Origin: a phage | DNA: 23,441 nucleotides | Strand: one strand, 5' to 3' | Sequence record: PZ049722.1 | Shown here: positions 1 through 23,441 of the stretch, piece by piece | How positions within the stretch are numbered: the first letter of the stretch is position 1 | How the letters are laid out: every line of letters starts with the position of its first letter | Program-made: the position numbers and the translations under genes | The notes under the pieces: model-generated | The model's input: only the letters and a program-made list of their open reading frames with translations | What the model was told of the DNA's origin: nothing | The model's database searches: none

Positions 1-1147
1 TGATCAACCGACCACGCACGAGCGGGCGCTTATTTATGTGCAGGTGCGTGCTGGGCGCCGAGATGCGAAGACCCTCTGCGAGGCGCTGATCAGCGCGACC
101 AGAAGCGCGGCCGAGCACCAATCTTCTTGACGGCGCCCGCCCTTCATGAGCATGACCCACCCCGGCGGCGGCCGATCACCCTCGCGATGTTCTCCGACCT
201 GCCTTACCGCGCTGTCCATTGAGCTGATCATCAACAAGGTCGGCAACGCCCGCGCTGAAGGGGCCGGGTCGACCAGGCGCACAACATCGCTCGAGCGTGA
301 GTTCCGAAGCGGCTTGCCCCTCATGGACAAGCCCAGCAACCTGCGAGCAGATCGACATCTTAATGCTGGCTCGAGATCCAACACACACCACCGCCATCCA
401 CGACACCACCAGCGCACCCGCTACTGCGCTGCAAGGCATCCCGCCTCTGCAGCTGCGCATCGCGGCCGGCTGCCGAGACCTGCCGCGAGCTGGCTGATCG
501 CCCAGCCGGAGAAATGGACGCCCCCCGCCAAACGCGCGAGCCGTTCCGCCGCGCCGGAGCATGCATCGCCGACGGTGCGGGCCTGATGGTCGGTGACAAG
601 CGTGCGCCGATCGCCCCGCAACCCCCATGCGCGCTACGAGGAGAGATGCGCCCAGCTCCGTGCTGGTCGGCGAACGACGGTCGCTAGCATTACCACGTGG
701 TCCAGCGCGTTCATAAGGCATGACAACGGCTTCGCCTCAACCGGTGCTACACCTGCCGAGCTGACCGGCCAGCGGATCCGCTCCTGCTGCCGGAGAGCCA
801 GGCCGAGCAGACCAGCACAGACGTTGCACCCCAGCTCGCTGGATGCACCTGACCACCCTACCGCAGGCCGACAAGGTGGGAAGAGGCGCGCGCCACGCCG
901 ATTTCGGCGGCGAGATCGACCCCGTTCAAGTAACAGGCCGAATACCATGCTGCGGGCCTACCTGCCAACTGCCGAGAGCAGCGAAAGCCGCTCCGGCCTG
1001 GCCTCGGCGGAGCTGAAAGCCGCTGCAAATGCATCGAGCTGGCCTAGTCGCCCGCCCCTGGGCAGCGGCTGGACGCCGAGTCCGACTGGGGTTGCTCAAG
1101 GCCAAGGACCCCGACGGCGCCATGGAGGAGCCCCGCTCGACGCCTGA
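1..1147 (+). pseudogene. Decayed partial copy of the Mu-like transposase A gene (central to C-terminal part), several frameshifts
   Basis: ORF 146..586 contains LSIELIINKVGNARA and QRTRY, and ORF 593..1147 contains NTMLRAYLP, SRSGLAS.ELK, LGSGWTP and YPDGAMEE, all matching the 590-aa transposase at 9469..11241 but in different frames. Confidence 0.65.
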
Positions 1148-1313
1148 TCGTCGCCGAGCTCCAAGCCCCTGCATGCTCAGGCCCTGCCCCTGGTTCGGGC
1201 GGCTGCCGAAACTGTCTCAAGAAAGTGCTGGCCAGCGCGGGCAAGGCTGGCTCACCTGGGGCCAGGGCGGGTGAAGCTCAGCGGCAGAAGCCATCTGCCC
1301 AACTGATTACCTC

Positions 1314-2388
1314 ATGGCCAGCGGCCGAAGAGCATTTCCTGATGAACAGCCAGCCGGGGGGGGCAACACTGCGCCCCAACCAACAAGGTGCTGGAAGCTT
1401 CGATGCGGCTGTGCGCTGTGTTTGAAGAGAGGCAAGACCCTGCGCCAGCAAATGCGGCCGGCCCTCGCAACCCGGAAAACAAATCAAACGAAAACCTGCA
1501 CACCACAAGGCCAACCCCGGCTCCACCGGAGGTGCTGCGACCAGACACCCAAAGCGGCGTTCAACCTCGACCGCGACCCCTTCGACGACCTCGAGTTCGG
1601 CCGGATGAGATGCGTCCCTGAGCTCGATATCCGGCTAACATCTCCGTGCCGAAACACACTACGCGCCACCACGGCTCTCCTGGCCGGCTGGTGGGCGAGT
1701 CCGGCGCCGGAGCTGCGCCGGCGCCAGCCCGGCCAGCTGCCGCCTTGCAACCAGCGGTGATCGTCATCGAACCCTACGTGCTGGGCATGGAGGACCAACT
1801 CCTATAGGGAAGGACACGGAAGGCCACCCGCACGGACAGTCCGCCCGCCGCTGCTGGAACCCTTGCGAAAAGCTGAAATCCAGCCCCCCGAAGCCCTGCT
1901 TCTGCAAAAGATGTACGCCATGCTCAAAGCGTCACGGCGCAGGCTTTCGCCACGTGCTGATCATCGAAGAGGTGCACTCCAGCCTGCCCATCCCCACGCT
2001 CACGCACCTCAAGCGCATGCGTGACCAGCTCGAACACCTGGCTTCGACAATGCTGTCCATGTCCTCATCGGCCAGCCCAGCTGCTGATCAAACGAGCCCG
2101 CAAGGCGACGTGCGTCGAGGTGGCCCAGCCCATCGAGATTGCGCAACTGCAGCCCATCCTCACGTCGGTGACCTGGACTGCGCACCTGGCATTTTCGTTG
2201 CAAGCACGCCGGCAAGCAGCTCCGAGCTGATCGATGCCAGCGGCGTGCAGGCCATCATCGAACGCCTGGGCAGCTCGGGTAAAGTACGTGCCAGCCAGCT
2301 CCACCCGCTGGCCATCGGCAACATGTTCAACGCCGCCTCAACCTCGCCGCCGAAATCGGCGAAAGCCGCATCACCGCTGATGTTGTGA
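1314..2388 (+). pseudogene. Decayed copy of the MuB-like ATPase gene, frameshifted
   Basis: ORF 1314..1760 has AFNLDRDPFDDL and ORF 1954..2388 has LIIEE.HS.LPIPTL.HLKRMRDQLEH and LIDASGVQAIIERLGSSGK, matching the 390-aa protein at 8300..9472 with indels. Confidence 0.65.
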
Positions 2389-2402
2389 AGGGGGTGTGAG
2401 CC

Positions 2403-2828
2403 ATGGCCATCACCATCGAACAAATCATGGAGCAGGCTCAGGTGTACGCCTCGGCCTGGAGCCTGGTCGGCGGGCCGTTCGACCAGGGCAACCTGCTGCA
2501 GCAGGCCGAGCTGGAGAAGCGGTGCTGCTGGAGATGGTCACTGCCTTCGAGGACGAACCCATGCCGCAGGGGCCCAGGAAGCGCAGCTCGACCTGGCTAA
2601 GCCGCTGATCGAGTGGCACCAGCACCGCATTGGCAACCTCAGCAAGTTGCAGCAGGCGGTAGAGGGCACTGAGATCCGCCTCGGCGAGGCTGATGCCGAT
2701 CCCATCGTCCTGCAGGCGCGATGCTAAAAGGCTGGCGCTTCGCCTTGGCGATTGCCGAGCAGCAGTTCGAGAAGTTCCCGCTGTCCATCGAGCGCAAAGC
2801 TCCCACCAGCGACGAGGAGGATGACCAT
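2403..2828 (+). pseudogene. Frameshifted copy of the 141-aa early gene found intact at 7871..8296
   Basis: ORF 2403..2600 shares the first 39 residues (MAITIEQIMEQAQVYASAWSLVGGPFDQGNLLQQAELEK) with the 141-aa protein and then leaves frame; 1-bp deletions seen relative to the right arm. Confidence 0.6.
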
Positions 2829-3176
2829 GCGCGCTCCCAACGTCATCCCGCTCAGCGCCAGATCGCCGCTGAGATCTCCATCCAACACGCGCTGCCCATG
2901 TGCACCGTGCTGACCCCTGAACTGGCCGACAAGCTCCGCGCCCTCAACGACATGACCCGCCGCCTGCGCGCGGCGGGCGTGCGTATCGAGGCCGCATCCC
3001 CGCTCGACGGCAAGATCTTCATCAACGCCGAAGACTCCGACCAGCTCGCCGCATCGTTCCGCAGTGAGTGGCGCGGCGTGAGTTGGAGCACCAAAGGCGT
3101 CCACACCATCAACAGCGTCCGCCTCGGCGGCTGCCAAGTCTGCTGGCTTACGCCAGTGAAGGAGCAGGAGTCATGA
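2826..3176 (+). pseudogene. Frameshifted copy of the 118-aa early gene found intact at 7518..7874
   Basis: ORF 2721..3176 carries the C-terminal 100 residues of the 118-aa protein fused to the upstream frame; about two 1-bp deletions near 2815-2860. Confidence 0.6.
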
Positions 3177-3355
3177 GCCTCGAAGCACGCCTGCGCGAAG
3201 CGCTGGAGCTGCTCAAACGCAGCGCCGGCTACGCCTCGGCCTATCCGACCATCGGTGGCCACAAGCTCAACGACGAGATCTGCCGCTTCCGCGAGGCGGT
3301 ACAGGCCGAACTCGAAACCAACGCCCAACAAGCCGAGGAAGAAACCCATGGCTGA
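3173..3355 (+). CDS. Small hypothetical early protein (60 aa), duplicate of 7339..7521
   Basis: Internal ATG with GGAG-type RBS; identical to right-arm copy. Confidence 0.5.
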   Translation: MSLEARLREALELLKRSAGYASAYPTIGGHKLNDEICRFREAVQAELETNAQQAEEETHG

Positions 3356-3968
3356 GCAAATCGCAATCCCCGAAGGCTTCGTCAAGAATGCTGCCGGCCA
3401 TCTGGTGCCGGAACACCAGGTGCGCGAGCACGACAAGCTGCGCGACAGCGTCGCCCGCGAGCTGGCCAACCAGGCCGTGGCCATCAGCGAGGCGCTGGGC
3501 GCGTTCAAGGCTAAGGCCCTGGGCGATATCGCCGACCTGATCGCCATCTCGGCCGAGAAGTACCAGGTCAAGCTCGGCGGCAAGAAGGGCAACGTCTCGA
3601 TCGTCACCTACGACGGCCGCTACAAGATCGAGCGCGCCATGGCCGAGCGCATCACCTTCACCGAGGAGATCCTCGCGGCCAAGGAGCTGATCGACCAGTG
3701 CATCCGCAAATGGAGCGAAGGCGCCGACCAGCACCTGCGCATCCTGGTCGACCGCGCGTTCCGCGCCAACCGCCAGGGCCAGATCAAGACCGGCGACGTG
3801 CTCAGCCTGCTGCGCGTCGAGATCGAAGACCCCGACTGGCAGCGCGCGATGGAGGCCCTGAAGGACTCCATCCAGGTCAACGGCACCGCCGTATACATCC
3901 GCGTCTACCAGCGCGTCGGCAACACCGACCGTTACGAGCCCATCAGCCTCGACATTGCGAAGGTGTGA
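3348..3968 (+). CDS. Conserved phage early protein (206 aa, possibly DUF3164-like), duplicate of 6726..7346
   Basis: Identical protein on both arms; start MAEQIAIPEGF after RBS. Confidence 0.55.
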   Translation: MAEQIAIPEGFVKNAAGHLVPEHQVREHDKLRDSVARELANQAVAISEALGAFKAKALGDIADLIAISAEKYQVKLGGKKGNVSIVTYDGRYKIERAMAERITFTEEILAAKELIDQCIRKWSEGADQHLRILVDRAFRANRQGQIKTGDVLSLLRVEIEDPDWQRAMEALKDSIQVNGTAVYIRVYQRVGNTDRYEPISLDIAKV

Positions 3969-3970
3969 CC

Positions 3971-4678
3971 ATGGACCAGGATCGCATTCTCGAAAAGATC
4001 AAGAAGTGCATGGAGATGGCCAAGGGCAAGGGCTCGAATCCGAACGAGGCCGAAATCGCCCTGCGCCAGGCGCATAAGCTGATGGAGGCCTACAACCTGG
4101 AGATGGGCGACGTCCTGGCCAGCATGGCCGGTGAGGTCACCATCGAAGCCGGCTCGGATGGTACCCCACCCACCTGGCGTATCCGCCTGGCTCAGGTGTG
4201 CGCCCATGCGTTTGGCACGCGCATGATCATCACGCAGAAGCTCACGGACCACTTCGACGTTGTAGGCGCCTTCATCTTTGTGGGCTGCGCAGCGGCACCA
4301 GAGCTGAGCGGATACGCCTACCAAGTGCTGGAGCGGCAGCTGCAGAAGGCTCGACGTGAGTTCCTGCAGTCACCGAAGAACAAGCGCTGCAAGCGCTCAA
4401 CCAAGGTCGCGCGCGGCGATCACTTCGCTAACGGCTGGATTGATGCCGTGTACCTCAAGGTCGACCAGTTCGCTGGCGTTGACGACAACATCGCCGAAGC
4501 GATCGAAGCCTACATGGCGAAGCACCACGCCGACCTGGGCAAGCACGAAATGAAGCGCCGCAAGCTCAAAGCCCGCGATGAAGGTGCCGCCGAGGCCGGT
4601 TACCAGGCTGGCAAGAGCGCCCAACTGCACCACGGACTTGGCCACAAGCCCGTCGCCCGACTGACTCAGGGGGTGTGA
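3971..4678 (+). CDS. DUF2786-like phage protein (235 aa), duplicate of 6016..6723
   Basis: N-terminus MDQDRILEKIKKCMEMAKGKGSNPNEAEIALRQAHKLMEAYNLE resembles the DUF2786 signature; identical on both arms. Confidence 0.55.
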   Translation: MDQDRILEKIKKCMEMAKGKGSNPNEAEIALRQAHKLMEAYNLEMGDVLASMAGEVTIEAGSDGTPPTWRIRLAQVCAHAFGTRMIITQKLTDHFDVVGAFIFVGCAAAPELSGYAYQVLERQLQKARREFLQSPKNKRCKRSTKVARGDHFANGWIDAVYLKVDQFAGVDDNIAEAIEAYMAKHHADLGKHEMKRRKLKARDEGAAEAGYQAGKSAQLHHGLGHKPVARLTQGV

Positions 4679-4679
4679 G

Positions 4680-4904
4680 ATGCAAACCCTTGAATGCACC
4701 GTGAAGTACTACATGGGTGCCTACCAGACCAACACCGTGCGCAGCCAGCGCGCCAGCTGCAGCCACTCCGAGGACGAGGCCGTGCGCCACCTGGGCGTAA
4801 AGCTGTTCGGCGAGCAGCTCCACCACGTCGAGCGCATCGATCTCAAACCCAGCGATCAGCCGGGCATGAGCCGCTGGCTGATCGTTGGTCGGGAGGTGCA
4901 GTGA
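4680..4904 (+). CDS. Small hypothetical protein (74 aa), duplicate of 5790..6014
   Basis: Identical ORF on both arms; starts 2 nt after upstream stop. Confidence 0.45.
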   Translation: MQTLECTVKYYMGAYQTNTVRSQRASCSHSEDEAVRHLGVKLFGEQLHHVERIDLKPSDQPGMSRWLIVGREVQ

Positions 4905-5327
4905 TGGGCCATCCAATTTTCCAAGACGCCCCCTCAAGGGACATGACCAAGGCTCAGGAGCGCCAGGCCGAGCTAGATGCGCAGGTCGAAGCCTTCCTGG
5001 CCAAGGGCGGGGAGATCAAGGCCTTCGACAACTTCCGCCGTCCTGATCCAGAGTGGGCCCTGGCGCTCGAAGTCGATCAACCCCGAGCAGCAGAAGCCAG
5101 CTCAGGCTGCGCCCATCAAGGCGAAACCGGCCAAGCCCGCCGCTCCTGTGAAGGCAAAGCCGGTACCGGAGGTGCCAGCCGAACCGGTGGCGGTGGCTAC
5201 CATCGACCTCAGCGCTGAGCTGCGCGCCTTGCGCAAGCAGACTGCAGCCATCAACCGCCCGGCCTGGCGCGAGTTGAGGTCTTTCGAGGACTCGACGCCA
5301 GCAACGCGGCGCAGCAGCGCGCGATAG
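4904..5327 (+). pseudogene. Frameshifted copy of the 130-aa K/P/A-repeat protein encoded intact at 5395..5790
   Basis: Identical for 47 residues after MGHPIF, then leaves frame near 5041-5050 where the two arms differ by an indel; the proper frame continues in ORF 4977..5327. Confidence 0.6.
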
Positions 5328-5398
5328 CTGTCGTCATCCATGCCCAGTTGGCCCTTGGCGATGTGGATCTTGCTGAGTACGCCTTTCGAGATACTCAT
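5261..5398 (-). pseudogene. GemA-like (Mu gp16, DUF1018-like) gene, 5' fragment of about 46 codons cut by the inversion junction
   Basis: N-terminus MSISKGVLSKIHIAKGQLGMDDDSYRALLRRVAGVESSKDL fits the GemA family start; beyond codon 46 ORF 5102..5398 reads antisense to duplicated sequence. Confidence 0.6.
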
Positions 5399-5790
5399 GC
5401 GCGACCACCCATAGAGCAGCTCAGGCGATTAAGGCGGCGGTTGATGGCTGCAGTCTGCTTGCGCAAGGCGCGCAGCTCAGCACTGAGGTCGATGGTAGCC
5501 ACCACCACCGGTTCGGCTGGCACCTCCGGTACCGGCTTTGCCTTCACAGGAGCGGCGGGCTTGGCCGGTTTCGCCTTGATGGGCGCAGCCTGAGCTGGCT
5601 TCTGCTGCTCGGGGTTGATCGACTTCGAGCGCCAGGGCCCACTCTCGATAGGACGGCGGAAGTTGTCGAAGGCCTTGATCTCCCCGCCCTTGGCCAGGAA
5701 GGCTTCGACCTGCGCATCTAGCTCGGCCTGGCGCTCCTGAGCCTTGGTCATGTCCCTTGAGGGGGCGTCTTGGAAAATTGGATGGCCCAT
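5395..5790 (-). CDS. Hypothetical early protein (131 aa) with K/P/A-rich repeat tail
   Basis: Start MGHPIF overlaps upstream stop; contains PAQAAPIKAKPAKPAAPVKAKPVPEVPAEP. Confidence 0.5.
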   Translation of the reverse strand: MGHPIFQDAPSRDMTKAQERQAELDAQVEAFLAKGGEIKAFDNFRRPIESGPWRSKSINPEQQKPAQAAPIKAKPAKPAAPVKAKPVPEVPAEPVVVATIDLSAELRALRKQTAAINRRLNRLSCSMGGRA

Positions 5791-6014
5791 CACTGCACCT
5801 CCCGACCAACGATCAGCCAGCGGCTCATGCCCGGCTGATCGCTGGGTTTGAGATCGATGCGCTCGACGTGGTGGAGCTGCTCGCCGAACAGCTTTACGCC
5901 CAGGTGGCGCACGGCCTCGTCCTCGGAGTGGCTGCAGCTGGCGCGCTGGCTGCGCACGGTGTTGGTCTGGTAGGCACCCATGTAGTACTTCACGGTGCAT
6001 TCAAGGGTTTGCAT
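5790..6014 (-). CDS. Small hypothetical protein (74 aa)
   Basis: ORF in operon context, tight spacing to neighbours. Confidence 0.45.
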   Translation of the reverse strand: MQTLECTVKYYMGAYQTNTVRSQRASCSHSEDEAVRHLGVKLFGEQLHHVERIDLKPSDQPGMSRWLIVGREVQ

Positions 6015-6015
6015 C

Positions 6016-6723
6016 TCACACCCCCTGAGTCAGTCGGGCGACGGGCTTGTGGCCAAGTCCGTGGTGCAGTTGGGCGCTCTTGCCAGCCTGGTAACCGGCC
6101 TCGGCGGCACCTTCATCGCGGGCTTTGAGCTTGCGGCGCTTCATTTCGTGCTTGCCCAGGTCGGCGTGGTGCTTCGCCATGTAGGCTTCGATCGCTTCGG
6201 CGATGTTGTCGTCAACGCCAGCGAACTGGTCGACCTTGAGGTACACGGCATCAATCCAGCCGTTAGCGAAGTGATCGCCGCGCGCGACCTTGGTTGAGCG
6301 CTTGCAGCGCTTGTTCTTCGGTGACTGCAGGAACTCACGTCGAGCCTTCTGCAGCTGCCGCTCCAGCACTTGGTAGGCGTATCCGCTCAGCTCTGGTGCC
6401 GCTGCGCAGCCCACAAAGATGAAGGCGCCTACAACGTCGAAGTGGTCCGTGAGCTTCTGCGTGATGATCATGCGCGTGCCAAACGCATGGGCGCACACCT
6501 GAGCCAGGCGGATACGCCAGGTGGGTGGGGTACCATCCGAGCCGGCTTCGATGGTGACCTCACCGGCCATGCTGGCCAGGACGTCGCCCATCTCCAGGTT
6601 GTAGGCCTCCATCAGCTTATGCGCCTGGCGCAGGGCGATTTCGGCCTCGTTCGGATTCGAGCCCTTGCCCTTGGCCATCTCCATGCACTTCTTGATCTTT
6701 TCGAGAATGCGATCCTGGTCCAT
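6016..6723 (-). CDS. DUF2786-like phage protein (235 aa)
   Basis: Same protein as 3971..4678; internal start MDQDRILEK. Confidence 0.55.
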   Translation of the reverse strand: MDQDRILEKIKKCMEMAKGKGSNPNEAEIALRQAHKLMEAYNLEMGDVLASMAGEVTIEAGSDGTPPTWRIRLAQVCAHAFGTRMIITQKLTDHFDVVGAFIFVGCAAAPELSGYAYQVLERQLQKARREFLQSPKNKRCKRSTKVARGDHFANGWIDAVYLKVDQFAGVDDNIAEAIEAYMAKHHADLGKHEMKRRKLKARDEGAAEAGYQAGKSAQLHHGLGHKPVARLTQGV

Positions 6724-6725
6724 GG

Positions 6726-7346
6726 TCACACCTTCGCAATGTCGAGGCTGATGGGCTCGTAACGGTCGGTGTTGCCGACGCGCTGGTAGACGCGGATGTA
6801 TACGGCGGTGCCGTTGACCTGGATGGAGTCCTTCAGGGCCTCCATCGCGCGCTGCCAGTCGGGGTCTTCGATCTCGACGCGCAGCAGGCTGAGCACGTCG
6901 CCGGTCTTGATCTGGCCCTGGCGGTTGGCGCGGAACGCGCGGTCGACCAGGATGCGCAGGTGCTGGTCGGCGCCTTCGCTCCATTTGCGGATGCACTGGT
7001 CGATCAGCTCCTTGGCCGCGAGGATCTCCTCGGTGAAGGTGATGCGCTCGGCCATGGCGCGCTCGATCTTGTAGCGGCCGTCGTAGGTGACGATCGAGAC
7101 GTTGCCCTTCTTGCCGCCGAGCTTGACCTGGTACTTCTCGGCCGAGATGGCGATCAGGTCGGCGATATCGCCCAGGGCCTTAGCCTTGAACGCGCCCAGC
7201 GCCTCGCTGATGGCCACGGCCTGGTTGGCCAGCTCGCGGGCGACGCTGTCGCGCAGCTTGTCGTGCTCGCGCACCTGGTGTTCCGGCACCAGATGGCCGG
7301 CAGCATTCTTGACGAAGCCTTCGGGGATTGCGATTTGCTCAGCCAT
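6726..7346 (-). CDS. Conserved phage early protein (206 aa, possibly DUF3164-like)
   Basis: Same protein as 3348..3968. Confidence 0.55.
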   Translation of the reverse strand: MAEQIAIPEGFVKNAAGHLVPEHQVREHDKLRDSVARELANQAVAISEALGAFKAKALGDIADLIAISAEKYQVKLGGKKGNVSIVTYDGRYKIERAMAERITFTEEILAAKELIDQCIRKWSEGADQHLRILVDRAFRANRQGQIKTGDVLSLLRVEIEDPDWQRAMEALKDSIQVNGTAVYIRVYQRVGNTDRYEPISLDIAKV

Positions 7347-7521
7347 GGGTTTCTTCCTCGGCTTGTTGGGCGTTGGTTTCGAGTTCGGCCTGTACCGCCT
7401 CGCGGAAGCGGCAGATCTCGTCGTTGAGCTTGTGGCCACCGATGGTCGGATAGGCCGAGGCGTAGCCGGCGCTGCGTTTGAGCAGCTCCAGCGCTTCGCG
7501 CAGGCGTGCTTCGAGGCTCAT
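7339..7521 (-). CDS. Small hypothetical early protein (60 aa)
   Basis: Same protein as 3173..3355. Confidence 0.5.
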   Translation of the reverse strand: MSLEARLREALELLKRSAGYASAYPTIGGHKLNDEICRFREAVQAELETNAQQAEEETHG

Positions 7522-7874
7522 GACTCCTGCTCCTTCACTGGCGTAAGCCAGCAGACTTGGCAGCCGCCGAGGCGGACGCTGTTGATGGTGTGGACGCCTT
7601 TGGTGCTCCAACTCACGCCGCGCCACTCACTGCGGAACGATGCGGCGAGCTGGTCGGAGTCTTCGGCGTTGATGAAGATCTTGCCGTCGAGCGGGGATGC
7701 GGCCTCGATACGCACGCCCGCCGCGCGCAGGCGGCGGGTCATGTCGTTGAGGGCGCGGAGCTTGTCGGCCAGTTCAGGGGTCAGCACGGTGCACATGGGC
7801 AGCGCGTGTTGGATGGAGATCTCAGCGGCGATCTTGGCGCTGAGCGGGATGACGTTGGGAGCGCGCATGGTCAT
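7518..7874 (-). CDS. Hypothetical early protein (118 aa)
   Basis: Intact ORF in early operon; the left-arm copy is frameshifted. Confidence 0.5.
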   Translation of the reverse strand: MTMRAPNVIPLSAKIAAEISIQHALPMCTVLTPELADKLRALNDMTRRLRAAGVRIEAASPLDGKIFINAEDSDQLAASFRSEWRGVSWSTKGVHTINSVRLGGCQVCWLTPVKEQES

Positions 7875-8296
7875 TCCTCCTCGTCGCTGGTGGGAGCTTT
7901 GCGCTCGATGGACAGCGGGAACTTCTCGAACTGCTGCTCGGCAATCGCCAAGGCGAAGCGCCAGCCTTTTAGCATCGCGCCCTGCAGGACGATGGGATTG
8001 GCATCAGCCTCGCCGAGGCGGATCTCAGTGCCCTCTACCGCCTGCTGCAACTTGCTGAGGTTGCCAATGCGGTGCTGGTGCCACTCGATCAGCGGCTTAG
8101 CCAGGTCGAGCTGCGCTTCCTGGGCCCCTGCGGTATGGGCTTCGTCCTCGAAGGCAGTGACCATCTCCAGCAGCACCAGCTTCTCCAGCTCGGCCTGCTG
8201 CAGCAGGTTGCCCTGGTCGAACGGCCCGCCGACCAGGCTCCAGGCCGAGGCGTACACCTGAGCCTGCTCCATGATTTGTTCGATGGTGATGGCCAT
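7871..8296 (-). CDS. Hypothetical early protein (141 aa)
   Basis: Intact ORF directly downstream of the B gene; the left-arm copy is frameshifted. Confidence 0.5.
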   Translation of the reverse strand: MAITIEQIMEQAQVYASAWSLVGGPFDQGNLLQQAELEKLVLLEMVTAFEDEAHTAGAQEAQLDLAKPLIEWHQHRIGNLSKLQQAVEGTEIRLGEADANPIVLQGAMLKGWRFALAIAEQQFEKFPLSIERKAPTSDEEE

Positions 8297-8299
8297 GGC

Positions 8300-9472
8300 T
8301 CACACCCCCTTCACAACATCAGCGGTGATGCGGCTTTCGCCGATTTCGGCGGCGAGGTTGAGGGCGGCGTTGAACAGGTTGCCGATGGCCAGCGGGTAGA
8401 GCTGGCTGGCACCGTCCTTACCCGAGCTGCCCAGGCGTTCGATGATGGCCTGCACGCCGCTGGCATCGATCAGCTCGTCGAGCTGCTTGCCGGCGTGCTT
8501 GCAACGAAATGCCAGGTGCGCGTCCAGGTCACCGACGGTGATGGGCTGCAGTTGCGCAATCTCGATGCGCTGGGCCACCTCGCGCACGTCGCCGTTGCGC
8601 GGGCTGAGTTTGATCAGCAGCTCGGGCTGGCCGATGAGGATGATGGACAGCAGTTTGTCGAAGCCGTGTTCGAGCTGGTCACGCATGCGCTTGAGGTGCT
8701 TGAGCGTGGGGATGGGCAGCGAGTGCGCCTCTTCGATGATCAGCACATGGCGGAAGCCTGCGCCGTGGCTGGCTTTGAGCGTGGCGTGCATCTGCGCGAA
8801 GCGGGCTTCGGGGCTGGATTTGGCTTTCTCCAGCGGCGCCACAGCGGCCATCACAGACTCGGCAATGTGGGTGGCCTTCAGGGATTTGCCCTTGGTGTCG
8901 TTGTCCTCCATGCCCAGCACGTAGGGTTCGATGACGATCACCGGCTCATTGCGCAGGCGGTGCGCCAGGTCGCGGCGCAGCGTGCTTTTGCCGGCGCCGG
9001 ACTCGCCCACCACGGCCAGGAAGCCATCATGGCGCGCGGTCTGGTACATGCTCTCGCGGATGTAGCGGATATCGGGGCTCAGGTACATCTCATCGGCCGA
9101 CTTGAGGTCGTCGAAGGGGTCGCGGTGCAGGTTGAACGCCCGCTTGGTGTCTGGTCGCAGCACTTGTTTAGCCATTAGCATGTCGGGGCACTCCTGGGTT
9201 TCGTGATTGTTTTCCGGGGTTGCAGGGGCCTGCGCGTTGGCGCGCGCAGGCTCCATCTCTTCAAACGCGGCGCGCACAGCGTCGAACTCCGCGCCTTGTT
9301 GCATCAGGTACTCAGTGATGCCCCAGGCCAGCTGGTTCATCGGGATGCTCTTGGGCCACTGGCCGTGGTTGATCAGTTGGGCGATGGCTGCCGGGCTGAG
9401 CTTCACCGCCCTGGCCAGGTCGGCCTGGCCCTTGCCCACGCTGGCCAGCACTTGCTTGAGACGTTTCATCAC
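8300..9472 (-). CDS. Mu B-like transposition ATPase / target DNA activator (390 aa)
   Basis: Walker A GESGAGKST, N-terminal HTH-like region, sits directly downstream of and overlapping the transposase gene. Confidence 0.8.
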   Translation of the reverse strand: MMKRLKQVLASVGKGQADLARAVKLSPAAIAQLINHGQWPKSIPMNQLAWGITEYLMQQGAEFDAVRAAFEEMEPARANAQAPATPENNHETQECPDMLMAKQVLRPDTKRAFNLHRDPFDDLKSADEMYLSPDIRYIRESMYQTARHDGFLAVVGESGAGKSTLRRDLAHRLRNEPVIVIEPYVLGMEDNDTKGKSLKATHIAESVMAAVAPLEKAKSSPEARFAQMHATLKASHGAGFRHVLIIEEAHSLPIPTLKHLKRMRDQLEHGFDKLLSIILIGQPELLIKLSPRNGDVREVAQRIEIAQLQPITVGDLDAHLAFRCKHAGKQLDELIDASGVQAIIERLGSSGKDGASQLYPLAIGNLFNAALNLAAEIGESRITADVVKGV

Positions 9473-11241
9473 TCACCCCCAACCAGGCGCAGGCCTGGGC
9501 GTGCGGGCGCTTGCAGCTGGGCGACGATGGCGTCGAGCTGCTCCTCCATGGCGCCATCGGGGTAGTTGGCCTTGAGCCATTCCATCGACTCGGGCGTCCA
9601 GCCGCTGCCCAGGCGCGCGCGCAGCGCCTTGGCCAGCTCGATGCGGTTGAGCGGCTTCAGCTCCACCGAGGCCAGGCCGGAGCGGCTTTCCAGCTCTATA
9701 CCGCGCTTGGGCAGGTAGGCCGGCAGCATGGTATTGGCCTGTTCCTTGAACGGGTCGATCTCGCCGCCGAATGGCGTGGCGCGCGCCTTCTTGGCCTTCT
9801 CGGCAGCCTCGATACTGTCGGTGCCAGTGGCGAGCTGGTCCAACGTCTTCTTGGTCTGCTCGGCCTGGCTCTCCGGCAGCGAGCGGATGCCCTCGCCGAT
9901 CACTCGGCGGGTAGCACCGTTGGCGGCGAAGCCGTTGTCATCCTTGTCGACGCGCTCGACCACGTGGTAATGCTCGCGACCGTCTTCGCCGACCAGCACG
10001 AGCTGGGCGCTCTCCTGGTCGCGCCATGGGTTGCGGGTGATCAGCACACTGTCGCCGACCATCAGGCCCGGCACGTCGGCGATGCAGTACTCGGCGCCGC
10101 GGAACGGCACGCGCAGCTTGGCGGTGACCTTGCGCTTCTCCGGCTGGGCGATCGCCAGCTCGCGGCAGATCTCGGCGGCCGGCGCGATGCGCAGCTGCTC
10201 AGGGCGGATCAGCATCCAGGCGCCGTAGCGGGTGCGCTGGTGGCGGGTGTGGATGGCGGTGGCGTTGTAGTGCCGCATCCAGCGCCCGGCCAGGGCGTTG
10301 ATCTGCTCCAGGGTGCTGGGCTTGTCCATCAGGCGCAAGCCGCTCTCGAACTCACGCTCGACGATGTTGTGCGCCTGCTCGACCTGGCCCTTGGCGCGGG
10401 CGTTGCCGACCTTGTTGATGATCAGCTCGATGGACAGCGCATGGCACAGGTTGCGGAACATCGCAGAGGTCATGGCCGCACCGGGGTCGGTCATGATCAT
10501 GAAGGGCGCACCGTGGAATGGATCGTGCTCGCCACGTTTCTGCATCGCGCTGATCAGCACCTCGCAGAGGTTCTTCGCACTCTCGGCGCCCAGCACGTAC
10601 TGCACATAAATAGTGCCGCTGGTGTGGTCGGTGATCACGTAGCGCCACAGGCGCTGCTTCTCGATGCGCTTGAGATTCTCGGGCTTGCCGTCGTAGAACT
10701 CGGCCTTGTTCATGGCGCGGGCGCCGTCGTCGGCCAAGTAGAATTGGGTCGAGATCGAGGCGTCGATCTGCCAGACGTGGTTCGGGTGCAGGCTGACCAG
10801 CTCCACGGCCGGCGCCGGGCGCAGCACCTGATCCGGGTGCAGGCCGTAGGCGCGCAGGGCACGGGCGATGGCATCGAGCGACAGCGGGCGGATCTCGCCG
10901 GTGGCGCCGTCGATGATCTCGGCGCGGATCTGCCCATTGCTGCGCAGGCGCTCCACGGCGCGCTCCAGGGTGCTGAGTTGTTTATCGTTGTCGCGGATGG
11001 ACTGAATCAGCACGGCGCTGATCAGCTCCGCCTCATGCCGCTCCAGAGCCGAGGTGCCGGCATCGCTGCGACGTTTACGGGGAGTGGTCACGGTGACCTC
11101 CTTGAGCTTGCGGTAAACGGTTGCGAGGGTGATGCCCATGTCCGTTGCTGCCGCCCTGCACAGGGCGGTTTTGCTGCCGCGCGGCGCCTGCTCGATGTCT
11201 CGAGCCAGGGCTACCAGGCGTTGGGTCATCACTGCACTCAT
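9469..11241 (-). CDS. Mu A-like DDE transposase (590 aa)
   Basis: Size, N-terminal DNA-binding region, core motifs HVWQIDAS and MIMTDPGAAMTS typical of Mu/B3/D3112 transposases, followed by a B-like ATPase. Confidence 0.85.
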   Translation of the reverse strand: MSAVMTQRLVALARDIEQAPRGSKTALCRAAATDMGITLATVYRKLKEVTVTTPRKRRSDAGTSALERHEAELISAVLIQSIRDNDKQLSTLERAVERLRSNGQIRAEIIDGATGEIRPLSLDAIARALRAYGLHPDQVLRPAPAVELVSLHPNHVWQIDASISTQFYLADDGARAMNKAEFYDGKPENLKRIEKQRLWRYVITDHTSGTIYVQYVLGAESAKNLCEVLISAMQKRGEHDPFHGAPFMIMTDPGAAMTSAMFRNLCHALSIELIINKVGNARAKGQVEQAHNIVEREFESGLRLMDKPSTLEQINALAGRWMRHYNATAIHTRHQRTRYGAWMLIRPEQLRIAPAAEICRELAIAQPEKRKVTAKLRVPFRGAEYCIADVPGLMVGDSVLITRNPWRDQESAQLVLVGEDGREHYHVVERVDKDDNGFAANGATRRVIGEGIRSLPESQAEQTKKTLDQLATGTDSIEAAEKAKKARATPFGGEIDPFKEQANTMLPAYLPKRGIELESRSGLASVELKPLNRIELAKALRARLGSGWTPESMEWLKANYPDGAMEEQLDAIVAQLQAPARPGLRLVGGE

Positions 11242-11244
11242 GGG

Positions 11245-12192
11245 TCAGGCTCCCTGCTGCTGGCTGGCCAGCGCGGCGGCGACTTCCTCGTCGGCGCCAT
11301 CGCGCAGCCAGGCCGGCACTACCGTGGCCACGGGCGTGGCCTCGATGCCGTACTCCGCGCGGATCTCCAGCAGCGCTTGCTCCACCTGGGCCAGCAGGCC
11401 GGCGGCAAACACACGCTGGTCGGCGCCCTCGTGCTGCATCAGCTGGTGAATGGCCGGGTACAGCGCGCCGCTGATAGCCGCCTCGGCGGCGCCGGCCTTG
11501 GCGGTGGCCTCCAGGCGCAGTTCCTGCAGTTGCTCGTCCAGCGGCTTGACCTCTACCACTGGCTTTTTGGCGAGCTGGGTGGACAGCTCGTTGATCTTGG
11601 CGTCCTTGTCGGCCATCACGCGGCCCTGGGCGGTTTTGTCCTCGCGGGCGTCGCGCAGGGCTTTGCGTAGCTCCTTGACGGACATGGTGGCCACGTCGTC
11701 GAGGCTCAGCTCGCCGGTCTGGCCAGTGAGTTCCAGCTCCTGGATCTCTTCGTCGTCCAGGACGAGCATCTCGAACAGCTTGGATTGGTTGCCGATGGCC
11801 TTGGCCATGGCTGCGTTGCTGCCGAGAGAGGCGAATTTAGTGGCGGACTGGATGAACCTTTTGGCTACGCTCCACTCGATACCCAGCGCATCTAGTCGGT
11901 CAATAAAATTGCCGTGCCCGCATGCCTTCCTGAGCGTATATAGGCCGCGACCGACCTCCAGGCACGCTTCGACACTGCGGCGCATATTGGCAGTGATATC
12001 GCGTTGGATCAGATCCGGGTCGGTGCTGTCGGCTGGCAACAGGTAGCCGACCAGTGCGGCAGCCTCGCGCACGTCGGCTTCATGCTCGGCGCTGAGCGTG
12101 GCCACCTGGTGCTGGCGGGCCAGCAGGGTTTCGCTCTGCTGTTGATCGTCTGCGGCCAGCTCGATGGTGGCGTTGGGTTTACGAGCCATCAC
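11245..12192 (-). CDS. Hypothetical early protein (315 aa), acidic and coiled-coil rich; possibly DUF3102-like
   Basis: Long ORF with high GC3 directly upstream of the transposase; family assignment is tentative. Confidence 0.5.
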   Translation of the reverse strand: MMARKPNATIELAADDQQQSETLLARQHQVATLSAEHEADVREAAALVGYLLPADSTDPDLIQRDITANMRRSVEACLEVGRGLYTLRKACGHGNFIDRLDALGIEWSVAKRFIQSATKFASLGSNAAMAKAIGNQSKLFEMLVLDDEEIQELELTGQTGELSLDDVATMSVKELRKALRDAREDKTAQGRVMADKDAKINELSTQLAKKPVVEVKPLDEQLQELRLEATAKAGAAEAAISGALYPAIHQLMQHEGADQRVFAAGLLAQVEQALLEIRAEYGIEATPVATVVPAWLRDGADEEVAAALASQQQGA

Positions 12193-12470
12193 GCAGCCCT
12201 CCGCGCAGCATGGCCAGCAAGCCGCAGCAGGCGCTCGATCGCCTCGGTGCGGTTGCCATTGGCCTCGACCAGGGCATTGCGGAACTCGTCGGCGCCACGG
12301 CGGCAGCCGTAGTAGTAGGCGTCGAACTCCAGGCTGCCCTGTGGGTAGTTGACGGTGGTGGGCTCACCCTCGATGCGCAGCTTGAGCGCGGCGCAGAGCC
12401 CCTCGACATAGACGCTGCTGTGGCGATCGCCACCGCGTAGCAGGTGCTGGGCCAGTTTTTGGTAGTTCAT
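12189..12470 (-). CDS. Hypothetical early protein (93 aa)
   Basis: ORF overlapping the downstream start, operon context. Confidence 0.4.
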   Translation of the reverse strand: MNYQKLAQHLLRGGDRHSSVYVEGLCAALKLRIEGEPTTVNYPQGSLEFDAYYYGCRRGADEFRNALVEANGNRTEAIERLLRLAGHAARRAA

Positions 12471-12486
12471 CGTGGTGCTCCTGTTG

Positions 12487-12786
12487 TTAATGGGCGCTGA
12501 TGCGCGCCTGGATTTCAGTGATACGGGCCTGGCCGCGCTGCAGCTCTTCGGCGGTGGCCATGGCGTACTTCAGAAACGCGATGCTTGGGGCGAAGCGGCC
12601 GGTGTCGAGGCGCGTGGCGAAGCCGGCCTCGATCAGGGTGTCCATGTAGCGGGTGATGTTGGCCGGGCTCTCGCCCAGGCCCTTGGCCAGCTCGGTGTTG
12701 CTCAGACCCGTGAGGGTGTGGCCACGCAGCGCGTTGAGTACGCGCAGCACGCGCAGGGCGCTGTCGTTGGTGCGTTTGGTGGTCAT
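12487..12786 (-). CDS. Small winged-helix/HTH DNA-binding protein (99 aa)
   Basis: LRVLRVLNALRGHTLTGLSNTELAKGLGESPANITRYMDTLIEAGF resembles an IclR/MarR-type HTH. Confidence 0.5.
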   Translation of the reverse strand: MTTKRTNDSALRVLRVLNALRGHTLTGLSNTELAKGLGESPANITRYMDTLIEAGFATRLDTGRFAPSIAFLKYAMATAEELQRGQARITEIQARISAH

Positions 12787-13058
12787 GCGCTGCGCTCCAT
12801 CGGTACGACGACCAGGGCGCCGGATTGGTTGATGCCGGGTTGGCCACCGAGGGCCGTCGCCAACTGCTCGTGCAGGCTCATGGCGTCTTCACGCCAGCCT
12901 TCGGCGTTCTCCTCCATGCGGGCCAGGTCGGCGCGCAGGCGGGCGTTCTCTTCGTCCAGGCGTACGACCTCCTGGCAGAGCTGCTCCAGGGCCTGTGCGT
13001 CCAGGCGTGCCAGCAGCGTGCGGATCTCAATGGCCTTACTCATCGTCAGCCACTCCAA
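12783..13058 (-). CDS. Small coiled-coil protein (about 86-91 aa)
   Basis: ORF with heptad-like leucine and charged pattern; start may be the internal MSKAIEIR. Confidence 0.4.
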   Translation of the reverse strand: MEWLTMSKAIEIRTLLARLDAQALEQLCQEVVRLDEENARLRADLARMEENAEGWREDAMSLHEQLATALGGQPGINQSGALVVVPMERSA

Positions 13059-13563
13059 AGTCGAGTTGAGGGGTTTGCGCCTGGGCGACGTTGCCGTGGT
13101 GCCAGGCGAGGGATTCGAGACCGGCGCGGATGGCGTCCAGGGTCTGCTCGGCGGTTTGCTTGCCGTCGTAGAAGGCCATCAGCGCGCCGGTGGTGTTGTG
13201 CAGCACGCCCTGCAGCTGCTGCAGGTCGCTGGCGTTGCAGGCCTTGCCCACGGGGATGTCCACCAACAGCTTGCCGTGGGCGGCAGCCAGGTAACGGGTG
13301 ATCAGGGGCAGGCCGCAGGCTTTCTCCAATGGCAGCACCATGGTCAGCGGCAGGCGGCCATTGCCCATCCACTTGTAGAGCGAGCTGGCGTTGTTCTGGC
13401 ACAGATGGTCTGTGGCAAGCCGCTCGATCCCGCGGTTATGGCGCTGCAATGCATGCTCGGCGCAGCCGCTCATAGCCTCAGCGGGCGAGCGCGGTACCCA
13501 GTGTTTCCAATTGCGGCGGGTCATTGGATGGGGCTCCTTTGGGCCGTCTGTTGCGGCTTCCAA
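13036..13563 (-). CDS. Hypothetical early-region protein (175 aa), possible regulatory protein
   Basis: High-GC3 ORF that starts next to a divergent intergenic region. Confidence 0.5.
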   Translation of the reverse strand: MEAATDGPKEPHPMTRRNWKHWVPRSPAEAMSGCAEHALQRHNRGIERLATDHLCQNNASSLYKWMGNGRLPLTMVLPLEKACGLPLITRYLAAAHGKLLVDIPVGKACNASDLQQLQGVLHNTTGALMAFYDGKQTAEQTLDAIRAGLESLAWHHGNVAQAQTPQLDFGVADDE

Positions 13564-13647
13564 TCAAAAACTCTGTTTCACCCTTGGCAATGTCGTTACC
13601 AACGGGCCAGTCTGTTGGGGTACATTCACCAACGCGGAGAGCCCGCC

Positions 13648-13968
13648 ATGGCTACTGAGAATCAGGTTTCGGAACAAATCCGCCGCGAGGTTGCGGCTGC
13701 AACAGCGGAGCTTCGGCAGAAGCTGGATCAACAGGACGAGTGGATGAATGGCCTGTTACTGGCGCTTGAGGATCTGATGCAGGCGCTACTACGGGCGAAT
13801 CCTGAGATGGTTGAGCCTGCGATTGCGGACTGGCAGAAAGCGGCTGAGCACTACGAGCTGGCGACTCAAGGCCTGTACCCGGATGAATCACCGGAGCGTC
13901 TTGAGCCACGGAAGATGCTGTACCGGATGCTGAACGCGACAGGCGCGCTGCAGCACCGGCAGGGGTGA
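13648..13968 (+). CDS. Hypothetical small helical protein (106 aa), antisense to the early operon, atypical codon usage
   Basis: Reading frame with GC3 about 70 percent and rare codons (TTA, CTA, ACA); the antisense frame there has GC3 about 40 percent; ATG at 13648. Confidence 0.5.
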   Translation: MATENQVSEQIRREVAAATAELRQKLDQQDEWMNGLLLALEDLMQALLRANPEMVEPAIADWQKAAEHYELATQGLYPDESPERLEPRKMLYRMLNATGALQHRQG

Positions 13969-14293
13969 TCAGGCACTTGCCGTTGGCGCGAGTGGCAGCG
14001 GCCAGGATGGCGGCAACGGTTGCTGGGGCGTCTTGAACCTGCAGGCGGTCACCAATGATGCGCCCAGCGCCAATCAGCATCAGGCGATCAACCAGGCGGC
14101 GGGTGCCTTCGGTAGCCGGGGTGCGGTCGACGCAGACGCTCAGCTTGGCTTGAGCATCGGCCAGGTGCCAGGCGATGGCGCATTCGTCACCGGGGCCACA
14201 GGCGATAACGGCGTCGAGCGCGGCGCGCCAGGCGTCCATTGGGTGGGGGATCAGCTCGATCTCTTCGAGCGCGATTTGCGGTTGGTCGGTCAT
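13652..14293 (-). CDS. Early gene after ner (gene X); coding signal holds only from 14293 to about 13969 and there is no stop until 13652
   Basis: ATG at 14293 with GAGGG RBS; high GC3 for the first 109 codons, then a low-complexity S/P/A/Q tail antisense to the 13648..13968 gene. Confidence 0.4.
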   Translation of the reverse strand: MTDQPQIALEEIELIPHPMDAWRAALDAVIACGPGDECAIAWHLADAQAKLSVCVDRTPATEGTRRLVDRLMLIGAGRIIGDRLQVQDAPATVAAILAAATRANGKCLITPAGAAARLSRSASGTASSVAQDAPVIHPGTGLESPARSAQPLSASPQSQAQPSQDSPVVAPASDPQAPVTGHSSTRPVDPASAEAPLLQPQPRGGFVPKPDSQ

Positions 14294-14325
14294 GGCTGTG
14301 ACCCTCTGGCGGCGGTTGCGTTGGG

Positions 14326-14535
14326 TTAGGCGGCGACGGGTTCGCCGGTTTTGATGCCTAGGGCCACGGCGATTTCGTGGGCCTGGCCGTAGTTGGCTTT
14401 GTCGAAGCCGTTGAGCACGCGGTACACCGCGTTGCGCTTGTAGCCGTGCTCTTCGGCCCACTGGGTGATGGTGATGCCGCGCTGGCGGAATCGCTGTTTG
14501 ACCTGTTCAGGGGTCAGTGCCTTCTGGGTAGCCAT
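14326..14535 (-). CDS. Ner-like DNA-binding protein (69 aa)
   Basis: MATQKALTPEQVKQRFRQRGITITQWAEEHGYKRNAVYRVLNG...AHEIAVALGI fits the Ner/Nlp pattern; AAGGAG RBS; divergent from the repressor gene. Confidence 0.7.
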   Translation of the reverse strand: MATQKALTPEQVKQRFRQRGITITQWAEEHGYKRNAVYRVLNGFDKANYGQAHEIAVALGIKTGEPVAA

Positions 14536-14589
14536 GGCGGTGGCTCCTTTTGGGTTGCTGAATGATGTTTGTGTTTTGTTGGGCTGATG

Positions 14590-14635
14590 ATGGTGCGGAT
14601 ATCCGCACCTGTCAAGGAAAAGTGCGGAAAACTGC
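14590..14635. promoter_or_regulatory. Immunity-region operator and early promoter: perfect 18-bp palindrome GGTGCGGATATCCGCACC plus a GTGCGGA half-site; minus-strand -35 TTGACA abuts the palindrome
   Basis: Palindrome at about 14592..14609; half-site repeat at about 14623..14629; reverse complement of tgtcaa at about 14611..14616 gives TTGACA with the palindrome as spacer. Confidence 0.5.
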
Positions 14636-15073
14636 ATGATTGGTGAGCGACTAAAAGAAGAGCGCAAGCGCTTAGGTCTTACCCAGCCCGGGTTGGCCGA
14701 GGTTGCTGGCGCGGCTAAGAGGACTGTCATTGACTGGGAGAAGGGCGTTTCGTCGCCTACAGCAGCCCAGTTAGAGGCACTTTCCAGGGTTGGAGTGGAT
14801 GTGCTTTTCGTCGTCACCGGTATTCGCGGTCAAACTGTGACCAATGAGTCAAATAGCGCGACGTCGCGCTATTTGACTGAAAACTCAAATCCGGTCACGC
14901 ATTCAGTGGAGGCTGAGCCGCTGGGTGAATACCGGCTAAACCGGCGCGAGAAGGCGCTACTGGAGAATTACCGAGGCTCGGACGAAGAAGGACGACGAGC
15001 CATGGAGAGCACCGCGAGTGCTCTGGCGCACAGGGACAGTGCGAAGAAGAAAGGACGCCAAGGCGGCGAATGA
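14636..15073 (+). CDS. XRE-family HTH transcriptional regulator, putative prophage repressor (145 aa)
   Basis: N-terminus ERLKEERKRLGLTQPGLAEVAGAAKRTVIDWEKG is a Cro/C1-type HTH; divergent from the ner-like gene across the operator. Confidence 0.7.
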   Translation: MIGERLKEERKRLGLTQPGLAEVAGAAKRTVIDWEKGVSSPTAAQLEALSRVGVDVLFVVTGIRGQTVTNESNSATSRYLTENSNPVTHSVEAEPLGEYRLNRREKALLENYRGSDEEGRRAMESTASALAHRDSAKKKGRQGGE

Positions 15074-15095
15074 CAGCGCGTATGGGGATTAGGGA

Positions 15096-15833
15096 ATGAG
15101 CAAGGCTCTGATTGTTCTAGGGGTGGTTTTATCTCTGACAGGATGTGCAACTGACTACAGCAAGAAAACCCCGGCTGAAGTGGCAAAGGAGGTGCGTGTT
15201 CTCGACAGTGAGTTCAATGCGCATCGCCTGCTGATGGCGCCAGTGGTGAAAGCGAGCCCCATGTTCGGCATGAACTATTCAGCTCGTTTGGTTAGATCCC
15301 AGGCAAAAGCTGATGGCAGCGTTACACACGTGTTGACCGTTGATTGGGACTACTCAAGTAGCCGATGGATGTTTTTCAGCTCCGCGACGTTGCCGGGCGC
15401 TAGGTCGCTGGTGGTGCGTGCCAACGACAGGCATGTGCGTAGCTGCGGTAGCTATGGCAGTTGCAGTTACACGGAAAGGGTCTCGGCGATCATTCCGCTG
15501 GATGTACTGATTGGGCTTGCTGCAAGTCGTAGCGACATGAACATCAGATTCGGTTCACAGCAGGGCTACGTGGATCTGGCTCTACCGGCAAACTACGTTC
15601 TCGGTTACCTGCAGGGCACCTCAACAATCGCTGAGGCGCAAGGAGGCTCTGCGGCTCCAGCTCCTGCCGCCTCTCGAATCCCGAAATGGGAGCCTGTCCC
15701 AACTCGCCCTGCGGGCCAGCCTGCTGAGGCGGTGGCCAAGAGCAAGGAACAGCAGCTCCAGGAGCTAAAGAACACGCCGGGGCTGAGTTACGAGGAATAT
15801 CAGCGGCGGTATCGGATGATCATGGGGCAGTGA
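15096..15833 (+). CDS. Lipoprotein (245 aa), candidate lysogenic-conversion or superinfection-exclusion factor
   Basis: Signal peptide with lipobox LSLTGC; ATG 23 nt after the repressor stop with GGGA RBS; codon usage appears AT-richer than the phage core. Confidence 0.65.
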   Translation: MSKALIVLGVVLSLTGCATDYSKKTPAEVAKEVRVLDSEFNAHRLLMAPVVKASPMFGMNYSARLVRSQAKADGSVTHVLTVDWDYSSSRWMFFSSATLPGARSLVVRANDRHVRSCGSYGSCSYTERVSAIIPLDVLIGLAASRSDMNIRFGSQQGYVDLALPANYVLGYLQGTSTIAEAQGGSAAPAPAASRIPKWEPVPTRPAGQPAEAVAKSKEQQLQELKNTPGLSYEEYQRRYRMIMGQ

Positions 15834-15844
15834 GGCGACGAACG

Positions 15845-15890
15845 GTACATTGTTCCCATTGCACAATGGGAACAATGTTCCTATAGTGGA
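15845..15890 (+). promoter_or_regulatory. Sigma70-like promoter (-35 TTGCAC, 17-bp spacer, -10 TATAGT) overlapped by a 14+14 bp inverted repeat CATTGTTCCCATTG-ca-CAATGGGAACAATG
   Basis: Read directly from sequence; strong AGGAG RBS follows before the ATG at 15932. Confidence 0.5.
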
Positions 15891-15931
15891 CACATGCCAG
15901 CCACAACGGCGGCGAATCAAGGAGAGAAGCC

Positions 15932-16270
15932 ATGATCACCATCAAATACACTCTGACCCAAGGCATGAGCGGCGCAGGTACTCACACTGAGCTGGAAGTG
16001 GCCACTGGCCCGCGTAATCTGATCAAGTTTGCTGAGGCATTCGATAGCGTGCGTGATCGCCTGAAGGCCGCCTACGGCAACGTTGGATGTGGTCGGGTCT
16101 GGGTAGAAATTGACGGTATTGAGGTTTCCGAGTCCGAGCTGAAAAAATTGACTCGCCAGGACTACGAAATTGACATGCGCGACTACAAGGACGGCATTCG
16201 TTCGAGCAAGCCGGATAGCCTGACCATTCGCGCCACTGATCTGCTTGCAGACCTGCGGGAGGCAGCATGA
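15932..16270 (+). CDS. Hypothetical protein (112 aa), first gene of the cargo operon
   Basis: ORF with AGGAG RBS; stop overlaps the next start (ATGA); no family recognised. Confidence 0.6.
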   Translation: MITIKYTLTQGMSGAGTHTELEVATGPRNLIKFAEAFDSVRDRLKAAYGNVGCGRVWVEIDGIEVSESELKKLTRQDYEIDMRDYKDGIRSSKPDSLTIRATDLLADLREAA

Positions 16271-16860
16271 GCGCTCGGAATAAATACGCAAATTGGGCGC
16301 TTGGCGTGCCGGCTGCGCGGCTTCGTCAGCGTAGCCGCATGAGCACCTATGACGAGGCCGCTACCAGCGGCCTCGCGTTCGAGCTGCAAGAGCTGACCGG
16401 GCTGCGTTTCGATGAGTCGGCCTGGCTGGCCGGCGTAACGTGCCATGTAGCGATTACGCATCCTGCACTGCTCAAGTGGGCCGGTGAGCCGCCAGATGCG
16501 CCGGGATTCATCTACACCTGGGCGACCTGTGCGCCGAATCTACGAGGCTCGCAGCGCGTCGACATCAACGAACGGCGCTTTGAGCGCTGGCTGAAATCCG
16601 CCACCGATGCTGATGCCCTGGCTGACTGGTACGGCTACACCCTGGAGGCGCTAAAAGTTGTGCGCGGGAAACACTTCGATATCCGCACGTTGTTCGATAT
16701 CGGCCGCTTGCGCGCCCTTCACTTCGCCGACGAGCTGCCGCAGGTCGGGCCGCGCGCGTTCTCAGGCTACTGCGCTCTTGAGTTCTACAATCACCAGCCG
16801 CAGGGGCTGGGCGGGGCAGTACCTCGGCAAATTCCGACCGAATTGTTGATTGGCTCATGA
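16267..16860 (+). CDS. Hypothetical protein (197 aa), second gene of the cargo operon
   Basis: Translationally coupled to both neighbours; no family recognised. Confidence 0.6.
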   Translation: MSARNKYANWALGVPAARLRQRSRMSTYDEAATSGLAFELQELTGLRFDESAWLAGVTCHVAITHPALLKWAGEPPDAPGFIYTWATCAPNLRGSQRVDINERRFERWLKSATDADALADWYGYTLEALKVVRGKHFDIRTLFDIGRLRALHFADELPQVGPRAFSGYCALEFYNHQPQGLGGAVPRQIPTELLIGS

Positions 16861-17060
16861 AACCAGACGCCTCCCTACACAACCCAGACCCGCGCTATAT
16901 CGCGGGTCTGGTCGAGCAGACCGGGCTGCTGAAGGGCGAGGTTGCTCGACTGCTGGGTATCACGCCAAAGGCCCTTCGCAACTACATGGACGAGAAATTG
17001 AAGCGCGAAATTCCCTACTCAACCCAGTTCGCCCTTGAGTGCCTGGCCGCTCAGGAATAA
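16857..17060 (+). CDS. Small HTH DNA-binding protein (67 aa), third gene of the cargo operon
   Basis: GEVARLLGITPKALRNYMDE is a classic helix-turn-helix; ATGA overlap with the upstream gene. Confidence 0.6.
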   Translation: MKPDASLHNPDPRYIAGLVEQTGLLKGEVARLLGITPKALRNYMDEKLKREIPYSTQFALECLAAQE

Positions 17061-17090
17061 CGCCAGGAATAATCCGCACACCGTTTTAGA

Positions 17091-17121
17091 GGGCGCCGCA
17101 ATGGCGCCCTTTCGATTTTTG
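17091..17121 (+). terminator. Rho-independent terminator: 7-bp GC stem GGGCGCC/GGCGCCC, 5-nt loop, then a T-rich tract
   Basis: gggcgccGCAATggcgccc followed by tttcgatttttg, 30 nt after the stop of 16857..17060. Confidence 0.7.
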
Positions 17122-17235
17122 CCCCGTCCAAATTACTCCGCGCGCGCGCGAGGCGAAGCTGTGATCTCTGCCGTTTAAGACCGGCACTTATTAGCACAGC
17201 AACGGCCAGGGATTGGCCAACCTCGGAGCGCAATC

Positions 17236-17535
17236 ATGTCTCAAGCCTGCAAGCCCAAGCGCCGCCTACTGCCGCGCATGACCGTTTTCGCTGTTATCTC
17301 CCTGATGCTGCTGACCGCCATCTGGTTCGTGCGGCCCGAGCAACTGCAAGTGGTGCTGTACAAGGCCAGCCTGGTGACGCTCGGCGCCGTGCTGGGTTAC
17401 TACATCGACCGTGCGGTGTTCCTGACCGAAGCCCGGCCGCATGAGTGCATTGGCGGCATCCACATCGTTGGCGCCTGGCTGCGGCGCGCCCTGATCGTGC
17501 TGGCCTGCATCCTCGGCCTGACGCTGGGGCTCTAG
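17236..17535 (+). CDS. Small membrane protein with about 3 TM segments, putative holin
   Basis: Hydrophobic segments VFAVISLMLLTAIWFV, ASLVTLGAVLGYYI and ALIVLACILGLTLGL; sits directly upstream of the endolysin. Confidence 0.5.
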   Translation: MSQACKPKRRLLPRMTVFAVISLMLLTAIWFVRPEQLQVVLYKASLVTLGAVLGYYIDRAVFLTEARPHECIGGIHIVGAWLRRALIVLACILGLTLGL

Positions 17536-17536
17536 T

Positions 17537-18443
17537 CGTGAACCGCCTCAAGCGTTGGCTGGCCGAGGCCGGCAATGACCTGGCGATCATCTGGATGGTC
17601 GAACCGCGCCTGTTCCTGTGGCCGCTTATCCTGCTGGTGTTCGCAGTCGGCTTCTTCATCGTGCCCAAGGCAGATGCTGCAAGCATCCCGACCGCTGCCG
17701 AGCAGCACCGCCGCACCCTGGTACGCGCTGCCCATGCTGAGTGGGGGCTTGGCGCGCCTGTGGCGACGTTCGCGGCGCAGGTGCATCAAGAGAGCGCCTG
17801 GCGGGTGAATGCCCGGTCGCCTGTGGGCGCCGAGGGCTTGGCGCAGTTCATGCCGGCTACGGCGGACTGGATGGCCGAGATCTACCCGCGCAGCCTGGGC
17901 CCGGCGCAGCCGTACAACCCAGGCTGGGCATTGCGGGCCATGGTCGCCTTCGACCGCTGGCTCTACGAACGAAACCAGGCCATCAGCGAGTGCGATCGCT
18001 GGGCGTTCGTGCTGTCCGGCTACAACGGCGGCAATGGCTGGGTGAATCGTGACCGCAGGCTGGCATCGGCTAAGGGTGCCGACCCGCTGGCCTGGTTCGA
18101 TTCCGTCGAGCGGCACAACGCTGGCCGCTCGGCCGCCAACTTCCGCGAGAACCGCCATTACCCGCGCGCCATCCTGCTGCGCTGGGAGCCCATGTATGCG
18201 GCTGCCGGCTGGGGCCCTGGCGTGTGCGCCGAGAGGTATAGCCGCCATGAAGATTCCGACGCTGTTTCTGCTCGTCACGTTGACCACCAGTTCGCCTGCC
18301 GCTTGCTCCCGGAACTGGCTGGCTGCCGCCGAGCTGTTCGCATCGCCACCGCCCCGCGTTCGTCCGGCCCAGCTCTGGCCGCCGGAACGCGCGGACAAAC
18401 GACCACCCCTGCCGCGTTGGTTGCGGCGCCGGCTAAAGCGTAG
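17537..18443 (+). CDS. Endolysin, lytic transglycosylase (SLT domain) with N-terminal membrane anchor (possible SAR type); true 3' end uncertain
   Basis: QVHQESAWRVNARSPVGAEGLAQFMPATADWMAEIY carries the SLT catalytic motif; GTG start 2 nt after the upstream stop; N-terminal hydrophobic stretch LFLWPLILLVFAVGFFIV. Confidence 0.7.
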
Positions 18444-18450
18444 AGGTTGA
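18247..18450 (+). CDS. Possible small secreted or lipoprotein-like ORF (67 aa) overlapping the endolysin 3' region
   Basis: ATG with GAGG RBS, N-terminus MKIPTLFLLVTLTTSSPAAC; better GC3 than the endolysin frame across the same bases. Confidence 0.3.
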   Translation: MKIPTLFLLVTLTTSSPAACSRNWLAAAELFASPPPRVRPAQLWPPERADKRPPLPRWLRRRLKRRG

Positions 18451-18452
18451 AC

Positions 18453-18641
18453 ATGCACCGAGATCTGTTTGTGACCATGGCCCGGCTGGGCTTGATCTTC
18501 GCGCCGCGCATGAAATTCAGCGCACCCCTGCCGCATTTCACGCCGATACCTGGCGAGCGTGTCGGCAAGTCTGGCGTCGCCCGGATCAAGCGCCTGGCTG
18601 CGCGTAAACGTCGGCGACTGGCCGCACGTAGGGGGCGGTGA
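18453..18641 (+). CDS. Small basic hypothetical protein (62 aa)
   Basis: ORF between the endolysin and the spanin, Arg/Lys-rich C-terminus. Confidence 0.3.
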   Translation: MHRDLFVTMARLGLIFAPRMKFSAPLPHFTPIPGERVGKSGVARIKRLAARKRRRLAARRGR

Positions 18642-19264
18642 TGAAGAACGTCCTCGGCTGGCTCGCTGACCACTGGTACGTGCTGATCTTCGTAGTGCTG
18701 GCGTACCTGATGTGGGCCTACGGCGAGAGCCAGTACGACCGGGGCCACAGCGCCGCCCAGGCCATTGGTAATAAGGCGCTGGCCGATCTGCGCGAGGAGC
18801 ACCAGAAGCTGCGCGCCGATGCCGCCGAACAGAACCTGGTGCTCTACCGCCAGCAGGTGGAGCGCGCCAACCAGGCCGAGCTGGTGTTCCTGGATGCCCA
18901 GGACGAGATCGGCCGGCTCAAGCAGCAACTCACACAGGAGCGCATCAACCGTGTCTCGAATCAATACACGCCAGTTCGTGGCGGCGCGGCTGTTGCCGCT
19001 CCTCGCATCGTTATTACTTGTGGCTGGCTGCGCGACTTCAACGCAGCGCTTGGAGCCACCGCCCCAGCTCCACCCGGCTGCCGAGCCTACGCCGGCTCTC
19101 AAGAAGCGGCCTGGCCCGCCCCCGGCTCTGACGCCGAACTACTGGAAAGCGGCGTTACCGCAGCAGACATCCTGGCCCATGCGCGTGACTACGGCGCTTG
19201 GGCGCTCGCCAACCTTGCGCAGCTGAACGCTTTGATCGACCTACACAACAAGGACAAGCCCTGA
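18638..19264 (+). CDS. Inner-membrane spanin (Rz-like, 208 aa)
   Basis: N-terminal TM (YVLIFVVLAYLMWAY), coiled-coil periplasmic domain, position after the endolysin, second lipoprotein ORF embedded in the +1 frame. Confidence 0.65.
   Translation: MMKNVLGWLADHWYVLIFVVLAYLMWAYGESQYDRGHSAAQAIGNKALADLREEHQKLRADAAEQNLVLYRQQVERANQAELVFLDAQDEIGRLKQQLTQERINRVSNQYTPVRGGAAVAAPRIVITCGWLRDFNAALGATAPAPPGCRAYAGSQEAAWPAPGSDAELLESGVTAADILAHARDYGAWALANLAQLNALIDLHNKDKP
18951..19226 (+). CDS. Outer-membrane spanin (Rz1-like lipoprotein) embedded in the spanin gene
   Basis: Frame contains RLLPLLASLLLVAGCAT (signal peptide plus lipobox) and a proline-rich mature part; probable GTG start near 18951 with AGGAG 12 nt upstream. 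Confidence 0.5.
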   Translation: MSRINTRQFVAARLLPLLASLLLVAGCATSTQRLEPPPQLHPAAEPTPALKKRPGPPPALTPNYWKAALPQQTSWPMRVTTALGRSPTLRS

Positions 19265-19599
19265 TGGACTTCGACTACCTGCTGCGCCTCGGCCAGTTCC
19301 TGTTCACCGTCCTGGTGGGCCTGTTTTCGCTAATGGCAGCGCGCCGGGCCTCATCGAAGGTCGAGGCCGAAGCCCTGGCCCAGCGCCTAACCGGGCAGGA
19401 CAACCGCCTGCTGGTCCTGGAGCAGCAGATGAAACATCTGCCCAGGAGCGAGCAACTCACCGAGCTGGCCGAGAAGCTGGCCGAACTGGGTGGCGACATG
19501 AAGGGCATCAAGTCCGACGTGGCAGGCATCAACCGTTCCCTCGACCCGCTTAATCGCTCGGTCGATCGCCTTAACGATTACCTCCTACACAGCAAGTGA
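19264..19599 (+). CDS. Mu-like late protein with N-terminal TM and coiled coil (possibly DUF2730-like, 111 aa)
   Basis: Start MDFDYLLRLGQFLFTVLVGLFSLMAARR overlaps the upstream stop; family call is tentative. Confidence 0.5.
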   Translation: MDFDYLLRLGQFLFTVLVGLFSLMAARRASSKVEAEALAQRLTGQDNRLLVLEQQMKHLPRSEQLTELAEKLAELGGDMKGIKSDVAGINRSLDPLNRSVDRLNDYLLHSK

Positions 19600-19606
19600 G
19601 GCTGCG

Positions 19607-19906
19607 ATGAACAACCAAAATTTCGCCGATTACCTGCGCCAGGACCAGCGCTTGGTGATGCTGCGCATCCTCTCTGAGCTGCCGCAGTACCGCTCCAACT
19701 CCTCGGTGATCGCCAACCTGCTGGGCCAGTTCGGGCACCACCCGAGCCGCGACCAGGTGAAGGGCGACCTGACCTGGCTCGGCGAACAAGGCCTGGTGTC
19801 GATCGACGACATCAGCTCCGTCCTGGTCGTGACCCTGACCGAGCGTGGTGGCGACGTGGCTGCCGGTCGCGCCTCGGTACCGGGCGTTAGCCGGCCGAGG
19901 CCCTGA
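19607..19906 (+). CDS. Hypothetical phage protein (99 aa) upstream of the small terminase
   Basis: ORF in late-operon context. Confidence 0.45.
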   Translation: MNNQNFADYLRQDQRLVMLRILSELPQYRSNSSVIANLLGQFGHHPSRDQVKGDLTWLGEQGLVSIDDISSVLVVTLTERGGDVAAGRASVPGVSRPRP

Positions 19907-19908
19907 CT

Positions 19909-20457
19909 ATGGGGCGCAAGTCGAGCATCGACCGGCTAGAGCCGGCAGTCCGCACGCACATCGAGAAGCGCCTGCGCGAGCGGCGCCTCACCCTGGACGA
20001 GCTGATCGAGGATCTGCACGAGCACTTCCCCAGCGCGGACAAGCCCAGCCGTTCGGCGATTGGCCGCTACAAGGTCAGCTTCGACGAGATGGCCAAGCGG
20101 CTGCGCGAGCAGCAGGCCATGGCCAGCCTGCTGGTCGAAGAGCTGGGCGAGAACCCCAACGACAAGGCTGGCGCGCTGATGGTGCAGTCGATCCAGACCC
20201 TGACCACTCATGCTGCCCTGGGCGCCCAGATCGACGACGAGACCACCATTGATGACGTGCGCAAGCTCGCCCGCGCCGCCAAGGACGTGCTGCAGGCCAG
20301 CAAGGCCAGCCGCGAGGAGCGCAAGGCGATCGAGCGTGAAGCCCGCGAGGCGCTGCTGGCTGAGCAGCAAGAACGCCTGGAGGCGATGCGCGGCAGCGAC
20401 GGTATGAGCGAGCAGCTTGAAAACCGCATCCTGGGCATTCTGCTGGGGAAAGCCTGA
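19909..20457 (+). CDS. Mu gp27-like terminase small subunit (DUF3486-like, 182 aa)
   Basis: N-terminus MGRKSSIDRLEPAVRTHIEKRLRERRLTLDELIEDLHEHF matches the Mu gp27 family start; immediately upstream of and overlapping the large terminase. Confidence 0.7.
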   Translation: MGRKSSIDRLEPAVRTHIEKRLRERRLTLDELIEDLHEHFPSADKPSRSAIGRYKVSFDEMAKRLREQQAMASLLVEELGENPNDKAGALMVQSIQTLTTHAALGAQIDDETTIDDVRKLARAAKDVLQASKASREERKAIEREAREALLAEQQERLEAMRGSDGMSEQLENRILGILLGKA

Positions 20458-22130
20458 TGGCCATGCAAACCACCACCGCCAACCTGGGCAAGAAACTCAC
20501 CGCCACCAGCGCGCCGCGCAAGATCAATCTCGCCGAGGAGATGGAGCTGCTCGGCGTCGACGTGCCGCAAGAGATCGCCCAGGCCCAACCTACCAACCAG
20601 GCGGTGTTCCTCCCGTACCAGCAGCGCTGGTTTGAGGATCAGTCCCAAATCATGATCGCGGAGAAGTCGCGCCGTACCGGCCTCACCTGGGCCGAGGCCG
20701 GGCGCAACGTGATTAACGCCGCCAAACCGCGCTCGCGCGGCGGCTGCAACACTTTCTACGTGGGCAGCAAACAGGAAATGGCGCTGGAGTACATCGCCGC
20801 CTGCGCGCTGTTCGCCAAGGCCTTCAACGAGCTGGCCGAGGCCGACGTTTACGAGCAGACGTTCTGGGACGAAGGCAAGAAGGAAGAGATCCTCACCTAC
20901 ATGATCCGCTTCCCCAACTCGGGGCGGAAGATCCAGGCGCTCAGCTCGCGCCCGAGCAACCTGCGCGGCCTGCAGGGCGATGTGGTGATCGACGAGGCGG
21001 CGTTCCATGAGTCGCTGGAAGAGCTGCTCAAGGCCGCCCTGGCCCTGACCATGTGGGGCAACAAGGTCCGGCTGATCAGCACCCACAACGGCGTGGACAA
21101 CCCGTTCAACACCTACATCCAGGACGCCCGCGAGGGCCGCAAGGATTATTCGATCCACCGCATCACCCTGGACGATGCCCTGGCCCAAGGGCTGTACAAG
21201 CGCATCTGCTACGTCACCAACCAGGAATGGTCGCCAGAAGCCGAGAAGCAATGGCGCGACAAGCTCTACAAGAACGCTCCGAACGTCGAGTCAGCCGAGG
21301 AAGAGTACGGCTGCGTACCGAAGAAATCAGGCGGCACCTACCTGAGCCGGGTGCTCATCGAACAGGCCATGGTCGATGATCACTCCATCCGCATCTACCG
21401 CTACGAGGCCCCCGAGGGCTTCGAACAGTGGACGCCTGAGATGCGCGAGGCTGAGATCCGCGCCTGGTGCGAGGAGAACCTGGCACCCGAGCTGGCTCGG
21501 CTTAACTCGCGCAACCGCCATACCTTCGGCGAAGACTTCGCCCGCCGTGGCGACCTCACAGTGTTCACCCCGCTGCAGATCGACCCGCTGCTGCGCAAGC
21601 GCGTGCCCTTCGAGGTCGAGCTGCGCAACCTCACCTATGAAGCCCAGCGCCAGGTGATGTTCTTCATCTGCGATCGCCTGCCGCGCCTGAGTGGCCTGGC
21701 GTTCGATGCCACCGGCAACGGCGGGTACTTGGCCGAGCAGGCGGCGCTGCGCTACGGCGCCGGCCTGGTCGACCAGGTGCAACTCAGCCTGGCCTGGTAT
21801 GCGCTGTGGATGCCCAAGCTCAAAGGTGAACTGGAGGCCTTCAACCTGCAGATCGCCCGCCACCAGACCCGCCTCGACGATCTGTTGTCGATCAAGGTGG
21901 ACAAGGGTGTGCCGGTTATCGAGAAGGGCCGCACCAAGGATCTGCAGGCGCAGGACAGCAAGGCCAAGCGCCACGGCGACAGCGCCGTATCGCTGGCCAT
22001 GGCGGTGCGGGCCAGCTTTATGGAAGGCGGTGCCATCGAGTTCACCGCACTGCCACGCCACAGTCGTGGCTTCGACAACGTCGACGACAACGACTCCGAC
22101 CTCACTCTCCCGGAACCTTCAGCATGGTGA
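20457..22130 (+). CDS. Terminase large subunit (Mu gp28-like, 557 aa)
   Basis: Size, position between gp27-like and portal, Walker B-like VVIDEAAFHE. Confidence 0.75.
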   Translation: MAMQTTTANLGKKLTATSAPRKINLAEEMELLGVDVPQEIAQAQPTNQAVFLPYQQRWFEDQSQIMIAEKSRRTGLTWAEAGRNVINAAKPRSRGGCNTFYVGSKQEMALEYIAACALFAKAFNELAEADVYEQTFWDEGKKEEILTYMIRFPNSGRKIQALSSRPSNLRGLQGDVVIDEAAFHESLEELLKAALALTMWGNKVRLISTHNGVDNPFNTYIQDAREGRKDYSIHRITLDDALAQGLYKRICYVTNQEWSPEAEKQWRDKLYKNAPNVESAEEEYGCVPKKSGGTYLSRVLIEQAMVDDHSIRIYRYEAPEGFEQWTPEMREAEIRAWCEENLAPELARLNSRNRHTFGEDFARRGDLTVFTPLQIDPLLRKRVPFEVELRNLTYEAQRQVMFFICDRLPRLSGLAFDATGNGGYLAEQAALRYGAGLVDQVQLSLAWYALWMPKLKGELEAFNLQIARHQTRLDDLLSIKVDKGVPVIEKGRTKDLQAQDSKAKRHGDSAVSLAMAVRASFMEGGAIEFTALPRHSRGFDNVDDNDSDLTLPEPSAW

Positions 22131-23260
22131 CCACATCCCGCATCCTGGGCCCAGATGGCCAGCCGATCCGCCTGGCCGAGATCCGCGAGCCGCAGACTGC
22201 CCACATCACCAGCCTGCACCACGAAGTGGGTAACCACCCTTCGCGCGGGCTGACGCCGAGCAAGCTGGCTCAGATCCTCGATCAGGCCGAGCAAGGCGAC
22301 GTGATCGCCCAGTACGAGCTGTTCGATGACATCGAAGAGAAGGACGGCCACGTGTTCGCCGAGATGGACAAGCGCCGCCGTGCCGTCGCCCAGCTCGAAT
22401 GGCAGATCGTGCCGCCGGACAACCCCACGGCCAAGGAGAAGGAAGCCGCCGCTGCCCTGCAGTCGCTGTTGGCCGGGCTGGATGACTTCGAGCTGATGCT
22501 GTTCGACGTGACCGACGCCATCGGCAAAGGCTTTGCCTGCCTGGAGTTCGACGGCTGGCACCGCGTAGACGGTGACTGGCTGCCGCGCGCGATCGATCAC
22601 CGGCCGCAGACCTGGTTCCAGCTCACCCGCGGCGAGCGTCGCCAGGAGATCCGCCTACGCGGCTCGATGGGCGGTGAGCCCCTGCAGCCATTCGGCTGGA
22701 TCACCCACGTGCATAAGTCCAAGAGCGGCTACCTGGAGCGCAGCGCACTGTTCCGCGTGCTGGTGTGGCCGTACCTGTTCAAGAACTACAGCGTGGGTGA
22801 CCTGGCCGAGTTCCTGGAGATCTACGGCATCCCGATGCGCGTGGGCAAGTACCCAGGCGGCGCCACCGAGAAGGAGAAACTGACCCTGCTGCGTGCCCTG
22901 GCCCAGCTCGGCCACAGCGCCGCTGGCATCATTCCGATCGGCATGGAGATGGACTTCCTCAACGCCGCCGAAGGTGACCCGGCTGCGTTCAAGCTGATGA
23001 TCGACTGGTGCGAACGCACCCAGAGCAAGGCCATCCTGGGCGGCACGCTCACCAGCGGTACCGGCGATGGCACCAACACCAACGCCCTGGGCAACGTGCA
23101 CAACGAGGTACGCCTCGACCTGCGTGACTCCGACGCCAAGCAGCTGGCCGCCACCATCAGCCGTGACCTGGTGTACCCCATCGCGGTGCTCAACGGCCTG
23201 GCCGACAGCTGGAAGCGCTGCCCGCGCCTGGTGTTCCGACCCAGGAACCGGAGGATCTGA
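22124..23260 (+). CDS. Portal protein (Mu gp29-like, DUF935-like); reading frame breaks near 23236 and coding continues in another frame to the window end
   Basis: ILDQAEQGDVIAQYELFDDIEEKDGHVFAEMDKRRRAV is typical of the Mu gp29 family; the frame open from 23167 to 23441 encodes PTQEPEDLKAYADSLPQLVKLGFKIPRQW... Confidence 0.7.
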   Translation: MVTTSRILGPDGQPIRLAEIREPQTAHITSLHHEVGNHPSRGLTPSKLAQILDQAEQGDVIAQYELFDDIEEKDGHVFAEMDKRRRAVAQLEWQIVPPDNPTAKEKEAAAALQSLLAGLDDFELMLFDVTDAIGKGFACLEFDGWHRVDGDWLPRAIDHRPQTWFQLTRGERRQEIRLRGSMGGEPLQPFGWITHVHKSKSGYLERSALFRVLVWPYLFKNYSVGDLAEFLEIYGIPMRVGKYPGGATEKEKLTLLRALAQLGHSAAGIIPIGMEMDFLNAAEGDPAAFKLMIDWCERTQSKAILGGTLTSGTGDGTNTNALGNVHNEVRLDLRDSDAKQLAATISRDLVYPIAVLNGLADSWKRCPRLVFRPRNRRI

Positions 23261-23441
23261 AGGCCTACGCCGACTCGCTGCCGCAGTTGGTCAAGCTGGG
23301 TTTCAAGATCCCGCGCCAGTGGGCTCAGGAGCGGGTGGCAATCCCCGAGCCGGCCGAGGGCGAGGACGTGTTGCAGATCCAGGCAGAACCCTCGACACCG
23401 CCCGAACCCGAGCCACGCCCGCCGCGTGCCGCCGCCACTGC

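What the first reader, a model, noticed from the sequence alone, without database searches (positions are those of the whole stretch)
1..10700. Fold-back inverted duplication of the prophage early region around a 166-bp loop
The left 5.26 kb is the reverse complement of about 5427..10650. Two ORF pairs are identical across the axis (237 of 237 aa and 326 of 326 aa) and the axis sits near 5344-5347. The loop 5261..5426 belongs to the right arm: the 131-aa gene ends there and the GemA-like gene starts with an ATGA overlap. So the original sequence runs right to left down to about 5261 and then folds back. Possible origins are replication template switching, aberrant intramolecular transposition by the Mu-like element, or a chimeric fold-back read.
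Basis: partly seen in the sequence, partly recalled or inferred. Interest (0 to 1): 0.75.

Follow-up and report, generated by a model that had tools for sequence, protein, structure and literature searches.

The report
Fold-back chimera at a contig end
The mirror-image duplication of the phage's early genes is real in this sequence, but it is almost certainly a hairpin-shaped chimeric DNA molecule caught by very few noisy long reads at the end of an assembly, not a feature of the phage genome.

Summary
The inverted repeat exists: 1-5259 is the reverse complement of 5436-10637, around a unique 176-nt loop (5260-5435; not 166 nt). It is not a faithful copy. Identity is 99.8% next to the axis (2881-5259), 96% at 1996-2880 and 79.7% at 1-1995.

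The differences look like raw long-read error, not evolution:
- They fall evenly on the three codon positions.
- Transversions outnumber transitions.
- About 160 indel runs are mostly 1 nt.
- All indels lie on the left arm when polarised against an outgroup phage.
- The transposase A and B genes are intact on the right arm and shattered on the left.

The underlying element is an ordinary B3-like (Beetrevirus) transposable Pseudomonas phage. Its leftward early operon should continue gemA, HI_1489_N gene, mor, left end. Twelve public relatives do exactly that, including a 98.8%-identical contig.

The window follows them down to base 5248 and then switches strands inside a natural 12-bp inverted repeat (5248-5259 / 5436-5447). 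This indicates a polymerase self-priming or template-switch hairpin. It rules out a Mu-type transposition junction, since no phage end is present. It also rules out a simple unsplit or missed-adapter read, since the loop is authentic and asymmetric. A rare in-vivo event cannot be excluded. A stable genomic feature is very unlikely.

The parts
1..1995 (+). Distal left arm: error-laden copy of the reverse complement of about 8708-10637 (part of transposase A and most of B). No intact ORFs.
   Evidence: Identity is 79.7%, with 166 mismatches, 162 inserted and 97 deleted bases. Mismatches are even over codon positions (MuA 38/39/39, MuB 33/41/39) and transversions exceed transitions, 131 to 98. 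All indels are left-arm-only against the PM105 outgroup. PM105 A and B align only as fragments in three frames.
1996..2880 (+). Intermediate left arm: partly corrected copy of about 7816-8707.
   Evidence: Identity is 96.1%. Residual differences are mostly single-base deletions, several in short homopolymers.
2881..5247 (+). Proximal left arm: near-perfect reverse complement of 5448-7815.
   Evidence: Identity is 99.8%. Only four differences remain: 5045 extra G, 5049, 5191 and 5213. The extra G at 5045 frameshifts the left copy of the 131-aa gene. Relatives L004 and L009 align gap-free to the right arm but need a gap against the left arm.
5248..5259 (.). Crossover: left copy of a natural 12-bp inverted repeat (CCATCAACCGCC), inside gemA codons.
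   Evidence: Alignments A1 and A2 show the 12-mer is shared by natural gemA in relatives and by the reverse complement of 5436-5447. Homology to all relatives ends exactly at 5248.
5260..5435 (-). Unique 176-nt loop: authentic phage sequence holding the gemA 5' end and the 3' end of the 131-aa gene.
   Evidence: It is identical to the natural relative L012. It is not self-complementary. It contains no adapter-like sequence.
5436..5447 (.). Right copy of the natural 12-bp inverted repeat (GGCGGTTGATGG), inside the 131-aa gene.
   Evidence: Reported as I10. Both copies are present 176 nt apart in the independent contig L012.
5448..10637 (-). Right arm: the authentic copy of the early operon. It holds the DUF2786/DUF7168 gene, DUF3164 gene, Gam-like gene, transposition protein B and part of transposase A.
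   Evidence: ORFs are intact. PM105 A (79% aa) and B (75% aa) align full length in one frame. There are no right-only indels against the outgroup. Domains were identified.
5248..5398 (-). Truncated gemA: codons 1-50 of about 188. The reading frame then runs into fold-back sequence.
   Evidence: The Pfam GemA match covers only profile positions 1-36 of 119. The full 188-189-aa GemA in relatives shares the N-terminus ...NSRQAGRLM and then diverges.
5395..5790 (-). 131-aa early gene with a SutA RNAP-binding domain, directly upstream of gemA.
   Evidence: Pfam PF20661, E = 1.1e-8. A 100%-identical protein, P0001, and 67 other homologues exist in the database.
8300..11241 (-). Transposition protein B (8300-9472) and DDE transposase A (9469-11241) of a B3-like transposable phage.
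   Evidence: AAA_22 and rve domains. Both align full length to PM105 B and A. The region is syntenic with Beetrevirus PM105.
23237..23241 (+). Single frameshift in the Mu-type portal gene, 200 nt from the right end of the window.
   Evidence: The UMP151 portal aligns at aa 1-370 in frame +2 and at aa 373-416 in frame +1.

Best explanation
The window is probably a whole contig from a long-read-based assembly of a B3-like (Beetrevirus-type) transposable Pseudomonas phage or prophage.

The left 5.2 kb comes from a physical hairpin (fold-back) DNA molecule. A strand being synthesised leftward through the early operon ended at 5248, inside gemA. Its 3'-terminal 12 nt (GGCGGTTGATGG) annealed to the complementary 12-mer 176 nt behind it on the same or the sister strand. 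A polymerase then copied back along the early operon.

That molecule was read by one or very few noisy long reads. The assembler used it to extend the contig in place of the true 1.2-1.3 kb end (rest of gemA, HI_1489_N gene, mor, phage left end).

Polishing with ordinary reads corrected the part of the false arm near the axis, where they map equally to both arms. It left the distal 2 kb at raw-read quality, because ordinary reads there align better to the true arm, which continues beyond 10637.

Shown here:
- the geometry of the fold-back;
- the 12-nt microhomology at the crossover;
- the one-sided, error-like degradation of the left arm;
- the normal continuation in relatives.

Inferred:
- that the window is a contig end;
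- how few reads support the junction;
- the polishing account of the identity gradient;
- where the strand switch happened (in vitro during amplification or library repair, or in a single cell or virion).
For: (1) Identity is graded and the damage is one-sided: 99.8%, 96.1% and 79.7% with distance from the axis. Where the arms differ, the right arm agrees with outgroup PM105 at 307 columns and the left arm at 55. There are 104 insertions and 42 deletions private to the left arm and none private to the right.

(2) The differences are not evolutionary. They are even over codon positions, transversions exceed transitions, and indels are mostly 1 nt. A and B are intact on the right arm and shattered over three frames on the left.

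(3) The crossover lies in a natural 12-bp inverted repeat. The window is identical to the independent contig L012 from 5460 down to 5248, then follows the reverse complement of its own right arm. L012 carries both 12-mers 176 nt apart and continues into full GemA, an HI_1489_N protein and Mor.

(4) None of 12 relatives has the junction. These are 6 IMG/VR contigs, Pseudomonas sp. P818, 2 metagenome contigs and 3 Logan contigs.

(5) The structure removes three quarters of gemA, mor and the left transposition end. It therefore cannot be a functional phage genome.

(6) A second lesion, a portal frameshift, sits 200 nt from the other end of the window, which stops mid-gene. This fits low-quality contig ends.

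(7) The literature describes matching artefacts:
- Foldback reads make up about 0.55-0.6% of ONT gDNA reads, and the paper's detection tool classes a read as a foldback artefact when the two alignments fall within 200 bp on opposite strands (PMC12338684).
- More than 85% of MDA chimeras are inverted, and over 70% prime at 2-21 nt of complementarity (PMC1855051).
- The trailing arm of inverted duplicates is basecalled poorly on nanopores (PMC7229812).
Against: No reads, coverage or assembly metadata are available, so support for the junction cannot be counted. The source contig was not found in any collection.

The inner 2.4 kb of the left arm is almost perfect. This could also mean that several molecules carried the fold-back.

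The same microhomology signature is expected from in-vivo template switching at a replication fork.

That the window equals a whole contig is inferred only from its odd length and its degraded ends.

The error profile (insertions exceeding deletions, about 8% mismatches) does not identify a platform. The net excess of insertions is opposite to the 'missed bases' reported for nanopore trailing arms.
Confidence: 0.82

Rival explanations
1. A real but rare in-vivo fold-back. During replication of the transposing phage or prophage, a nascent strand switched template at the 12-bp inverted repeat. This is fork-associated, inverted-repeat-mediated template switching, as in the first step of ODIRA or fold-back inversion. 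It produced a defective palindromic molecule in a minority of cells or particles, which was then sequenced.
For: The junction has exactly the expected signature: a short natural inverted repeat (12 bp, 176-nt spacer) at the crossover. The loop is authentic asymmetric sequence, so the molecule was physically a hairpin and not an informatic concatenation. Lytic transposable phages replicate intensively.
Against: The sequence cannot distinguish this from the in-vitro version. The raw-read noise in the distal arm, with none in the true arm, shows far lower support than for the normal sequence. In-vitro foldback and MDA chimeras are common. The product lacks mor and the left end and so could not propagate.
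Confidence: 0.12
2. A stable, heritable inverted duplication (a large palindrome) in the host chromosome: a rearranged prophage remnant present in all cells.
For: The assembler produced it, and the inner 2.4 kb of both arms agree almost perfectly.
Against: Equal copy number should give equal consensus quality. Instead all 146 indels and most substitutions are on one arm. The contig stops inside the false arm. The gradient from 100% to 80% identity, with errors blind to codon position, cannot be evolutionary decay of a single duplication. From established knowledge, kilobase palindromes with short spacers are unstable in bacteria (SbcCD). No relative has the junction.
Confidence: 0.03
3. An informatic fold-back. 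This would be a nanopore read in which template and complement strands were not split, a PacBio subread with a missed SMRTbell adapter, or a de Bruijn graph 'hairpin' contig from short reads.
For: These are the commonest sources of palindromic reads and contigs (own knowledge for missed adapters and graph hairpins).
Against: Unsplit or missed-adapter reads turn around at the fragment end, giving a palindrome with no genomic loop or with adapter in the centre. Here the centre is 176 nt of authentic, non-self-complementary phage sequence, and the switch sits in a 12-nt microhomology. A short-read graph artefact would give 100% identical arms, not 80% identity with about 260 indel bases.
Confidence: 0.02
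4. Aberrant intramolecular transposition by the Mu-like transposase, meaning self-attack of the element.
For: The element encodes a DDE transposase and a MuB-like ATPase. From established knowledge, intramolecular replicative transposition creates inversions with inverted element copies.
Against: A transposition junction must join a phage terminal sequence to the target. The junction joins two internal sites, in gemA and in the 131-aa gene. No sequence related to the phage ends of relatives occurs in the window. In relatives the left end lies about 1.2-1.3 kb beyond the break. A 12-nt microhomology is not a feature of DDE strand transfer.
Confidence: 0.01

Closest known systems
Foldback (inverted-duplication) artefact reads in long-read sequencing (Heinz, Meyerson & Li 2025, PMC12338684)
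   Same: [quoted passage not shown] The breakpoints are less than 200 bp apart and no adapter lies between them.
   Different: Here the artefact is seen in an assembled contig, not in a read. The 176-nt authentic loop and 12-nt microhomology point to a physical hairpin rather than unsplit strands. Read-level symmetry cannot be checked.
Inverted chimeras of multiple displacement amplification (Lasken & Stockwell 2007, PMC1855051)
   Same: The rearrangement is inverted, with a short offset between the two breakpoints. Priming of the displaced 3' end occurred at a complementary stretch of 12 nt, within the reported 2-21 nt range. The event is intramolecular.
   Different: It is unknown whether this sample was amplified with phi29 polymerase.
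Inverted-repeat-mediated template switching in vivo (fold-back inversion; first step of ODIRA, as summarised in PMC7229812)
   Same: A short natural inverted repeat lies at the junction, and a large inverted duplication radiates from it.
   Different: ODIRA yields a stable triplication with an inverted middle copy and two junctions. Only one junction is visible here, support is minimal and the product is non-functional.
Beetrevirus (B3-like) transposable Pseudomonas phages, e.g. vB_PaeS_PM105 (NC_028667)
   Same: The authentic part of the window (5248-23441) is syntenic with these phages. The leftward early operon runs gp13, A, B, Gam-like, DUF3164, DUF2786/DUF7168, gemA. A repressor region follows, then the rightward holin, SLT endolysin, spanin, TerS, TerL and Mu-type portal. 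DNA identity is about 75% and A and B are 75-79% identical at the protein level.
   Different: The window lacks the last 1.2-1.3 kb (rest of gemA, HI_1489_N gene, mor, left end) and everything beyond the portal. The portal, TerS and TerL are closer to UMP151-type phages (79-87% aa).

Membership tests
Long-read foldback chimera / contig-end artefact | Two segments map to the same locus on opposite strands, with breakpoints within about 200 bp | tested here: met
   1-5259 pairs with 10637-5436, and the breakpoints are 176 nt apart. The criterion is taken from PMC12338684.
Long-read foldback chimera / contig-end artefact | The false arm carries single-read-level error while the true arm does not | tested here: met
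   Distal identity is 79.7%. All indels are private to the left arm, and the right arm agrees with the outgroup 307 to 55. Errors are blind to codon position.
Long-read foldback chimera / contig-end artefact | The junction is not supported by the bulk of reads, and normal reads pass straight through | not testable with these tools
   No reads or coverage are available. The indirect evidence is that 12 relatives, including a 98.8%-identical contig, pass straight through 5248 into gemA.
Long-read foldback chimera / contig-end artefact | Located at a contig end | tested here: inconclusive
   The window starts mid-gene in raw-quality sequence. It ends mid-portal with a frameshift 200 nt from the end. 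The source contig was not found.
MDA-type inverted chimera | Inverted join with a short offset, and 2-21 nt of complementarity at the priming site | tested here: met
   A 12-nt perfect inverted repeat lies at the crossover with a 176-nt offset. The criterion is from PMC1855051.
MDA-type inverted chimera | DNA was amplified with phi29 polymerase | not testable with these tools
   The sample's origin is unknown.
Unsplit template/complement read or missed SMRTbell adapter | A palindrome centred on a fragment end, with no unique genomic loop, or with adapter at the centre | tested here: not met
   The centre is 176 nt of authentic, non-self-complementary sequence identical to relative L012.
Mu-type transposition product | A transposon terminal sequence is joined to the target at the junction | tested here: not met
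   The junction joins two internal coding sites. The end regions of relatives (L013 11860-12353, PM105 1-130) have no match in the window.
Beetrevirus-like transposable phage (the underlying element) | DDE transposase A plus AAA+ transposition protein B in a leftward early operon, with a divergent rightward lysis and Mu-type head module | tested here: met
   Domains were identified. Synteny and 75-79% aa identity to PM105 A and B are shown. The portal and TerL match.
Beetrevirus-like transposable phage (the underlying element) | Complete left end: full gemA, mor and terminal transposase-binding sequence | tested here: not met
   gemA is cut after codon 50. mor and the end are absent from the window and are replaced by the fold-back.
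In-vivo inverted-repeat template switch (fold-back inversion / ODIRA-like) | A short inverted repeat at the junction | tested here: met
   A 12-bp inverted repeat is present in the natural sequence of relative L012.
In-vivo inverted-repeat template switch (fold-back inversion / ODIRA-like) | The rearrangement is present in cellular DNA before any in-vitro polymerase step, and is heritable or recurrent | not testable with these tools
   This needs reads or PCR on unamplified DNA.

The most novel reading that the evidence does not exclude
The fold-back is a genuine in-vivo product. In this reading, a replication fork running through a transposing B3-like phage switched strands at a 12-bp inverted repeat between the SutA-RBD gene and gemA. 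The result was a hairpin-ended or palindromic defective phage molecule that existed in the culture or community, and was possibly packaged. Single-molecule sequencing would then have caught a by-product of replicative transposition.
Probability: 0.1. Interest if true: 0.4.

Novelty: not a real feature. Interest (0 to 1): 0.08.

Why it matters
It matters mainly as quality control. The left 5.2 kb of this contig should be trimmed at 5247/5248. The 'duplicated' early genes, the broken transposase copies and the truncated GemA should not be annotated or counted as biology.

It also gives a clear recipe for recognising such cases from sequence alone:
- one-sided error that is blind to codon position and grows with distance from the axis;
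- a microhomology at the crossover;
- relatives that read straight through the breakpoint.

If the fold-back were real, it would be a modest example of inverted-repeat-mediated template switching in a replicating transposable phage.

Tried and rejected
(1) Two diverged phage copies or an old decayed duplication. Rejected: substitutions are even over codon positions, transversions exceed transitions, all indels are on one arm, and identity jumps to 100% near the axis.

(2) A transposition junction. Rejected: no phage end sequence is present in the window.

(3) An unsplit read or missed adapter. Rejected because of the authentic asymmetric 176-nt loop.

(4) A functional role for the 12-bp inverted repeat. 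It is present in L012, but only one arm is conserved in L013 and L014. About one such repeat is expected by chance in 18 kb of this composition (my estimate), and only one other perfect inverted repeat of at least 12 bp was found within 400 nt. I treat it as a chance repeat.

(5) Finding the source contig. Exact-protein look-ups for A, B and TerL found nothing. Scans of viral, genome and metagenome collections with a 36-mer adjacent to the junction returned only relatives with normal gemA.

(6) Identifying the sequencing platform from the error profile (7.9% mismatch, 7.7% insertion, 4.6% deletion). This was inconclusive.

(7) The DNA fold of 5240-5455 included 8 bp of the duplicated arms. It therefore overstates the natural stem and was not used as evidence.


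Full report
**1. Observation**

A repeat search and a BLAST of the left part of the window against the rest give one inverted duplication. Window 1-5259 pairs with 10637-5436, at 91.4% identity over 5334 columns with 252 mismatches and 173 gap openings. The core, 2860-5044 against 5650-7834, is 100% complementary over 2185 nt.

The unique centre is 5260-5435, 176 nt rather than 166. It is not self-complementary. Identity is 99.8% at 2881-5259, 96.1% at 1996-2880 and 79.7% at 1-1995. The last zone has 166 mismatches, 162 inserted bases and 97 deleted bases.

**2. What the underlying sequence is**

The right-hand 18 kb is an ordinary B3-like (Beetrevirus-type) transposable Pseudomonas phage.

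On the minus strand, from about 12.8 kb down to 5.25 kb, lies the early operon:
- homologues of PM105 gp14 and gp13;
- DDE transposase A (9469-11241);
- AAA+ transposition protein B (8300-9472);
- a Gam-like protein (7871-8296);
- a DUF3164 protein;
- a DUF2786/DUF7168 protein;
- a 131-aa protein with a SutA RNAP-binding domain (5395-5790);
- the start of gemA at 5398.

On the plus strand lie the following:
- a repressor-like HTH protein;
- holin;
- SLT endolysin;
- Rz-like spanin;
- TerS;
- TerL;
- a Mu-type portal.

This is the gene order of phage PM105 (about 75% DNA identity). In PM105, gemA and mor are the last genes before the phage left end.

**3. The junction**

Nine public sequences contain a 36-mer from the loop: six IMG/VR contigs, a Pseudomonas sp. 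P818 scaffold and two metagenome contigs. In every one, homology to the window runs from about 5393-5398 down to exactly 5248. It then continues as natural gemA, not as the left arm.

The best reference is a Logan contig, L012 from SRR32022290, which encodes the identical 131-aa protein. It matches window 6705-5248 at 98.8% with no gaps and stops matching at 5248. It then continues into a complete 188-aa GemA, an HI_1489_N-domain protein and Mor. Two further Logan contigs, L013 and L014, show the same order up to the phage end.

Alignments A1 and A2 show that the 12-mer CCATCAACCGCC (5248-5259) belongs both to natural gemA and to the reverse complement of 5436-5447. L012 carries both 12-mers 176 nt apart. 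The crossover therefore lies inside a natural 12-bp inverted repeat. GemA is cut after codon 50 of about 188. About 1.2-1.3 kb of phage is missing, comprising the rest of gemA, the HI_1489_N gene, mor and the left end.

**4. Nature of the differences between the arms**

The differences behave as sequencing error confined to the left arm.
- Mismatches fall equally on the three codon positions (A: 38/39/39; B: 33/41/39).
- Transversions exceed transitions, 131 to 98.
- Indels are mostly 1 nt.
- With PM105 as outgroup, the right arm agrees with the outgroup at 307 of the columns where the arms differ, and the left arm at 55.
- All 146 indel columns are private to the left arm: 104 insertions, 42 deletions and none private to the right.
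- PM105 A and B align full length in a single frame on the right arm, and only as fragments in three frames on the left.
- Residual differences in the intermediate zone are single-base deletions, several in short homopolymers.
- Even the near-perfect zone carries an extra G at 5045 that frameshifts the left copy of the 131-aa gene.

A single duplication cannot decay evolutionarily from 100% to 80% identity along its length with changes that ignore codon position.

**5. Mechanism**

The centre is authentic, asymmetric phage sequence, and the switch lies in a 12-nt complementarity. The molecule must therefore have been a physical hairpin made by a polymerase. A 3' end at 5248 paired with the complementary 12-mer 176 nt behind it and was extended back along the operon.

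This excludes three other origins:
- unsplit nanopore template/complement reads or missed SMRTbell adapters, which turn at a fragment end with no genomic loop;
- short-read graph hairpins, which give identical arms;
- DDE transposition, because no sequence related to the phage ends of relatives occurs in the window.

The signature matches two known artefacts. MDA chimeras are more than 85% inverted, and over 70% prime at 2-21 nt of complementarity (PMC1855051). Foldback artefact reads are found in long-read data at about 0.55-0.6% of ONT gDNA reads, with breakpoints within 200 bp (PMC12338684). On nanopores the trailing arm of an inverted duplicate is also basecalled badly (PMC7229812). However, the net excess of insertions here does not fit the 'missed bases' that paper reports.

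The gradient is most simply explained as follows, and this is inference. Ordinary reads polish the false arm near the axis, where they fit both arms equally. In the distal part they align preferentially to the true arm, which continues beyond 10637, so the false arm stays at raw quality there. The window also ends mid-portal with a frameshift 200 nt from its right end. This fits a whole contig with poor ends. A 5.2-kb chimeric extension would outcompete the true 1.3-kb tip in tip-clipping assemblers, which is again inference.

**6. Real or artefact**

The sequence cannot tell whether the strand switch happened in a tube or in a cell. It does show that the fold-back has far less read support than the normal sequence. 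The true arm has no private indels and the false arm has 146. The product lacks mor and the left end and could not be a viable phage.

I therefore rate the alternatives as follows:
- a chimeric or rare hairpin molecule at a contig end, not a genomic feature: 0.82;
- a genuine but rare in-vivo template-switch product: about 0.12;
- a stable palindrome: about 0.03;
- an informatic fold-back: about 0.02;
- transposition: about 0.01.

**7. Comparison and novelty**

The underlying phage is a new but unremarkable member of a well-known group. The fold-back belongs to known classes of sequencing and assembly artefact. Nothing here is novel biology, and interest is low. The practical consequence is to trim the contig at 5248 and to ignore the duplicated genes.

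**8. Limits**

The source contig was not found. No reads or metadata exist here, and the platform could not be inferred. Read mapping and a junction k-mer count in the original data would settle the matter.

Noticed in passing
window 5395-5790 (-): A 131-aa early phage protein directly upstream of gemA carries a SutA RNA-polymerase-binding domain (Pfam PF20661, E = 1.1e-8, above the gathering score). 68 homologues sit in Pseudomonas, Ectopseudomonas and Stutzerimonas prophages, nearly all with the same domain. This may be a phage factor that targets host RNAP.
   Followed up: partly
window 23237-23241 (+): The Mu-type portal gene (from 22124) has a single frameshift. The UMP151 portal aligns at aa 1-370 in one frame and at aa 373-416 in another. 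The window ends inside the gene at about aa 440 of 524. This is likely a consensus error near a contig end.
   Followed up: partly
window 14500-16900: A low-GC island (0.555-0.58, against about 0.65 elsewhere) lies between the repressor region and the lysis cassette. ORFs 15096-15833 (only a C-terminal lipoprotein-like PHROG match), 15932-16270 and 16267-16860 have no Pfam, PHROG or PADLOC family. This may be accessory or moron cargo.
   Followed up: partly
window 14847-14878: A perfect 32-bp palindrome (AGTCAAATAGCGCGAC/GTCGCGCTATTTGACT) lies inside the repressor-like HTH ORF 14636-15073. An imperfect 31-nt hairpin at 15831-15894 directly follows the 245-aa ORF.
   Followed up: no
window 12472-13968 (+): The longest ORF in this stretch (498 aa, no family hit) is antisense to conserved early genes, the PM105 gp14 and gp16 homologues at 12490-12786 and 13039-13524 on the minus strand. 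It is most likely a spurious high-GC ORF.
   Followed up: partly
L012 1874-2422; L013 10959-11510: Relatives carry a roughly 182-aa gene with an HI_1489_N domain (PF27180) between gemA and mor. PM105 lacks it. The gene falls in the part missing from the window.
   Followed up: no

What the first reader, a model, noticed from the sequence alone, without database searches (positions are those of the whole stretch)
1..2900. Left-arm copy decays with distance from the junction, mostly by indels
From about 2870 to 5260 the arms differ by only a few bases (one indel near 5041-5050, one substitution near 5190). From 2870 leftward 1-bp deletions appear about every 100 bp, and in the A and B copies (1..2400) changes are dense, leaving only frameshifted fragments. 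Real pseudogene decay is usually substitution-dominated and not graded like this. It could be an old duplication homogenised near the axis by gene conversion, or raw-read-like error at a thinly supported contig end.
Basis: partly seen in the sequence, partly recalled or inferred. Interest (0 to 1): 0.6.

Follow-up and report, generated by a model that had tools for sequence, protein, structure and literature searches.

The report
Fold-back assembly artefact with noisy end
The "decaying" left copy is not an ageing pseudogene: it is a fold-back (snap-back) chimeric extension at the end of a long-read contig of a B3-like transposable Pseudomonas phage, and its sequence quality falls in steps to raw-read level, so it should be trimmed.

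Summary
Window 1-5259 is the reverse complement of 5436-10637. Differences fall in five steps: 0.18 events/bp (1-1940, a flat plateau), 0.07, 0.013, zero (2861-5040) and 0.018 beside the junction.

All differences are left-arm specific noise. There are 154 indel events against 202 substitutions in 2 kb, with insertions outnumbering deletions 2:1. Substitutions are spread evenly over codon positions. An outgroup agrees with the right arm at 85% of differing sites, and its matches to the left arm are at chance level. A true orthologue at the same identity (82.7%) has no gaps in 2339 nt and a strong third-position bias.

The right arm carries intact B3/PM105-like early genes (transposase A, B, DUF3164). 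The 176-nt "loop" is authentic phage sequence, the 5' end of gemA. Relatives continue through gemA, whereas the window turns back exactly at a 12-nt inverted repeat (GGCGGTTGATGG). That is the signature of 3'-end snap-back priming, as in MDA-type inverted chimeras.

Verdict: an assembly and sequencing artefact, with a small chance that the fold-back molecule formed in vivo. The gene-conversion and pseudogene reading is rejected. Reads were not available, so thin coverage is inferred.

The parts
1..1940 (.). Outer left arm: noisy copy of right arm about 8700-10637 (transposase A and B genes). It shows 0.181 difference events per bp as a flat plateau, with the profile of a single raw read.
   Evidence: There are 202 substitutions, 104 insertions and 50 deletions in 1-2000; codon positions are 62/72/68; the outgroup matches the right arm at 171 of 202 sites.
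1941..2340 (.). Intermediate left-arm zone, 0.0725 events per bp.
   Evidence: segmentation; events listed.
2341..2860 (.). Nearly polished left-arm zone, 0.0135 events per bp. It has five 1-bp deletions and two transitions. Counting the deletion at 2335 just outside this zone, four of the six deletions left of 2860 are homopolymer undercalls.
   Evidence: The relative L021 shows 7 gaps against the left arm versus 2 against the right arm, and L096 shows 2 versus 0.
2861..5040 (.). Left-arm zone identical to right arm 5654-7833.
   Evidence: (I1: 2185 nt, 100%).
5041..5259 (.). Left-arm zone next to the junction, with 4 left-specific differences (5045 insertion, 5049, 5191, 5213).
   Evidence: The relative L018 agrees with the right arm at all four.
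5248..5259 (.). Junction microhomology CCATCAACCGCC. These 12 nt belong both to the authentic gemA sequence and to the end of the left arm, and they are complementary to 5436-5447.
   Evidence: Alignments of relatives to the loop plus right arm run to 5248, and those to the left arm run to 5259. L085, L086, L087 and L089 read ...GGGCGGTTGATGG then TCGAGCTGG.
5260..5435 (-). The 'loop': authentic, single-copy phage sequence. It comprises the stop codon of the 201-aa gene, the intergenic region and the first ~50 codons of a gemA-like gene (ATG at about 5398, reading leftward).
   Evidence: (PM105 GemA residues 1-50 at 5398-5249).
5436..5447 (.). Partner arm GGCGGTTGATGG of the 12-nt inverted repeat, where the snap-back 3' end primed.
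   Evidence: It is one of only three loci with a perfect inverted repeat of at least 12 nt (loop up to 500 nt) in the 18.2 kb of authentic sequence.
5436..10637 (-). Right arm: the authentic copy, with intact early genes of a B3/PM105-like transposable phage.
   Evidence: These are A 9469-11241, full length and 79% identical to PM105; B 8300-9472, 75%; DUF3164 6726-7439; and a DUF2786/DUF7168 protein 6016-6996.
9469..11241 (-). Transposase A (rve integrase core), intact.
8300..9472 (-). Transposition ATPase B (AAA_22), intact.

Best explanation
Positions 1 to about 5247 are not part of the phage genome. A DNA strand of a B3-like transposable Pseudomonas phage, with its 3' end about 0.9-1.3 kb from the phage left end inside gemA, folded back. 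It paired through a 12-nt inverted repeat (GGCGGTTGATGG / CCATCAACCGCC, 176 nt apart) and a polymerase extended it along its own strand, giving a hairpin (palindromic) molecule. This most likely happened in vitro, during phi29/MDA amplification or end-repair and fill-in of a long-read library. Long reads through such molecules out-reach the genuine reads, which stop at the nearby linear genome end, so the assembler extended the contig with them. Support for the extension falls with distance from the turn, because fewer fold-back reads reach that far, and polishing reads prefer the correct right arm once the copy is divergent. The consensus therefore drops in steps from perfect, to about 1% homopolymer-type deletions, to about 7%, to a single-read plateau of about 18% error. 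The 'decay' is sequencing noise, not evolution. What is shown: the palindrome geometry, the error profile, the polarity of the differences, the microhomology, and the normal continuation in relatives. What is inferred: low read support, the in-vitro origin, and the platform.
For: Geometry: the arms are 1-5259 and 5436-10637 with a 176-nt loop. The error profile is stepwise, with rates of 0.181, 0.0725, 0.0135, 0 and 0.018 events per bp, breaks at 1940, 2340, 2860 and 5040, and a flat plateau in the outer 1.9 kb. Error type: in 1-2000 there are 202 substitutions, 104 insertion and 50 deletion events. A genuine orthologue of the same genes at 82.7% identity (L024) has 0 gaps in 2339 nt and a second orthologue has one in-frame 9-nt gap. 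Codon positions of left-versus-right substitutions are 62/72/68, against 108/73/234 for the orthologue. Polarity: the outgroup equals the right arm at 171 of 202 sites, the left arm at 17 and neither at 14, which is about chance expectation, and all indels lie on the left arm. Near-axis differences are also left-derived. Right-arm genes are full length and left-arm A and B are frame-hopping fragments. Junction: relatives identical to the loop continue into gemA, while the window switches to the reverse complement of 5448 onward after a shared 12-mer. That site is one of only three perfect inverted repeats of at least 12 nt in 18.2 kb. No adapter-like sequence is present at the turn. A net -1 frameshift in the portal gene 200 nt from the other window end, within an otherwise intact 18 kb, fits consensus quality dropping at both ends. 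Literature: 85% of MDA chimeras are inverted joins of nearby segments primed at 2-21 nt of complementarity (PMC1855051). Palindromic WGA reads damage long-read assemblies (10.1101/173872). ONT ligation libraries give 0.18-7.33% inverted-repeat chimeric reads (PMC13141652). ONT base-calling accuracy collapses on the second arm of inverted duplicates (PMC7229812).
Against: No reads, coverage or quality values were available, so thin support is inferred rather than observed. I could not find the source contig or its metadata, so the platform, any use of MDA, and whether position 1 is a true contig end are all unknown. The outer-zone profile (about 10% substitutions, insertions exceeding deletions) does not match one platform cleanly: the substitution share is high for PacBio CLR, and the insertion excess is atypical for ONT. 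A 12-nt inverted-repeat-mediated fold-back is equally the signature of in-vivo template switching, so the in-vitro origin of the junction is the weaker part of the claim.
Confidence: 0.8

Rival explanations
1. The fold-back molecule is real and formed in vivo, by template switching or snap-back at the 12-bp inverted repeat during replication of the transposable phage (an ODIRA-like, hairpin-capped or palindromic by-product). It is rare in the sample, so the far part of the second arm is covered by only one or a few noisy reads. The junction would be biological, but the 'decay' would still be sequencing noise.
For: The junction lies exactly at a pre-existing interrupted inverted repeat of 12 nt with a 176-nt spacer. 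In yeast, in-vivo inverted junctions form at interrupted inverted repeats of 2-14 bp (PMC10766183). The phage replicates intensively by transposition (A and B genes).
Against: The same junction signature is produced in vitro in large numbers (PMC1855051, PMC13141652). The fold-back product lacks the left end, including the rest of gemA, mor and attL/pac, so it could be neither packaged nor transposed. The noise implies very low abundance. None of the ~90 related loci fetched shows such a fold-back. The 176-nt spacing is larger than the 40-80 bp favoured in the ODIRA data.
Confidence: 0.12
2. The palindrome is a pure read-concatenation artefact: a missed SMRTbell adapter, or an ONT template strand followed at once by its complement and called as one read. 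No physical fold-back molecule exists.
For: These are the commonest sources of palindromic long reads (10.1101/173872 discussion; PMC13141652 proposes two consecutive reads merged into one).
Against: Concatenation turns at the physical fragment end. It should give a symmetric palindrome, with or without adapter, and no reason for microhomology. Here 176 nt of authentic single-copy sequence lie between the arms, and the switch point is a perfect 12-nt complementarity found at only three loci in 18 kb. No adapter-like sequence is present (adapter sequences were taken from memory).
Confidence: 0.05
3. This is a genuine old inverted duplication of the phage early region. The left copy is a decaying pseudogene set, and the part near the axis has been homogenised by gene conversion.
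For: Divergence rises away from the axis, and the left-arm genes are broken.
Against: The indel-to-substitution ratio is 0.76-1.3 with a 2:1 insertion bias, whereas real divergence of these genes has 0-1 gaps per 2.3 kb, and bacterial pseudogenes are generally deletion-biased (my own knowledge). All changes are derived on the left arm, and the right arm shows none. The profile is stepwise with a flat plateau. The junction cuts gemA and removes the phage left end, which relatives retain. A palindrome with 2.4 kb of 99.8% identical arms around a 176-nt spacer is expected to be unstable in bacteria (my own knowledge).
Confidence: 0.02
4. The outer left arm comes from a different, diverged co-occurring phage strain that was chimerically joined in a metagenome assembly.
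For: Related phages at about 83% identity exist in public data.
Against: A real variant would show third-codon bias, intact frames and few gaps. The left arm shows none of these, and its matches to the outgroup at sites where it differs from the right arm are at chance level: 17 observed against about 12 expected.
Confidence: 0.01

Closest known systems
Inverted chimeras of multiple displacement amplification (Lasken & Stockwell 2007, PMC1855051)
   Same: Both join two nearby segments of the same molecule in inverted orientation with a short intervening stretch. Both show the 3' end priming at a short complementary sequence: 2-21 nt in that study, 12 nt here. Both are intramolecular, with the joined segments less than 10 kb apart.
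   Different: Whether this sample was amplified is unknown. Here the product appears inside an assembled contig rather than in a single read.
Palindromic long reads and the assemblies they corrupt (Pacasus, 10.1101/173872; Mol Ecol Resour 2026, PMC13265396)
   Same: A read-scale palindrome is incorporated into a long-read assembly, producing an artificial duplication.
   Different: Those papers describe read sets and assembly statistics. The step-wise fall in quality along the artificial arm is my own inference from this contig.
Nanopore inverted-repeat chimeric reads and poor base calling on inverted duplicates (PMC13141652; Spealman et al. 2020, PMC7229812)
   Same: Ligation libraries yield 0.18-7.33% inverted-repeat chimeras, and the second arm of an inverted duplicate is called with many errors and missed bases.
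   Different: In Spealman et al. the low quality starts at the junction, whereas here the junction-proximal 2.2 kb is perfect after consensus. The noisy arm here is 57 nt longer than its partner (net insertions), not shorter. The platform is unknown.
In-vivo fold-back inversion and ODIRA template switching at short interrupted inverted repeats (PMC10766183)
   Same: Both have a junction at a pre-existing short interrupted inverted repeat, giving a hairpin-capped or palindromic product.
   Different: ODIRA is described in yeast chromosomes, with preferred spacers of 40-80 bp. There is no evidence here of replication, selection or abundance of the product.
Hairpin-telomere (protelomerase) phages such as N15 (my own knowledge)
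   Same: Long reads that run around a covalently closed end also produce contig-end palindromes.
   Different: This is a transposable B3-like phage whose ends are transposon ends. The turn lies inside the gemA coding sequence, 0.9-1.3 kb from the end. It has a 176-nt non-palindromic loop, and relatives read straight through.
Beetrevirus / B3-like transposable Pseudomonas phages (PM105, NC_028667)
   Same: The authentic part of the window is syntenic with PM105 from gemA through transposase B and A, the regulators, the lysis genes and TerL, at 42-90% amino-acid identity.
   Different: The portal resembles that of D3112-like Fc02 (83%) rather than PM105 (30%), so the genome is a mosaic. About 2 kb of lower-GC ORFs lie between the repressor and the lysis genes.

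Membership tests
Snap-back / MDA-type inverted chimera carried into a long-read assembly | Two segments of the same locus are joined in inverted orientation, separated by a short stretch of the genome. | tested here: met
   Arms 1-5259 and 5436-10637 with 176 nt between them.
Snap-back / MDA-type inverted chimera carried into a long-read assembly | There is short complementarity (microhomology) at the switch point. | tested here: met
   The 12-nt GGCGGTTGATGG is shared by authentic gemA and by the right-arm partner. Alignments of relatives overlap on 5248-5259, and only three such inverted repeats occur in 18.2 kb.
Snap-back / MDA-type inverted chimera carried into a long-read assembly | The junction is absent from the real genome, and related genomes read through. 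| tested here: met
   L085-L087, L089, L093, L020, L094 and L018 continue into gemA, and L093 continues for 2336 nt more. PM105 has gemA, mor and the genome end beyond this point.
Snap-back / MDA-type inverted chimera carried into a long-read assembly | The junction has minority read support and coverage drops along the artificial arm. | not testable with these tools
   No reads or coverage were available. This is inferred from the stepwise error profile.
Snap-back / MDA-type inverted chimera carried into a long-read assembly | The library was amplified with phi29, or was end-repaired and ligated. | not testable with these tools
   The source contig and its metadata were not found.
Read-concatenation palindrome (missed SMRTbell adapter, or ONT template followed by complement) | The turn is symmetric at the fragment end, with or without adapter sequence, and needs no microhomology. 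| tested here: not met
   There is a 176-nt authentic single-copy loop and a 12-nt microhomology, and no adapter-like match.
Genuine duplicated genes undergoing pseudogene decay | Change is substitution-dominated with few, deletion-biased indels, and divergence is roughly uniform along the duplicate. | tested here: not met
   There are 154 indel events against 202 substitutions, insertions exceed deletions 2:1, and rates differ from 0 to 0.18 per bp between adjacent segments.
Genuine duplicated genes undergoing pseudogene decay | Both copies accumulate their own changes after the duplication. | tested here: not met
   The outgroup sides with the right arm at 85% of differing sites and with the left arm only at chance level. 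All gaps are on the left arm.
Hairpin-telomere linear phage or plasmid end | A perfect palindrome lies at the genome terminus, and the replicon encodes a protelomerase. | tested here: not met
   The turn lies inside the gemA coding sequence with a non-palindromic loop. Gene content is that of a transposable phage (A, B, DUF3164, GemA), and no protelomerase was seen among the proteins scanned.
B3-like (Beetrevirus-like) transposable phage, for the authentic part of the window | An early operon with gemA, DUF3164, transposition ATPase B and DDE transposase A, followed by regulators, lysis genes, terminase and portal in PM105 order. | tested here: met
   A is 79%, B 75% and TerL 84% identical to PM105.

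The most novel reading that the evidence does not exclude
The fold-back could be a genuine in-vivo product. In this reading, during replicative transposition of the B3-like phage, a nascent strand switched template at the 12-bp interrupted inverted repeat spanning the gemA start. That would generate a hairpin-capped or palindromic early-region molecule (transposase A/B dosage doubled, left end lost), which was present at low abundance and was caught by a few long reads. The noisy outer arm would still be sequencing error.
Probability: 0.1. Interest if true: 0.35.

Novelty: not a real feature. Interest (0 to 1): 0.08.

Why it matters
The main consequence is for data hygiene. Left in place, positions 1 to about 5247 would be annotated as a second, degenerate transposase A/B locus, as a 5-kb inverted repeat, or as "pseudogenes with unusual indel-driven decay". 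They would also inflate the genome length while hiding that the true left end is missing: the rest of gemA, mor and attL, about 0.9-1.3 kb.

The case is also a clean worked example of how to recognise such artefacts from sequence alone:
- a stepwise error profile ending in a raw-read plateau;
- no codon-position bias in the substitutions;
- every difference derived on one arm only;
- a junction at a short inverted repeat inside a gene that relatives read through.

It also shows that ts/tv does not help at this level of divergence. There is no new biology unless the fold-back molecule proves to exist in vivo.

Tried and rejected
(1) I tried to find the source contig or its reads. The 31-nt junction sequence is absent from IMG/VR and from the JGI metagenomes. 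The exact proteins A, DUF3164 and TerL are not on record.

It is uninformative: 0.79-0.9 for left versus right arm and 0.87 for a true orthologue.

(3) I looked at the homopolymer context of outer-zone indels to identify the platform. There is no enrichment (42 of 104 insertions and 14 of 50 deletions lie next to the same base, close to chance). Only the last six 1-bp deletions show a homopolymer bias (4 of 6). The platform remains undetermined.

(4) I searched for adapter sequences at the turn (SMRTbell, ONT, Illumina; sequences taken from memory). Nothing above background was found.

(5) I considered a slight excess of outgroup-equals-left-arm sites in the MAFFT three-way alignment (44 against about 27 expected) as a hint of a real variant. 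It disappeared with a gap-tolerant pairwise alignment (17 against about 12), so I attribute it to alignment forcing.

(6) I considered and rejected the hairpin-telomere, transposon-end/auto-integration and divergent-strain readings. The junction is not at a phage end, and the loop is gemA coding sequence.

(7) Pfam and PADLOC scans of the low-GC ORFs at 15096-16860 found nothing.
Full report
WHAT IS THERE. The window opens with a large inverted repeat. Positions 1-5259 are the reverse complement of 5436-10637, with 176 nt (5260-5435) between the arms. I aligned the two arms and binned the differences. Identity is 100% from 2861 to 5040 and 99% to 90% from 2860 down to 2000. In 1-2000 it is 75-83%, with 202 substitutions, 104 insertion events and 50 deletion events.
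- an indel at 5045 and a substitution at 5191, to which I add substitutions at 5049 and 5213;
- single-base deletions at 2859, 2820, 2714, 2557, 2520 and 2335;
- transposase A and B copies reduced to frame-hopping fragments.

SHAPE OF THE DECAY. The profile is not a smooth gradient. A Poisson segmentation of difference events prefers five segments by BIC:

| Segment | Events per bp |
|---|---|
| 1-1940 | 0.181 |
| 1941-2340 | 0.0725 |
| 2341-2860 | 0.0135 |
| 2861-5040 | 0 |
| 5041-5259 | 0.018 |

Within the outer 1.9 kb the rate is flat. If anything it is slightly lower towards position 1 (correlation of event density with position +0.18). A staircase ending in a plateau is what discrete read-depth steps down to one read would give. 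A time-dependent or conversion-tract process would not produce it.

WHICH ARM IS AUTHENTIC. The right arm and everything to its right encode an intact B3/PM105-like (Beetrevirus-like) transposable Pseudomonas phage. On the minus strand, in order:
- a gp13-like protein;
- DDE transposase A (9469-11241; 79% identical to PM105 over its full length);
- transposition ATPase B (8300-9472; 75%);
- small early genes;
- DUF3164 (6726-7439);
- a DUF2786/DUF7168 protein (6016-6996);
- a 201-aa protein (5395-6000);
- the first ~50 codons of gemA (5398 down to 5249).

Further right come the regulators, repressor, lysis genes, TerS, TerL and portal. The left arm matches PM105 A and B only as fragments in different frames, at 29-42% identity.

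IS THE LEFT ARM EVOLVING OR NOISY? Four tests bear on this.

1. Natural control. A genuine orthologue of the same A and B genes at nearly the same identity (L024, 82.7%) differs from the right arm by 415 substitutions and no gaps in 2339 nt. A second orthologue (L051) has one in-frame 9-nt gap. The left arm has 80-213 gap events, depending on scoring.
2. Codon position. Left-versus-right substitutions fall 62/72/68 on codon positions 1/2/3. Orthologue substitutions fall 108/73/234.
3. Polarity. At 202 sites where the arms differ, the outgroup has the right-arm base at 171, the left-arm base at 17 and neither at 14. This is what random noise on a copy of the right arm predicts, given 18% outgroup divergence. 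All indels are on the left arm. The near-axis differences and the 1-bp deletions are left-derived too: L018, L021 and L096 align to the right arm with fewer gaps.
4. Indel bias. Insertions outnumber deletions 2:1 and the left arm is 57 nt longer than its partner. Bacterial pseudogenes tend to be deletion-biased (my own knowledge).

The alignment itself looks like a raw long read against its reference.

THE JUNCTION. The 176-nt "loop" is authentic single-copy phage DNA. It matches relatives at 94-100% and contains the stop codon of the 201-aa gene, the intergenic region and the gemA start. Four IMG/VR relatives (L085, L086, L087, L089) are identical to the window across this gemA segment. They read ...CAGGCCGGGCGGTTGATGG-TCGAGCTGGAGCGC..., whereas the window reads ...CAGGCCGGGCGGTTGATGG-CTGCAGTCTGC..., which is the reverse complement of 5448 onward.

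Alignments of relatives to the right arm plus loop all end at 5248. Those to the left arm all end at 5259. So a perfect 12-nt sequence, GGCGGTTGATGG (minus strand 5259-5248, identical to plus strand 5436-5447), is shared by both sides of the switch. In the 18.2 kb of authentic sequence only three loci have a perfect inverted repeat of at least 12 nt with a loop of up to 500 nt, so the coincidence is not chance. The inverted repeat is not conserved: relatives carry one arm or the other with mismatches. It is therefore incidental rather than a functional element.

MECHANISM (inferred). A minus-strand 3' end in gemA paired with the complementary 12-mer 176 nt upstream on the same strand and was extended. 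Any unpaired 3' tail would first have been trimmed by a proofreading polymerase. The result is a hairpin whose second arm re-copies the early region.

- This matches the inverted chimeras of phi29 amplification: 85% are inverted joins of nearby segments, primed on 2-21 nt of complementarity (PMC1855051).
- Palindromic reads of this kind are known to corrupt PacBio and ONT assemblies (10.1101/173872; PMC13265396).
- Ligation-based ONT libraries contain 0.18-7.33% inverted-repeat chimeras (PMC13141652).
- ONT base calling deteriorates on the second arm of inverted duplicates (PMC7229812).

The turn lies only 0.9-1.3 kb from the phage's left end. In PM105, gemA and mor occupy the first 1049 nt, and in L087 the contig ends 1450 nt from the reference point. 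Genuine reads stop there, so a fold-back read is the longest available extension. That would explain why the assembler followed it and why the true terminal segment is missing.

A simple read concatenation (a missed SMRTbell adapter, or an ONT template strand followed by its complement) is unlikely. It predicts a symmetric turn at a fragment end with no microhomology, and no adapter-like sequence is present.

WHAT REMAINS OPEN. No reads or metadata could be found. Low support, the platform and the in-vitro origin are therefore inferences. The error spectrum (about 10% substitutions, insertions exceeding deletions) fits no single platform cleanly.

The same junction signature arises in vivo by template switching at short interrupted inverted repeats (PMC10766183). 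I give about 10-12% to a real but rare fold-back molecule. Even then the "decay" is noise.

A net -1 frameshift in the portal gene 200 nt from the right window end, within an otherwise intact 18 kb, fits consensus quality falling at both ends of the contig.

VERDICT. This is not a real genomic feature. Positions 1 to about 5247 should be trimmed, and the contig should be regarded as a partial B3-like phage genome that lacks its left ~1 kb. Interest is low.

Noticed in passing
window 23236-23242 (portal gene 22124-23441+): There is a net -1 frameshift in the portal gene about 200 nt from the right end of the window. Fc02 portal residues 1-370 align in one frame up to 23236, and residues 373-416 align in another frame from 23242. 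The ORF stops at 23260, although the homologous sequence continues. This is the only broken gene I saw in the 18 kb of authentic sequence, so it is probably a consensus error near the other contig end.
   Followed up: partly
window 14847-14878: A perfect 32-nt palindrome with no spacer (AGTCAAATAGCGCGAC|GTCGCGCTATTTGACT) lies inside the HTH repressor-like ORF 14636-15073, which is 63% identical to the PM105 repressor. It could be an operator-like site embedded in coding sequence. It was not investigated.
   Followed up: no
window 15847-15878: A perfect 15-bp stem with a 2-nt loop (ACATTGTTCCCATTG ca CAATGGGAACAATGT) lies 14 nt after the stop codon of ORF 15096-15833 and has no T-run after it. 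It sits exactly 1000 nt from the palindrome at 14847, which I take to be coincidence.
   Followed up: no
window 15096-16860: A lower-GC segment (55-60%, against about 65% elsewhere) lies between the repressor and the lysis cassette. Its ORFs (15096-15833, 15932-16270, 16267-16860) have no Pfam or PADLOC match, and only a weak PHROG lipoprotein-like C-terminus appears in the first one. PM105 has different genes at this position, so this looks like a moron/accessory region.
   Followed up: partly
window 20457-23441 versus 5260-20456: The genome is a mosaic. The early region, the lysis genes and TerL resemble PM105 (Beetrevirus; TerL 84%). The portal is only 30% identical to that of PM105 but 83% identical to that of the D3112-like phage Fc02.
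   Followed up: partly
window 12472-13968 (+): A 498-aa ORF with no family match lies antisense to three well-conserved minus-strand genes (PM105 gp14, gp15 and gp16 homologues at 12490-13524). It is almost certainly a spurious high-GC antisense ORF.
   Followed up: partly

What the first reader, a model, noticed from the sequence alone, without database searches (positions are those of the whole stretch)
5102..5426. GemA-like gene cut after about 46 codons; early operon lacks its distal part
ORF 5102..5398 opens with a GemA-like N-terminus, but from codon 47 it reads antisense to the duplicated K/P/A-repeat gene. The rest of GemA, any Mor-like activator and the prophage end that should lie beyond it in a B3- or Mu-like genome are absent. 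If the junction is real, the element has lost one terminus and is probably a defective, non-transposing prophage that keeps intact A and B genes.
Basis: inference. Interest (0 to 1): 0.45.

Follow-up and report, generated by a model that had tools for sequence, protein, structure and literature searches.

The report
Fold-back chimera truncating a phage gemA
The cut GemA gene is really in the sequence, but the cut is the turning point of a 5.2-kb fold-back copy at the window's edge. That copy decays into raw-read-like noise, so this is most likely a sequencing or assembly chimera, not a prophage that lost its end.

Summary
Observation confirmed. ORF 5102-5398 (-) starts with a true GemA N-terminus (Pfam PF06252, 29-34 bits). 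It is 100% identical over 50 residues to an intact 188-aa GemA in a 98.8%-identical contig. It then runs antisense into a second, inverted copy of the upstream K/P/A-rich gene.

The interpretation as a defective prophage is not supported. Window 1-5259 is the reverse complement of 5436-~10640. The two arms are 100% identical next to the junction (2860-5044), about 1% different at 2200-2860, and 18-25% different at 1-2000. In that outer part about half the differences are 1-nt indels, substitutions fall equally on the three codon positions, and nearly all changes are private to the left arm. This looks like unpolished long-read sequence at a contig end, not a second prophage.

The breakpoint sits exactly in a native 12-nt inverted repeat (5248-5259 and 5436-5447, 176 nt between the arms). 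That is the expected signature of hairpin-primed fold-back synthesis.

Five close relatives with this gene carry K/P/A gene-GemA-HI_1489_N-Mor. In the four whole prophage insertions the phage end follows, and it is mapped 126 nt after mor in three of them. The rest of the window is collinear with the B3-like Pseudomonas phage Young.

Low interest. A real in vivo fold-back remains possible at roughly 15%.

The parts
1..5259 (+). Fold-back arm: a reverse-complement copy of 5436-~10633 (transposase A', B, gam-like, DUF3164, DUF2786/DUF7168, 74-aa gene, K/P/A gene). It is 100% identical to the other arm at 2860-5044, about 1% different at 2200-2860, and 18-25% different (half indels) at 1-2000.
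5248..5259 (.). Junction microhomology CCATCAACCGCC. On the - strand this is GGCGGTTGATGG, gemA nt 140-151. It is shared by native gemA and the antisense of the K/P/A gene.
   Evidence: L001 and L014-L017 align to the window down to 5248, 12 nt past the arm boundary. Alignment.
5436..5447 (.). Partner of the 12-nt inverted repeat (GGCGGTTGATGG on the + strand), inside the 3' part of the intact K/P/A gene. 176 nt separate it from the other arm.
   Evidence: one of only 3 inverted repeats of 12 nt or more with a spacer of 500 nt or less in 5248-23441
5260..5398 (-). gemA' : the native first 46 codons of GemA (native sequence actually runs on to 5248, 50 codons). Its ATG overlaps the TGA of the upstream gene (ATGA).
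5102..5398 (-). Chimeric 98-aa ORF: GemA residues 1-50 followed by 48 residues of antisense K/P/A gene.
5395..5790 (-). Intact K/P/A-rich early gene (131 aa) with a Pfam SutA RNAP-binding-domain hit. Its protein is identical to the L001 gene product.
4904..5259 (+). Inverted second copy of the K/P/A gene. It is truncated 39 nt before its stop and carries a private 1-nt insertion at 5045 plus 3 private substitutions.
5790..14535 (-). Intact early operon of a B3-like transposable phage: ner-like 14326-14535, IclR-HTH 12487-12786, A transposase 9469-11241, B ATPase 8300-9472, gam-like 7871-8296, DUF3164 6726-7439, DUF2786/DUF7168 6016-6720, 74-aa gene 5790-6014.
14636..23441 (+). XRE-type repressor (14636-15073), accessory genes, lysis genes (SLT 17532-18443), Mu gp27-like small terminase (19909-20457), large terminase (20457-22130), Mu-type portal (22124-window end, with a 1-nt frameshift near 23240).

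Best explanation
The window is the left part of a B3-like (Mu-like, inverted early region) transposable Pseudomonas phage or prophage. Its real sequence runs from about 5248 rightwards.

Positions 1-5259 are not a second gene set. They are the same DNA read back on the opposite strand: a fold-back (inverted) chimera that an assembler kept as a contig end.

Inferred mechanism. A DNA strand whose 3' end lay at gemA nt 151 (GGCGGTTGATGG-3') snapped back onto the complementary CCATCAACCGCC further 5' on the same strand, 176 nt away, in the K/P/A gene. A polymerase then extended it, copying the early operon backwards. This could have happened during library preparation or whole-genome amplification, or rarely in the cell. 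One or a few such molecules were sequenced with an error-prone long-read method, and consensus quality falls to raw-read level towards the tip of the arm.

The 98-aa 'truncated GemA' ORF is therefore a by-product of the junction. In the real genome gemA most probably continues into HI_1489_N-like, mor and the phage end, about 1.45 kb further on.

Shown: the palindrome, the one-sided error gradient, the microhomology, and the intact arrangement in relatives. Inferred: that the noise is sequencing error, that position 1 is a contig end, and where the fold-back arose.
For: (1) The inverted-repeat arms are 1-5259 and 5436-~10633. Arm segment 2860-5044 is 100% identical to 5650-7834.

(2) Differences per 200 nt are 17-25% at 1-2000, 10% at 2000-2200, 4% to 1% at 2200-2860, then 0.

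(3) There are 223 substitutions against 232 indel bases, mostly 1-nt. Substitutions fall 72/77/72 on codon positions 1/2/3, with 98 transitions and 125 transversions.

(4) With phage Young as outgroup, the left arm has 310 private substitutions and 170 private indel columns; the right arm has 55 and 5. The left arm differs as often at conserved sites (19%) as at variable sites (22%).

(5) Young's A and B proteins align full-length in one frame to the right arm (79% and 75% identity). On the left arm they align only as low-identity fragments in several frames.

(6) All 4 arm-to-arm differences near the junction are private to the left arm; the right arm matches L001.

(7) Relatives align to 5248, 12 nt past the arm boundary, so the junction lies in a native 12-nt inverted repeat. 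This is one of only 3 such repeats in 18 kb.

(8) The two fold-back arms lie 176 nt apart. This meets the operational definition of a long-read fold-back artefact: same locus, opposite strand, within 200 bp, ~0.6% of ONT gDNA reads, recurrent at the same sites (PMC12338684). It also fits MDA chimeras, of which more than 85% are inverted with an intervening deletion and primed at 2-21 nt of complementarity (PMC1855051).

(9) The intact order K/P/A-GemA(188 aa)-HI_1489_N-Mor is seen in L001 and in four prophage insertions, L014-L017, each running into different host DNA after mor. The phage end is mapped 126 nt after mor in L014, L015 and L017. L003 has an intact gemA without the K/P/A gene.

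(10) The junction 40-mer is absent from the genome, viral and metagenome collections.

(11) A separate 1-nt frameshift in the essential portal gene fits residual long-read indel error.
Against: - No reads, coverage data or assembly metadata are available, so 'noise' and 'contig end' are inferred from sequence alone.
- The inner 2.2 kb of the left arm is error-free. That needs either several fold-back reads sharing this junction or polishing with multi-mapped reads. Several reads with the same junction could also mean a real sub-population of molecules.
- A 12-nt inverted repeat also drives genuine in vivo palindrome formation.
- The window does not show the true continuation of gemA, so the intact state of this particular genome is extrapolated from relatives.
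Confidence: 0.78

Rival explanations
1. Real in vivo fold-back rearrangement. After a break in gemA, the resected 3' strand hairpinned at the 12-nt inverted repeat and was extended. This produced a genuine inverted duplication of the early region with arms of at least 5.2 kb. It deleted the gemA 3' part, HI_1489_N, mor and the left phage end, leaving a defective prophage. The noisy outer arm is then only poor assembly of a long inverted repeat.
For: The junction lies exactly at a native short inverted repeat, as in short-inverted-repeat-initiated palindrome formation (Tanaka et al. 2002, cited in PMC12338684). The inner 2.2 kb of both arms is perfectly identical and of high quality. A, B and the late genes on the right arm are intact.
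Against: A real genomic segment should have normal depth and polish like its neighbours, yet the outer 2 kb sits at about 20% error, with changes private to that arm. The arm sits at the window edge. No relative or public contig carries the junction. From general knowledge, near-perfect palindromes with kb-long arms and a short spacer are unstable in bacteria (SbcCD and recombination).
Confidence: 0.15
2. Two different but related Mu-like prophages lie tail-to-tail. They share an identical distal early module and have diverged in A and B. The left one is a decayed pseudogene copy.
For: The outer arms differ by 18-25% while the inner arms are identical, which superficially resembles phage mosaicism. 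Relatives do show mosaic identity: 97% in the distal early genes and less than 80% in A/B.
Against: The divergence has no coding signature: codon positions 72/77/72, an indel every ~13 nt, insertions outnumbering deletions, and transitions fewer than transversions. It is almost wholly one-sided relative to an outgroup. No prophage ends or host DNA lie between the copies. The breakpoint is inside genes, at a microhomology.
Confidence: 0.02
3. Purely computational misjoin: the assembler or a hybrid-assembly graph path traversed the same unitig in both orientations, without any physical chimeric molecule.
For: The sharp quality step at ~2000-2200 and the perfect inner arm could reflect an accurate short-read graph segment joined to a long-read-only tip.
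Against: A 12-nt inverted repeat is shorter than normal de Bruijn k-mers and irrelevant to long-read overlap. Such a precise microhomology junction, with its arms 176 nt apart, points to polymerase priming on a real molecule.
Confidence: 0.05

Closest known systems
Fold-back artefact reads in long-read sequencing (Heinz, Meyerson & Li 2025, PMC12338684)
   Same: The two segments map to the same locus on opposite strands, with breakpoints less than 200 bp apart (here a 176-nt gap). There is no adapter at the turn. Such reads are recurrent at given sites and arise in library preparation.
   Different: Here the artefact is seen only as an assembled contig end, not as reads, and the platform is unknown. 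The 12-nt inverted-repeat microhomology is my observation; that paper does not use this term.
Inverted chimeras of multiple displacement amplification (Lasken & Stockwell 2007, PMC1855051)
   Same: An inverted sequence with an intervening deletion, intramolecular, with the 3' end primed on 2-21 nt of complementarity. Here the complementarity is 12 nt and the skipped stretch 176 nt.
   Different: There is no evidence that the sample was amplified with phi29 polymerase.
B3-like transposable Pseudomonas phages (e.g. phage Young PQ533664; B3 itself from my own knowledge of Braid et al. 2004)
   Same: The gene order is the same from GemA/E16 through B, A, ner-like | repressor, lysis and terminase. 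The early region is inverted relative to Mu. A is 79% identical, B 75% and the large terminase 85%.
   Different: The window lacks GemA residues 51-188, Mor and the left end. It carries an extra K/P/A (SutA-RBD-like) gene, and its portal is of the JBD25/H72 type.
Mu GemA (gp16), Pfam PF06252
   Same: The N-terminal 50 residues match profile positions 1-36 above the gathering score. The position at the distal end of the early operon also agrees.
   Different: Only about a quarter of the protein is present. The remaining 48 residues are antisense read-through, so no functional GemA can be made from this ORF.

Membership tests
GemA (PF06252) for ORF 5102-5398 | Profile match above Pfam's gathering score | tested here: met
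   29.3 bits for the 46-aa N-terminus and 34.0 bits for the ORF, cut-off 27. PHROG 286 E 1.5e-15.
GemA (PF06252) for ORF 5102-5398 | Full-length domain (119 profile positions; ~188-aa protein in relatives) | tested here: not met
   Only profile positions 1-36 are covered. Identity to intact GemA stops at residue 50.
GemA (PF06252) for ORF 5102-5398 | Followed by Mor and the phage end, as in relatives | tested here: not met
   No GemA C-terminal part, HI_1489_N, Mor or terminal sequence anywhere in the window.
B3-like / Mu-like transposable phage | DDE transposase A plus MuB-like AAA+ ATPase in an early operon | tested here: met
   rve domain and PHROG 310 (E 2.7e-117); AAA_22 and PHROG 296 (E 5.3e-79).
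B3-like / Mu-like transposable phage | B3-type layout: the early operon is divergent from repressor + lysis + Mu-type terminase and portal | tested here: met
   Collinear with phage Young. Gp27, Portal_Mu and SLT domains found.
B3-like / Mu-like transposable phage | Defined termini and insertion at varied host sites | not testable with these tools
   The ends are absent from the window. In relatives L014, L015 and L017 the end ...GCCTGCACA lies 126 nt after mor, and L014-L017 have four different host flanks.
Fold-back (inverted) chimera artefact | Two segments of the same locus on opposite strands, with breakpoints within ~200 bp | tested here: met
   Arms 1-5259 and 5436-10633, 176 nt between the arms.
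Fold-back (inverted) chimera artefact | Junction at a short complementary sequence (priming site) | tested here: met
   12-nt inverted repeat that is native to relatives.
Fold-back (inverted) chimera artefact | One arm poorly supported (low depth or quality) and at a contig end | tested here: inconclusive
   The one-sided, indel-rich error gradient rising to ~20% at window position 1 fits this. Depth and the contig boundary cannot be seen.
Fold-back (inverted) chimera artefact | Minority of reads carry the junction; the majority continue into native sequence | not testable with these tools
   No reads are available, and the source contig is not in the collections.
Genuine short-inverted-repeat-initiated palindromic duplication | Both arms present at genomic depth and equal sequence quality | tested here: inconclusive
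   The inner 2.2 kb is equal in both arms, but the outer 2 kb is grossly unequal. This argues against, without read data.

The most novel reading that the evidence does not exclude
The fold-back is a real in vivo event. A break inside gemA of a B3-like transposable prophage was healed by hairpin priming at a 12-bp inverted repeat. That created a palindromic duplication of the transposition module, at least 5 kb per arm, and deleted mor and the left end. This would be a natural example of short-inverted-repeat-driven palindrome formation that inactivates a Mu-like prophage while doubling its A and B genes.
Probability: 0.15. Interest if true: 0.35.

Novelty: not a real feature. Interest (0 to 1): 0.07.

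Why it matters
Mainly as quality control. The truncated GemA, the duplicated early genes and the 'missing prophage end' should not be annotated as a defective prophage, a second transposase set or a novel fusion ORF.

The case also gives a recognisable signature for a fold-back contig end that can be read from the sequence alone:
- a palindrome with less than 200 nt between its arms;
- a junction in a short native inverted repeat;
- a one-sided, indel-rich error gradient towards the contig tip.

If the junction were real, it would document hairpin-primed palindrome formation in a bacterial prophage. That would be of modest interest.

Tried and rejected
1. Looking for the source contig or any other occurrence of the junction. 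The 40-mer across 5259/5260 gave 0 hits in genome contigs, viral contigs and metagenome contigs. Exact-protein look-ups of the chimeric ORF, transposase A, DUF3164, DUF2786 and the large terminase also gave nothing. The origin stays unknown.

2. Two diverged prophage copies. Rejected on the codon-position, indel and outgroup tests.

3. Missed SMRTbell adapter at the turn. Rejected, because the whole 176-nt centre is native gemA and K/P/A sequence matched by L001.

4. Folding 5240-5455 as DNA. Uninformative, because the stretch includes the palindrome arms themselves.

5. A literature search for PacBio contig-end inverted duplications gave nothing directly usable.

6. The SutA link of the K/P/A protein. 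Neither phmmer nor a 20-sequence profile found any PDB chain at E <= 1, so only the Pfam hit supports it.

7. Loci L003-L012 never appeared in the script folder, so they were used only through the reading tools.

Full report
**What is in the sequence**

The 98-codon ORF 5102-5398 on the minus strand exists.
- Its first 46 residues alone score 29.3 bits against Pfam GemA (PF06252, cut-off 27, profile positions 1-27 of 119).
- The whole ORF scores 34 bits on profile positions 1-36, and PHROG 286 gives E 3.5e-15.
- Its ATG overlaps the TGA of the upstream 131-aa K/P/A-rich gene (5395-5790, minus strand) in an ATGA motif.
- Below 5260 the ORF is the antisense of a second, inverted copy of that K/P/A gene.

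**The larger structure**

The cut is the centre of a large palindrome. Window 1-5259 is the reverse complement of 5436-~10633, with a 176-nt unique centre at 5260-5435.

The right arm, read on the minus strand, carries intact genes:
- ner-like, 14326-14535
- an IclR-type HTH gene, 12487-12786
- transposase A, 9469-11241
- MuB-like ATPase, 8300-9472
- gam-like, 7871-8296
- DUF3164, 6726-7439
- DUF2786/DUF7168, 6016-6720
- a 74-aa gene, the K/P/A gene, and the start of gemA

To the right, on the plus strand, come an XRE repressor, lysis genes, Mu gp27-like and large terminase subunits, and a Mu-type portal.

This layout is collinear gene by gene with the B3-like Pseudomonas phage Young. In Young the early operon runs leftwards to E16/GemA, a Mor-like regulator and the left end.

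**The left arm is not a second gene set**

The two arms are 100% identical at 2860-5044. They then differ by about 1% (isolated 1-nt indels) at 2200-2860, 10% at 2000-2200 and 17-25% at 1-2000.

The differences in the outer part do not look like evolution:
- There are 223 substitutions against 232 indel bases, mostly single bases, and insertions outnumber deletions.
- Substitutions fall 72/77/72 on codon positions 1/2/3, with 98 transitions and 125 transversions.
- With phage Young as outgroup, the left arm carries 310 private substitutions and 170 private indel columns. The right arm carries 55 and 5.
- The left arm differs as often at sites conserved between the right arm and Young (19%) as at variable sites (22%).
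- Young's A and B proteins align end to end in one frame to the right arm. On the left arm they align only as low-identity fragments in several frames.
- The four arm-to-arm differences close to the junction (5045, 5049, 5191, 5213) are also all private to the left arm; the right arm agrees with the relative L001.

This is what a single error-prone long read at a contig tip looks like, with consensus improving as more reads pile up. It is not what divergence between two prophages or pseudogene decay looks like. From general knowledge, indels are far rarer than substitutions in bacterial pseudogenes and are biased towards deletion.

A separate 1-nt deletion splits the essential portal gene near 23240. 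Pfam Portal_Mu positions 1-303 lie in one frame and 302-335 in the next, and an alignment to JBD25 shows the missing base. This fits residual indel error in the assembly.

**The junction**

A Logan contig (L001, SRR32022290) is 98.8% identical to the right arm. It encodes the identical K/P/A protein, followed by an intact 188-aa GemA, a 182-aa HI_1489_N-like protein and a Mor-like protein.

L001 and four further relatives (L014-L017) align to the window down to 5248, which is 12 nt beyond the arm boundary at 5259/5260. Native gemA therefore contains GGCGGTTGATGG (nt 140-151). The K/P/A gene contains its complement, CCATCAACCGCC, with 176 nt between the two arms. The fold-back happened exactly within this 12-nt inverted repeat.

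Only three inverted repeats of 12 nt or more with a spacer of 500 nt or less occur in the 18 kb of native sequence. A chance coincidence is therefore negligible.

The geometry fits hairpin priming. A minus-strand 3' end at 5248 pairs with 5436-5447 on the same strand and is extended, which yields precisely the observed arrangement (inference). A 12-nt repeat is too short to mislead k-mer or overlap assemblers, so a physical chimeric molecule is more likely than a purely computational misjoin.

**Comparison with what is known**

- Fold-back artefact reads are defined as two segments at the same locus on opposite strands within 200 bp. They make up ~0.6% of ONT genomic reads, recur at the same sites and are ascribed to library preparation (PMC12338684).
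- MDA chimeras are more than 85% inverted with an intervening deletion, and their 3' ends prime on 2-21 nt of complementarity (PMC1855051).
- The present junction, with a 176-nt gap and a 12-nt match, fits both.
- Genuine in vivo palindrome formation from short inverted repeats is also known (Tanaka et al. 2002, cited) and cannot be excluded.

**What the intact element looks like**

In four prophage insertions the order is 74-aa gene, K/P/A (SutA-RBD), GemA (188 aa), HI_1489_N (182 aa), Mor (122 aa), then host genes. The host flanks are different in each. In three of them (L014, L015, L017) the phage end ...GCCTGCACA is mapped 126 nt after mor. L003 (Pseudomonas sp. P818) has the same gemA-to-end arrangement but lacks the K/P/A gene.

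Only about 1.45 kb is therefore missing beyond the junction. None of it occurs elsewhere in the window.

The junction 40-mer is absent from the genome, viral and metagenome collections, and the source contig could not be found.

**Verdict**

The GemA identification is confirmed, for the N-terminus only. The inference of a defective prophage that lost its terminus is not supported.

| Explanation | Confidence |
|---|---|
| Fold-back chimeric molecule retained as a contig end | ~0.78 |
| Real in vivo fold-back duplication and deletion | ~0.15 |
| Purely computational misjoin | ~0.05 |
| Two diverged prophages | ~0.02 |

Read mapping or PCR would decide. Interest is low.

Noticed in passing
window 5395-5790 (-); broken copy 4904-5259 (+): The K/P/A-rich early gene (131 aa) hits Pfam PF20661, the SutA RNA-polymerase-binding domain, at residues 16-42 (E 1.3e-8, 34.4 bits, cut-off 29.3). 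At least 68 homologues exist, mostly Pseudomonas and Ectopseudomonas, most carrying the same Pfam tag. In every context examined it sits between the 74-aa gene and gemA of a B3-like prophage. It is absent from the otherwise close P818 prophage (L003), so it looks like an accessory gene, possibly a phage RNAP-binding factor. No PDB match by sequence or profile.
   Followed up: partly
window ~23236-23245 (portal gene 22124-window end, +): A 1-nt deletion frameshifts the Mu-type portal gene. The Portal_Mu profile continues in the next frame, and the JBD25 alignment shows one base missing in TTCCG-ACC. This is either residual indel error or a real inactivating mutation.
   Followed up: partly
window 18245-18443 (+): The SLT lysin ORF runs ~65 codons past the point where the Young lysin homologue ends. 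The tail is Ala/Arg-rich and looks odd. It could be another frameshift, a lost stop or a genuine extension.
   Followed up: no
window 14847-14878 and 15847-15878: These are the only other inverted repeats of 12 nt or more with a short spacer in the native part: 16-nt and 15-nt arms, no spacer in either, so each is a perfect palindrome. The second lies just after the lipoprotein-like gene 15096-15833 and is possibly a terminator. The first lies inside the repressor gene.
   Followed up: no
window ~14500-17200: A lower-GC stretch (55-61% against ~65%) lies between the repressor and the lysis genes. It encodes a lipoprotein-like protein (15096-15833), two proteins with no family hit and a small HTH protein. 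It looks like an accessory (moron) region that differs from phage Young.
   Followed up: no
L014, L015, L017 (~11998) and L003 (~7607): The relatives' prophage end is ...TTTTTCTCAAGCCTGCACA, 126 nt after the mor stop in L014, L015 and L017, and it is followed by unrelated host DNA in each genome. This is a Mu-style ...CA terminus with non-specific insertion.
   Followed up: partly
L005 and L006 (Ectopseudomonas toyotomiensis JCM 15604): Two different contigs each end exactly 2908 nt from a gemA homologue with the same statistics. The same prophage end sits at two contig ends, which suggests a repeat-induced assembly break or two prophage copies.
   Followed up: no

What the first reader, a model, noticed from the sequence alone, without database searches (positions are those of the whole stretch)
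13564..14293. Coding strand switches at 13968 with no stop codon for the upstream gene
The minus-strand gene starting at 14293 has high GC3 for about 109 codons, then continues without a stop for about 105 codons of low-complexity S/P/A/Q sequence with GC3 near 40 percent. On the opposite strand over exactly that stretch lies a 106-aa ORF with a coherent helical sequence, its own upstream intergenic region and atypical codons, ending at 13968. This looks like a mosaic junction or insertion that removed the original 3' end of the early gene, or a hidden indel.
Basis: partly seen in the sequence, partly recalled or inferred. Interest (0 to 1): 0.5.

Follow-up and report, generated by a model that had tools for sequence, protein, structure and literature searches.

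The report
Early phage gene reads through antisense gene
In the lysis/lysogeny switch of a B3-like transposable Pseudomonas prophage, a real 106-residue gene lies wholly inside the antisense tail of the early 'gene 10' reading frame; a related arrangement is published for phage Fc02, but here the tail's amino acids evolve freely while stop codons are avoided in it.

Summary
The plus ORF 13648..13968 (106 aa) lies entirely inside the 3' half of minus ORF 14293..13652 (213 aa). The minus ORF's GC3 falls from 0.76 to 0.39 at the plus stop codon.

It is not an indel or a recent accident. The window is the switch region of a B3-like (Beetrevirus) transposable prophage. The minus ORF is a homologue of 'gene 10' of phages Fc02 and Ps56. 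The plus gene sits where Fc02 has olg1/sie1, a lysogeny-expressed exclusion gene antisense to gene 10 (PMC9936078), but it is unrelated to Olg1. It belongs to an uncharacterised family (71 cluster representatives).

Substitutions in the plus frame run p3 > p1 > p2, so the plus gene is under purifying selection. The minus frame is constrained only up to a motif, LLxxATRxNGKCLL, that abuts the plus stop. The roughly 100-codon tail has no amino-acid constraint and is predicted disordered.

Even so, the tail frame is stop-free in 16 of 18 distinct relatives that carry the motif. Stop-making synonymous codons are used at 2 of 62 at-risk sites, against 31% in control genes. Relatives without the motif ORF do have stops there.

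My best inference is that the early transcript must stay translated across the embedded antisense gene. This is a new variant of a known module.

The parts
13648..13968 (+). 106-aa gene in the 'olg1 slot'. It would be the first gene of the presumed lysogenic (pC1-type) transcript that runs towards the repressor. It is all-helical and belongs to an uncharacterised family (motifs QDEWMNGL / LEPRKMLYRML).
   Evidence: Nine homologues of 106-110 aa at 53-98% identity. A profile search finds 71 cluster representatives of about 95-135 aa. Substitutions p1/p2/p3 are 1204/993/2160. The AF2 model has pLDDT 79 and three helices. It lies about 114-123 nt divergent from the cII-like gene in every locus where that neighbour was called.
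13652..14293 (-). Whole ORF of the gene-10 homologue (213 aa plus TAG). It is the second gene of the early (pE) operon, after ner.
   Evidence: phrog_38063 E=1e-29 over residues 6-129. 48% identity over 108 aa to Fc02 ORF10; 76% and 68% identity to PM105_17 and the D14F homologue over the N-terminal part. 60 homologues found.
14036..14293 (-). Conserved N-terminal helical domain of the gene-10 family (residues 1 to about 86).
   Evidence: Invariant or nearly invariant columns fall between residues 1 and 77. pLDDT is 62-80 with helices at 18-31, 37-51 and 62-86.
13967..14008 (-). Conserved peptide motif (I/L)LxxATRxNGKCL(I/L). It is the last minus-strand segment under amino-acid selection and abuts the plus stop codon.
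   Evidence: The motif is present next to the plus gene in all 10 close loci and in 8 distant ones, whatever lies N-terminal of it. In the minus frame, variation is concentrated at third positions upstream of the overlap, and the pattern switches at the plus stop.
13655..13966 (-). Read-through tail (residues 110-213). It is P/A/S/Q-rich, predicted disordered, has no amino-acid constraint, and is kept free of stops.
   Evidence: The minus second codon position (which equals the plus third position) is the most variable. Synonymous divergence of the plus gene is not reduced compared with neighbours. pLDDT is below 55 with no secondary structure. Stop avoidance is shown.
13652..13654 (-). TAG stop of the gene-10 ORF, overlapping codons 2-3 of the plus gene (ATG GCT A). 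It lies inside the flank that is conserved between cassette types.
   Evidence: Megablast similarity to phages carrying other cassettes runs up to 13655. Without this TAG the frame would stay open to 13480, inside the cII-like gene.
13528..13647 (.). Conserved divergent intergenic region. It contains the palindrome TTGGCAA-N5-TTACCAA (13584-13602), the GTACATTCAC box (13620-13629) and the SD GGAG (13636-13639). It is the positional equivalent of the pC1 promoter region of Fc02.
   Evidence: Alignment of 15 loci covering all cassette types. RNA-seq placed pC1 right upstream of olg1 in Fc02 (PMC9936078). Promoter activity here is inferred, not shown.
13036..13527 (-). cII-like activator gene, the next early-operon gene after the overlap.
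   Evidence: phrog_101 E=5e-30. Start set by homology to PM105_16 and others.
14326..14535 (-). ner-like HTH gene, the first gene of the early operon.
   Evidence: phrog_925 E=1.5e-32. A sigma-70-like site lies at 14615-14587 on the minus strand.
14636..15073 (+). Immunity repressor (HTH_3).
   Evidence: Pfam HTH_3 and phrog_8. Its GC3 of 0.59 is close to that of the plus gene (0.66) and unlike the lytic genes (0.81-0.88).

Best explanation
This is the lysis/lysogeny switch of a B3-like (Beetrevirus-type) transposable prophage of Pseudomonas.

Two genes share the DNA on opposite strands. On the plus strand is a real 106-aa gene. It sits just downstream of the conserved intergenic region where phage Fc02 has its lysogenic promoter pC1. 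It is therefore most likely expressed in the lysogen, on a transcript that runs on towards the repressor, as an accessory gene in the slot that Fc02 fills with the exclusion gene olg1/sie1.

On the minus strand is the homologue of early gene 10, which comes second in the pE operon after ner. Its N-terminal domain and a short motif (ATRxNGKCL) are under purifying selection up to the plus gene's stop codon. From there the frame runs antisense through the whole plus gene as a tail of about 100 codons. The tail's amino-acid sequence is unconstrained and predicted disordered. The frame ends at a TAG built into the conserved junction ATG-GCT-A.

Shown: the tail frame is kept free of stop codons by selection on synonymous codon choice in the plus gene.

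Inferred: what is selected is translation itself. Ribosomes must cover the early transcript across the embedded antisense gene. That would stop the C-rich untranslated RNA from triggering Rho-dependent polarity, or from pairing with the lysogenic sense RNA, upstream of the cII-like and transposase genes. Translation must also end before the regulatory intergenic region and the cII-like start.
For: Architecture and homology:
- Searches show the ner / gene 10 / cII-like / transposase layout and homology to B3, Fc02, PM105 and D14F.
- Fc02's 74-aa antisense ORF is 7.96 kDa, which matches Olg1.
- PMC9936078 reports pC1 right upstream of olg1, a roughly 1.7-kb lysogenic transcript reaching the repressor, gene 10 antisense to olg1, and both proteins detected with exclusion activity.

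The plus gene is real:
- Searches give nine homologues, and one search gives 71 cluster representatives with full-length matches.
- Substitutions follow p3 > p1 > p2.
- The structure model is confident.

The switch of the selected strand falls at the plus stop codon.

The tail is unconstrained:
- Synonymous change in the plus gene is 0.27-0.53, against about 0.21-0.63 in neighbouring genes.
- The tail is predicted disordered.

The frame is kept open:
- It is open in 9 of 10 close loci and in 8 of 8 distant motif-bearing loci, including low-GC ones. In L037 the shuffle gives P=0.003, with 4.1 stops expected.
- Synonymous shuffles give P(open) of 0.03-0.46 per gene and about 13 stops expected, against 0 observed.
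- The shuffle is calibrated on 55 control genes, observed/expected 319/314.8.
- At-risk codons use stop-making synonyms at 2 of 62 sites, against 31% (335/1098) in controls; Fisher p=4e-7. In four divergent sequences it is 0 of 32 against 11.1 expected, p=1.6e-5.
- Ile before an A-starting codon is always the ATA codon.

Internal control: three family members without the motif ORF have stops in that register.

Support for translation coverage:
- In L008 and L012, which lack the gene-10 N-domain, a mini-ORF (motif plus tail) starts by translational coupling (TGATG after ner; ATGAATAA) and still reads through the whole plus gene.
- In D14F a second minus ORF tiles the rest of the plus gene.
- The minus-strand RNA over the tail has C/G = 1.39.
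- If the TAG were read through, the frame would run into the cII-like gene.
Against: No expression data exist for this prophage. pC1 activity, lysogenic expression of the plus gene, and translation of the tail are all inferred from Fc02 and from sequence.

The Rho/polarity reason is not tested. Selection for an open frame would equally follow if a disordered tail of some minimum length were needed by the protein.

L014 tolerates a stop after 69 tail codons. D14F-type phages end gene 10 early.

The statistical tests pool related sequences. Synonymous sites are heavily but not fully randomised, so the p-values are approximate.

The motif is under amino-acid selection, so the minus ORF is not merely a ribosome track.

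The plus protein's function is unknown: there is no hit in Pfam, PHROGs, NCBIfam, PADLOC, PDB or the fold libraries searched.
Confidence: 0.7

Rival explanations
1. The tail is a functional part of the gene-10-type protein. Under this reading it is a disordered P/A/S-rich extension, acting as a spacer, tether or solubility/aggregation module. Its length and composition matter, but its sequence does not. The frame is kept open for the protein's sake, not for the transcript's.
For: Selection against stops is real. Full-length Fc02 ORF10 is made, is found in the insoluble fraction, and confers exclusion. Nearly all 60 family members end in a low-complexity tail, and none is shorter than 146 aa. 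In this register the tail's second codon position is the complement of the G/C-rich third position of the plus gene, which automatically gives a P/A/S/T/G-rich sequence.
Against: There is no amino-acid constraint, and synonymous change in the plus gene is not reduced. Tails opposite unrelated slot genes share no sequence similarity, because each is simply the antisense of its slot gene. Mini-ORFs with almost no N-terminal part keep the tail. In low-GC relatives the tail composition is quite different yet the frame is still open. L014 and D14F do without the full tail. The published nonsense mutants are at codons 5 and 9 only, so they say nothing about the tail.
Confidence: 0.22
2. The motif-plus-tail ORF and the plus gene are a functional pair. 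The lytic-cycle minus product, acting through the ATRxNGKCLL module, antagonises or regulates the lysogeny-expressed plus protein or its mRNA. The complete antisense overlap keeps the two genetically linked.
For: The motif and the plus gene travel together across very different phages and N-terminal contexts. Family members that lack the motif ORF also lack the open frame. The two are expected to be expressed in opposite phases of the life cycle, by analogy with Fc02.
Against: The motif also occurs in front of other C-termini and other slot genes (D14F, P0015/16/19/32, P0067/68). There is no evidence of interaction. This reading does not explain why about 100 unconstrained codons must stay open.
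Confidence: 0.05
3. One reading: a recent insertion, or a sequencing/assembly indel, removed the stop or the true 3' end of the early gene. The tail would then be an accidental, unselected read-through.
For: The slot is mosaic: DNA similarity to relatives breaks at 13655. Composition changes sharply at 13968. The window has a suspicious 2.7-kb perfect palindrome elsewhere, so assembly quality is not beyond doubt.
Against: The same frame continuity appears in independent assemblies: P0010-P0012 at 82-98% identity, 8 of 9 relatives and distant viral contigs. There is no frameshifted remnant of another C-terminus. Synonymous codons actively avoid stops. A homologous full-length protein was seen on gels in Fc02.
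Confidence: 0.02
4. The plus ORF is a spurious shadow of a genuine 213-aa minus-strand protein.
For: Many annotations call only the minus ORF (B3ORF16, PM105_17, Fc02 gp17). High-GC genomes produce long shadow ORFs.
Against: Variation is highest at plus third positions, which are minus second positions. GC3 of the minus tail is 0.39. The plus family extends to 71 clusters with conserved length and motifs, including low-GC phages. The helical model is confident. A conserved SD and start are present. The analogous Olg1 protein was purified.
Confidence: 0.01

Closest known systems
olg1(sie1)/olg2/gene 10 overlapping module of Pseudomonas phage Fc02 (Ramirez-Sanchez et al. 2023, PMC9936078); the same locus is present in B3, JBD25, JBD67, H72, Fc22 and U3
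   Same: The genome position is the same: repressor, then ner, gene 10, cII-like. The gene-10 N-domain is homologous (48% identity). A small gene lies on the opposite strand wholly inside gene 10's 3' part and starts next to the conserved intergenic region. The gene-10 frame is in the same antisense register and stops on codons 2-3 of the antisense gene (ATG ACT A in B3-type phages, ATG GCT A here). The antisense gene shows p3-dominated substitutions (154/100/452).
   Different: The slot gene here is unrelated to Olg1 (BLASTP finds nothing, hhalign probability 0.2-0.5%). It is longer (106 aa against 74 aa). No olg2-like second ORF is present. Gene 10 here carries the extra ATRxNGKCLL motif, which B3-type gene 10 lacks. 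The paper treats gene 10 as fully coding and does not report the evolutionary signature found here: an unconstrained tail with stop avoidance.
Ps56 genes 9/10 superinfection exclusion (Carballo-Ontiveros et al. 2020, J Virol; known here only as cited in PMC9936078)
   Same: The minus ORF is a homologue of gene 10, which is reported to block DNA entry of superinfecting phages.
   Different: I could not read that paper. No phenotype is known for this prophage. The N-domain is only about 48-59% identical to the B3-type proteins.
Prophage accessory genes ('morons') expressed from their own promoter in lysogens, such as lambda rexAB/sieB-type exclusion genes (general knowledge)
   Same: It is a small, variable accessory gene. 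Its GC3 is lower than that of lytic genes (0.66 against 0.81-0.88). It is placed beside the immunity region and oriented like the repressor.
   Different: It is embedded antisense inside an essential early operon rather than sitting between transcription units, so the early reading frame must pass through it.
Shadow ORFs on the antisense strand of genes in high-GC genomes
   Same: The tail's composition and low GC3 are what an antisense shadow of a coding sequence looks like.
   Different: It uses the antisense register that is most prone to stops (3.4 stops per 100 codons in controls; stop-free in 3.5% of 103-codon windows). It is physically fused to a real, translated gene. It stays open in low-GC relatives, and its openness depends on non-random synonymous codon choice.

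Membership tests
Beetrevirus (B3-like) lysis/lysogeny switch with olg1/gene 10 antisense module (Fc02 type) | Divergent repressor and ner-like genes, with the early operon running ner, gene 10, cII-like and on to the transposase | tested here: met
   (HTH_3 repressor 14636-15073 +; phrog_925 ner 14326-14535 -; phrog_101 cII-like; phrog_310 transposase 9469-11241 -). Synteny with PM105, D14F, B3 and Fc02.
Beetrevirus (B3-like) lysis/lysogeny switch with olg1/gene 10 antisense module (Fc02 type) | A gene 10 homologue directly downstream of ner | tested here: met
   BLASTP against Fc02 ORF10 gives 48% identity over 108 aa, E=5e-32. phrog_38063 E=1e-29.
Beetrevirus (B3-like) lysis/lysogeny switch with olg1/gene 10 antisense module (Fc02 type) | A protein-coding gene on the opposite strand, inside gene 10's 3' part, starting next to the conserved intergenic (pC1) region | tested here: met
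Beetrevirus (B3-like) lysis/lysogeny switch with olg1/gene 10 antisense module (Fc02 type) | The antisense gene is homologous to Olg1/Sie1 (7.9 kDa) | tested here: not met
   No BLASTP hit. hhalign probability 0.2% and 0.5%. The gene is positionally equivalent only.
Beetrevirus (B3-like) lysis/lysogeny switch with olg1/gene 10 antisense module (Fc02 type) | A second same-strand overlapping ORF (olg2, about 20.7 kDa, start 25 nt after olg1's AUG) | tested here: not met
   No plus-strand ORF of that kind exists in 13650-14400. The largest other plus ORFs there are 40-98 aa and start far downstream.
Beetrevirus (B3-like) lysis/lysogeny switch with olg1/gene 10 antisense module (Fc02 type) | pC1 promoter active in the lysogen; transcript runs into the repressor gene | not testable with these tools
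   Only sequence conservation of the intergenic region with Fc02 and B3 is available. The simple sigma-70 scan found no site there.
Beetrevirus (B3-like) lysis/lysogeny switch with olg1/gene 10 antisense module (Fc02 type) | Superinfection exclusion by either product | not testable with these tools
   No hit in PADLOC, NCBIfam, Pfam or PHROGs that carries a function.
Dual-coding antisense gene pair (both frames under amino-acid purifying selection) | Reduced synonymous change in the overlap, and constraint visible in both frames | tested here: not met
   The plus third position (minus second position) is the most variable. Synonymous change is not lower than in neighbouring genes. Only stop avoidance is seen in the minus frame.
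Assembly or sequencing frameshift / pseudogenised 3' end | Relatives show a different frame or an earlier stop, or a displaced remnant of the true C-terminus is present | tested here: not met
Uncharacterised 'DDWANG / LEARKMLYR' small helical protein family (defined here) | A protein of about 95-135 aa with full-length profile match and the conserved D30, G35, W62, E86, K89 and L91 columns | tested here: met
   The family is absent from Pfam and PHROGs.

The most novel reading that the evidence does not exclude
The tail is a 'translated spacer': about 100 codons whose only selected property is having no stop codon. It is maintained across a wide family of transposable phages (GC3 from 0.42 to 0.8) so that an essential early operon can be read through a lysogeny gene embedded on the opposite strand. 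The constraint is paid for by the synonymous codon usage of the embedded gene, including forced use of rare ATA codons. This would be a distinct kind of overlapping-gene constraint, in which ORF integrity is selected without protein sequence. It would also be a general rule for how antisense accessory genes can be lodged inside operons.
Probability: 0.35. Interest if true: 0.75.

Novelty: new variant of a known kind. Interest (0 to 1): 0.55.

Why it matters
Annotation is inconsistent at this locus. Pipelines call either the long minus ORF or the small plus gene, and sometimes neither. The analysis here says both strands are used, but in different ways.

It adds a new, widespread and unnamed protein family to the lysogeny-expressed slot where Fc02 has a superinfection-exclusion gene. 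That makes the family a candidate set of prophage-encoded defence or exclusion functions.

It also gives a clean natural case, with an internal control, in which selection keeps a reading frame open without constraining the encoded amino acids. That idea is directly testable with silent stop-creating mutations and Rho inhibition. It bears on how overlapping genes and operon polarity shape codon usage.

Tried and rejected
- tblastn of the plus protein against 50,697 phage records gave no match.
- The plus protein and the gene-10 homologue have no Pfam, NCBIfam or PADLOC hit, and neither has a PHROG hit that carries a function; gene 10 matches only phrog_38063, of unknown function.
- Fold searches of the plus model against BFVD and PDB gave nothing below E=2.5. 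PDB sequence profiles gave nothing significant.
- Rfam found no family anywhere in the window.
- I considered a sigma-54 promoter, because the TTGGCAA-N5-TTGCC spacing in B3 and Fc02 resembles a -24/-12 element. I rejected it as unsupported: the -12 GC is TTAC or TTTC in the window and many relatives. A lambda CII-type TTGC-N6-TTGC site does not fit the spacing either.
- I first counted five or six 'independent' slot cassettes. I reduced this to at least two unrelated families plus the D14F type, because the Olg1, PM105, L023, L024 and L025 slot proteins share a weak motif and may be one superfamily.
- Hidden indel: no remnant of D14F-type, HTH-type or other gene-10 C-termini exists in any frame.
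- The Ps56 paper (PMC7375383) and the B3 genome paper (PMC516594) are not held. A review of exclusion systems does not mention this module.
- PHROG scans of the motif-bearing minus ORFs of distant relatives hit only their unrelated N-terminal parts.
Full report
**Observation.** The minus-strand ORF that starts at ATG 14293 has no in-frame stop until TAG 13652-13654 (213 aa). A plus-strand ORF runs from ATG 13648 to TGA 13966-13968 (106 aa), with GGAG 8 nt upstream of its start. GC by codon position in the minus ORF is 0.74/0.51/0.76 for codons 1-108 and 0.74/0.66/0.39 for codons 109-213. In its own frame the plus ORF is 0.74/0.38/0.66. The minus stop overlaps plus codons 2-3 (ATG GCT ACT), so the plus gene lies entirely inside the minus ORF.

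**Context.** The window is the early/immunity region of a B3-like (Beetrevirus-type) transposable Pseudomonas prophage. The layout is:
- repressor, 14636-15073 (+);
- ner-like gene, 14326-14535 (-);
- the minus ORF in question;
- cII-like gene, 13036-13527 (-);
- an IclR-like regulator, a DUF3102 protein, transposase 9469-11241 (-) and transposition protein B 8300-9472 (-).

Megablast to 43 Pseudomonas phages matches 13000-13655 and then the ner region, but not the stretch in between.

**Published analogue.** Ramirez-Sanchez et al. 2023 (PMC9936078) studied the B3-like phage Fc02.
- In the lysogen, a promoter pC1 'right upstream' of a small gene, olg1, gives a transcript of about 1.7 kb that continues into the repressor gene.
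- olg1 encodes a 7.9-kDa exclusion protein.
- 'Gene 10', the gene after ner in the pE early operon, lies on the opposite strand and overlaps olg1.
- Both proteins were detected after plasmid expression, and both gave superinfection exclusion.

I confirmed that Fc02's 74-aa antisense ORF is 7.96 kDa. I also confirmed that the window's minus ORF is a gene-10 homologue: 48% identity over 108 aa to Fc02 ORF10, and phrog_38063 at E=1e-29. The intergenic region upstream of the slot gene is conserved across all cassette types, Fc02 and B3 included. It carries the TTGGCAA-N5-TTRCCAA palindrome, the GTACATTCAC box, an SD and the ATG. The window's plus gene therefore occupies the olg1 slot. It is not related to Olg1: BLASTP finds nothing, and hhalign gives a probability of 0.2-0.5%.

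**The plus gene is real.**
- Nine homologues of 106-110 aa at 53-98% identity were found. In every locus where the neighbour was called, the gene lies about 114-123 nt divergent from the cII-like gene, while the right-hand neighbour varies.
- A profile search of 1.84 billion representatives finds 71 clusters, all about 95-135 aa with near full-length matches and shared motifs (DDWANG, LEARKMLYR).
- The AF2 model is a confident three-helix protein with pLDDT 79.
- Summed pairwise differences by plus codon position are 1204/993/2160 in the close set and 1151/970/1598 in distant viral contigs. This is the signature of purifying selection in the plus frame.
- Its GC3 (0.66) resembles that of the repressor (0.59) and the gene after it (0.62), not the lytic genes (0.81-0.88).
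- No function can be assigned. There is no hit in Pfam, PHROGs, NCBIfam, PADLOC, PDB sequences or the two fold libraries searched.

**Where the minus gene stops being a constrained protein.** Upstream of the overlap, the minus frame shows variation concentrated at its third positions. It encodes a conserved motif, (L)LxxATRxNGKCLL, which abuts the plus stop codon. This motif is present in all 10 close loci even when the N-terminal part of the minus ORF is entirely different. At the plus stop codon the pattern flips: the minus second position, which is the plus third position, becomes the most variable. The fraction of identical-residue codons that differ synonymously in the plus gene is 0.27-0.53. 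That is no lower than in the cII-like, IclR-like, ner-like and DUF3102 genes for the same locus pairs. So the tail's amino-acid sequence imposes no detectable constraint. The model of the 213-aa protein has a helical N-domain (pLDDT 62-80). Residues 107-213 have pLDDT below about 55 and no secondary structure.

**The tail frame is nevertheless kept open.** The tail uses the antisense register in which minus position 1 pairs with plus position 1. Six lines of evidence bear on it.
- In 55 ordinary genes of the same phages this register has 3.4 stops per 100 codons, the most of the three antisense registers. It is stop-free over 103 codons in only 3.5% of windows.
- It is free of internal stops in 9 of 10 close homologues. 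L014 has a stop after 69 tail codons.
- Shuffling synonymous codons within each gene gives P(open) of 0.03-0.46 and about 13 expected stops over eight non-redundant sequences, against 0 observed. The same shuffle on the controls gives observed/expected of 319/314.8.
- At codons followed by an A-starting codon, stop-making synonyms are used at 2 of 62 sites (both in L014), against 30% elsewhere in the same genes and 31% (335/1098) at the same kind of site in controls. Fisher p = 4e-7. For four mutually divergent sequences it is 0 of 32 against 11.1 expected, p = 1.6e-5.
- All four Ile codons in that position are ATA.
- In 14 IMG/VR loci of distant family members, the eight distinct sequences that have the motif ORF upstream all keep the register open. 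This includes low-GC phages (GC3 0.42-0.49), where the other two antisense registers carry 3-6 stops. For L037 the shuffle gives P = 0.003. The three members without a motif ORF have stops in that register, which serves as an internal control.

**Generality.** B3, JBD25, Fc02 and their relatives (Olg1 type), PM105 and L025, L023, and L024 all show the same arrangement. The gene-10 frame is in the same register and stops at or within a few nucleotides of the slot gene's ATG (ATG ACT A, TTATG, ATG GCT A). These slot proteins share a weak motif and may be one superfamily. I therefore count at least two unrelated slot families plus the D14F type, not five or six.

The TAG in the window lies in the flank shared between cassette types. 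Without it the frame would continue to 13480, inside the cII-like gene.

D14F is an exception. Its gene 10 has a real C-terminal segment and stops 105 nt into the plus ORF, and a second minus ORF tiles most of the rest.

Of the 60 gene-10 homologues, nearly all end in a low-complexity tail, and none is shorter than 146 aa.

**Mechanism.** The following are shown: two real genes on opposite strands; the selected strand switches at 13968; the tail is unconstrained in sequence; and stops are avoided in it.

The following are inferred. From Fc02 and from conservation, I infer that the plus gene is expressed in the lysogen from a pC1-type promoter and the minus ORF after induction from pE.

As the preferred reason for stop avoidance, I infer that the early transcript must remain covered by ribosomes across the embedded antisense gene. 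That would avoid Rho-dependent polarity, or pairing with the lysogenic RNA, before the cII-like and transposase genes. Translation must also end before the regulatory intergenic region. Supporting details:
- Mini-ORFs consisting of little more than motif plus tail are translationally coupled to the preceding gene in L008 (TGATG after ner) and L012 (ATGAATAA).
- A second ORF tiles the plus gene in D14F.
- The minus RNA over the tail is C-rich, with C/G = 1.39.

The main rival is that a disordered tail of sufficient length is needed by the protein itself. The data do not exclude this.

It is partly right: there is a strand switch, the plus gene is real, and the slot is mosaic. It is wrong on cause. 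There is no indel, no lost 3' end and no accident.

**Verdict.** This is a new variant of a published module (Fc02 olg1/gene 10), carrying an unrelated and previously unnamed slot gene family. It adds a result that is, as far as my searches show, undescribed: selection for an open frame without amino-acid constraint. Interest is moderate to fairly high. The mechanistic part remains inference.

Noticed in passing
window 2558-8139: This stretch is a near-perfect palindrome. The inverted-repeat arms are 2860-5044 / 5650-7834 (2185 nt, 100%), 5046-5259 / 5436-5649 (99%) and 2558-2821 / 7875-8139 (99-100%), around a 176-nt unique centre (5260-5435). It duplicates, in inverted orientation, about 2.7 kb of the distal early-operon genes (phrog_421, phrog_2043). 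By synteny with B3, the phage left end is expected near the centre. It could be an assembly fold-back artefact or a real inverted partial duplication of a transposable prophage end.
   Followed up: partly
window 1-2557: No convincing protein-coding ORF is present: all long ORFs translate to R/P/A-rich shadow-like sequence. There is no PHROG hit for 176-721 (-) and no Rfam family. The nature of this flank, left of the palindrome, is unknown.
   Followed up: partly
window 13584-13602 and 13620-13629: The conserved palindrome TTGGCAA-tgtcg-TTACCAA and the GTACATTCAC box lie in the divergent intergenic region between the cII-like gene and the slot gene. They are conserved in 15 loci across all cassette types. 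This looks like an operator/promoter. In B3 and Fc02 the spacing mimics a sigma-54 -24/-12 element, but the -12 GC is not conserved.
   Followed up: partly
window 13967-14008 (-); also L003, L005-L015, L026-L031, L034-L038: The minus-strand peptide motif (L)LxxATRxNGKCLL(T)xx(D/E)A is under amino-acid selection. It is always adjacent to the 3' end of the plus gene, behind very different N-terminal parts. It also occurs in front of other C-termini (D14F, P0015/16/19/32, P0067/68). Its function is unknown.
   Followed up: partly
L001 2831-3151 (+) and L002 2945-3265 (+) (PM105_18 and its D14F homologue): PM105 and D14F carry a second plus-strand gene, also 106 aa but unrelated, between ner and gene 10. 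The gene-10 upstream frame is again open across it: a GTG-extended ORF of 402 or 340 aa. The window has no such gene; only 32 nt separate ner and gene 10.
   Followed up: no
window 13682-13697: A G+C-rich hairpin (GCCGCGAGGTTGCGGC) lies 35-50 nt into the plus gene. The scan scored it as terminator-like on the minus strand. The Fc02 paper describes a stem-loop at a similar place after the olg1 start. Its conservation was not examined.
   Followed up: no
L016-L025 (slot genes of B3, JBD25, Fc02, PM105, L023, L024, L025): Slot proteins that look unrelated by BLASTP share a weak pattern (hydrophobic-x-L-A-x-x-L-x3-G-hydrophobic-D-x3-L) with four invariant columns in a 7-sequence alignment. They may be one fast-evolving superfamily, Olg1 included.
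   Followed up: partly
window 14636-15833 versus the rest: The lysogeny-side genes (repressor, the lipoprotein-like gene after it, and the 106-aa gene) have GC3 of 0.59-0.66. The lytic genes have 0.81-0.88. This is a consistent compositional split between the two transcription programmes.
   Followed up: no

What the first reader, a model, noticed from the sequence alone, without database searches (positions are those of the whole stretch)
15096..15833. Lipoprotein gene directly behind the repressor: candidate superinfection exclusion
A 245-aa lipoprotein (lipobox LTGC) starts 23 nt after the repressor stop with no promoter or terminator visible in between, so it is likely expressed in the lysogen with the repressor. 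Known phage lipoproteins made in lysogens (T5 Llp, phi80 Cor) block the phage receptor. Its codon usage also appears atypical, consistent with acquired cargo.
Basis: partly seen in the sequence, partly recalled or inferred. Interest (0 to 1): 0.55.

Follow-up and report, generated by a model that had tools for sequence, protein, structure and literature searches.

The report
Modular prophage lipoprotein behind repressor
A Pseudomonas Mu-like (B3-type) prophage carries, right behind its repressor gene, a real but uncharacterised lipoprotein built from a new beta-sandwich domain plus a short tail that many such phages attach to unrelated lipoprotein domains; it is a plausible but untested candidate for protecting the lysogen at the cell envelope.

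Summary
ORF 15096-15833 (+) encodes a 245-aa protein with a signal peptide and lipobox (LTGC, Cys17). It starts 22 nt after the stop of a 145-aa HTH protein, and no promoter or terminator was found between them. That HTH protein is homologous to the experimentally proven repressor RepC of the B3-like phage Fc02. The window is a B3-like (Beetrevirus) transposable prophage of Pseudomonas.

The protein has three parts: a confidently modelled beta-sandwich (residues 20-184), a disordered Pro/Ala linker, and a two-helix tail (KEQQLQELxNTPGLSYEEYQRRYxxIMGQ). The head belongs to a large, unannotated family of ~180-aa lipoproteins and has no informative structural match. The tail is shared by lipoproteins with at least 8 unrelated heads. 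All but one class sit in the same repressor-to-holin slot of B3-like phages, including B3 ORF22, JBD25 gp22 and Fc02 gp20. Published RNA-seq shows Fc02 gp20 ("e4") is transcribed with the repressor in lysogens. Head and tail are both under strong purifying selection.

The atypical codon usage is real, but the repressor and neighbouring genes share it. There is no similarity to Llp, Cor, Ltp or any catalogued defence protein. Superinfection exclusion remains a reasonable, untested guess.

The parts
14326..14538 (-). ner/cro-like HTH gene. It is the first gene of the leftward early (transposase) operon and diverges from the repressor gene.
   Evidence: phrog_925, E 1.6e-32. 90% aa identity to PM105 gp19.
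14593..14636 (.). Operator-like repeats GTGCGGATATCCGCA / GTGCGGAAAACTGCA in the 97-nt ner-repressor intergenic region. They overlap a minus-strand promoter-like site (TTGACA-17-CATCAT).
   Evidence: Repeat family D8 and inverted pair I4. Promoter scan. Function is inferred by analogy with pE/pC2 of Fc02.
14636..15073 (+). Immunity repressor gene (145 aa, HTH_3).
   Evidence: Pfam HTH_3, E 7e-8. Homologous to the proven Fc02 RepC, to PM105 gp20 and to B3 ORF18.
15074..15095 (+). 22-nt spacer with a GGGGA ribosome-binding-like run. No promoter or terminator was detected in it.
   Evidence: Sequence; scan.
15096..15146 (+). Signal peptide and lipobox (MSKALIVLGVVLSLTG|C, Cys17). Residues +2 to +4 are A-T-D.
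   Evidence: Sequence. Cys invariant.
15147..15647 (+). Head domain, residues 18-184: a beta-sandwich with invariant Cys117/Cys123 at a hairpin and a C-terminal helix ending in the motif LPxNYVLGYLQG.
   Evidence: AF2 pLDDT >90 across residues 20-180. 721 representative relatives at E<=1e-3, mostly 175-190-aa lipoproteins. dN/dS 0.016.
15648..15734 (+). Disordered Pro/Ala-rich linker, residues 185-213, containing the semi-conserved motif RIPKWEPVPTRP.
   Evidence: pLDDT <50. The motif is shared with other head classes.
15735..15833 (+). Conserved two-helix C-terminal tail, residues 214-245 (KSKEQQLQELKNTPGLSYEEYQRRYRMIMGQ), plus the stop codon.
   Evidence: phrog_29962 E 2e-7 and phrog_10370 E 1e-6. 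Shared by 8 head classes. Pooled dN/dS 0.22 with pS 0.56.
15847..15878 (+). Perfect 14-bp hairpin (ACATTGTTCCCATTG..CAATGGGAACAATGT) just after the stop. It has no clean U-run and overlaps a promoter-like site at 15860-15887. It marks the mosaic joint to the next cassette.
   Evidence: RNA fold -28.3 kcal/mol, z -4.0. Unique in the window and absent from the 17 related loci fetched by then. Homology to L006 ends at 15829.
17088..17112 (+). First canonical intrinsic terminator downstream: 11-bp stem, 7 GC pairs, T-run. It lies before the holin gene (17236-17535) and is the outer limit of any read-through lysogenic transcript.
   Evidence: Terminator scan. Holin_2-3 Pfam, E 4e-19.

Best explanation
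The gene encodes a genuine, selectively maintained lipoprotein that travels as a mobile accessory cassette in the immunity (repressor) operon of B3-like transposable prophages.

Shown here:
- It has a signal peptide, a lipobox and an invariant lipidated Cys.
- It has a compact beta-sandwich head with a conserved Cys pair, as expected for an oxidising extracytoplasmic compartment.
- It has a ~30-residue flexible linker and a conserved two-helix tail.
- The gene lies 22 nt behind the repressor gene, with no detectable promoter or terminator between them.
- Lipoproteins with at least 8 unrelated heads carry the same tail. Seven of these classes occupy the same repressor-to-holin slot.

Shown in the literature for a slot-mate (Fc02 gp20 = e4): transcription on the repressor mRNA in the uninduced lysogen.

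Inferred:
- The window's gene is likewise made in the lysogen from the repressor promoter(s).
- The mature protein is probably anchored in the inner leaflet of the outer membrane. It has no Asp at +2 and no Lys-Ser at +3/+4, which are the known Lol-avoidance signals.
- The constant tail most likely provides a common service, such as docking to a conserved envelope component or self-association.
- The exchangeable head most likely binds a particular periplasm-exposed target.

The most likely benefit is protection of the lysogen at the envelope against other phages. This could block adsorption or DNA passage from the periplasmic side, as T5 Llp does with FhuA. The target could be the type IV pilus machinery, which B3-type phages use according to my recollection of the literature, or another outer-membrane machine.
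For: Gene reality and architecture.

Repressor identity and linkage.

Conserved position, always co-oriented with and downstream of the repressor and upstream of the holin, across relatives of 45-96% identity and across other head classes.

Tail lipoproteins in isolated Beetreviruses (B3 ORF22, JBD25 gp22, Fc02 gp20, Ps56, UMP151 and others). 29 of about 50 Pseudomonas B3-like records have a tail match.

RNA-seq co-transcription of repc and e4 in the Fc02 lysogen: PMC9936078.

Cassette-like mobility. Homology to PM105 stops exactly at the repressor stop. Homology to L006 covers only 14847-15829. The 96%-identical copy in P. aeruginosa has a different repressor and different neighbours.

Head swapping on a constant, purifying-selected tail is the pattern expected for conflict or accessory genes.
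Against: There is no functional test of any member. No homology or fold match to known exclusion lipoproteins or defence families was found.

In Ps56 and Fc02 the reported exclusion was assigned to other genes, and e4 was left without a function.

About 40% of deposited B3-like phages lack a tail lipoprotein, PM105 among them, so it is dispensable.

Outer-membrane sorting and the target are inferred only.

The head family is widespread as stand-alone lipoproteins, and I could not establish their genomic context. A housekeeping-type envelope role is therefore not excluded.
Confidence: 0.4

Rival explanations
1. It is a lysogenic-conversion factor that benefits the host for reasons unrelated to phages. 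Examples would be envelope robustness, resistance to serum, antimicrobials or lysozyme, or altered motility or biofilm, in the way lambda Bor works. It would be expressed with the repressor.
For: The same expression logic applies. Slot-mates have BamE-like heads (P0024 Pfam BamE E 0.0026; P0027 has a precomputed PF04355 hit). Distant head relatives are fused to Sel1+SPOR or BamE-like domains, which hints at general envelope biology. The head family is widespread outside recognisable phages.
Against: All of these Pfam hits are below curated thresholds or lie in other proteins. No phenotype is known. Rapid head swapping in one phage slot fits conflict systems at least as well.
Confidence: 0.25
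2. It serves the phage's own lytic cycle. It could be part of lysis or lysis control next to the holin, or a T5 Llp-like 'lytic conversion' that stops progeny from adsorbing to lysing cells and debris.
For: In many relatives the gene lies only one gene, or a few hundred nt, upstream of the holin. In Fc02 the repc-e4 RNA persists after induction.
Against: In the window three genes and a strong terminator (17088-17112) separate it from the holin. A separate Rz-like spanin region lies downstream of the endolysin, as in B3 and PM105. In Fc02 the slot gene is transcribed in the uninduced lysogen, while the holin cluster comes on late. A similar tail lipoprotein sits in a tail-gene cluster of an unrelated phage.
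Confidence: 0.12
3. It is a spurious ORF or a decaying remnant with no function.
For: No annotated family. Atypical composition.
Against: dN/dS is 0.016 for the head and 0.04-0.2 for the tail. There are 27 invariant positions across 20 homologues. The fold is predicted with confidence. Hundreds of relatives exist.
Confidence: 0.01

Closest known systems
Fc02 gp20 ('e4'), JBD25 gp22, B3 ORF22 and UMP151 'putative lipoprotein' (phrog_10370 / phrog_29962): accessory lipoproteins of the Beetrevirus immunity region
   Same: All have a lipobox and the same C-terminal tail motif (..QLxEL....L[SP]YEEYQRRYxxI.GQ). All occupy the same slot between repressor and holin, co-oriented with the repressor. For Fc02 e4, co-transcription with the repressor in lysogens has been published.
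   Different: The head domain is unrelated. The window's beta-sandwich head gives no tblastn match in 50,697 phage records. None of these proteins has a known function.
T5 Llp and phi80/N15/HK022 Cor: outer-membrane lipoproteins that block the FhuA receptor
   Same: They are phage-encoded lipoproteins acting in the envelope, and they give the mechanistic template of blocking a receptor from the periplasmic side. Cor is made in lysogens (from my own knowledge).
   Different: No sequence or fold similarity was detected. The window protein is much larger (228 aa mature) and has a linker and a tail. Llp is an early lytic gene placed next to the receptor-binding protein gene. The host receptor is different.
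Streptococcus phage TP-J34 Ltp: a lipoprotein of the lysogeny module that blocks DNA injection
   Same: It is a lipoprotein gene sited in the lysogeny module and expressed in lysogens, and it is modular (from my own knowledge).
   Different: It comes from a Gram-positive host, has helical repeat domains rather than a beta-sandwich, and shows no homology here.
Bartonella IalB (3dtd) and Borrelia BB0158 S2 lipoprotein (8q4k): the best structural neighbours
SHOCT domain (PF09851)
   Same: It is a short C-terminal two-helix module with an L..L...G.[IL][ST].EEY...[KR] pattern. A distant head relative (P0083) carries a weak SHOCT match at the equivalent place (E 0.011).
   Different: The window's tail gives no SHOCT hit even at E<=10, so membership is not met.

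Membership tests
Bacterial lipoprotein (Lgt/LspA substrate) | N-terminal signal peptide with a positively charged n-region and a hydrophobic h-region | tested here: met
   MSK + ALIVLGVVLSL.
Bacterial lipoprotein (Lgt/LspA substrate) | Lipobox [LVI][ASTVI][GAS]C with a conserved Cys | tested here: met
   LTGC. Cys17 is invariant in A1 and A3. A lipobox is present in 78 of 80 tail-bearing relatives.
Bacterial lipoprotein (Lgt/LspA substrate) | Actual lipidation, globomycin sensitivity and membrane localisation | not testable with these tools
   Needs an experiment. Outer-membrane sorting is inferred only from the +2 to +4 residues A-T-D.
Beetrevirus immunity-region tail lipoproteins (phrog_10370 / phrog_29962) | C-terminal tail motif | tested here: met
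   PHROG hits on residues 189-245, E 2.3e-7 and 1.4e-6. Alignment with Fc02, B3 and JBD25 proteins.
Beetrevirus immunity-region tail lipoproteins (phrog_10370 / phrog_29962) | Position between repressor and holin, on the same strand as the repressor | tested here: met
Beetrevirus immunity-region tail lipoproteins (phrog_10370 / phrog_29962) | Head domain homologous to phrog_10370 members | tested here: not met
   Only the tail matches. The heads fall into a separate cluster.
Beetrevirus immunity-region tail lipoproteins (phrog_10370 / phrog_29962) | Transcription with the repressor in the lysogen | not testable with these tools
   Shown for Fc02 e4 only (PMC9936078). For the window there is only the absence of detectable signals in the 22-nt spacer.
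Receptor-blocking exclusion lipoproteins (T5 Llp, phi80 Cor) | Sequence or structural homology to Llp or Cor | tested here: not met
Receptor-blocking exclusion lipoproteins (T5 Llp, phi80 Cor) | Reduces adsorption or infection when expressed | not testable with these tools
   Needs an experiment.
o-spanin (Rz1-like lysis lipoprotein) | Small Pro-rich lipoprotein embedded in or next to an i-spanin gene, downstream of the endolysin in the lysis cassette | tested here: not met
   The gene lies upstream of the holin, separated from it by three genes and a terminator. The Rz-like region lies after the SLT endolysin, as in B3 and PM105.
Moron in the strict sense (own promoter and terminator) | Independent promoter upstream and terminator downstream | tested here: inconclusive
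   No promoter-like site was found upstream. The downstream hairpin is strong but lacks a U-run and is not conserved. Atypical composition and mosaic joints at the gene borders are met.
SHOCT domain (PF09851), for the tail | Match to the Pfam model | tested here: not met
   No hit at E<=10 for the tail peptide.

The most novel reading that the evidence does not exclude
The constant tail plus exchangeable heads form a modular prophage 'envelope toolkit'. The tail docks every member to one conserved envelope hub, or oligomerises them. Each head disables a different periplasm-exposed target, such as the pilus secretin or alignment complex, BAM-dependent receptors, or the virion's wall-degrading enzymes. 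B3-like prophages would then swap heads to change which competitors they exclude. The window's head would be a new exclusion domain recruited from a large, unstudied family of bacterial lipoproteins.
Probability: 0.2. Interest if true: 0.7.

Novelty: new variant of a known kind. Interest (0 to 1): 0.45.

Why it matters
Prophage genes expressed with the repressor shape which phages can infect Pseudomonas lysogens. That matters for phage therapy and for strain ecology.

This analysis turns a single 'hypothetical lipoprotein' into a defined, testable set. There is one genomic slot, one conserved tail under purifying selection, and at least eight interchangeable heads. One member is already known to be transcribed in lysogens. 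If the set proves to be an exclusion or envelope-remodelling system, it would add a new class beside Tip, Aqs1, PfsE and Llp/Cor. It would also give a function to a head domain found in hundreds of unannotated bacterial lipoproteins. If not, it is an ordinary accessory gene.

Tried and rejected
- Family scans. Pfam, NCBIfam and PADLOC gave nothing for the protein. PHROGs matched only the tail.
- PDB sequence searches with the family profile and with the tail profile gave only noise.
- Context of stand-alone head relatives. Searches found nothing for P0041 and P0062, and one was blocked. Cluster look-ups returned almost only unnamed metagenomic proteins.
- Two word-indexed profile searches were saturated by candidates and added little.
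- SHOCT membership of the tail: not met.
- Spanin or lysis role: rejected on position.
- The hairpin after the stop codon as a repeated operator: rejected. It is unique in the window and absent from the related loci fetched by then.
- Rfam and tRNA scans were empty.
- Several key papers are not held in the library: Carballo-Ontiveros 2020, Braid 2004, Bondy-Denomy 2016 and Tsao 2018. I cannot exclude that one of them tested a slot-mate.

Full report
WHAT IS THERE

The ORF 15096-15833 (+) exists as described. It encodes 245 aa beginning MSKALIVLGVVLSLTGCATDY. This gives a short basic n-region, an 11-residue hydrophobic core and a lipobox L-T-G-C with Cys17.

The preceding ORF 14636-15073 (+) is a 145-aa HTH_3 protein. 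Its stop is followed by a 22-nt spacer containing GGGGA, and then by the ATG. A consensus scan of 14200-17300 found no plus-strand promoter-like or terminator-like site between the start of the HTH gene and the end of the lipoprotein gene.

GENOMIC SETTING

To the left, on the minus strand, lie a ner/cro-like gene (14326-14538, phrog_925), a CII-like gene, an IclR-like HTH gene and the two transposition genes. To the right lie a Holin_2-3 holin (17236-17535), an SLT endolysin, Mu gp27-like and terminase genes, and a Mu-type portal.

Megablast and annotated records identify this as a B3-like (Beetrevirus) transposable phage of Pseudomonas.

The 145-aa HTH protein is 63% identical to the PM105 gp20 'putative repressor'. 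It is homologous to Fc02 RepC in both the HTH and the C-terminal LL.NYR motif. Fc02 RepC is the immunity repressor by a temperature-sensitive mutant and by cloning (PMC9936078).

IS THE GENE REAL AND UNDER SELECTION?

Thirty-five relatives were found in the 5.8-billion-protein collection. Full-length relatives of 45-96% identity occur in Pseudomonas and Ectopseudomonas. Twenty of them align with 27 invariant positions, including Cys17, Cys117 and Cys123.

Against the closest fetched locus (L006, E. chengduensis), pS is 0.26 and pN is 0.005 in the head, giving dN/dS 0.016. For the tail dN/dS is 0.043.

ARCHITECTURE

An AlphaFold2 model built on the 20-sequence alignment has mean pLDDT 80. pLDDT exceeds 90 across residues 20-180, which form a beta-sandwich followed by a long helix (165-185). 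Residues 185-213 are disordered. Residues 217-243 form two short helices. The invariant Cys117/Cys123 flank a hairpin between two strands, which fits a disulphide in an extracytoplasmic protein.

THE HEAD IS A WIDESPREAD, UNANNOTATED LIPOPROTEIN DOMAIN

An exhaustive HMM search of 1.84 billion cluster representatives found 721 proteins at E<=1e-3 (153 at E<=1e-10). Nearly all of the 150 best that were listed are 165-190-aa proteins covering profile positions ~8-176 only.

A lipobox matched my strict pattern in 117 of 146 representatives, and most of the rest have near-lipobox sequences. The family shares GCATxYxxKxPxEVA, DSEFD, the two Cys and LPxNY[VI]xG[YF]L.

A few members carry other C-terminal additions. 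These include Sel1 repeats plus a SPOR domain, a weak BamE-like domain, a Cys-rich domain, and a weak SHOCT-like tail.

No member has a name beyond 'hypothetical protein'. I could not establish the genomic context of the distant stand-alone members. The nearest tail-less one (P0019, 43% identity) sits in what looks, by gene order, like a transposable prophage.

THE TAIL DEFINES A MODULAR SET IN ONE PHAGE SLOT

The last ~30 residues (KEQQLQELxNTPGLSYEEYQRRYxxIMGQ), often preceded by RIPKWEPVPTRP, recur on small lipoproteins whose heads are unrelated to the window's.

Context look-ups place them between the repressor and the holin of B3-like prophages, co-oriented with the repressor. Sometimes one to three other small genes share the slot, and one locus has two tail lipoproteins.

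Clustering the heads of 80 tail-bearing proteins gives 8 unrelated classes. 78 of the 80 have a lipobox.

Tail conservation is at the protein level. Across 29 distinct tail sequences, pS is 0.56 and pN is 0.19, giving dN/dS 0.22.

A tblastn with the tail finds it in isolated phages, always at ~11-12 kb just before the holin. These are B3 (ORF22 'lipoprotein'), JBD25 (gp22 'putative lipoprotein'), Fc02 (gp20), H71, Ps56, Ps59, UMP151, Tom33 and others.

About 29 of 50 Pseudomonas records carrying the B3-type holin have a tail match. PM105 does not. None has the window's head.

One exception to the slot rule was found. In two IMG/VR contigs of a different phage type, a tail lipoprotein lies directly upstream of the tape-measure gene. 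The tail is therefore not tied to B3-specific partners.

EXPRESSION

In Fc02 the only gene between repressor (10817-11143) and holin (11815) is gp20 (11160-11663), 16 nt after the repressor. It has a lipobox (VAGC) and the tail.

Ramirez-Sanchez et al. (PMC9936078) call the gene downstream of repc the accessory gene e4. [quoted passage not shown] They describe a persisting 'repc-e4 mRNA' after induction, and they state that e4 has no assigned function.

By synteny and the equally tight spacing, co-transcription of the window's gene with its repressor is likely. It has not been shown.

WHERE THE TRANSCRIPT ENDS IS UNCERTAIN

Immediately after the stop there is a perfect 14-bp hairpin (15847-15878; -28 kcal/mol; z -4). 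It has no proper U-run and overlaps a promoter-like TGCACA-16-TATAGT. It is unique in the window and absent from the 17 related loci fetched by then. The first canonical terminator is at 17088-17112, before the holin.

MOSAICISM AND COMPOSITION

- Homology to PM105 ends exactly at the repressor stop (15073).
- Homology to L006 covers 14847-15829 and resumes at 17115.
- The tail DNA alone matches loci that carry other heads.
- The 96%-identical protein in a P. aeruginosa genome follows a different repressor plus a 165-aa gene, and precedes 341- and 182-aa genes.

The lipoprotein gene is therefore an independently exchanged cassette, with recombination joints at its borders.

GC3 is 0.62 and CAI 0.37, against 0.81-0.88 and 0.65-0.75 in core genes. 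The repressor (0.59) and the following three genes (0.62-0.71) are the same.

WHAT IT MOST LIKELY DOES

No homology assigns a function, so the argument rests on context:
- expression from the immunity operon;
- an envelope location;
- strong purifying selection;
- cassette mobility;
- a slot in which heads are swapped on a constant tail.

This profile fits accessory genes that act for the lysogen. The best precedents are exclusion lipoproteins: Llp and Cor acting on FhuA from the periplasmic side, and Ltp in a lysogeny module. These precedents are from my own knowledge.

My best estimate is an outer-membrane-anchored, periplasm-facing protein. Its head would bind an envelope machine used by incoming phages. 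Its tail would provide a shared docking or oligomerisation function. I put about 0.4 on the phage-protection part.

Rivals:
- A host-fitness envelope factor (0.25). This is encouraged by the BamE-like, Sel1 and SPOR associations, which are all weak.
- A role in the phage's own lytic cycle (0.12). This is disfavoured by the terminator and three genes before the holin, by the separate spanin region, and by lysogenic transcription of e4.
- A non-functional ORF, which is excluded by the selection data.

Two facts count against the exclusion idea. The exclusion phenotypes of Ps56 and Fc02 reported so far map to other genes. About 40% of B3-like phages also lack the lipoprotein.

NOVELTY AND SCORE

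'Putative lipoprotein' genes in this slot are already annotated in B3, JBD25 and UMP151, so the kind is known, although uncharacterised. Three things are new here:
- this head, which is absent from all deposited phages and belongs to a large unnamed lipoprotein family;
- the recognition that one conserved tail is combined with at least 8 heads in one lysogeny-expressed slot;
- the link to published RNA-seq for a slot-mate.

I found no paper describing a function or this modularity. I rate this a new variant of a known kind, with interest 0.45.

Noticed in passing
window 1-5259 versus 5436-10637: A giant inverted repeat. The first 5.26 kb of the window is the reverse complement of 5436-10637 (91% over 5329 nt). 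The inner 2185 nt are 100% identical and the outer parts 81-98%. The spacer is 176 nt and holds the start of a gemA/Mu gp16-like gene (5398->5102), which is thereby truncated. The early (transposase) arm is therefore present twice, head to head, and is joined inside a gene rather than at a phage end. Possible causes are two related prophages that recombined, an inversion product of replicative transposition, or an assembly fold-back (the normal gene order is seen in L052).
   Followed up: partly
window 15847-17112: A separate three-gene cassette (15932-16270, 112 aa; 16267-16860, 197 aa; 16857-17060, 67 aa, phrog_3865, weak MerR-like HTH). It is bounded by the hairpin/promoter-like site and by a strong terminator. 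It is absent from nearly all related loci. The 197-aa protein has 38%-identical relatives only in two Ralstonia phages. No Pfam or PADLOC family matches the 112- and 197-aa proteins.
   Followed up: partly
window 13652-14329, both strands: The gene-10-like ORF (13652-14299, minus strand; phrog_38063) has an odd codon-position GC profile: GC1 0.74, GC2 0.59, GC3 0.57. Part of this region (about 14030-14280) is homologous to the stretch of Fc02 where overlapping forward-strand genes olg1/olg2 (exclusion activity) and the distal repressor promoter pC1 were described. Forward-frame similarity is also detectable (PMC9936078).
   Followed up: partly
L030 4698-5216 (also L031), IMG/VR UViG 2597490352/3: A 172-aa lipoprotein with the same C-terminal tail sits directly upstream of a 1346-aa tape-measure gene in a phage that shares none of the B3-like marker genes. 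The tail module is therefore not restricted to the B3 immunity slot.
   Followed up: partly
L016 4399-5588; slots of L002, L009, L012, L042 and L052: The repressor-to-holin slot is a hot spot holding 1-5 small genes. One locus has two different tail lipoproteins in tandem. Others carry Flk_N-domain proteins, a CsrA homologue, or recurring 91-aa, 165/166-aa, 170-aa and 341+182-aa genes of unknown function.
   Followed up: no
window 14847-14878: A perfect 32-nt palindrome (AGTCAAATAGCGCGAC/GTCGCGCTATTTGACT) lies inside the repressor coding sequence, exactly where nucleotide homology to locus L006 begins.
   Followed up: no

What the first reader, a model, noticed from the sequence alone, without database searches (positions are those of the whole stretch)
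15845..15890. 14+14 bp perfect inverted repeat across the cargo-operon promoter
CATTGTTCCCATTG-ca-CAATGGGAACAATG covers the proposed -35 and spacer of a promoter with a near-consensus -10 (TATAGT). That is the layout of a repressor-controlled promoter. The sequence differs from the GTGCGGA operator of the immunity region, so a different regulator is implied.
Basis: seen in the sequence. Interest (0 to 1): 0.5.

Follow-up and report, generated by a model that had tools for sequence, protein, structure and literature searches.

The report
Aca1 operator pair at anti-CRISPR promoter
The palindrome is real and is the known double binding site of the small repressor Aca1 on the promoter of a phage anti-CRISPR operon; the element is ordinary, but the operon it controls carries two undescribed genes, one predicted to fold like the Cse2/Cas11 subunit of the bacterial CRISPR complex.

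Summary
There is a perfect inverted repeat at 15848-15861 / 15864-15877, extendable to 15+15 nt, which no shuffle matched. It ends four bases upstream of TATAGT (15882-15887).

It can be named precisely.
- The 67-aa protein is an Aca1 homologue (E 7e-16 to the solved JBD30 Aca1 structure).
- The whole intergenic region aligns with the characterised acr-aca1 promoters of phages DMS3 and MP29.
- The long repeat is two 13-bp Aca1 operators in mirror orientation. IR1 is GGTACATTGTTCC (15844-15856). IR2 is GGAACAATGTTCC (15869-15881) and fills the spacer between -35 TTGCAC and -10 TATAGT.
- The conserved Aca1-binding RNA hairpin of the 5' UTR follows at 15896-15913.

The GGAAC half-site is common among Aca1 loci, so the element is a new member of a known kind.

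The parts
15844..15856 (.). IR1, the upstream Aca1 operator GGTACATTGTTCC. It is a 13-bp palindrome with one mismatch (T at position 3).
   Evidence: It aligns with IR1 of DMS3 and MP29, GGCACATTGTGCC. It starts 25 bp before IR2, as in every two-site Aca1 locus examined.
15847..15878 (.). It is IR1 and IR2 in mirror orientation plus symmetric flanks.
   Evidence: As RNA it would fold at -22.8 kcal/mol, z -4.8.
15859..15864 (+). Proposed -35 hexamer TTGCAC, 17-nt spacer to the -10.
   Evidence: Same position as TTGCGA in DMS3 and MP29. The scan tool calls TGCACA one base to the right, with a 16-nt spacer.
15869..15881 (.). IR2, a perfect 13-bp Aca1 operator GGAACAATGTTCC. It fills the -35/-10 spacer and abuts the -10.
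   Evidence: It aligns with IR2 of DMS3, MP29 and JBD30, GGCACAATGTGCC. PMC8633003 gives the Aca1-IR2 co-crystal and names IR2 as the site responsible for repression. The identical IR2 is found upstream of 5 other distinct Aca1 loci of the short clade.
15882..15887 (+). -10 hexamer TATAGT.
   Evidence: TATAGT or a similar hexamer directly follows IR2 in many Aca1 loci.
15896..15913 (+). 5'-UTR RNA hairpin GCC-A-GCC-ACAAC-GGC-GGC, the conserved Aca1-binding RNA motif. It ends 18 nt before the start codon.
   Evidence: It is predicted in the MFE fold. The same hairpin is found in nearly all Aca1 loci fetched. The motif and its binding by Aca1 are described in PMC13551039.
15920..15924 (+). Shine-Dalgarno AGGAG for the first gene.
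   Evidence: Read from the sequence. It is conserved in the alignment.
15932..16270 (+). First cargo gene, 112 aa, no known family. It is always paired with the 197-aa gene.
   Evidence: No hit in Pfam, PHROGs, NCBIfam or PDB sequences. The AF2 model has pLDDT 88 and no significant Foldseek match in the PDB. Only 6 relatives were found among 5.8 billion clusters.
16267..16860 (+). Second cargo gene, 197 aa. Its start overlaps the upstream stop (ATGA). Predicted Cse2/Cas11 (type I-E) fold.
16857..17060 (+). aca1, the 67-aa HTH repressor. Its start overlaps the upstream stop.
   Evidence: E 7e-16 to PDB 7c0g/7fa3 Aca1. It is 50-52% identical to DMS3, JBD93, MP29 and D3112 Aca1 and 66% to phage TC7. 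It matches phrog_3865.
17088..17112 (+). Intrinsic terminator that closes the operon: 11-bp stem with 7 G-C pairs, then a T-run.

Best explanation
The inverted repeat is the regulatory core of an acr-aca1 operon carried as a moron by a B3-like (Beetrevirus-type) transposable Pseudomonas prophage.

How it most likely works:
- A strong sigma-70-type promoter (TTGCAC, 17 nt, TATAGT) fires on entry of the phage DNA. It transcribes three translationally coupled genes: 112 aa, 197 aa and aca1.
- Aca1 is a dimeric HTH protein. As it accumulates it binds the 13-bp palindrome IR2, which occupies the -35/-10 spacer and abuts the -10. This excludes RNA polymerase and shuts the operon down to a low level, including in the lysogen.
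- The second site, IR1, lies 25 bp upstream. It binds Aca1 as well and acts as a decoy that tunes repression.
- The transcript starts about 7-10 nt after the -10 and begins with a small hairpin that Aca1 also binds.
- Each operator is itself a palindrome, their centre bases are complementary (T and A), and the inner flanks mirror each other. The two sites therefore read as one 15+15 inverted repeat.

Shown here: the sequence architecture, its homology to characterised promoters, and the identity of the regulator.
Taken from the literature on JBD30 Aca1: binding, repression, the decoy role of IR1 and RNA binding.
Inferred: that this diverged Aca1 (Lys38, Ala39, Asn42 in place of Arg44, Val45, Tyr48) binds these particular sites, and that the two cargo genes are anti-defence genes.
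For: 1. The regulator is an Aca1 homologue.
- The 67-aa product matches solved JBD30 Aca1 structures at E 7e-16 over residues 2-64.
- tblastn finds it in 128 Pseudomonas phage records. In the records listed, the match lies directly downstream of annotated AcrIE3, AcrIF2, AcrIF3 or AcrIF7 genes where such annotation exists.

2. The promoter is homologous to known acr-aca1 promoters.
- DMS3 reads GGCACATTGTGCC-TATTGCGAATTA-GGCACAATGTGCC-TAATCT...CATGCCAGCCACAACGGCGAGGCG.
- The window reads GGTACATTGTTCC-CATTGCACAATG-GGAACAATGTTCC-TATAGT...CATGCCAGCCACAACGGCGGCG.

3. The experimental basis exists for the family. PMC8633003 reports a co-crystal of the Aca1 dimer on IR2 (AGGCACAATGTGCC), half-site GGCAC read by helix 3, Kd 74 nM. 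IR1 binds equally well, but only IR2 is responsible for repression.

4. The closest Aca1 relatives carry the same site pair. Short-clade proteins with recognition helix T(P/A)(K/R)ALRNY all have GGAACA(A/T)TGTTCC x2, 25 bp apart, followed by TATAGT or TATGAT. This holds whatever gene lies between, an AcrIE3-like gene or 65-67-aa unknowns.

5. The architecture is general. Across the 88 Aca1 loci examined (the window, 7 fetched earlier and 80 IMG/VR viral loci), a site of the form GGNAC-N3-GTNCC was found upstream of aca1 in 55, and every two-site locus has a spacing of 25 bp.

6. Operator and regulator co-vary at the level of whole modules. The same 112/197 pair with the same leader sits in a P2-like phage (L008) behind a different palindrome, ATATAAACC-N6-GGTTTATAT. 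There it is followed by a different HTH protein, 26% identical to this Aca1 and weakly KorA-like.

7. The 5'-UTR hairpin of PMC13551039 is present at the expected position.
Against: - No binding or expression data exist for this locus.
- Three of the five base-contacting residues of JBD30 Aca1 differ here (R44K, V45A, Y48N), as does one flank-contacting residue (R22A), and loop 3-4 is 3 residues shorter. Binding to these sites is therefore inferred from co-occurrence, not shown.
- IR1 is imperfect (GGTAC / GGAAC).
- The -35 match is poor (3-4 of 6).
- No terminator separates this operon from the upstream repressor-lipoprotein genes. Read-through transcription could make promoter control only part of the story.
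Confidence: 0.9

Rival explanations
1. The repeat works mainly as an RNA or DNA hairpin. It would be a terminator, insulator or processing site for the transcript coming from the upstream repressor-lipoprotein genes, not a protein-binding operator.
For: - The hairpin is strong, -22.8 kcal/mol, z -4.8.
- It starts 14 nt after the stop codon of the upstream gene.
- No other terminator-like site lies between 15073 and 15932 on the + strand.
- The equivalent long hairpin also forms in DMS3 and L028 and, by sequence, in TC7.
Against: - No T-run follows it (TTCCTATAGTGG), and the terminator scan does not call it.
- In JBD30 the centres of IR1 and IR2 are C and A, so the long stem is interrupted there, yet that system works (PMC8633003).
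- About 60% of acr-aca1 operons have only one site and so no long hairpin (PMC13551039).
- In relatives the conserved parts are the two 13-mers. The apex of the stem varies.
- An accessory role cannot be excluded.
Confidence: 0.07
2. One long operator is bound by a regulator other than the 67-aa protein. Candidates are the prophage repressor, a host factor, or a TetR-family protein of the SbtR type, which uses the same 13-mer in other phyla.
For: The double GGAACAWTGTTCC motif was found at 35 loci of the species-representative genome collection. Most are in Actinomycetota, Acidobacteriota, Chloroflexota and Alphaproteobacteria. Twelve of them have a 185-213-aa ORF directly adjacent; three of these were scanned and are SbtR-like TetR regulators. 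Another protein family can therefore read this sequence.
Against: - None of those 35 loci is in Pseudomonas, and none carries an Aca1 gene.
- In phage loci the site pair travels with aca1.
- The immunity region uses a different repeat, GTGCGGA.
Confidence: 0.02
3. The repeat is a recombination scar or cassette boundary with no regulatory role, or a chance palindrome.
For: Among contigs that carry the identical cassette, sequence identity starts only about 20 nt upstream of the repeat, inside the end of the upstream gene. The repeat is therefore close to a module junction.
Against: - Chance is excluded: 0 of 100 shuffles reach 15 nt.
- The element is conserved in position and architecture relative to the -10, the leader and the start codon across dozens of unrelated phage backgrounds.
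Confidence: 0.01

Closest known systems
acrIF1-aca1 promoter of Pseudomonas phage JBD30 and its close copies in DMS3 (acrIE3-aca1) and MP29 (acrIF2-aca1)
   Same: - Two 13-bp palindromic operators 25 bp apart, with IR2 between -35 and -10.
- A conserved leader CATGCCAGCCACAACGGCG with its hairpin.
- The regulator gene is last in the operon, and the same protein family (Aca1) is involved (PMC8633003; PMC13551039).
   Different: - The half-site is GGAAC (GGTAC in one half of IR1) rather than GGCAC.
- The Aca1 is of a shorter clade: 67 aa, recognition helix TPKALRNY against SDRVMRYY, and a 3-residue deletion before Arg59.
- The host phage is B3-like, and the operon sits between the immunity genes and the lysis cassette. 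In D3112/JBD-like phages it sits between head genes.
- The cargo is about 0.9 kb in two genes, rather than one small acr gene.
acr-aca1 loci of phage TC7 and of contigs L019, L028 and L066/L072 (short-clade Aca1)
   Same: The same Aca1 clade (66-81% identity) and an identical IR2. The promoter is nearly identical, including the CCCATTGC...ATGGG flanks and TATAGT.
   Different: Their cargo is a single 65-68-aa gene, AcrIE3-like in L028. Their IR1 is perfect.
Other Aca-controlled anti-CRISPR promoters (Aca2, Aca7, Aca10, Aca11, Aca12, Aca14)
   Same: The logic is the same: a small dimeric repressor, encoded last in the operon, binds an inverted repeat that overlaps the -35/-10 (PMC12658196; PMC13551039).
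   Different: The protein families and operator sequences are unrelated.
Cas-derived anti-CRISPRs (AcrIB3, AcrIB4, AcrVIA2; 'viral cas genes', bioRxiv 10.1101/2023.06.24.545427)
   Same: A phage gene related to a Cascade subunit sits in an anti-defence locus. [quoted passage not shown]
   Different: Those were recognised by sequence and derive from type I-B Cas proteins or Cas3 in Listeria. Here the resemblance is to Cse2/Cas11 of type I-E and is visible essentially only in the predicted fold. No activity has been tested.
Operators of SbtR-like TetR regulators
   Same: The same 13-mer GGAACA(A/T)TGTTCC, in two copies that flank or overlap a promoter.
   Different: The regulator family is unrelated, the hosts belong to other phyla, and there is no link to phages or aca1. 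This is convergence, not homology.

Membership tests
Aca1 (anti-CRISPR-associated protein 1) | Sequence homology over the whole HTH domain to JBD30 Aca1 | tested here: met
   phmmer gives E 7e-16 to 7c0g_A, residues 2-64 against 8-73. The protein is 50-52% identical to DMS3, MP29 and D3112 Aca1.
Aca1 (anti-CRISPR-associated protein 1) | Conservation of the residues that contact DNA in the Aca1-IR2 crystal (R44, V45, R47, Y48, R59; S42, Y49; R22, Q32) | tested here: inconclusive
   R47, Y49 and R59 are kept. S42T and R44K are conservative changes. V45A, Y48N, R22A and Q32K differ (residue roles from PMC8633003). The same substitutions recur in the whole short clade, which always sits next to GGAAC sites.
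Aca1 (anti-CRISPR-associated protein 1) | Encoded as the last gene of an operon, downstream of acr gene(s) | tested here: met
   The start codon overlaps the stop of the 197-aa gene, and a terminator follows 28 nt after the stop. The closest relatives follow AcrIE3-like genes. Whether the two upstream genes here are acr genes is not known.
Aca1 (anti-CRISPR-associated protein 1) | Binds the inverted repeats as a dimer and represses the operon promoter | not testable with these tools
   This needs EMSA or ITC and a reporter assay.
acr-aca1 promoter architecture | A palindromic Aca1 site (GGNAC-N3-GTNCC) overlapping the core promoter, directly upstream of the -10 | tested here: met
   IR2 at 15869-15881 abuts TATAGT at 15882-15887.
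acr-aca1 promoter architecture | An optional second site upstream, present in about 40% of operons | tested here: met
   IR1 is at 15844-15856. The 25-bp start-to-start spacing is the same as in all two-site loci examined (frequency from PMC13551039).
acr-aca1 promoter architecture | A roughly 20-nt hairpin motif at the start of the 5' UTR, ending about 20 nt before the start codon | tested here: met
   The hairpin is at 15896-15913, folds in the MFE structure and ends 18 nt before the ATG (PMC13551039).
acr-aca1 promoter architecture | [quoted passage not shown] | not testable with these tools
   This needs 5'-RACE or dRNA-seq.
Anti-CRISPR proteins (the 112-aa and 197-aa products) | Inhibition of a CRISPR-Cas system | not testable with these tools
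   This needs plaque or transformation assays on type I-E, I-F and I-C strains.
Anti-CRISPR proteins (the 112-aa and 197-aa products) | Homology to a described Acr family | tested here: not met
   No hit in Pfam, NCBIfam or PHROGs or in PDB sequences, and no annotated phage homologue.
Anti-CRISPR proteins (the 112-aa and 197-aa products) | Guilt by association: same operon as an aca gene, in several backgrounds | tested here: met
   The pair is found with short-clade Aca1 (window, L003-L005; L006-L007 are truncated contigs that stop before the third gene), with classic Aca1 (L012-L014), and with a KorA-like HTH in a P2-like phage (L008). In L010 it sits next to a gene whose N-terminus matches AcrIF25 at E 3e-9.
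Cse2 / Cas11 (small subunit of type I-E Cascade) | The all-helical Cse2 fold | tested here: met
Cse2 / Cas11 (small subunit of type I-E Cascade) | Sequence membership in PF09485 above the curated threshold | tested here: not met
   The window protein gives no hit. Two of 14 relatives reach E 0.0056. hhalign against E. coli CasB gives E 0.1, although the shared INERR motif is aligned.
Cse2 / Cas11 (small subunit of type I-E Cascade) | Encoded within a cas operon next to cas8e and cas7e | tested here: not met
   It lies in a phage moron between the immunity and lysis genes, and no cas gene was seen in the ORF list of the window or among the called genes and Pfam hits of related loci.

The most novel reading that the evidence does not exclude
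The Aca1-controlled operon encodes a previously undescribed anti-CRISPR pair. Its 197-aa member would be a phage-borne mimic of Cse2/Cas11, the small subunit of type I-E Cascade. It would enter or cap Cascade in place of the host Cse2 dimer and block R-loop locking or Cas3 recruitment. The 112-aa partner would assist. This would be the first Cas11-derived Acr, and it is one that sequence searches for 'viral cas genes' cannot see.
Probability: 0.35. Interest if true: 0.7.

Novelty: new member of a known kind. Interest (0 to 1): 0.4.

Why it matters
The palindrome itself adds one more instance to a well-studied regulatory device, so on its own it matters little.

Its value is as a flag. An Aca1 operator plus aca1 is the standard signpost for anti-CRISPR genes, and here it points at two genes that no database recognises.
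- The pair is rare: 5-6 clusters in 5.8 billion protein clusters, and 15 representatives in 1.8 billion.
- It has moved between at least three phage types, behind three or four different regulators.
- One member is predicted to have the fold of a Cascade subunit.

If it is an inhibitor, it would extend the 'Acrs evolve from cas genes' idea to type I-E and to a subunit not yet implicated. It would also give a new tool for controlling type I-E editing systems.

The locus also shows that B3-like transposable phages carry acr-aca1 cassettes at a different genomic position from the D3112/JBD-like phages in which they were discovered.

Tried and rejected
1. A toxin-antitoxin pair autoregulated by the first gene. 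I considered this because of the overlapping ATGA codons. I dropped it once the third gene proved to be Aca1 and the promoter proved homologous to acr promoters.

2. The 67-aa gene as part of the B3-like backbone. PM105 and Ps60 have a gene of the same length (gp21) after the repressor. It is not homologous, only 8% identical.

3. A one-to-one recognition code. The idea was that Tyr48->Asn in the recognition helix matches C->A at half-site position 3. It looked attractive after TC7, L019 and L028, but the survey of 88 Aca1 loci refuted it. Many Tyr48-type Aca1 proteins sit next to GGAAC sites, and mixed GGCAC/GGAAC sites exist. GGAAC is therefore a common variant, not a new one.

- The window has no further copy of the half-site at 2 or fewer mismatches.
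- The exact 30-mer is absent from IMG/VR.
- The double 13-mer pattern gave 35 loci in the species-representative genome collection, none with aca1. Many have an adjacent TetR-sized ORF, and the three scanned are SbtR-like TetR regulators.
- The same pattern gave 7 hits in IMG/VR, of which 2 are Aca1 loci.

5. Searching for the 197-aa gene in IMG/VR found nothing. None of the 80 IMG/VR Aca1 loci carries the 112/197 pair.

7. The Ralstonia P2-like phage homologue (38% identical) has no 112-aa partner and no obvious HTH neighbour. I did not pursue it.

8. Stanley et al. 2019 (Cell), the primary paper on IR1 and IR2, is not held in the library. Its findings are cited as reported in PMC8633003.

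Full report
**1. The observation**

The sequence at 15840-15892 reads gaacGGTACATTGTTCCCATTGCACAATGGGAACAATGTTCCTATAGTGGaca.
They extend by one pair to 15+15 (15847-15878).
- The 14-mer occurs nowhere else in the window at 2 or fewer mismatches.
- In 100 Markov shuffles of the window, the longest perfect arm with a loop of 10 nt or less reached 14 once and never 15.
- TATAGT lies at 15882-15887. The consensus scan calls a sigma-70-like promoter there.

**2. Context**

The window is a Pseudomonas prophage of the B3-like transposable group, G+C about 65%.
- The only nucleotide matches of 14500-17500 to deposited phages are to the Ner-like gene of the Beetrevirus phages PM105 and Ps60, and of U11, Young and D14F, whose genus was not looked up.
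- The local genes are:
  - Ner-like HTH, 14326-14544 (-)
  - an HTH_3 repressor, 14636-15073 (+)
  - a lipoprotein, 15096-15833 (+)
  - the palindrome
  - a 112-aa gene, 15932-16270
  - a 197-aa gene, 16267-16860
  - a 67-aa HTH gene, 16857-17060
  - a strong terminator, 17088-17112
  - the holin, 17236-17535, and the lysis and packaging genes
- G+C drops to 55-61% across 14500-17500.
- In PM105 and Ps60 the repressor is followed by an unrelated 67-aa gene and a reverse-strand gene. The lipoprotein and the three-gene unit are therefore accessory DNA.

**3. What the 67-aa protein is**

- tblastn finds it in 128 Pseudomonas phage records. In DMS3, MP29, JBD93 and BUCT566 the match lies directly downstream of an annotated anti-CRISPR gene; in D3112 the neighbouring gene is annotated only as hypothetical.
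- It matches the solved structures of JBD30 Aca1 (7c0g, 7fa3, 7vjm, 7vjn) at E 7e-16 to 2e-14, over essentially its full length.
- It belongs to a shorter clade of Aca1: 67-68 aa (one member 73), recognition helix T(P/A)(K/R)ALRNY, and a 3-residue deletion before the conserved Arg of loop 3-4. The classic clade has (S/T/G)DR(V/A/S)MRY(Y/H).

**4. What the palindrome is**

The upstream regions of known acr-aca1 operons align with the window over the whole intergenic space.
- DMS3 has GGCACATTGTGCC (IR1), TATTGCGAATTA, GGCACAATGTGCC (IR2), TAATCT, then the leader CATGCCAGCCACAACGGCGAGGCG.
- The window has GGTACATTGTTCC (15844-15856), CATTGCACAATG, GGAACAATGTTCC (15869-15881), TATAGT, then CATGCCAGCCACAACGGCGGCG.

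The structural paper on Aca1 (PMC8633003) reports the following.
- One Aca1 dimer binds one such 13-bp palindrome, half-site GGCAC, through helix 3: Arg47 and Arg44 on the two G, Tyr48 on C, Val45/Tyr48 on the A:T pair, and Arg59 on the last C:G.
- IR1 and IR2 bind with similar affinity (53 and 74 nM).
- Only IR2 is responsible for repression. IR1 titrates Aca1 away from it.

The long inverted repeat is therefore two dimer sites. Each is a palindrome, and the centre bases are complementary (T in IR1, A in IR2). The inner flanks CCCATTG / CAATGGG also mirror each other, so the pair reads as one 15+15 repeat.

The closest relatives confirm which parts matter.
- L028 (AcrIE3-like + Aca1), L019 and L066 keep both 13-mers, the 25-bp register and TATAGT. 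The four central bases differ: CACA here, ATCA and GCGA there.
- TC7 keeps the two sites with a different intervening sequence.
- The set examined comprised the window, 7 loci fetched earlier and 80 IMG/VR viral Aca1 loci, 88 in all. A GGNAC-N3-GTNCC site lay upstream of aca1 in 55 of them, and every two-site locus had the 25-bp spacing.

**5. The leader**

PMC13551039 describes a roughly 20-nt hairpin directly after the transcription start of acr-aca1 operons. It ends about 20 nt before the start codon and is bound by Aca1.
- The window has it at 15896-15913, GCC-A-GCC-ACAAC-GGC-GGC, ending 18 nt before the ATG. It is predicted in the minimum-energy fold.
- The same hairpin is present in nearly all the Aca1 loci fetched.

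**6. Mechanism**

Putting this together, TTGCAC (15859-15864), 17 nt, TATAGT is an early promoter.
- Aca1, made from the last cistron, binds IR2 in the spacer and abuts the -10. This excludes RNA polymerase.
- IR1 buffers the free Aca1 pool.
- The leader hairpin offers a third Aca1 site on the RNA. Its effect is unknown even in JBD30.

What is shown here is the architecture and the homologies. Binding by this particular Aca1 is inferred. Three of the five base-contacting residues differ (R44K, V45A, Y48N).

I first read Y48N together with the C-to-A change at half-site position 3 as a recognition code. The survey refutes that. Tyr48-type proteins are found next to GGAAC, GGCAC and mixed sites. 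GGAAC is simply the commoner variant.

**7. Rivals**

- A hairpin or terminator role is possible as a side effect: -22.8 kcal/mol, and no other terminator after the lipoprotein gene. But there is no U-tract. About 60% of acr-aca1 operons have a single site and so no long stem. Conservation follows the 13-mers, not the stem apex.
- Another regulator is unlikely. The scan of species-representative genomes for the double 13-mer found 35 loci, none in Pseudomonas and none with aca1. Twelve have a 185-213-aa ORF directly adjacent, and the three that were scanned are SbtR-like TetR regulators in other phyla. This is a case of convergence.

**8. The cargo**

The 112-aa and 197-aa genes have no hit in Pfam, PHROGs, NCBIfam or PDB sequences.

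They are rare: 5 and 6 clusters respectively in 5.8 billion, and 15 representatives for the 197-aa protein in 1.8 billion.

They always occur together. The pair was found in these settings:
- behind the identical promoter, and followed by short-clade Aca1 where the contig reaches the third gene (L003-L005), in contigs whose upstream gene differs (L003-L007);
- behind a near-identical promoter with a classic Aca1 (L012-L014);
- in a P2-like phage after gpD, with the same leader but a different palindrome (ATATAAACC-N6-GGTTTATAT) and a different small HTH protein (L008);
- at 56-60% identity next to a gene whose N-terminus matches AcrIF25, E 3e-9 (L010).

That is the classic guilt-by-association pattern of anti-defence genes.

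Structure predictions:
- The AF2 model of the 197-aa protein is confident, pLDDT 92 and pTM 0.89.
- Foldseek was not significant, but its best TM-scores were also to Cse2.
- Sequence support is faint but consistent. Two of 14 family members touch PF09485 at E 0.0056. hhalign lines up the family's near-invariant INERRF with INERRI of E. coli CasB, E 0.1.
- The 112-aa model (pLDDT 88) has no significant PDB match.

Cas-derived anti-CRISPRs are known for type I-B (AcrIB3, AcrIB4) and Cas3. I found no paper in the held library that describes a Cse2/Cas11-like one. Activity is untested, so this remains the novel reading and not the verdict.

**9. Verdict**

- The palindrome is real.
- The element is a textbook Aca1 operator pair in a new genomic setting, so it is a new member of a known kind.
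- Interest in the element itself is low. The overall score is raised by the undescribed, Cse2-like cargo that it flags.

Noticed in passing
window 14847-14878: This is the longest perfect palindrome in the window: AGTCAAATAGCGCGAC|GTCGCGCTATTTGACT, 16+16 with no spacer. It lies in frame inside the prophage repressor ORF (14636-15073), in the linker after the HTH domain. No shuffle reached this length.
   Followed up: no
window 2223-5259 versus 5436-8477: A roughly 3-kb inverted duplication at 95-100% identity. Its core of 2185 nt is 100% identical, and 176 unique bases lie between the arms. It looks like two related copies of one end region facing each other, or an assembly artefact.
   Followed up: partly
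window 16884-16911: An 11+11 perfect inverted repeat with a 6-nt loop, CCAGACCCGCG-CTATAT-CGCGGGTCTGG. It lies inside the aca1 coding sequence, codons 10-18.
   Followed up: no
L031-L064 (species-representative genomes): The same double 13-mer GGAACA(A/T)TGTTCC flanks promoters in Actinomycetota, Acidobacteriota, Chloroflexota and Alphaproteobacteria. Twelve of these loci have a 185-213-aa ORF directly adjacent, and the three scanned are SbtR-like TetR regulators (PF21597 + PF00440). The operator is convergent with that of Aca1.
   Followed up: partly
window 16267-16860, residues about 88-140 of the 197-aa protein: This roughly 50-residue stretch, which contains the INERRF motif, matches as 5 to 21 separate stretches in four giant proteins: P0027 (2569 aa), P0032 (1992 aa), P0034 and P0035.
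   Followed up: no
window 15096-15833; L003, L004, L006, L081: The last 30-60 residues of the upstream lipoprotein (...GLSYEEYQRRYRMIMGQ) recur at the end of otherwise different genes directly upstream of acr-aca1 promoters. This conserved tail marks the left junction of the cassette.
   Followed up: partly
L017 (phage BUCT566) 1625-1665, and about 20 IMG/VR loci: Aca1 homologues with recognition helix SWPGFRNY have no GGNAC-N3-GTNCC site upstream of their acr gene. The leader hairpin is kept where the upstream sequence was read (BUCT566). This subgroup probably uses a different operator.
   Followed up: no
L010 1718-2152: A 144-aa gene follows the diverged 112/197 pair. Its N-terminal 40 residues match AcrIF25 (8jdh, E 3e-9). 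The rest weakly resembles a controller (C) HTH protein, so it may be an Acr-regulator fusion.
   Followed up: no
window 14593-14628: GTGCGGA occurs three times, two direct and one inverted, in the 91-nt gap between the divergent Ner-like and repressor genes. The window-wide count of 7 is not above chance.
   Followed up: partly

What the first reader, a model, noticed from the sequence alone, without database searches (positions are those of the whole stretch)
15932..17125. Self-contained three-gene cargo operon between the repressor and the lysis cassette
Three translationally coupled genes (112 aa, 197 aa, 67-aa HTH) sit behind their own promoter and palindromic operator and end at a strong terminator just upstream of the holin gene. 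Codon usage appears AT-richer than the phage core, and I recognise no family for the two larger proteins. Temperate phages often carry defense, toxin-antitoxin or conversion cargo next to the repressor. The HTH protein could autoregulate through the upstream palindrome.
Basis: partly seen in the sequence, partly recalled or inferred. Interest (0 to 1): 0.8.

Follow-up and report, generated by a model that had tools for sequence, protein, structure and literature searches.

The report
Anti-CRISPR-type operon with unknown cargo
The three genes are a mobile cassette built like a phage anti-CRISPR operon, with a known type of self-repressor (Aca1) and its promoter, but the two proteins it carries belong to rare, uncharacterised families that elsewhere sit next to CRISPR-repeat decoys, so they are good candidates for a new inhibitor of bacterial CRISPR immunity.

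Summary
Three ATGA-overlapping genes (112, 197 and 67 aa) lie behind one promoter and end at one terminator, with lower GC3 than the phage core.

The interpretation needs correcting. This is counter-defence cargo, not defence or toxin-antitoxin cargo. The 67-aa protein is an Aca1 homologue (PDB Aca1 E=7e-16; 66% identical to the Aca1 that follows AcrIF7 in phage TC7). The promoter copies the JBD30/TC7 acr promoter: IR1, -35, IR2 in a 17-nt spacer, -10, then the Aca1-bound 5'UTR hairpin. A 19-nt piece of that 5'UTR precedes an aca1 gene in 46 of 52 IMG/VR loci.

The cassette (15836-17145) is absent from phages B3 and Ps60 at this position. It recurs at about 85% identity in another contig and in a P2-like phage, where the regulator and operator are swapped.

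The 112- and 197-aa proteins match no known Acr, fold or family. The 197-aa family has 17 clusters among 5.8 billion. The two genes always travel together. Distant relatives on Ralstonia and Serratia plasmids and prophages carry type I-E and I-F CRISPR-repeat mini-arrays inside the module. One relative weakly matches Cse2/Cas11 (TIGR02548, E=1.5e-4), but this was not confirmed.

Best reading: an Aca1-controlled two-protein anti-CRISPR candidate, probably against type I-E.

The parts
15836..17145 (+). Extent of the mobile cassette (promoter through terminator)
   Evidence: 85.6% DNA identity to contig L014 over exactly 15836-17145. The P2-like phage contig L010 shares only 15890-16841 (5'UTR plus the two payload genes). 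B3 and Ps60 have no similarity across 15074-17203, although the flanking repressor and holin align.
15844..15856 (+). IR1 (GGTACATTGTTCC), the upstream imperfect Aca1-type operator
   Evidence: It has one mismatch to GGAACANTGTTCC. Its position upstream of the -35 matches IR1 of JBD30 and TC7. About 40% of acr-aca1 operons have this second site (preprint 10.64898/2026.07.27.740549).
15859..15887 (+). Sigma-70-type promoter: -35 TTGCAC (15859-64), 17-nt spacer, -10 TATAGT (15882-87)
   Evidence: It is the only promoter-like site in 15000-17600. Its architecture is the same as in JBD30 (TTGCGA-17-TAATCT) and TC7 (TTTACG-17-TATGAT).
15869..15881 (+). IR2 (GGAACAATGTTCC), a perfect inverted repeat inside the promoter spacer and the predicted repressing operator
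   Evidence: It is an exact match, with 0.02 expected by chance. It is identical in sequence type and position to the TC7 operator (AGGAACATTGTTCCT). JBD30 IR2 in the same position is the site through which Aca1 represses (PMC8633003).
15896..15913 (+). 5'UTR hairpin GCC-A-GCC-ACAAC-GGC-GGC (the Aca1 RNA motif)
   Evidence: It folds as (((.(((.....)))))), the same as the JBD30, TC7 and L012 5'UTRs. It fits the RNA motif that Aca1 binds in EMSA (preprint). The 19-nt string around it is followed by aca1 in 46 of 52 IMG/VR loci.
15932..16270 (+). Payload gene 1, 112 aa, uncharacterised alpha/beta protein (candidate anti-CRISPR component)
16267..16860 (+). Payload gene 2, 197 aa, uncharacterised and probably all-helical protein (candidate anti-CRISPR component, possible Cse2/Cas11-like)
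   Evidence: ORF. There are 17 homologous clusters among 5.8e9, all hypothetical proteins, from Pseudomonas-type phages and Ralstonia MGEs, plus Serratia plasmids. No Pfam, PHROG, PADLOC, NCBIfam or PDB hit for the window protein. Relative P0017 (41% identical) hits TIGR02548 casB_cse2 at E=1.5e-4 and PF09485 at E=0.033. The AF2 model is unreliable (pLDDT 40).
16857..17060 (+). aca1 homologue, 67 aa HTH autorepressor
   Evidence: PDB Aca1 7c0g/7fa3 at E=7e-16. 49% identical to JBD30 Aca1 and 66% to TC7 Aca1. PHROG 3865 at 8e-22. It is the last gene of the operon, as in acr-aca1 loci.
17088..17120 (+). Intrinsic terminator closing the operon
   Evidence: 11-bp stem (7 G-C pairs), 3-nt loop and a T-run. 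It lies inside the segment shared with L014.

Best explanation
The locus is a horizontally mobile counter-defence cassette of the acr-aca1 type, carried in the variable repressor-to-holin interval of a B3-like (Beetrevirus) transposable phage.

Proposed mechanism. On entry, a strong sigma-70 promoter fires and transcribes the 112-aa gene, the 197-aa gene and aca1 as one translationally coupled mRNA. The Aca1 homologue then accumulates, dimerises and binds IR2 (GGAACAATGTTCC), which lies between the -35 and the -10, shutting the promoter off. IR1 probably acts as a second titrating site, and the 5'UTR hairpin as a second, RNA-level site.

The two payload proteins are the effectors. I infer that they act together, because they are never found apart, as an inhibitor of CRISPR-Cas, most likely of a type I-E Cascade. 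One possible mode is that the 197-aa protein takes the place of, or interferes with, the Cse2/Cas11 small subunit.

Shown here: homology of the regulator, the promoter and 5'UTR architecture, mobility of the cassette, and linkage of the payload family to CRISPR repeats. Inferred: repression by the Aca1 homologue, anti-CRISPR activity, type I-E specificity and the subunit-poisoning mode.

Rough probabilities: Aca1-autoregulated anti-defence operon 0.9; payload is anti-CRISPR 0.6; type I-E is the target 0.4; Cas11-like decoy 0.3.
For: Regulator. The 67-aa protein matches solved Aca1 structures (E=7e-16). It is 49% identical to JBD30 Aca1 and 66% identical to the TC7 Aca1. The upstream gene in TC7 is AcrIF7 (PDB 6m3n, E=1.6e-40). 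In 128 Pseudomonas phage records the homologue sits next to annotated AcrIF2, AcrIF3 or AcrIF7 genes.

Promoter. IR1, the -35, IR2 in a 17-nt spacer, the -10 and the conserved 5'UTR line up with JBD30 and TC7. The operator occurs only there in the window. The half-site (GGAAC in place of the GGCAC of JBD30) changes together with the recognition helix (ALRNY in the window and TC7, VMRYY in JBD30). R47, Y49 and R59 are kept.

5'UTR. The 19-nt motif marks aca1 operons in 46 of 52 IMG/VR hits. Of the other six, 4 are cut by contig ends and 2 are chance hits in coding sequence. The hairpin folds like the Aca1-bound RNA motif.

Cargo status. The cassette is absent from B3 and Ps60. It has low GC3. 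It is about 85% identical in a P2-like phage after gpD, where a KorA-like HTH and a different inverted repeat replace aca1 and its operator. Other relatives carry an RHH-like or an RstR/MqsA-like regulator. This kind of regulator swapping is typical of acr loci.

CRISPR linkage of the payload family. Ralstonia prophages and plasmids have a type I-E repeat, spacer and degenerate repeat between the two genes, and the repeat matches the E. coli I-E repeat at 24 of 28 positions. A wastewater contig has a solitary I-E repeat right after the large gene. Serratia conjugative plasmids carry the module in the psiB/psiA leading region, with an I-F mini-array upstream and two I-E-like hairpins downstream. 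Published work shows that racr and cracr elements cluster with acr genes (PMC10651486; 10.1101/2024.10.29.618823).

Cse2 lead. TIGR02548 scores E=1.5e-4 over 127 co-linear residues and PF09485 scores E=0.033 for family member P0017.
Against: Neither payload protein resembles any known Acr. There was no hit to PDB sequences, no hit to annotated phage genomes, and no hit in the supplements of two Acr-discovery papers.

Fewer than half of Aca1/Aca2-regulated genes have assigned functions, and some are other anti-defence genes, so guilt by association is suggestive only.

The window copy itself has no CRISPR-repeat-like sequence. The repeat association is seen only in relatives at 30-41% identity.

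Obligate pairing is unusual for Acrs, which normally shuffle independently.

The Cse2 similarity is seen in one of 18 family members, below the curated cutoff (21.9 bits against 28.5). It is not reproduced by hhalign (probability under 1%) or by a family HMM against E. coli and Vibrio Cse2 with shuffled controls. The AF2 model of the 197-aa protein is unusable.

The host and its CRISPR type are unknown.
Confidence: 0.6

Rival explanations
1. The operon is Aca1-regulated anti-defence cargo, but the two proteins inhibit a non-CRISPR immune system (restriction-modification, CBASS, Gabija, etc.) or help in another conflict between mobile elements.
For: Aca-regulated operons also contain helicases, RM systems, Mom-like proteins and PAPS reductases, and many unannotated genes. 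The Serratia homologue sits in a plasmid leading region among generic anti-defence and SOS-inhibition genes such as psiB, psiA and an orphan methylase. The wastewater homologue sits next to a giant polyvalent protein. There is no similarity to any known Acr.
Against: CRISPR repeat-like elements lie inside or right next to the module in three independent lineages. That points specifically to CRISPR-Cas. The weak Cse2 hit points the same way.
Confidence: 0.22
2. This is the first reader's reading: the cassette is defence, toxin-antitoxin or superinfection-exclusion cargo that benefits the lysogen, with the HTH acting as antitoxin or repressor.
For: The position next to the repressor is a classic moron site. 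It is a three-gene operon with a small DNA-binding protein. The Aca1 fold resembles the HigA and MqsA antitoxins (PMC8633003). The Serratia regulator weakly hits MqsA and RstR models.
Against: No PADLOC defence model matches. The regulator, operator, promoter and 5'UTR are those of acr operons, which fire early in infection rather than in lysogens. The same payload occurs in plasmid leading regions. CRISPR-repeat decoys are offensive tools of mobile elements.
Confidence: 0.08
3. The genes are ordinary phage functions, such as a late-gene or lysis regulator with accessory proteins, placed just upstream of the holin as C and Mor are in Mu.
For: The position is immediately upstream of the lysis cassette, and the operon includes a small HTH protein.
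Against: The genes are absent at this position from B3, Ps60 and about 140 other Beetrevirus and related records, which still align across the holin. The cassette occurs in P2-like phages and in plasmids. A terminator separates it from the holin. There is no Mor/C Pfam hit.
Confidence: 0.03

Closest known systems
acrIF1-aca1 operon of Pseudomonas phage JBD30 (Casadabanvirus)
   Same: The gene order is the same: payload first, aca1 last. The promoter plan is the same (IR1, -35, IR2 in a 17-nt spacer, -10). The 5'UTR is nearly identical (CATGCCAGCCACAACGGCG) and forms the same hairpin. Aca1 is 49% identical.
   Different: The payload is two unrelated, larger proteins instead of the 78-aa AcrIF1. 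The operator half-site is GGAAC rather than GGCAC, and three base-contacting residues are changed (R44K, V45A, Y48N). The genomic site is the repressor-to-holin interval of a B3-like phage, not the head-gene region of a D3112-like phage.
acrIF7-aca1 operon of Pseudomonas phage TC7 and identical prophage loci (L034, L044, L075)
   Same: This is the closest Aca1 (66% identity). It has the same GGAACA(N)TGTTCC operators at the same positions, the same ALRNY recognition helix and the same 5'UTR.
   Different: The TC7 payload is the solved AcrIF7. The window payload has no known relative.
AcrIB4, a viral homologue of the Cas8b C-terminus/Cas11 proposed to poison type I-B Cascade by replacing Cas11
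   Same: It is the conceptual precedent for the most novel reading here: a protein encoded on a mobile element, derived from the Cascade small subunit, that acts as an anti-CRISPR (10.1101/2025.06.06.658234).
   Different: AcrIB4 shows clear sequence identity to Cas8b (38%). Here the Cse2 similarity is marginal and unconfirmed. The system would be type I-E, and a second obligate partner protein is present.
Racr / Cracr RNA anti-CRISPR loci (solitary repeat units and mini-arrays on mobile elements, often next to acr genes)
   Same: Relatives of the payload pair in Ralstonia, Serratia and a wastewater contig carry I-E and I-F repeat-like units inside the module. This matches the published co-location of racr/cracr with acr genes.
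   Different: The window cassette has no repeat-like element. It would rely on the proteins alone.

Membership tests
Aca1 (anti-CRISPR-associated protein 1) | Significant sequence homology to experimentally characterised Aca1 (JBD30 gp36; PDB 7c0g, 7fa3, 7vjm) | tested here: met
   phmmer against the PDB gives E=7.2e-16 over residues 2-64. BLASTP gives 49% identity, E=6e-23. tblastn gives 66% identity to TC7 Aca1.
Aca1 (anti-CRISPR-associated protein 1) | Conserved DNA-contact residues: R47 and R59 are invariant across homologues, while R44, V45 and Y48 are specificity residues (PMC8633003) | tested here: met
   R47, Y49 and R59 are conserved as R41, Y43 and R50. R44K, V45A and Y48N differ (alignment read). 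The same ALRNY helix occurs in TC7 Aca1, which has the same GGAAC operator.
Aca1 (anti-CRISPR-associated protein 1) | Inverted-repeat operator overlapping the promoter (between -35 and -10), with an optional second repeat upstream | tested here: met
   IR2 at 15869-81 lies in the 17-nt spacer and IR1 at 15844-56 lies upstream. These are the only two matches in the window, with 0.02 expected.
Aca1 (anti-CRISPR-associated protein 1) | 3+3-bp hairpin RNA motif in the 5'UTR just downstream of the transcription start | tested here: met
   15896-15913 folds like the JBD30 motif. It fits the description in preprint 10.64898/2026.07.27.740549. The motif string is followed by aca1 in 46 of 52 IMG/VR loci.
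Aca1 (anti-CRISPR-associated protein 1) | Dimeric repressor that binds IR2 and represses the acr promoter | not testable with these tools
   This needs EMSA or ITC and a reporter assay.
acr-aca operon (anti-CRISPR locus) | An aca gene at the 3' end of a short operon on a mobile element, in a variable region | tested here: met
acr-aca operon (anti-CRISPR locus) | At least one upstream gene homologous to a validated Acr | tested here: not met
   No hit to PDB chains, which include many solved Acrs. No structural match for the 112-aa model. No annotated phage homologue. Nothing in the supplements of two Acr-discovery papers.
acr-aca operon (anti-CRISPR locus) | The payload inhibits a CRISPR-Cas system | not testable with these tools
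   This needs plaque or transformation assays on CRISPR-targeting strains.
Cse2/CasB (Cas11 of type I-E) | Match to PF09485 or TIGR02548 above the curated cutoff | tested here: not met
   The window protein has no hit. Only relative P0017 scores: TIGR02548 at 21.9 bits (cutoff 28.5), E=1.5e-4, and PF09485 at 15.1 bits (cutoff 24.6).
Cse2/CasB (Cas11 of type I-E) | Profile-profile or HMM similarity to bona fide Cse2 sequences | tested here: not met
   hhalign of the family against E. coli CasB, with or without Vibrio Cse2, gives a probability under 1% and aligns only the INERRF motif. The family HMM scores the real Cse2 sequences no better than shuffled ones. Only two Cse2 sequences were available, so this test is weak.
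Cse2/CasB (Cas11 of type I-E) | All-helical two-bundle fold | tested here: inconclusive
   AF2 predicts mostly helices, but at pLDDT 40.
   PADLOC finds nothing for the 112- and 197-aa proteins. The only hit is a weak generic HTH match (mad1, E=0.0056) for the 67-aa protein. Pfam shows only sub-threshold HTH hits.
Racr / Cracr RNA anti-CRISPR | CRISPR repeat-like unit(s) on a mobile element without cas genes | tested here: not met
   No sequence in the window lies within 7 substitutions of the P. aeruginosa I-F, I-E or I-C repeats or the Ralstonia I-E repeat. Rfam finds nothing. The feature is met only in the distant relatives L003, L017, L023, L021 and L080.

The most novel reading that the evidence does not exclude
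The 112-aa and 197-aa pair is a previously undescribed two-protein anti-CRISPR module of phages and conjugative plasmids. Its large subunit would be a highly diverged Cse2/Cas11 homologue that poisons type I-E Cascade by occupying or blocking the small-subunit position. The small alpha/beta protein would be its obligate partner. In some lineages (Ralstonia, Serratia) the same module would be combined with RNA decoys, namely I-E and I-F repeat mini-arrays. That would make it a composite protein-plus-RNA counter-CRISPR cassette, carried behind interchangeable Aca regulators.
Probability: 0.3. Interest if true: 0.8.

Novelty: new member of a known kind. Interest (0 to 1): 0.6.

Why it matters
Operons controlled by Aca1 are the best-validated signpost for finding new anti-CRISPR and anti-defence proteins. 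This cassette has a complete, textbook regulatory frame around two protein families that have no annotation anywhere.

The families are very rare: 17 and about 7 clusters among 5.8 billion, and no hit for the 197-aa family in 100,044 GTDB species representatives. Even so, they have moved between Mu-like phages, P2-like phages and conjugative plasmids of Pseudomonas-type hosts, Ralstonia and Serratia.

The repeated physical linkage to CRISPR repeat decoys gives a specific, cheap hypothesis to test: inhibition of type I-E, and possibly type I-F. If the Cse2 lead holds, this would extend subunit poisoning by viral Cas homologues to the best-studied Cascade.

The locus also supplies a natural Aca1 variant with a matched altered operator (GGAAC half-site and ALRNY helix). 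That is useful for understanding and engineering Aca1 specificity.

Tried and rejected
1. Pfam, PHROG, PADLOC and NCBIfam scans of the 112- and 197-aa proteins found nothing.

2. PDB sequence searches with single sequences and with profiles A1, A2 and A4 returned only chance-level hits.

3. The AF2 model of the 197-aa protein has pLDDT 40 and is unusable.

5. The Cse2 hypothesis was tested with hhalign and with a family HMM against E. coli CasB and a Vibrio Cse2, using shuffled controls. Both were negative. An attempt to collect more Cse2 sequences through plasmids and through a genome-wide I-E repeat scan failed.

6. hhalign of the 112-aa family against the Ralstonia 99-aa family gave no detectable homology. 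They remain positional analogues with similar apparent topology.

7. Peptide strings were searched in the paper library and in the supplements of two Acr-discovery papers, with no hits. The census preprint has no supplements held as text.

8. IMG/VR and GTDB scans for the 197-aa family found 1 and 0 loci.

9. Rfam found nothing in the window or in the Ralstonia mini-array.

10. A search for spacer self-targets inside the Ralstonia and Serratia loci found none.

11. The payload proteins are not strongly acidic (pI 5.2 and 7.8), so a DNA-mimic mechanism is not suggested.

12. The search of 1.84 billion representative proteins could never be run.
Full report
**1. What is there**

The window is a B3-like (Beetrevirus) transposable Pseudomonas phage or prophage.
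- DNA around the locus aligns at 68-83% with Ps60, PM105 and B3 across the repressor and the holin-lysin genes.
- A 92-95% identical contig (L004) carries Mu gp27, portal, F and protease Pfam domains.

Three ORFs lie on the + strand between the HTH_3 repressor (14636-15073), a 245-aa lipoprotein (15096-15833) and the holin (17236-17535, Holin_2-3, 4e-19). They are 15932-16270 (112 aa), 16267-16860 (197 aa) and 16857-17060 (67 aa), joined by ATGA overlaps.

Other features of the locus:
- The only promoter-like site in 15000-17600 is TTGCAC-17-TATAGT at 15859-15887.
- An 11-bp-stem terminator lies at 17088-17120.
- GC3 is 0.62-0.71 in the three genes and 0.77-0.88 in the lysis, terminase and portal genes.

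**2. The 67-aa protein is Aca1**

It hits the solved Aca1 structures at E=7e-16 (7c0g, 7fa3, 7vjn) and is 49% identical to JBD30 Aca1. By tblastn it matches 128 Pseudomonas phage records, at the position just downstream of annotated AcrIF2, AcrIF3 and AcrIF7 genes.

The best match (66%) is in phage TC7. The gene upstream of it there is AcrIF7 (PDB 6m3n, E=1.6e-40).

**3. The promoter is an acr promoter**

Laid side by side, the three promoters have the same plan:

| Phage | IR1 | -35 | IR2 in the 17-nt spacer | -10 |
|---|---|---|---|---|
| JBD30 | GGCACACTGTGCC | TTGCGA | GGCACAATGTGCC | TAATCT |
| TC7 | GGAACAATGTTCC | TTTACG | GGAACATTGTTCC | TATGAT |
| Window | GGTACATTGTTCC | TTGCAC | GGAACAATGTTCC | TATAGT |

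After the -10, all three continue with an almost identical 5'UTR, CATGCCAGCCACAACGGCG.

GGAACANTGTTCC with at most one mismatch occurs only at these two sites in the window, with 0.02 expected by chance.

According to the Aca1-DNA crystal structure paper, JBD30 Aca1 reads the half-site GGCAC through R44, V45, R47, Y48 and R59, and represses through IR2 (PMC8633003). In the window protein R47, Y49 and R59 are kept, while R44K, V45A and Y48N are changed. TC7 Aca1 has the same ALRNY helix and the same GGAAC half-site. This is a matched change of repressor and operator.

The 5'UTR string is an excellent marker. There are 52 exact matches in IMG/VR.
- 46 have an Aca1 homologue on the same strand 185-1184 nt downstream.
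- 4 are cut by contig ends.
- 2 are chance hits inside coding sequence.

The string folds into a 3+3-bp hairpin (15896-15913) identical in form to that of JBD30. A July 2026 preprint describes this hairpin as an RNA motif bound by Aca1 (10.64898/2026.07.27.740549).

**4. The cassette is mobile cargo**

- B3 (ORF20-23) and Ps60 (gp21, gp22) have unrelated genes between the repressor and the holin. Neither has similarity to window 15074-17203.
- Contig L014 shares exactly 15836-17145 at 85.6%, which defines the cassette.
- A P2-like phage contig (L010, after gpU and gpD) shares only 15890-16841, the 5'UTR plus both payload genes. There the Aca1 operators and aca1 are replaced by a different inverted repeat (ATAAACCCTTAAAGGTTTAT) and a KorA-like 70-aa HTH.
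- Other relatives use a 74-aa Aca1 with its own operator (L012), an RHH-like 144-aa protein (L006), or an RstR/MqsA-like HTH (Serratia).

Swapping regulators around a constant payload is characteristic of acr loci.

**5. The payload**

Neither protein has a Pfam, PHROG, PADLOC or NCBIfam family. Neither matches a PDB sequence or an annotated phage homologue.

*The 197-aa protein.* Its AF2 model failed (pLDDT 40).

*Rarity.* The families are tiny: 6 clusters for the small protein and 17 among 5.8 billion for the large one. There is one locus in IMG/VR and none in 100,044 GTDB representative genomes.

*Pairing.* In every context with enough sequence the large gene is immediately preceded by a small gene. 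That small gene belongs to the 112-119-aa family, or in Ralstonia and Serratia to a 79-102-aa protein of similar apparent topology with no detectable homology.

**6. Link to CRISPR**

*Ralstonia.* In Ralstonia solanacearum prophages and plasmids (L003, L017-L020, L023) the spacer between the two genes holds ATTCCCCGCGAACCGCGGGGATGAACCG, then 32-60 nt, then a degenerate copy. The repeat matches the E. coli K-12 type I-E repeat at 24 of 28 positions, including the stem and the 3' handle. It is close to a native Rhodocyclaceae I-E repeat.

*Wastewater contig.* L021 carries the 119-aa, 187-aa and KorA-like genes next to a 4291-aa polyvalent protein. It has a solitary I-E repeat, on the opposite strand, right after the large gene.

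*Serratia.* Serratia marcescens conjugative plasmids carry a 79-aa, 176-aa and HTH module in the psiB/psiA leading region. A type I-F mini-array (ACACTGCCGAACAGGCAGCTTAGAAA, 22 nt, then a degenerate repeat) lies upstream. Two I-E-like hairpins lie downstream. The repeat strings were checked against the literature.

Such solitary repeats and mini-arrays on mobile elements are known RNA anti-CRISPRs (Racr, Cracr) that cluster with acr genes (PMC10651486; 10.1101/2024.10.29.618823).

The window copy has no repeat-like element.

**7. The Cse2 lead**

- The L021 protein (P0017, 41% identical to the window protein) hits TIGR02548 casB_cse2 at E=1.5e-4 (residues 8-134 against model positions 15-140 of 167; 21.9 bits, cutoff 28.5). 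It also hits PF09485 at E=0.033.
- No other member scores.
- hhalign against E. coli CasB, with or without a Vibrio Cse2, aligns only the shared INERRF/INERRI motif at a probability under 1%.
- A family HMM does not separate the real Cse2 sequences from shuffled ones.

I treat this as an unconfirmed lead. It is made more interesting by the type I-E repeats in the same loci and by the precedent of AcrIB4, a Cas8b C-terminus/Cas11 homologue proposed to replace Cas11.

**8. Conclusion**

The regulatory frame is a bona fide acr-aca1 operon, a known kind of system. The payload is a new, obligately paired, very rare two-gene module. Its comparative context points to anti-CRISPR function, most likely against type I-E, but no activity has been shown and there is no homology to any validated Acr.

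Rival readings and my probabilities:
- other anti-defence function, 0.22
- defence or toxin-antitoxin cargo, 0.08
- phage housekeeping function, 0.03

These are discussed with their evidence in the rival-explanations section.

Novelty: new member of a known kind. There is a 0.3 chance that it is a new variant, a Cas11-like subunit-poisoning two-component Acr that is sometimes combined with RNA decoys.

Noticed in passing
window 209-10440 (centre about 5347): There is a giant inverted duplication of the Mu-like early region. Arms 2223-5259 and 5436-8477 are 99-100% complementary, while the outer parts (209-2158 against 8540-10440) are only 81-98% complementary. This is either two related prophage early regions lying head to head, a product of replicative transposition, or an assembly chimera.
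   Followed up: partly
L003 4768-4920; L017 3830-3950; L023 3855-3945: Ralstonia solanacearum prophages and plasmids carry a type I-E CRISPR mini-array (repeat, spacer, degenerate repeat, then a terminator-like hairpin) between the 99-102-aa gene and the 191-aa homologue of the window's 197-aa gene. It is a candidate Racr or Cracr. The spacers have no target within the loci.
   Followed up: partly
L080 5470-5545 and 6463-6534 (Serratia marcescens plasmid NZ_CP027301.1): The leading region of IncI1-like conjugative plasmids, next to psiB and psiA, holds a distant copy of the module. A type I-F mini-array lies upstream, and two type I-E-like repeat hairpins lie between the 176-aa gene and its HTH regulator.
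   Followed up: partly
L021 1533-1561 (minus strand): A solitary type I-E repeat (GTTCCCCGCCTGAGCGGGGATGAACCG) lies between the 187-aa gene and the KorA-like regulator on a wastewater contig. The contig also encodes a 4291-aa polyvalent protein with ddrB-ParB, InPase and helicase domains.
   Followed up: no
L010 3095-3130 and 4095-4307; L021 254-300, 420-445 and 1576-1815: A KorA/TrfB-like 70-79-aa HTH replaces Aca1. It comes with its own inverted repeat (TAAACCCTTAAAGGTTTA or TGTAACCCTTAAAGGTGTA), while the Aca1-type 5'UTR hairpin is retained in L010. It may be an undescribed Aca family.
   Followed up: partly
L012 1460-2032: In one relative, the gene after aca1 encodes a 190-aa protein with a bacterial RNA polymerase alpha C-terminal domain (PF03118, 1e-9). 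That is an unusual passenger for an acr locus.
   Followed up: no
L014 1571-1612 (also L015, L016): The operators here are hybrids (GGCACATTGTTCC and GGAACAATGTGCC), each combining a JBD30-type and a TC7-type half-site. They sit upstream of an Aca1 with the JBD30-type RVMRYY helix. This may be an intermediate in the co-evolution of operator and repressor.
   Followed up: no
window 15096-15833: The 245-aa lipoprotein gene between the repressor and the cassette is itself variable cargo. The 95%-identical phage L004 has different genes across 15074-15739. Only the last 90 nt or so are shared, and that C-terminal tail also resembles B3 ORF22 and PHROGs 29962 and 10370.
   Followed up: partly
L083 7510-7660: A Rhodocyclaceae MAG has a three-repeat type I-E mini-array next to a type II-C cas9 gene, with no I-E cas genes in view.
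   Followed up: no

What the first reader, a model, noticed from the sequence alone, without database searches (positions are those of the whole stretch)
17126..17235. Intergenic region upstream of the lysis cassette with a (CG)6 tract and a 6-bp inverted repeat
Between the cargo terminator and the holin gene lies the alternating tract CGCGCGCGCGCG and the inverted repeat GCCGTT...AACGGC around a TTATTAG motif. This is where a late or lysis promoter dependent on a phage activator would be expected, yet no Mor-like gene was recognised in the window.
Basis: inference. Interest (0 to 1): 0.2.

Follow-up and report, generated by a model that had tools for sequence, protein, structure and literature searches.

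The report
Mor-type late promoter before lysis genes

Summary
(CG)6 lies at 17139-17150, GCCGTT/AACGGC at 17170-75/17201-06 and TTATTAG at 17188-94, between a terminator (17088-17120) and the holin ATG (17236).

Only the CG tract matters. In 57 of 61 holin-anchored relatives the same module precedes the holin:
- an A/T-armed dyad (window 17116-17136)
- an invariant 18-nt gap that usually holds (CG)4-7
- an xAxxxT hexamer (GAAGCT, 17155-60), kept in 41 of 41 unique modules
- a structured leader

In B3-like genomes the dyad precedes the holin, the head protease and the tape-measure gene. These match the three late transcript clusters seen by RNA-seq in phage Fc02.

The dyad comes in two classes that track two Mor (PF08765) classes, in 15 of 15 and 4 of 4 contigs plus B3 and PM105. 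They do not track repressor or Ner type.

The window has no Mor gene. Its early operon is cut inside GemA by a giant palindrome, and relatives carry Mor two genes beyond GemA (in B3, directly after it).

Best reading: a Mor-dependent late promoter with an unusual (CG)n spacer. No start site or binding was measured here.

The parts
17088..17120 (+). Intrinsic terminator of the repressor/cargo operon. The stem is AGAGGGCGCC/GGCGCCCTTT. Its T-run runs into the left arm of the dyad.
   Evidence: Terminator scan, 11 pairs of which 7 are G-C. The hairpin GGGCGCCGCAATGGCGCCC recurs upstream of the module in many relatives with other cargo genes. In Mu, the Mor site of Pm likewise overlaps a terminator-like hairpin.
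17116..17136 (+). Imperfect dyad TTTTTGCCCCGTCCAAATTAC ('class B'), the proposed binding site of a Mor-family activator. Its centre is at about 17124.5, roughly -42.5 from the inferred start site.
   Evidence: Present in 57 of 61 holin-anchored upstream regions. The same class is found at the holin, protease and tape-measure promoters of one genome. Class B goes with Mor class II in 15 of 15 contigs; class A goes with Mor class I in 4 of 4 contigs plus B3 and PM105. It does not track repressor or Ner type.
17132..17137 (+). Weak -35-like hexamer ATTACT (3 of 6 matches to TTGACA), 17 bp upstream of the -10-like hexamer and overlapped by the right arm of the dyad.
   Evidence: Read from the sequence and from the gapless alignment. 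The class A equivalent is AAGACC.
17139..17150 (+). (CG)6 tract that fills most of the promoter spacer (about -28 to -17).
   Evidence: 36 of 41 unique holin-upstream modules have (CG)4-7 here. The repeat number varies by substitution, while the 18-nt gap between AAAWKAC and the hexamer is invariant. The tract is also found before tape-measure genes. It is absent from 25 of 25 unique protease-upstream promoters.
17155..17160 (+). -10-like hexamer GAAGCT, with the A at position 2 and the T at position 6 conserved.
   Evidence: xAxxxT is kept at the same distance from the dyad in 41 of 41 unique holin modules. It is also kept at the tape-measure promoters (GAGGAT, GACCAT, GAGCAT, GAACAT, AACCAT, GACAAT, GATACT). 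At the protease promoters (CACTCT, CAATCT, CAGTCT) nearly every sequence has an ATG 6-7 nt after it.
17167..17167 (+). Inferred transcription start site (+/- 2 nt). Not measured.
   Evidence: Inference: 7 nt after the last base of the hexamer. Supported indirectly by the protease promoters, where the A of the start codon sits exactly at this distance.
17161..17197 (+). Leader hairpin 1: inner stem TGCCG (17169-73) / CGGCA (17182-86), outer stem GUG (17161-63) / CAC (17195-97).
   Evidence: RNAfold. In the window it is weak (-8.2 kcal/mol, z=-0.92, 34 of 200 shuffles fold as well). Other lineages have a hairpin of different sequence at the same place, with z of about -1.8 to -5.4 in nine of the thirteen holin-leader types folded and not significant in the other four. 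This cassette has two alternative versions among close relatives.
17204..17218 (+). Leader hairpin 2 / palindrome GGCCA-GGGAT-TGGCC.
   Evidence: The only consensus helix RNAalifold finds in 16 diverse leaders. Its 4 pairs are kept unchanged in 15-16 of the 16 sequences and none covaries, so it says nothing for or against an RNA structure. The blastn match to phage B3 starts here (window 17204). It is absent from some lineages (L022-24, L030, L032, L036, L038).
17225..17238 (+). Shine-Dalgarno GGAG (17225-28) and the holin start codon ATG (17236-38).
   Evidence: Sequence; conserved in relatives.

Best explanation
The interval is the late promoter of the lysis/packaging operon (here called P1) of a B3-like (Beetrevirus-type) transposable prophage of Pseudomonas.

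Proposed mechanism:
1. In the lysogen, the terminator at 17088-17120 stops transcripts of the repressor/cargo operon.
2. After induction, the early operon on the opposite strand makes a Mor-family activator. Its gene is the last of that operon and lies outside this window.
3. Mor binds the imperfect dyad at 17116-17136, centred about 42 bp upstream of the start. The dyad overlaps a very weak -35.
4. Mor recruits sigma-70 RNA polymerase to the weak -10 GAAGCT (17155-60), as Mu Mor does at Pm.
5. Transcription starts near 17167 and gives a leader of about 70 nt with one or two hairpins, a GGAG ribosome site and the holin ATG.

The (CG)6 tract is the core of the 17-bp spacer. It is kept as alternating CG at the lysis and tail promoters but not at the head promoter. 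It most likely sets the basal tightness or the timing of firing, and not who binds.

Shown here: the conservation, the fixed geometry, the three copies per genome, and the co-variation of dyad class with Mor class.
Inferred: the start site, Mor binding and the role of the CG tract.
For: (1) The window is a B3-like Mu-like prophage. The early operon with transposase A and B lies on the - strand. The HTH repressor, cargo genes, holin, SLT endolysin, Rz, gp27-like protein, terminase and portal lie on the + strand.

(2) Holin-anchored sampling, which is not selected on the motif: 57 of 61 upstream regions carry the module. Of 41 unique versions, 41 have xAxxxT at a fixed 18-nt gap from the dyad and 36 have (CG)>=4.

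(3) The dyad occurs exactly three times in B3, at 11566, 19835 and 26818. These are the three large intergenic gaps of the late region, before the holin, the protease and the tape-measure gene. The nhmmer profile finds the holin and tape-measure copies in PM105, and reading the sequence shows the protease copy. In an IMG/VR pattern scan the module precedes holin (17 matches) or tape-measure (30 matches) homologues.

(4) Protease-anchored loci: 25 of 25 unique sequences have the dyad and the 18-nt gap, and 24 of 25 have an xAxxxT hexamer there. Nearly all have an ATG 6-7 nt after it. This fits a leaderless mRNA and fixes the -10/start geometry.

(5) RNA-seq of Beetrevirus Fc02 shows three late clusters on the forward strand. 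The first starts at holin-endolysin, and mor is the last gene of the early operon (PMC9936078).

(6) Specificity. There are two Mor classes, both PF08765 and 32% identical to each other. Class II goes with dyad TTTTTGCCnCGTCmAAATTAC in 15 of 15 contigs. Class I goes with TTTTCGG-N4-CCGAAAAG in 4 of 4 contigs plus B3 and PM105. L015 and L017 have the same promoter sequence from the CG tract to the holin ATG but differ in dyad and in Mor class. Repressor and Ner types do not track the dyad class.

(7) The architecture matches Mu Pm: a dyad of two 5-bp A/T arms around a G/C-rich centre, centred at -43.5, no usable -35, overlapping a terminator-like hairpin (PMC4390567, PMC4287176).
Against: - No transcription start site, footprint or Mor dependence has been measured for this phage or, to my knowledge, for any B3-like phage. 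The start site is inferred.
- The window has no Mor gene, so in this particular copy the promoter may be orphaned unless Mor is supplied from elsewhere.
- The -10 (GAAGCT) is poor by sigma-70 standards. The promoter scan found nothing here.
- The Mor-dyad correlation comes from related, non-independent genomes.
- I could not read the Fc02 sequence, so the link between its three clusters and the three dyads rests on B3 and PM105.
- At tape-measure promoters the inferred start would fall inside the downstream hairpin. Either the start or the RNA-hairpin reading is off there.
- The nhmmer profile used was built from part of the same set.
Confidence: 0.75

Rival explanations
1. RNA-level element. 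The conserved part acts after transcription. The two leader hairpins (17161-17197 and 17204-17218) would stabilise the 5' end of the late mRNA, bind a regulator of holin translation, or act like a put-type antiterminator. In the strong form there is no promoter here and the holin is reached by read-through.
For: All 32 unique leaders fold into a hairpin of lineage-specific sequence followed in most by GGCCA-N4-5-TGGCC. Hairpin 1 has z of about -1.8 to -5.4 in nine of thirteen holin-leader types. GGCC/GGCC is nearly invariant in the 16 sequences aligned.
Against: - In the window itself hairpin 1 is not better than shuffles (z=-0.92).
- Hairpin 2 shows no covariation, and several lineages lack it.
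- Rfam has no match.
- A strong terminator lies directly upstream, so read-through is unlikely.
- The strong form does not explain the dyad-Mor co-variation or the fixed dyad-hexamer spacing.
- A leader function can coexist with the promoter.
Confidence: 0.1
2. The (CG)n spacer is a structural switch. Alternating CG, prone to Z-DNA and sensitive to twist, makes the lysis and tail promoters depend on supercoiling or on a higher Mor level. They therefore fire later than the head promoter, which has the same dyad but an ordinary spacer.
For: - (CG)>=4 is present in 36 of 41 holin promoters and at the tape-measure promoters of B3 and PM105, but in 0 of 25 protease promoters.
- One lineage has (CG)2(TG)4, which still alternates pyrimidine and purine (L021).
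- In Fc02 the second (structural) cluster starts earlier, and clusters 1 and 3 rise in step (PMC9936078).
- From my own recollection of the Mu literature (the papers were not read here): at Mu Pm and Pmom the spacer (T-tracts) matters for activation.
Against: - The timing link is a correlation drawn from one paper's text and from other phages' sequences.
- The tape-measure set was selected by a pattern that contains (CG)5.
- From general knowledge: tracts of 8-14 bp are short for a B-Z transition in vivo.
- Five holin promoters work, presumably, without the tract.
- The tract may only keep the spacer free of accidental promoter elements.
Confidence: 0.15
3. The dyad is the operator of another regulator (the c repressor, Ner, or the 67-aa HTH protein encoded just upstream at 16857-17060), not of Mor.
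For: The 67-aa protein has an HTH with a weak MerR-type match (E=2.6e-5, below the Pfam cut-off) and ends 56 nt before the dyad. MerR-type regulators act through promoter spacers (my own knowledge).
Against: A homologue of the 67-aa gene is found in only 1 of the related holin loci searched, and B3, JBD67 and PM105 lack it there. Repressor and Ner types vary freely within one dyad class and are shared between classes. Mor class tracks the dyad class without exception.
Confidence: 0.04
4. Nothing functional: (CG)6 and the inverted repeat are chance features of G+C-rich intergenic DNA. Alternatively, the CG tract is a slippage-prone repeat that switches the promoter on and off by changing spacer length.
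For: With one mismatch allowed, CG12-like strings are as frequent as expected. The 6-bp inverted repeat is at chance level. The repeat number differs among relatives, from 4 to 7.
Against: The tract is kept at the same place in lineages whose holins are only 58-75% identical and whose dyads and leaders differ. The total spacing is invariant, because repeats are gained or lost by substitution and not by insertion or deletion. That is the opposite of a length switch.
Confidence: 0.03

Closest known systems
Phage Mu middle promoter Pm with its activator Mor (and the related C-dependent late promoters Plys, PI, PP, Pmom)
   Same: - An imperfect dyad with A/T arms and a G/C-rich centre, centred about 42-43 bp upstream of the start and taking the place of a -35.
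- A recognisable but weak -10.
- The activator is a PF08765 protein encoded by the last gene of the early operon, after gemA.
- The site overlaps a terminator of the preceding operon.
- Several copies per genome stand in front of lysis, head and tail operons.
(PMC4390567, PMC4287176.)
   Different: - One Mor-family gene is annotated in B3, PM105 and BcepMu, and it appears to serve all three late promoters. Mu uses a Mor-to-C cascade.
- The dyad sequence differs: TTTTCGG-N4-CCGAAAA or TTTTTGCCnCGTCCAAATT, against Mu AGTAAAGCCGGTTAAT.
- The spacer is alternating (CG)4-7, where Mu has a T-run.
- The -10 is GAnGmT.
- Two interchangeable specificity classes exist.
- Nothing here has been tested biochemically.
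Beetrevirus (B3, PM105, JBD67, Fc02) late transcription units
   Same: Same gene order and the same module upstream of the holin. The module is 92-100% identical among 27 P. aeruginosa phage records. It has the same architecture in the window, where DNA similarity to B3 starts only at 17204. Fc02 shows three late clusters by RNA-seq.
   Different: The window's phage comes from another Pseudomonas lineage: holin 63-73% identical to P. aeruginosa phages, closest to prophages of Pseudomonas sp. P818, Ectopseudomonas toyotomiensis and P. chaetocerotis. It has the class B dyad that goes with class II Mor. The Fc02 paper names no late promoters. I could not read the B3 genome paper.
HK022 put / other processive-antitermination leader RNAs
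   Same: Two adjacent stem-loops directly downstream of a phage promoter.
   Different: There is no sequence or Rfam match and no covariation for hairpin 2. Hairpin 1 is weak in the window. No downstream terminators were identified that it would need to overcome. This is a recalled resemblance only.

Membership tests
Mor/C-dependent promoter of Mu-like phages | A dyad-symmetry element with A/T-rich arms and a G/C-rich centre, positioned about -43.5 and replacing the -35 hexamer | tested here: met
   Dyad at 17116-17136. There are 18 nt from its right arm to the hexamer in 41 of 41 modules. The centre is at about -42.5 if the start is 17167; the start itself is inferred. The -35-like ATTACT matches 3 of 6.
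Mor/C-dependent promoter of Mu-like phages | A recognisable -10 hexamer used by host sigma-70 polymerase | tested here: inconclusive
   GAAGCT keeps the A at position 2 and the T at position 6, which are invariant across holin, tape-measure and protease promoters. It fails the consensus promoter scan. Sigma-70 use was not tested.
Mor/C-dependent promoter of Mu-like phages | A cognate PF08765 activator encoded by the same phage | tested here: not met
   Not met in the window: no Mor by Pfam or tblastn, because GemA is cut at the palindrome centre. Met in relatives: Mor follows GemA, directly or after one more gene, in B3, PM105, BcepMu and IMG/VR contigs.
Mor/C-dependent promoter of Mu-like phages | Site specificity matched to the activator | tested here: met
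   Dyad class B goes with Mor class II in 15 of 15 contigs. Dyad class A goes with Mor class I in 4 of 4 contigs plus B3 and PM105. Repressor and Ner do not correlate. This is comparative evidence only.
Mor/C-dependent promoter of Mu-like phages | Transcription starts here, late, and only with the activator | not testable with these tools
   Indirect only: Fc02 RNA-seq shows late cluster 1 beginning at holin-endolysin (PMC9936078).
Intrinsic (rho-independent) terminator | A G+C-rich hairpin followed by a T-run at the end of an operon | tested here: met
   17088-17112 stem with 11 pairs, then TTTCGATTTTT. It applies to the flank, not to the reported interval.
Z-DNA-forming alternating purine-pyrimidine tract | Uninterrupted (CG)n | tested here: met
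   (CG)6 at 17139-17150; 4-7 repeats in relatives.
Z-DNA-forming alternating purine-pyrimidine tract | Left-handed transition under physiological supercoiling, with an effect on transcription | not testable with these tools
   No data.
Phase-variable simple-sequence repeat in a promoter spacer | Changes in repeat number change the spacer length | tested here: not met
   The repeat number varies from 4 to 7, but the 18-nt gap is constant in 41 of 41 modules.
Known structured RNA families (Rfam 15) | A covariance-model match | tested here: not met
   No hit in 17126-17235 even at E<=10.

The most novel reading that the evidence does not exclude
B3-like phages time their three late operons with one Mor protein and one dyad, by varying only the spacer. 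An ordinary spacer with a leaderless start gives the earlier head operon. An alternating-(CG)n spacer, sensitive to twist or supercoiling and perhaps capable of a B-Z transition, holds back the lysis/packaging and tail operons until Mor or template topology passes a threshold. In parallel, two Mor classes with two matching dyad classes form a natural, swappable pair of orthogonal activator-promoter systems.
Probability: 0.15. Interest if true: 0.6.

Novelty: new variant of a known kind. Interest (0 to 1): 0.4.

Why it matters
It gives a concrete, testable map of late gene control for a widespread group of Pseudomonas transposable prophages. That group includes the P. aeruginosa phages used in anti-CRISPR and lysogeny work.

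- There are three promoters per genome, with one predicted operator in two specificity classes.
- The predicted -10 and start positions include a probable leaderless head-protease mRNA.
- The (CG)n spacer is an unusual and strongly conserved promoter feature. It is cheap to test and could explain the order of late transcription seen by RNA-seq.
- The class A and class B Mor/dyad pairs would also be useful as orthogonal inducible promoters in Pseudomonas.

For this window specifically, the lysis promoter is intact but its activator gene is not present in the window.

Tried and rejected
- Rfam scan of 16800-17600 at E<=10: nothing in the interval.
- Consensus sigma-70 scan: no hit in the interval.
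- RNAalifold on a MAFFT alignment of 16 leaders: it only recovers the invariant GGCC/GGCC helix. Hairpin 1 cannot be aligned by sequence, so no formal covariation count was possible. I used per-lineage z-scores instead.
- Sigma-54 reading of GGCAC-N5-AGCA around TTATTAG: the GG-to-GC spacing is one base short of the consensus (my own knowledge) and varies among relatives (8 or 11 nt). Rejected.
- The 67-aa HTH protein as regulator: rejected, because it is rare in relatives.
- Repressor or Ner as the dyad binder: rejected.
- Slippage or phase variation: rejected, because the spacing is constant.
- BcepMu: no match to the module profile. The module is specific to the B3-like group, not to all phages with a BcepMu-like layout.
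- The B3 genome paper (PMC516594) is not held. Fc02 is not listed among the records matched in the phage collection, so its own promoters could not be read.
- Exact look-up of the ORF that spans the palindrome junction: not on record.

Full report
**What is in the window**

The window is a Mu-like transposable prophage with the B3 (Beetrevirus) layout. An early operon runs leftwards on the - strand. It holds a Ner-like gene (14326-14817), a CII-like gene, an IclR-type HTH gene, transposase A (9469-11241) and B (8300-9472), DUF3164, DUF2786/DUF7168, a protein with a SutA RNAP-binding domain, and GemA.

A repressor gene (14636-15073, HTH_3) and four cargo genes run rightwards and end at a terminator (17088-17120). 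After them come the holin (17236-17535, PF13272), an SLT endolysin, Rz, DUF2730, a gp27-like protein, the large terminase and the portal. blastn finds B3 and about 50 P. aeruginosa Beetreviruses, with similarity starting at window 17204.

The closest relatives by holin are prophages of Pseudomonas sp. P818, Ectopseudomonas toyotomiensis, P. chaetocerotis and others.

**Checking the observation**

All motifs are at the stated places. Statistically, an exact (CG)6 is expected about 0.1 times per window. The 6-bp inverted repeat is ordinary: 2 such repeats observed against 1.28 expected, P=0.35.

**Comparative anatomy**

I collected upstream regions anchored on the holin protein, so they were not selected on any DNA motif. 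There are 46 usable IMG/VR loci, 13 species genomes, B3 and JBD67, with holin identity from 54 to 100%.

57 of the 61 regions share one module, and there are 41 unique versions. From 5' to 3' it consists of:
- Often the same terminator hairpin, GGGCGCCGCAATGGCGCCC.
- An A/T-armed dyad of about 18-21 bp.
- An invariant gap of 18 nt.
- A hexamer with A at position 2 and T at position 6, in 41 of 41 (GAAGCT, GATGAT and others).
- A leader with a hairpin of lineage-specific sequence.
- In most, GGCCA-N4-5-TGGCC, then GGAG and the ATG.

The 18-nt gap holds (CG)4-7 in 36 of 41 versions. The repeat number changes by substitution, with the total length kept (ACTC+(CG)6, ACTCCC+(CG)5, ACCCCC+(CG)4). 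One lineage has (CG)2(TG)4.

**Three copies per genome**

In the complete B3 genome the dyad TTTTCGG-N4-CCGAAAA occurs exactly three times. The sites are 11566 (before the holin), 19835 (before the head protease/scaffold gene) and 26818 (before the tape-measure gene). These are the three large gaps of the late region. PM105 has the same three.

A pattern scan of IMG/VR for dyad plus (CG)5 returned 17 matches before holin homologues and 30 before tape-measure homologues, among the first 80 loci. The dyad class was the same at both promoters of one contig.

Protease-anchored loci give 25 unique sequences. All have the dyad and an 18-nt gap without a CG tract. 24 of 25 have an xAxxxT hexamer there (CACTCT, CAATCT, CAGTCT), and nearly all have an ATG 6-7 nt after it. 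A start codon held exactly where a transcript would begin argues that the hexamer is the -10 and that the head mRNA is leaderless. This supports the same geometry at the holin promoter: start near 17167, dyad centre near -42.5, CG tract at -28 to -17.

**Experimental anchor**

[quoted passage not shown] The early operon ends with gemA and mor. Three late clusters lie on the other strand, the first starting at holin-endolysin. The second (structural) cluster comes up earlier, and the first and third rise in step (PMC9936078). That paper names no late promoters. The three dyads explain the three clusters. The CG spacer is present at promoters 1 and 3 and absent at 2, in parallel with the reported timing. 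This last point is a correlation only.

**Who binds the dyad**

B3 ORF1, PM105 gp01 and BcepMu gp01 are Mor homologues at the end of the early operon, directly after GemA. In relatives of the window the order is SutA-like, GemA, a 183-aa protein, then Mor.

There are two Mor classes, both PF08765 and only 32% identical to each other. Matching contig names gives:
- Class II Mor with dyad TTTTTGCCnCGTCmAAATTAC in 15 of 15 contigs.
- Class I Mor with TTTTCGG-N4-CCGAAAAG (or a close variant) in 4 of 4 contigs, plus B3 and PM105 (against 16, 18).

L015 and L017 are identical from the CG tract to the holin ATG, yet they differ in both dyad and Mor class. Repressor and Ner types vary freely within a dyad class and are shared between classes. 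The 67-aa HTH cargo gene next to the promoter is found in only one related locus. Mor is therefore the best candidate for the dyad binder.

The architecture copies Mu Pm: 5-bp A/T arms around a G/C-rich centre, centred at -43.5, no -35, overlapping a terminator-like hairpin (PMC4390567, PMC4287176).

**Why the window has no Mor**

The window contains a giant inverted repeat centred at about 5347. It is 100% identical from about 2223 to 8477 and falls to 81-98% further out, to 209 and 10440. GemA (start at 5398, - strand) is cut after 46 codons by the junction, so the genes beyond it, including Mor, are not in the window.

The surviving GemA N-terminus matches the class II Mor lineage in 44 of 46 residues. 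That fits the class B dyad at 17116-17136.

**Leader**

RNAfold places a hairpin right after the inferred start in every lineage. It is significant in nine of the thirteen holin-leader types folded (z about -1.8 to -5.4). It is not significant in the window (z=-0.92) or in two of the six tape-measure leaders folded. GGCC/GGCC is nearly invariant, so it is uninformative for covariation. I treat a 5'-hairpin role in mRNA stability as plausible but unproven.

**Verdict**

This is a real, conserved regulatory element. It is a new variant of the Mor/C-dependent promoter kind, marked by an alternating-CG spacer and two activator/operator specificity classes. Interest is moderate.

Noticed in passing
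window 209-10440 (centre about 5347; arms 2860-5044/5650-7834 and 5046-5259/5436-5649; unique core 5260-5435): A giant inverted repeat: two partial copies of the prophage early region lie head to head. They are 100% identical in the inner ~3 kb of each arm and 81-98% identical further out. The junction cuts GemA after 46 codons and removes the rest of the early operon, including Mor. It could be a real rearrangement or an assembly chimera of two related prophages. The ORF spanning the junction is not on record elsewhere.
   Followed up: partly
window 5395-6000 (-) and its inverted copy 4694-5218 (+): An early-operon protein with a SutA RNA-polymerase-binding domain (PF20661, E=1e-8). It is conserved just upstream of GemA in relatives (L196-L206). 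A phage-encoded SutA-like factor could modify host polymerase.
   Followed up: partly
L052 19835-19889; L054 21066-21119; L251-L283 (position about 290-403): The head-protease promoter has the same dyad and an ordinary G+C-rich 18-nt gap. Its hexamer is CACTCT, CAATCT or CAGTCT. In nearly all sequences the ATG lies 6-7 nt after the hexamer, which suggests a conserved leaderless mRNA. B3 ORF36 is annotated as starting 30 nt upstream, inside the promoter.
   Followed up: partly
window 16857-17060 (+): A 67-aa HTH protein (phrog_3865; MerR-type HTH match below the Pfam cut-off) is the last cargo gene before the terminator. It is rare: one homologue among the related holin loci searched. Its stop region carries a direct duplication, CAGGAATAA x2 (17052-17072).
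   Followed up: partly
window 17169-17194 against L232/L233 (same holin): The inner part of leader hairpin 1 exists as two alternative cassettes...TGCCGTTTAAGACCGGCACTTATT... and ...CCCCCGGTCGGACTGCCGGTATG.... The flanks are identical. Both can form a small stem.
   Followed up: no
L230 447-1109 (-), GCA_043356455.1: In a prophage with an identical holin, the first gene next to the repressor encodes a 220-aa protein with a Mor domain (PF08765, E=6e-12). This is an unusual place for a Mor-family protein. The window has a Ner-like gene at that position instead.
   Followed up: partly
L021 (IMGVR_UViG_3300049569_000143), spacer of the holin promoter: The CG tract is replaced by CGCG+TGTGTGTG. The spacer still alternates pyrimidine and purine. 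This hints that alternation, and not CG as such, is what is kept.
   Followed up: no
window 15096-15833, 15932-16270, 16267-16860 (+): The cargo genes between the repressor and the terminator are a 245-aa lipoprotein (C-terminus like phrog_10370) and two ORFs with no family match. G+C is lower here (55-58%) than in the rest of the prophage.
   Followed up: no
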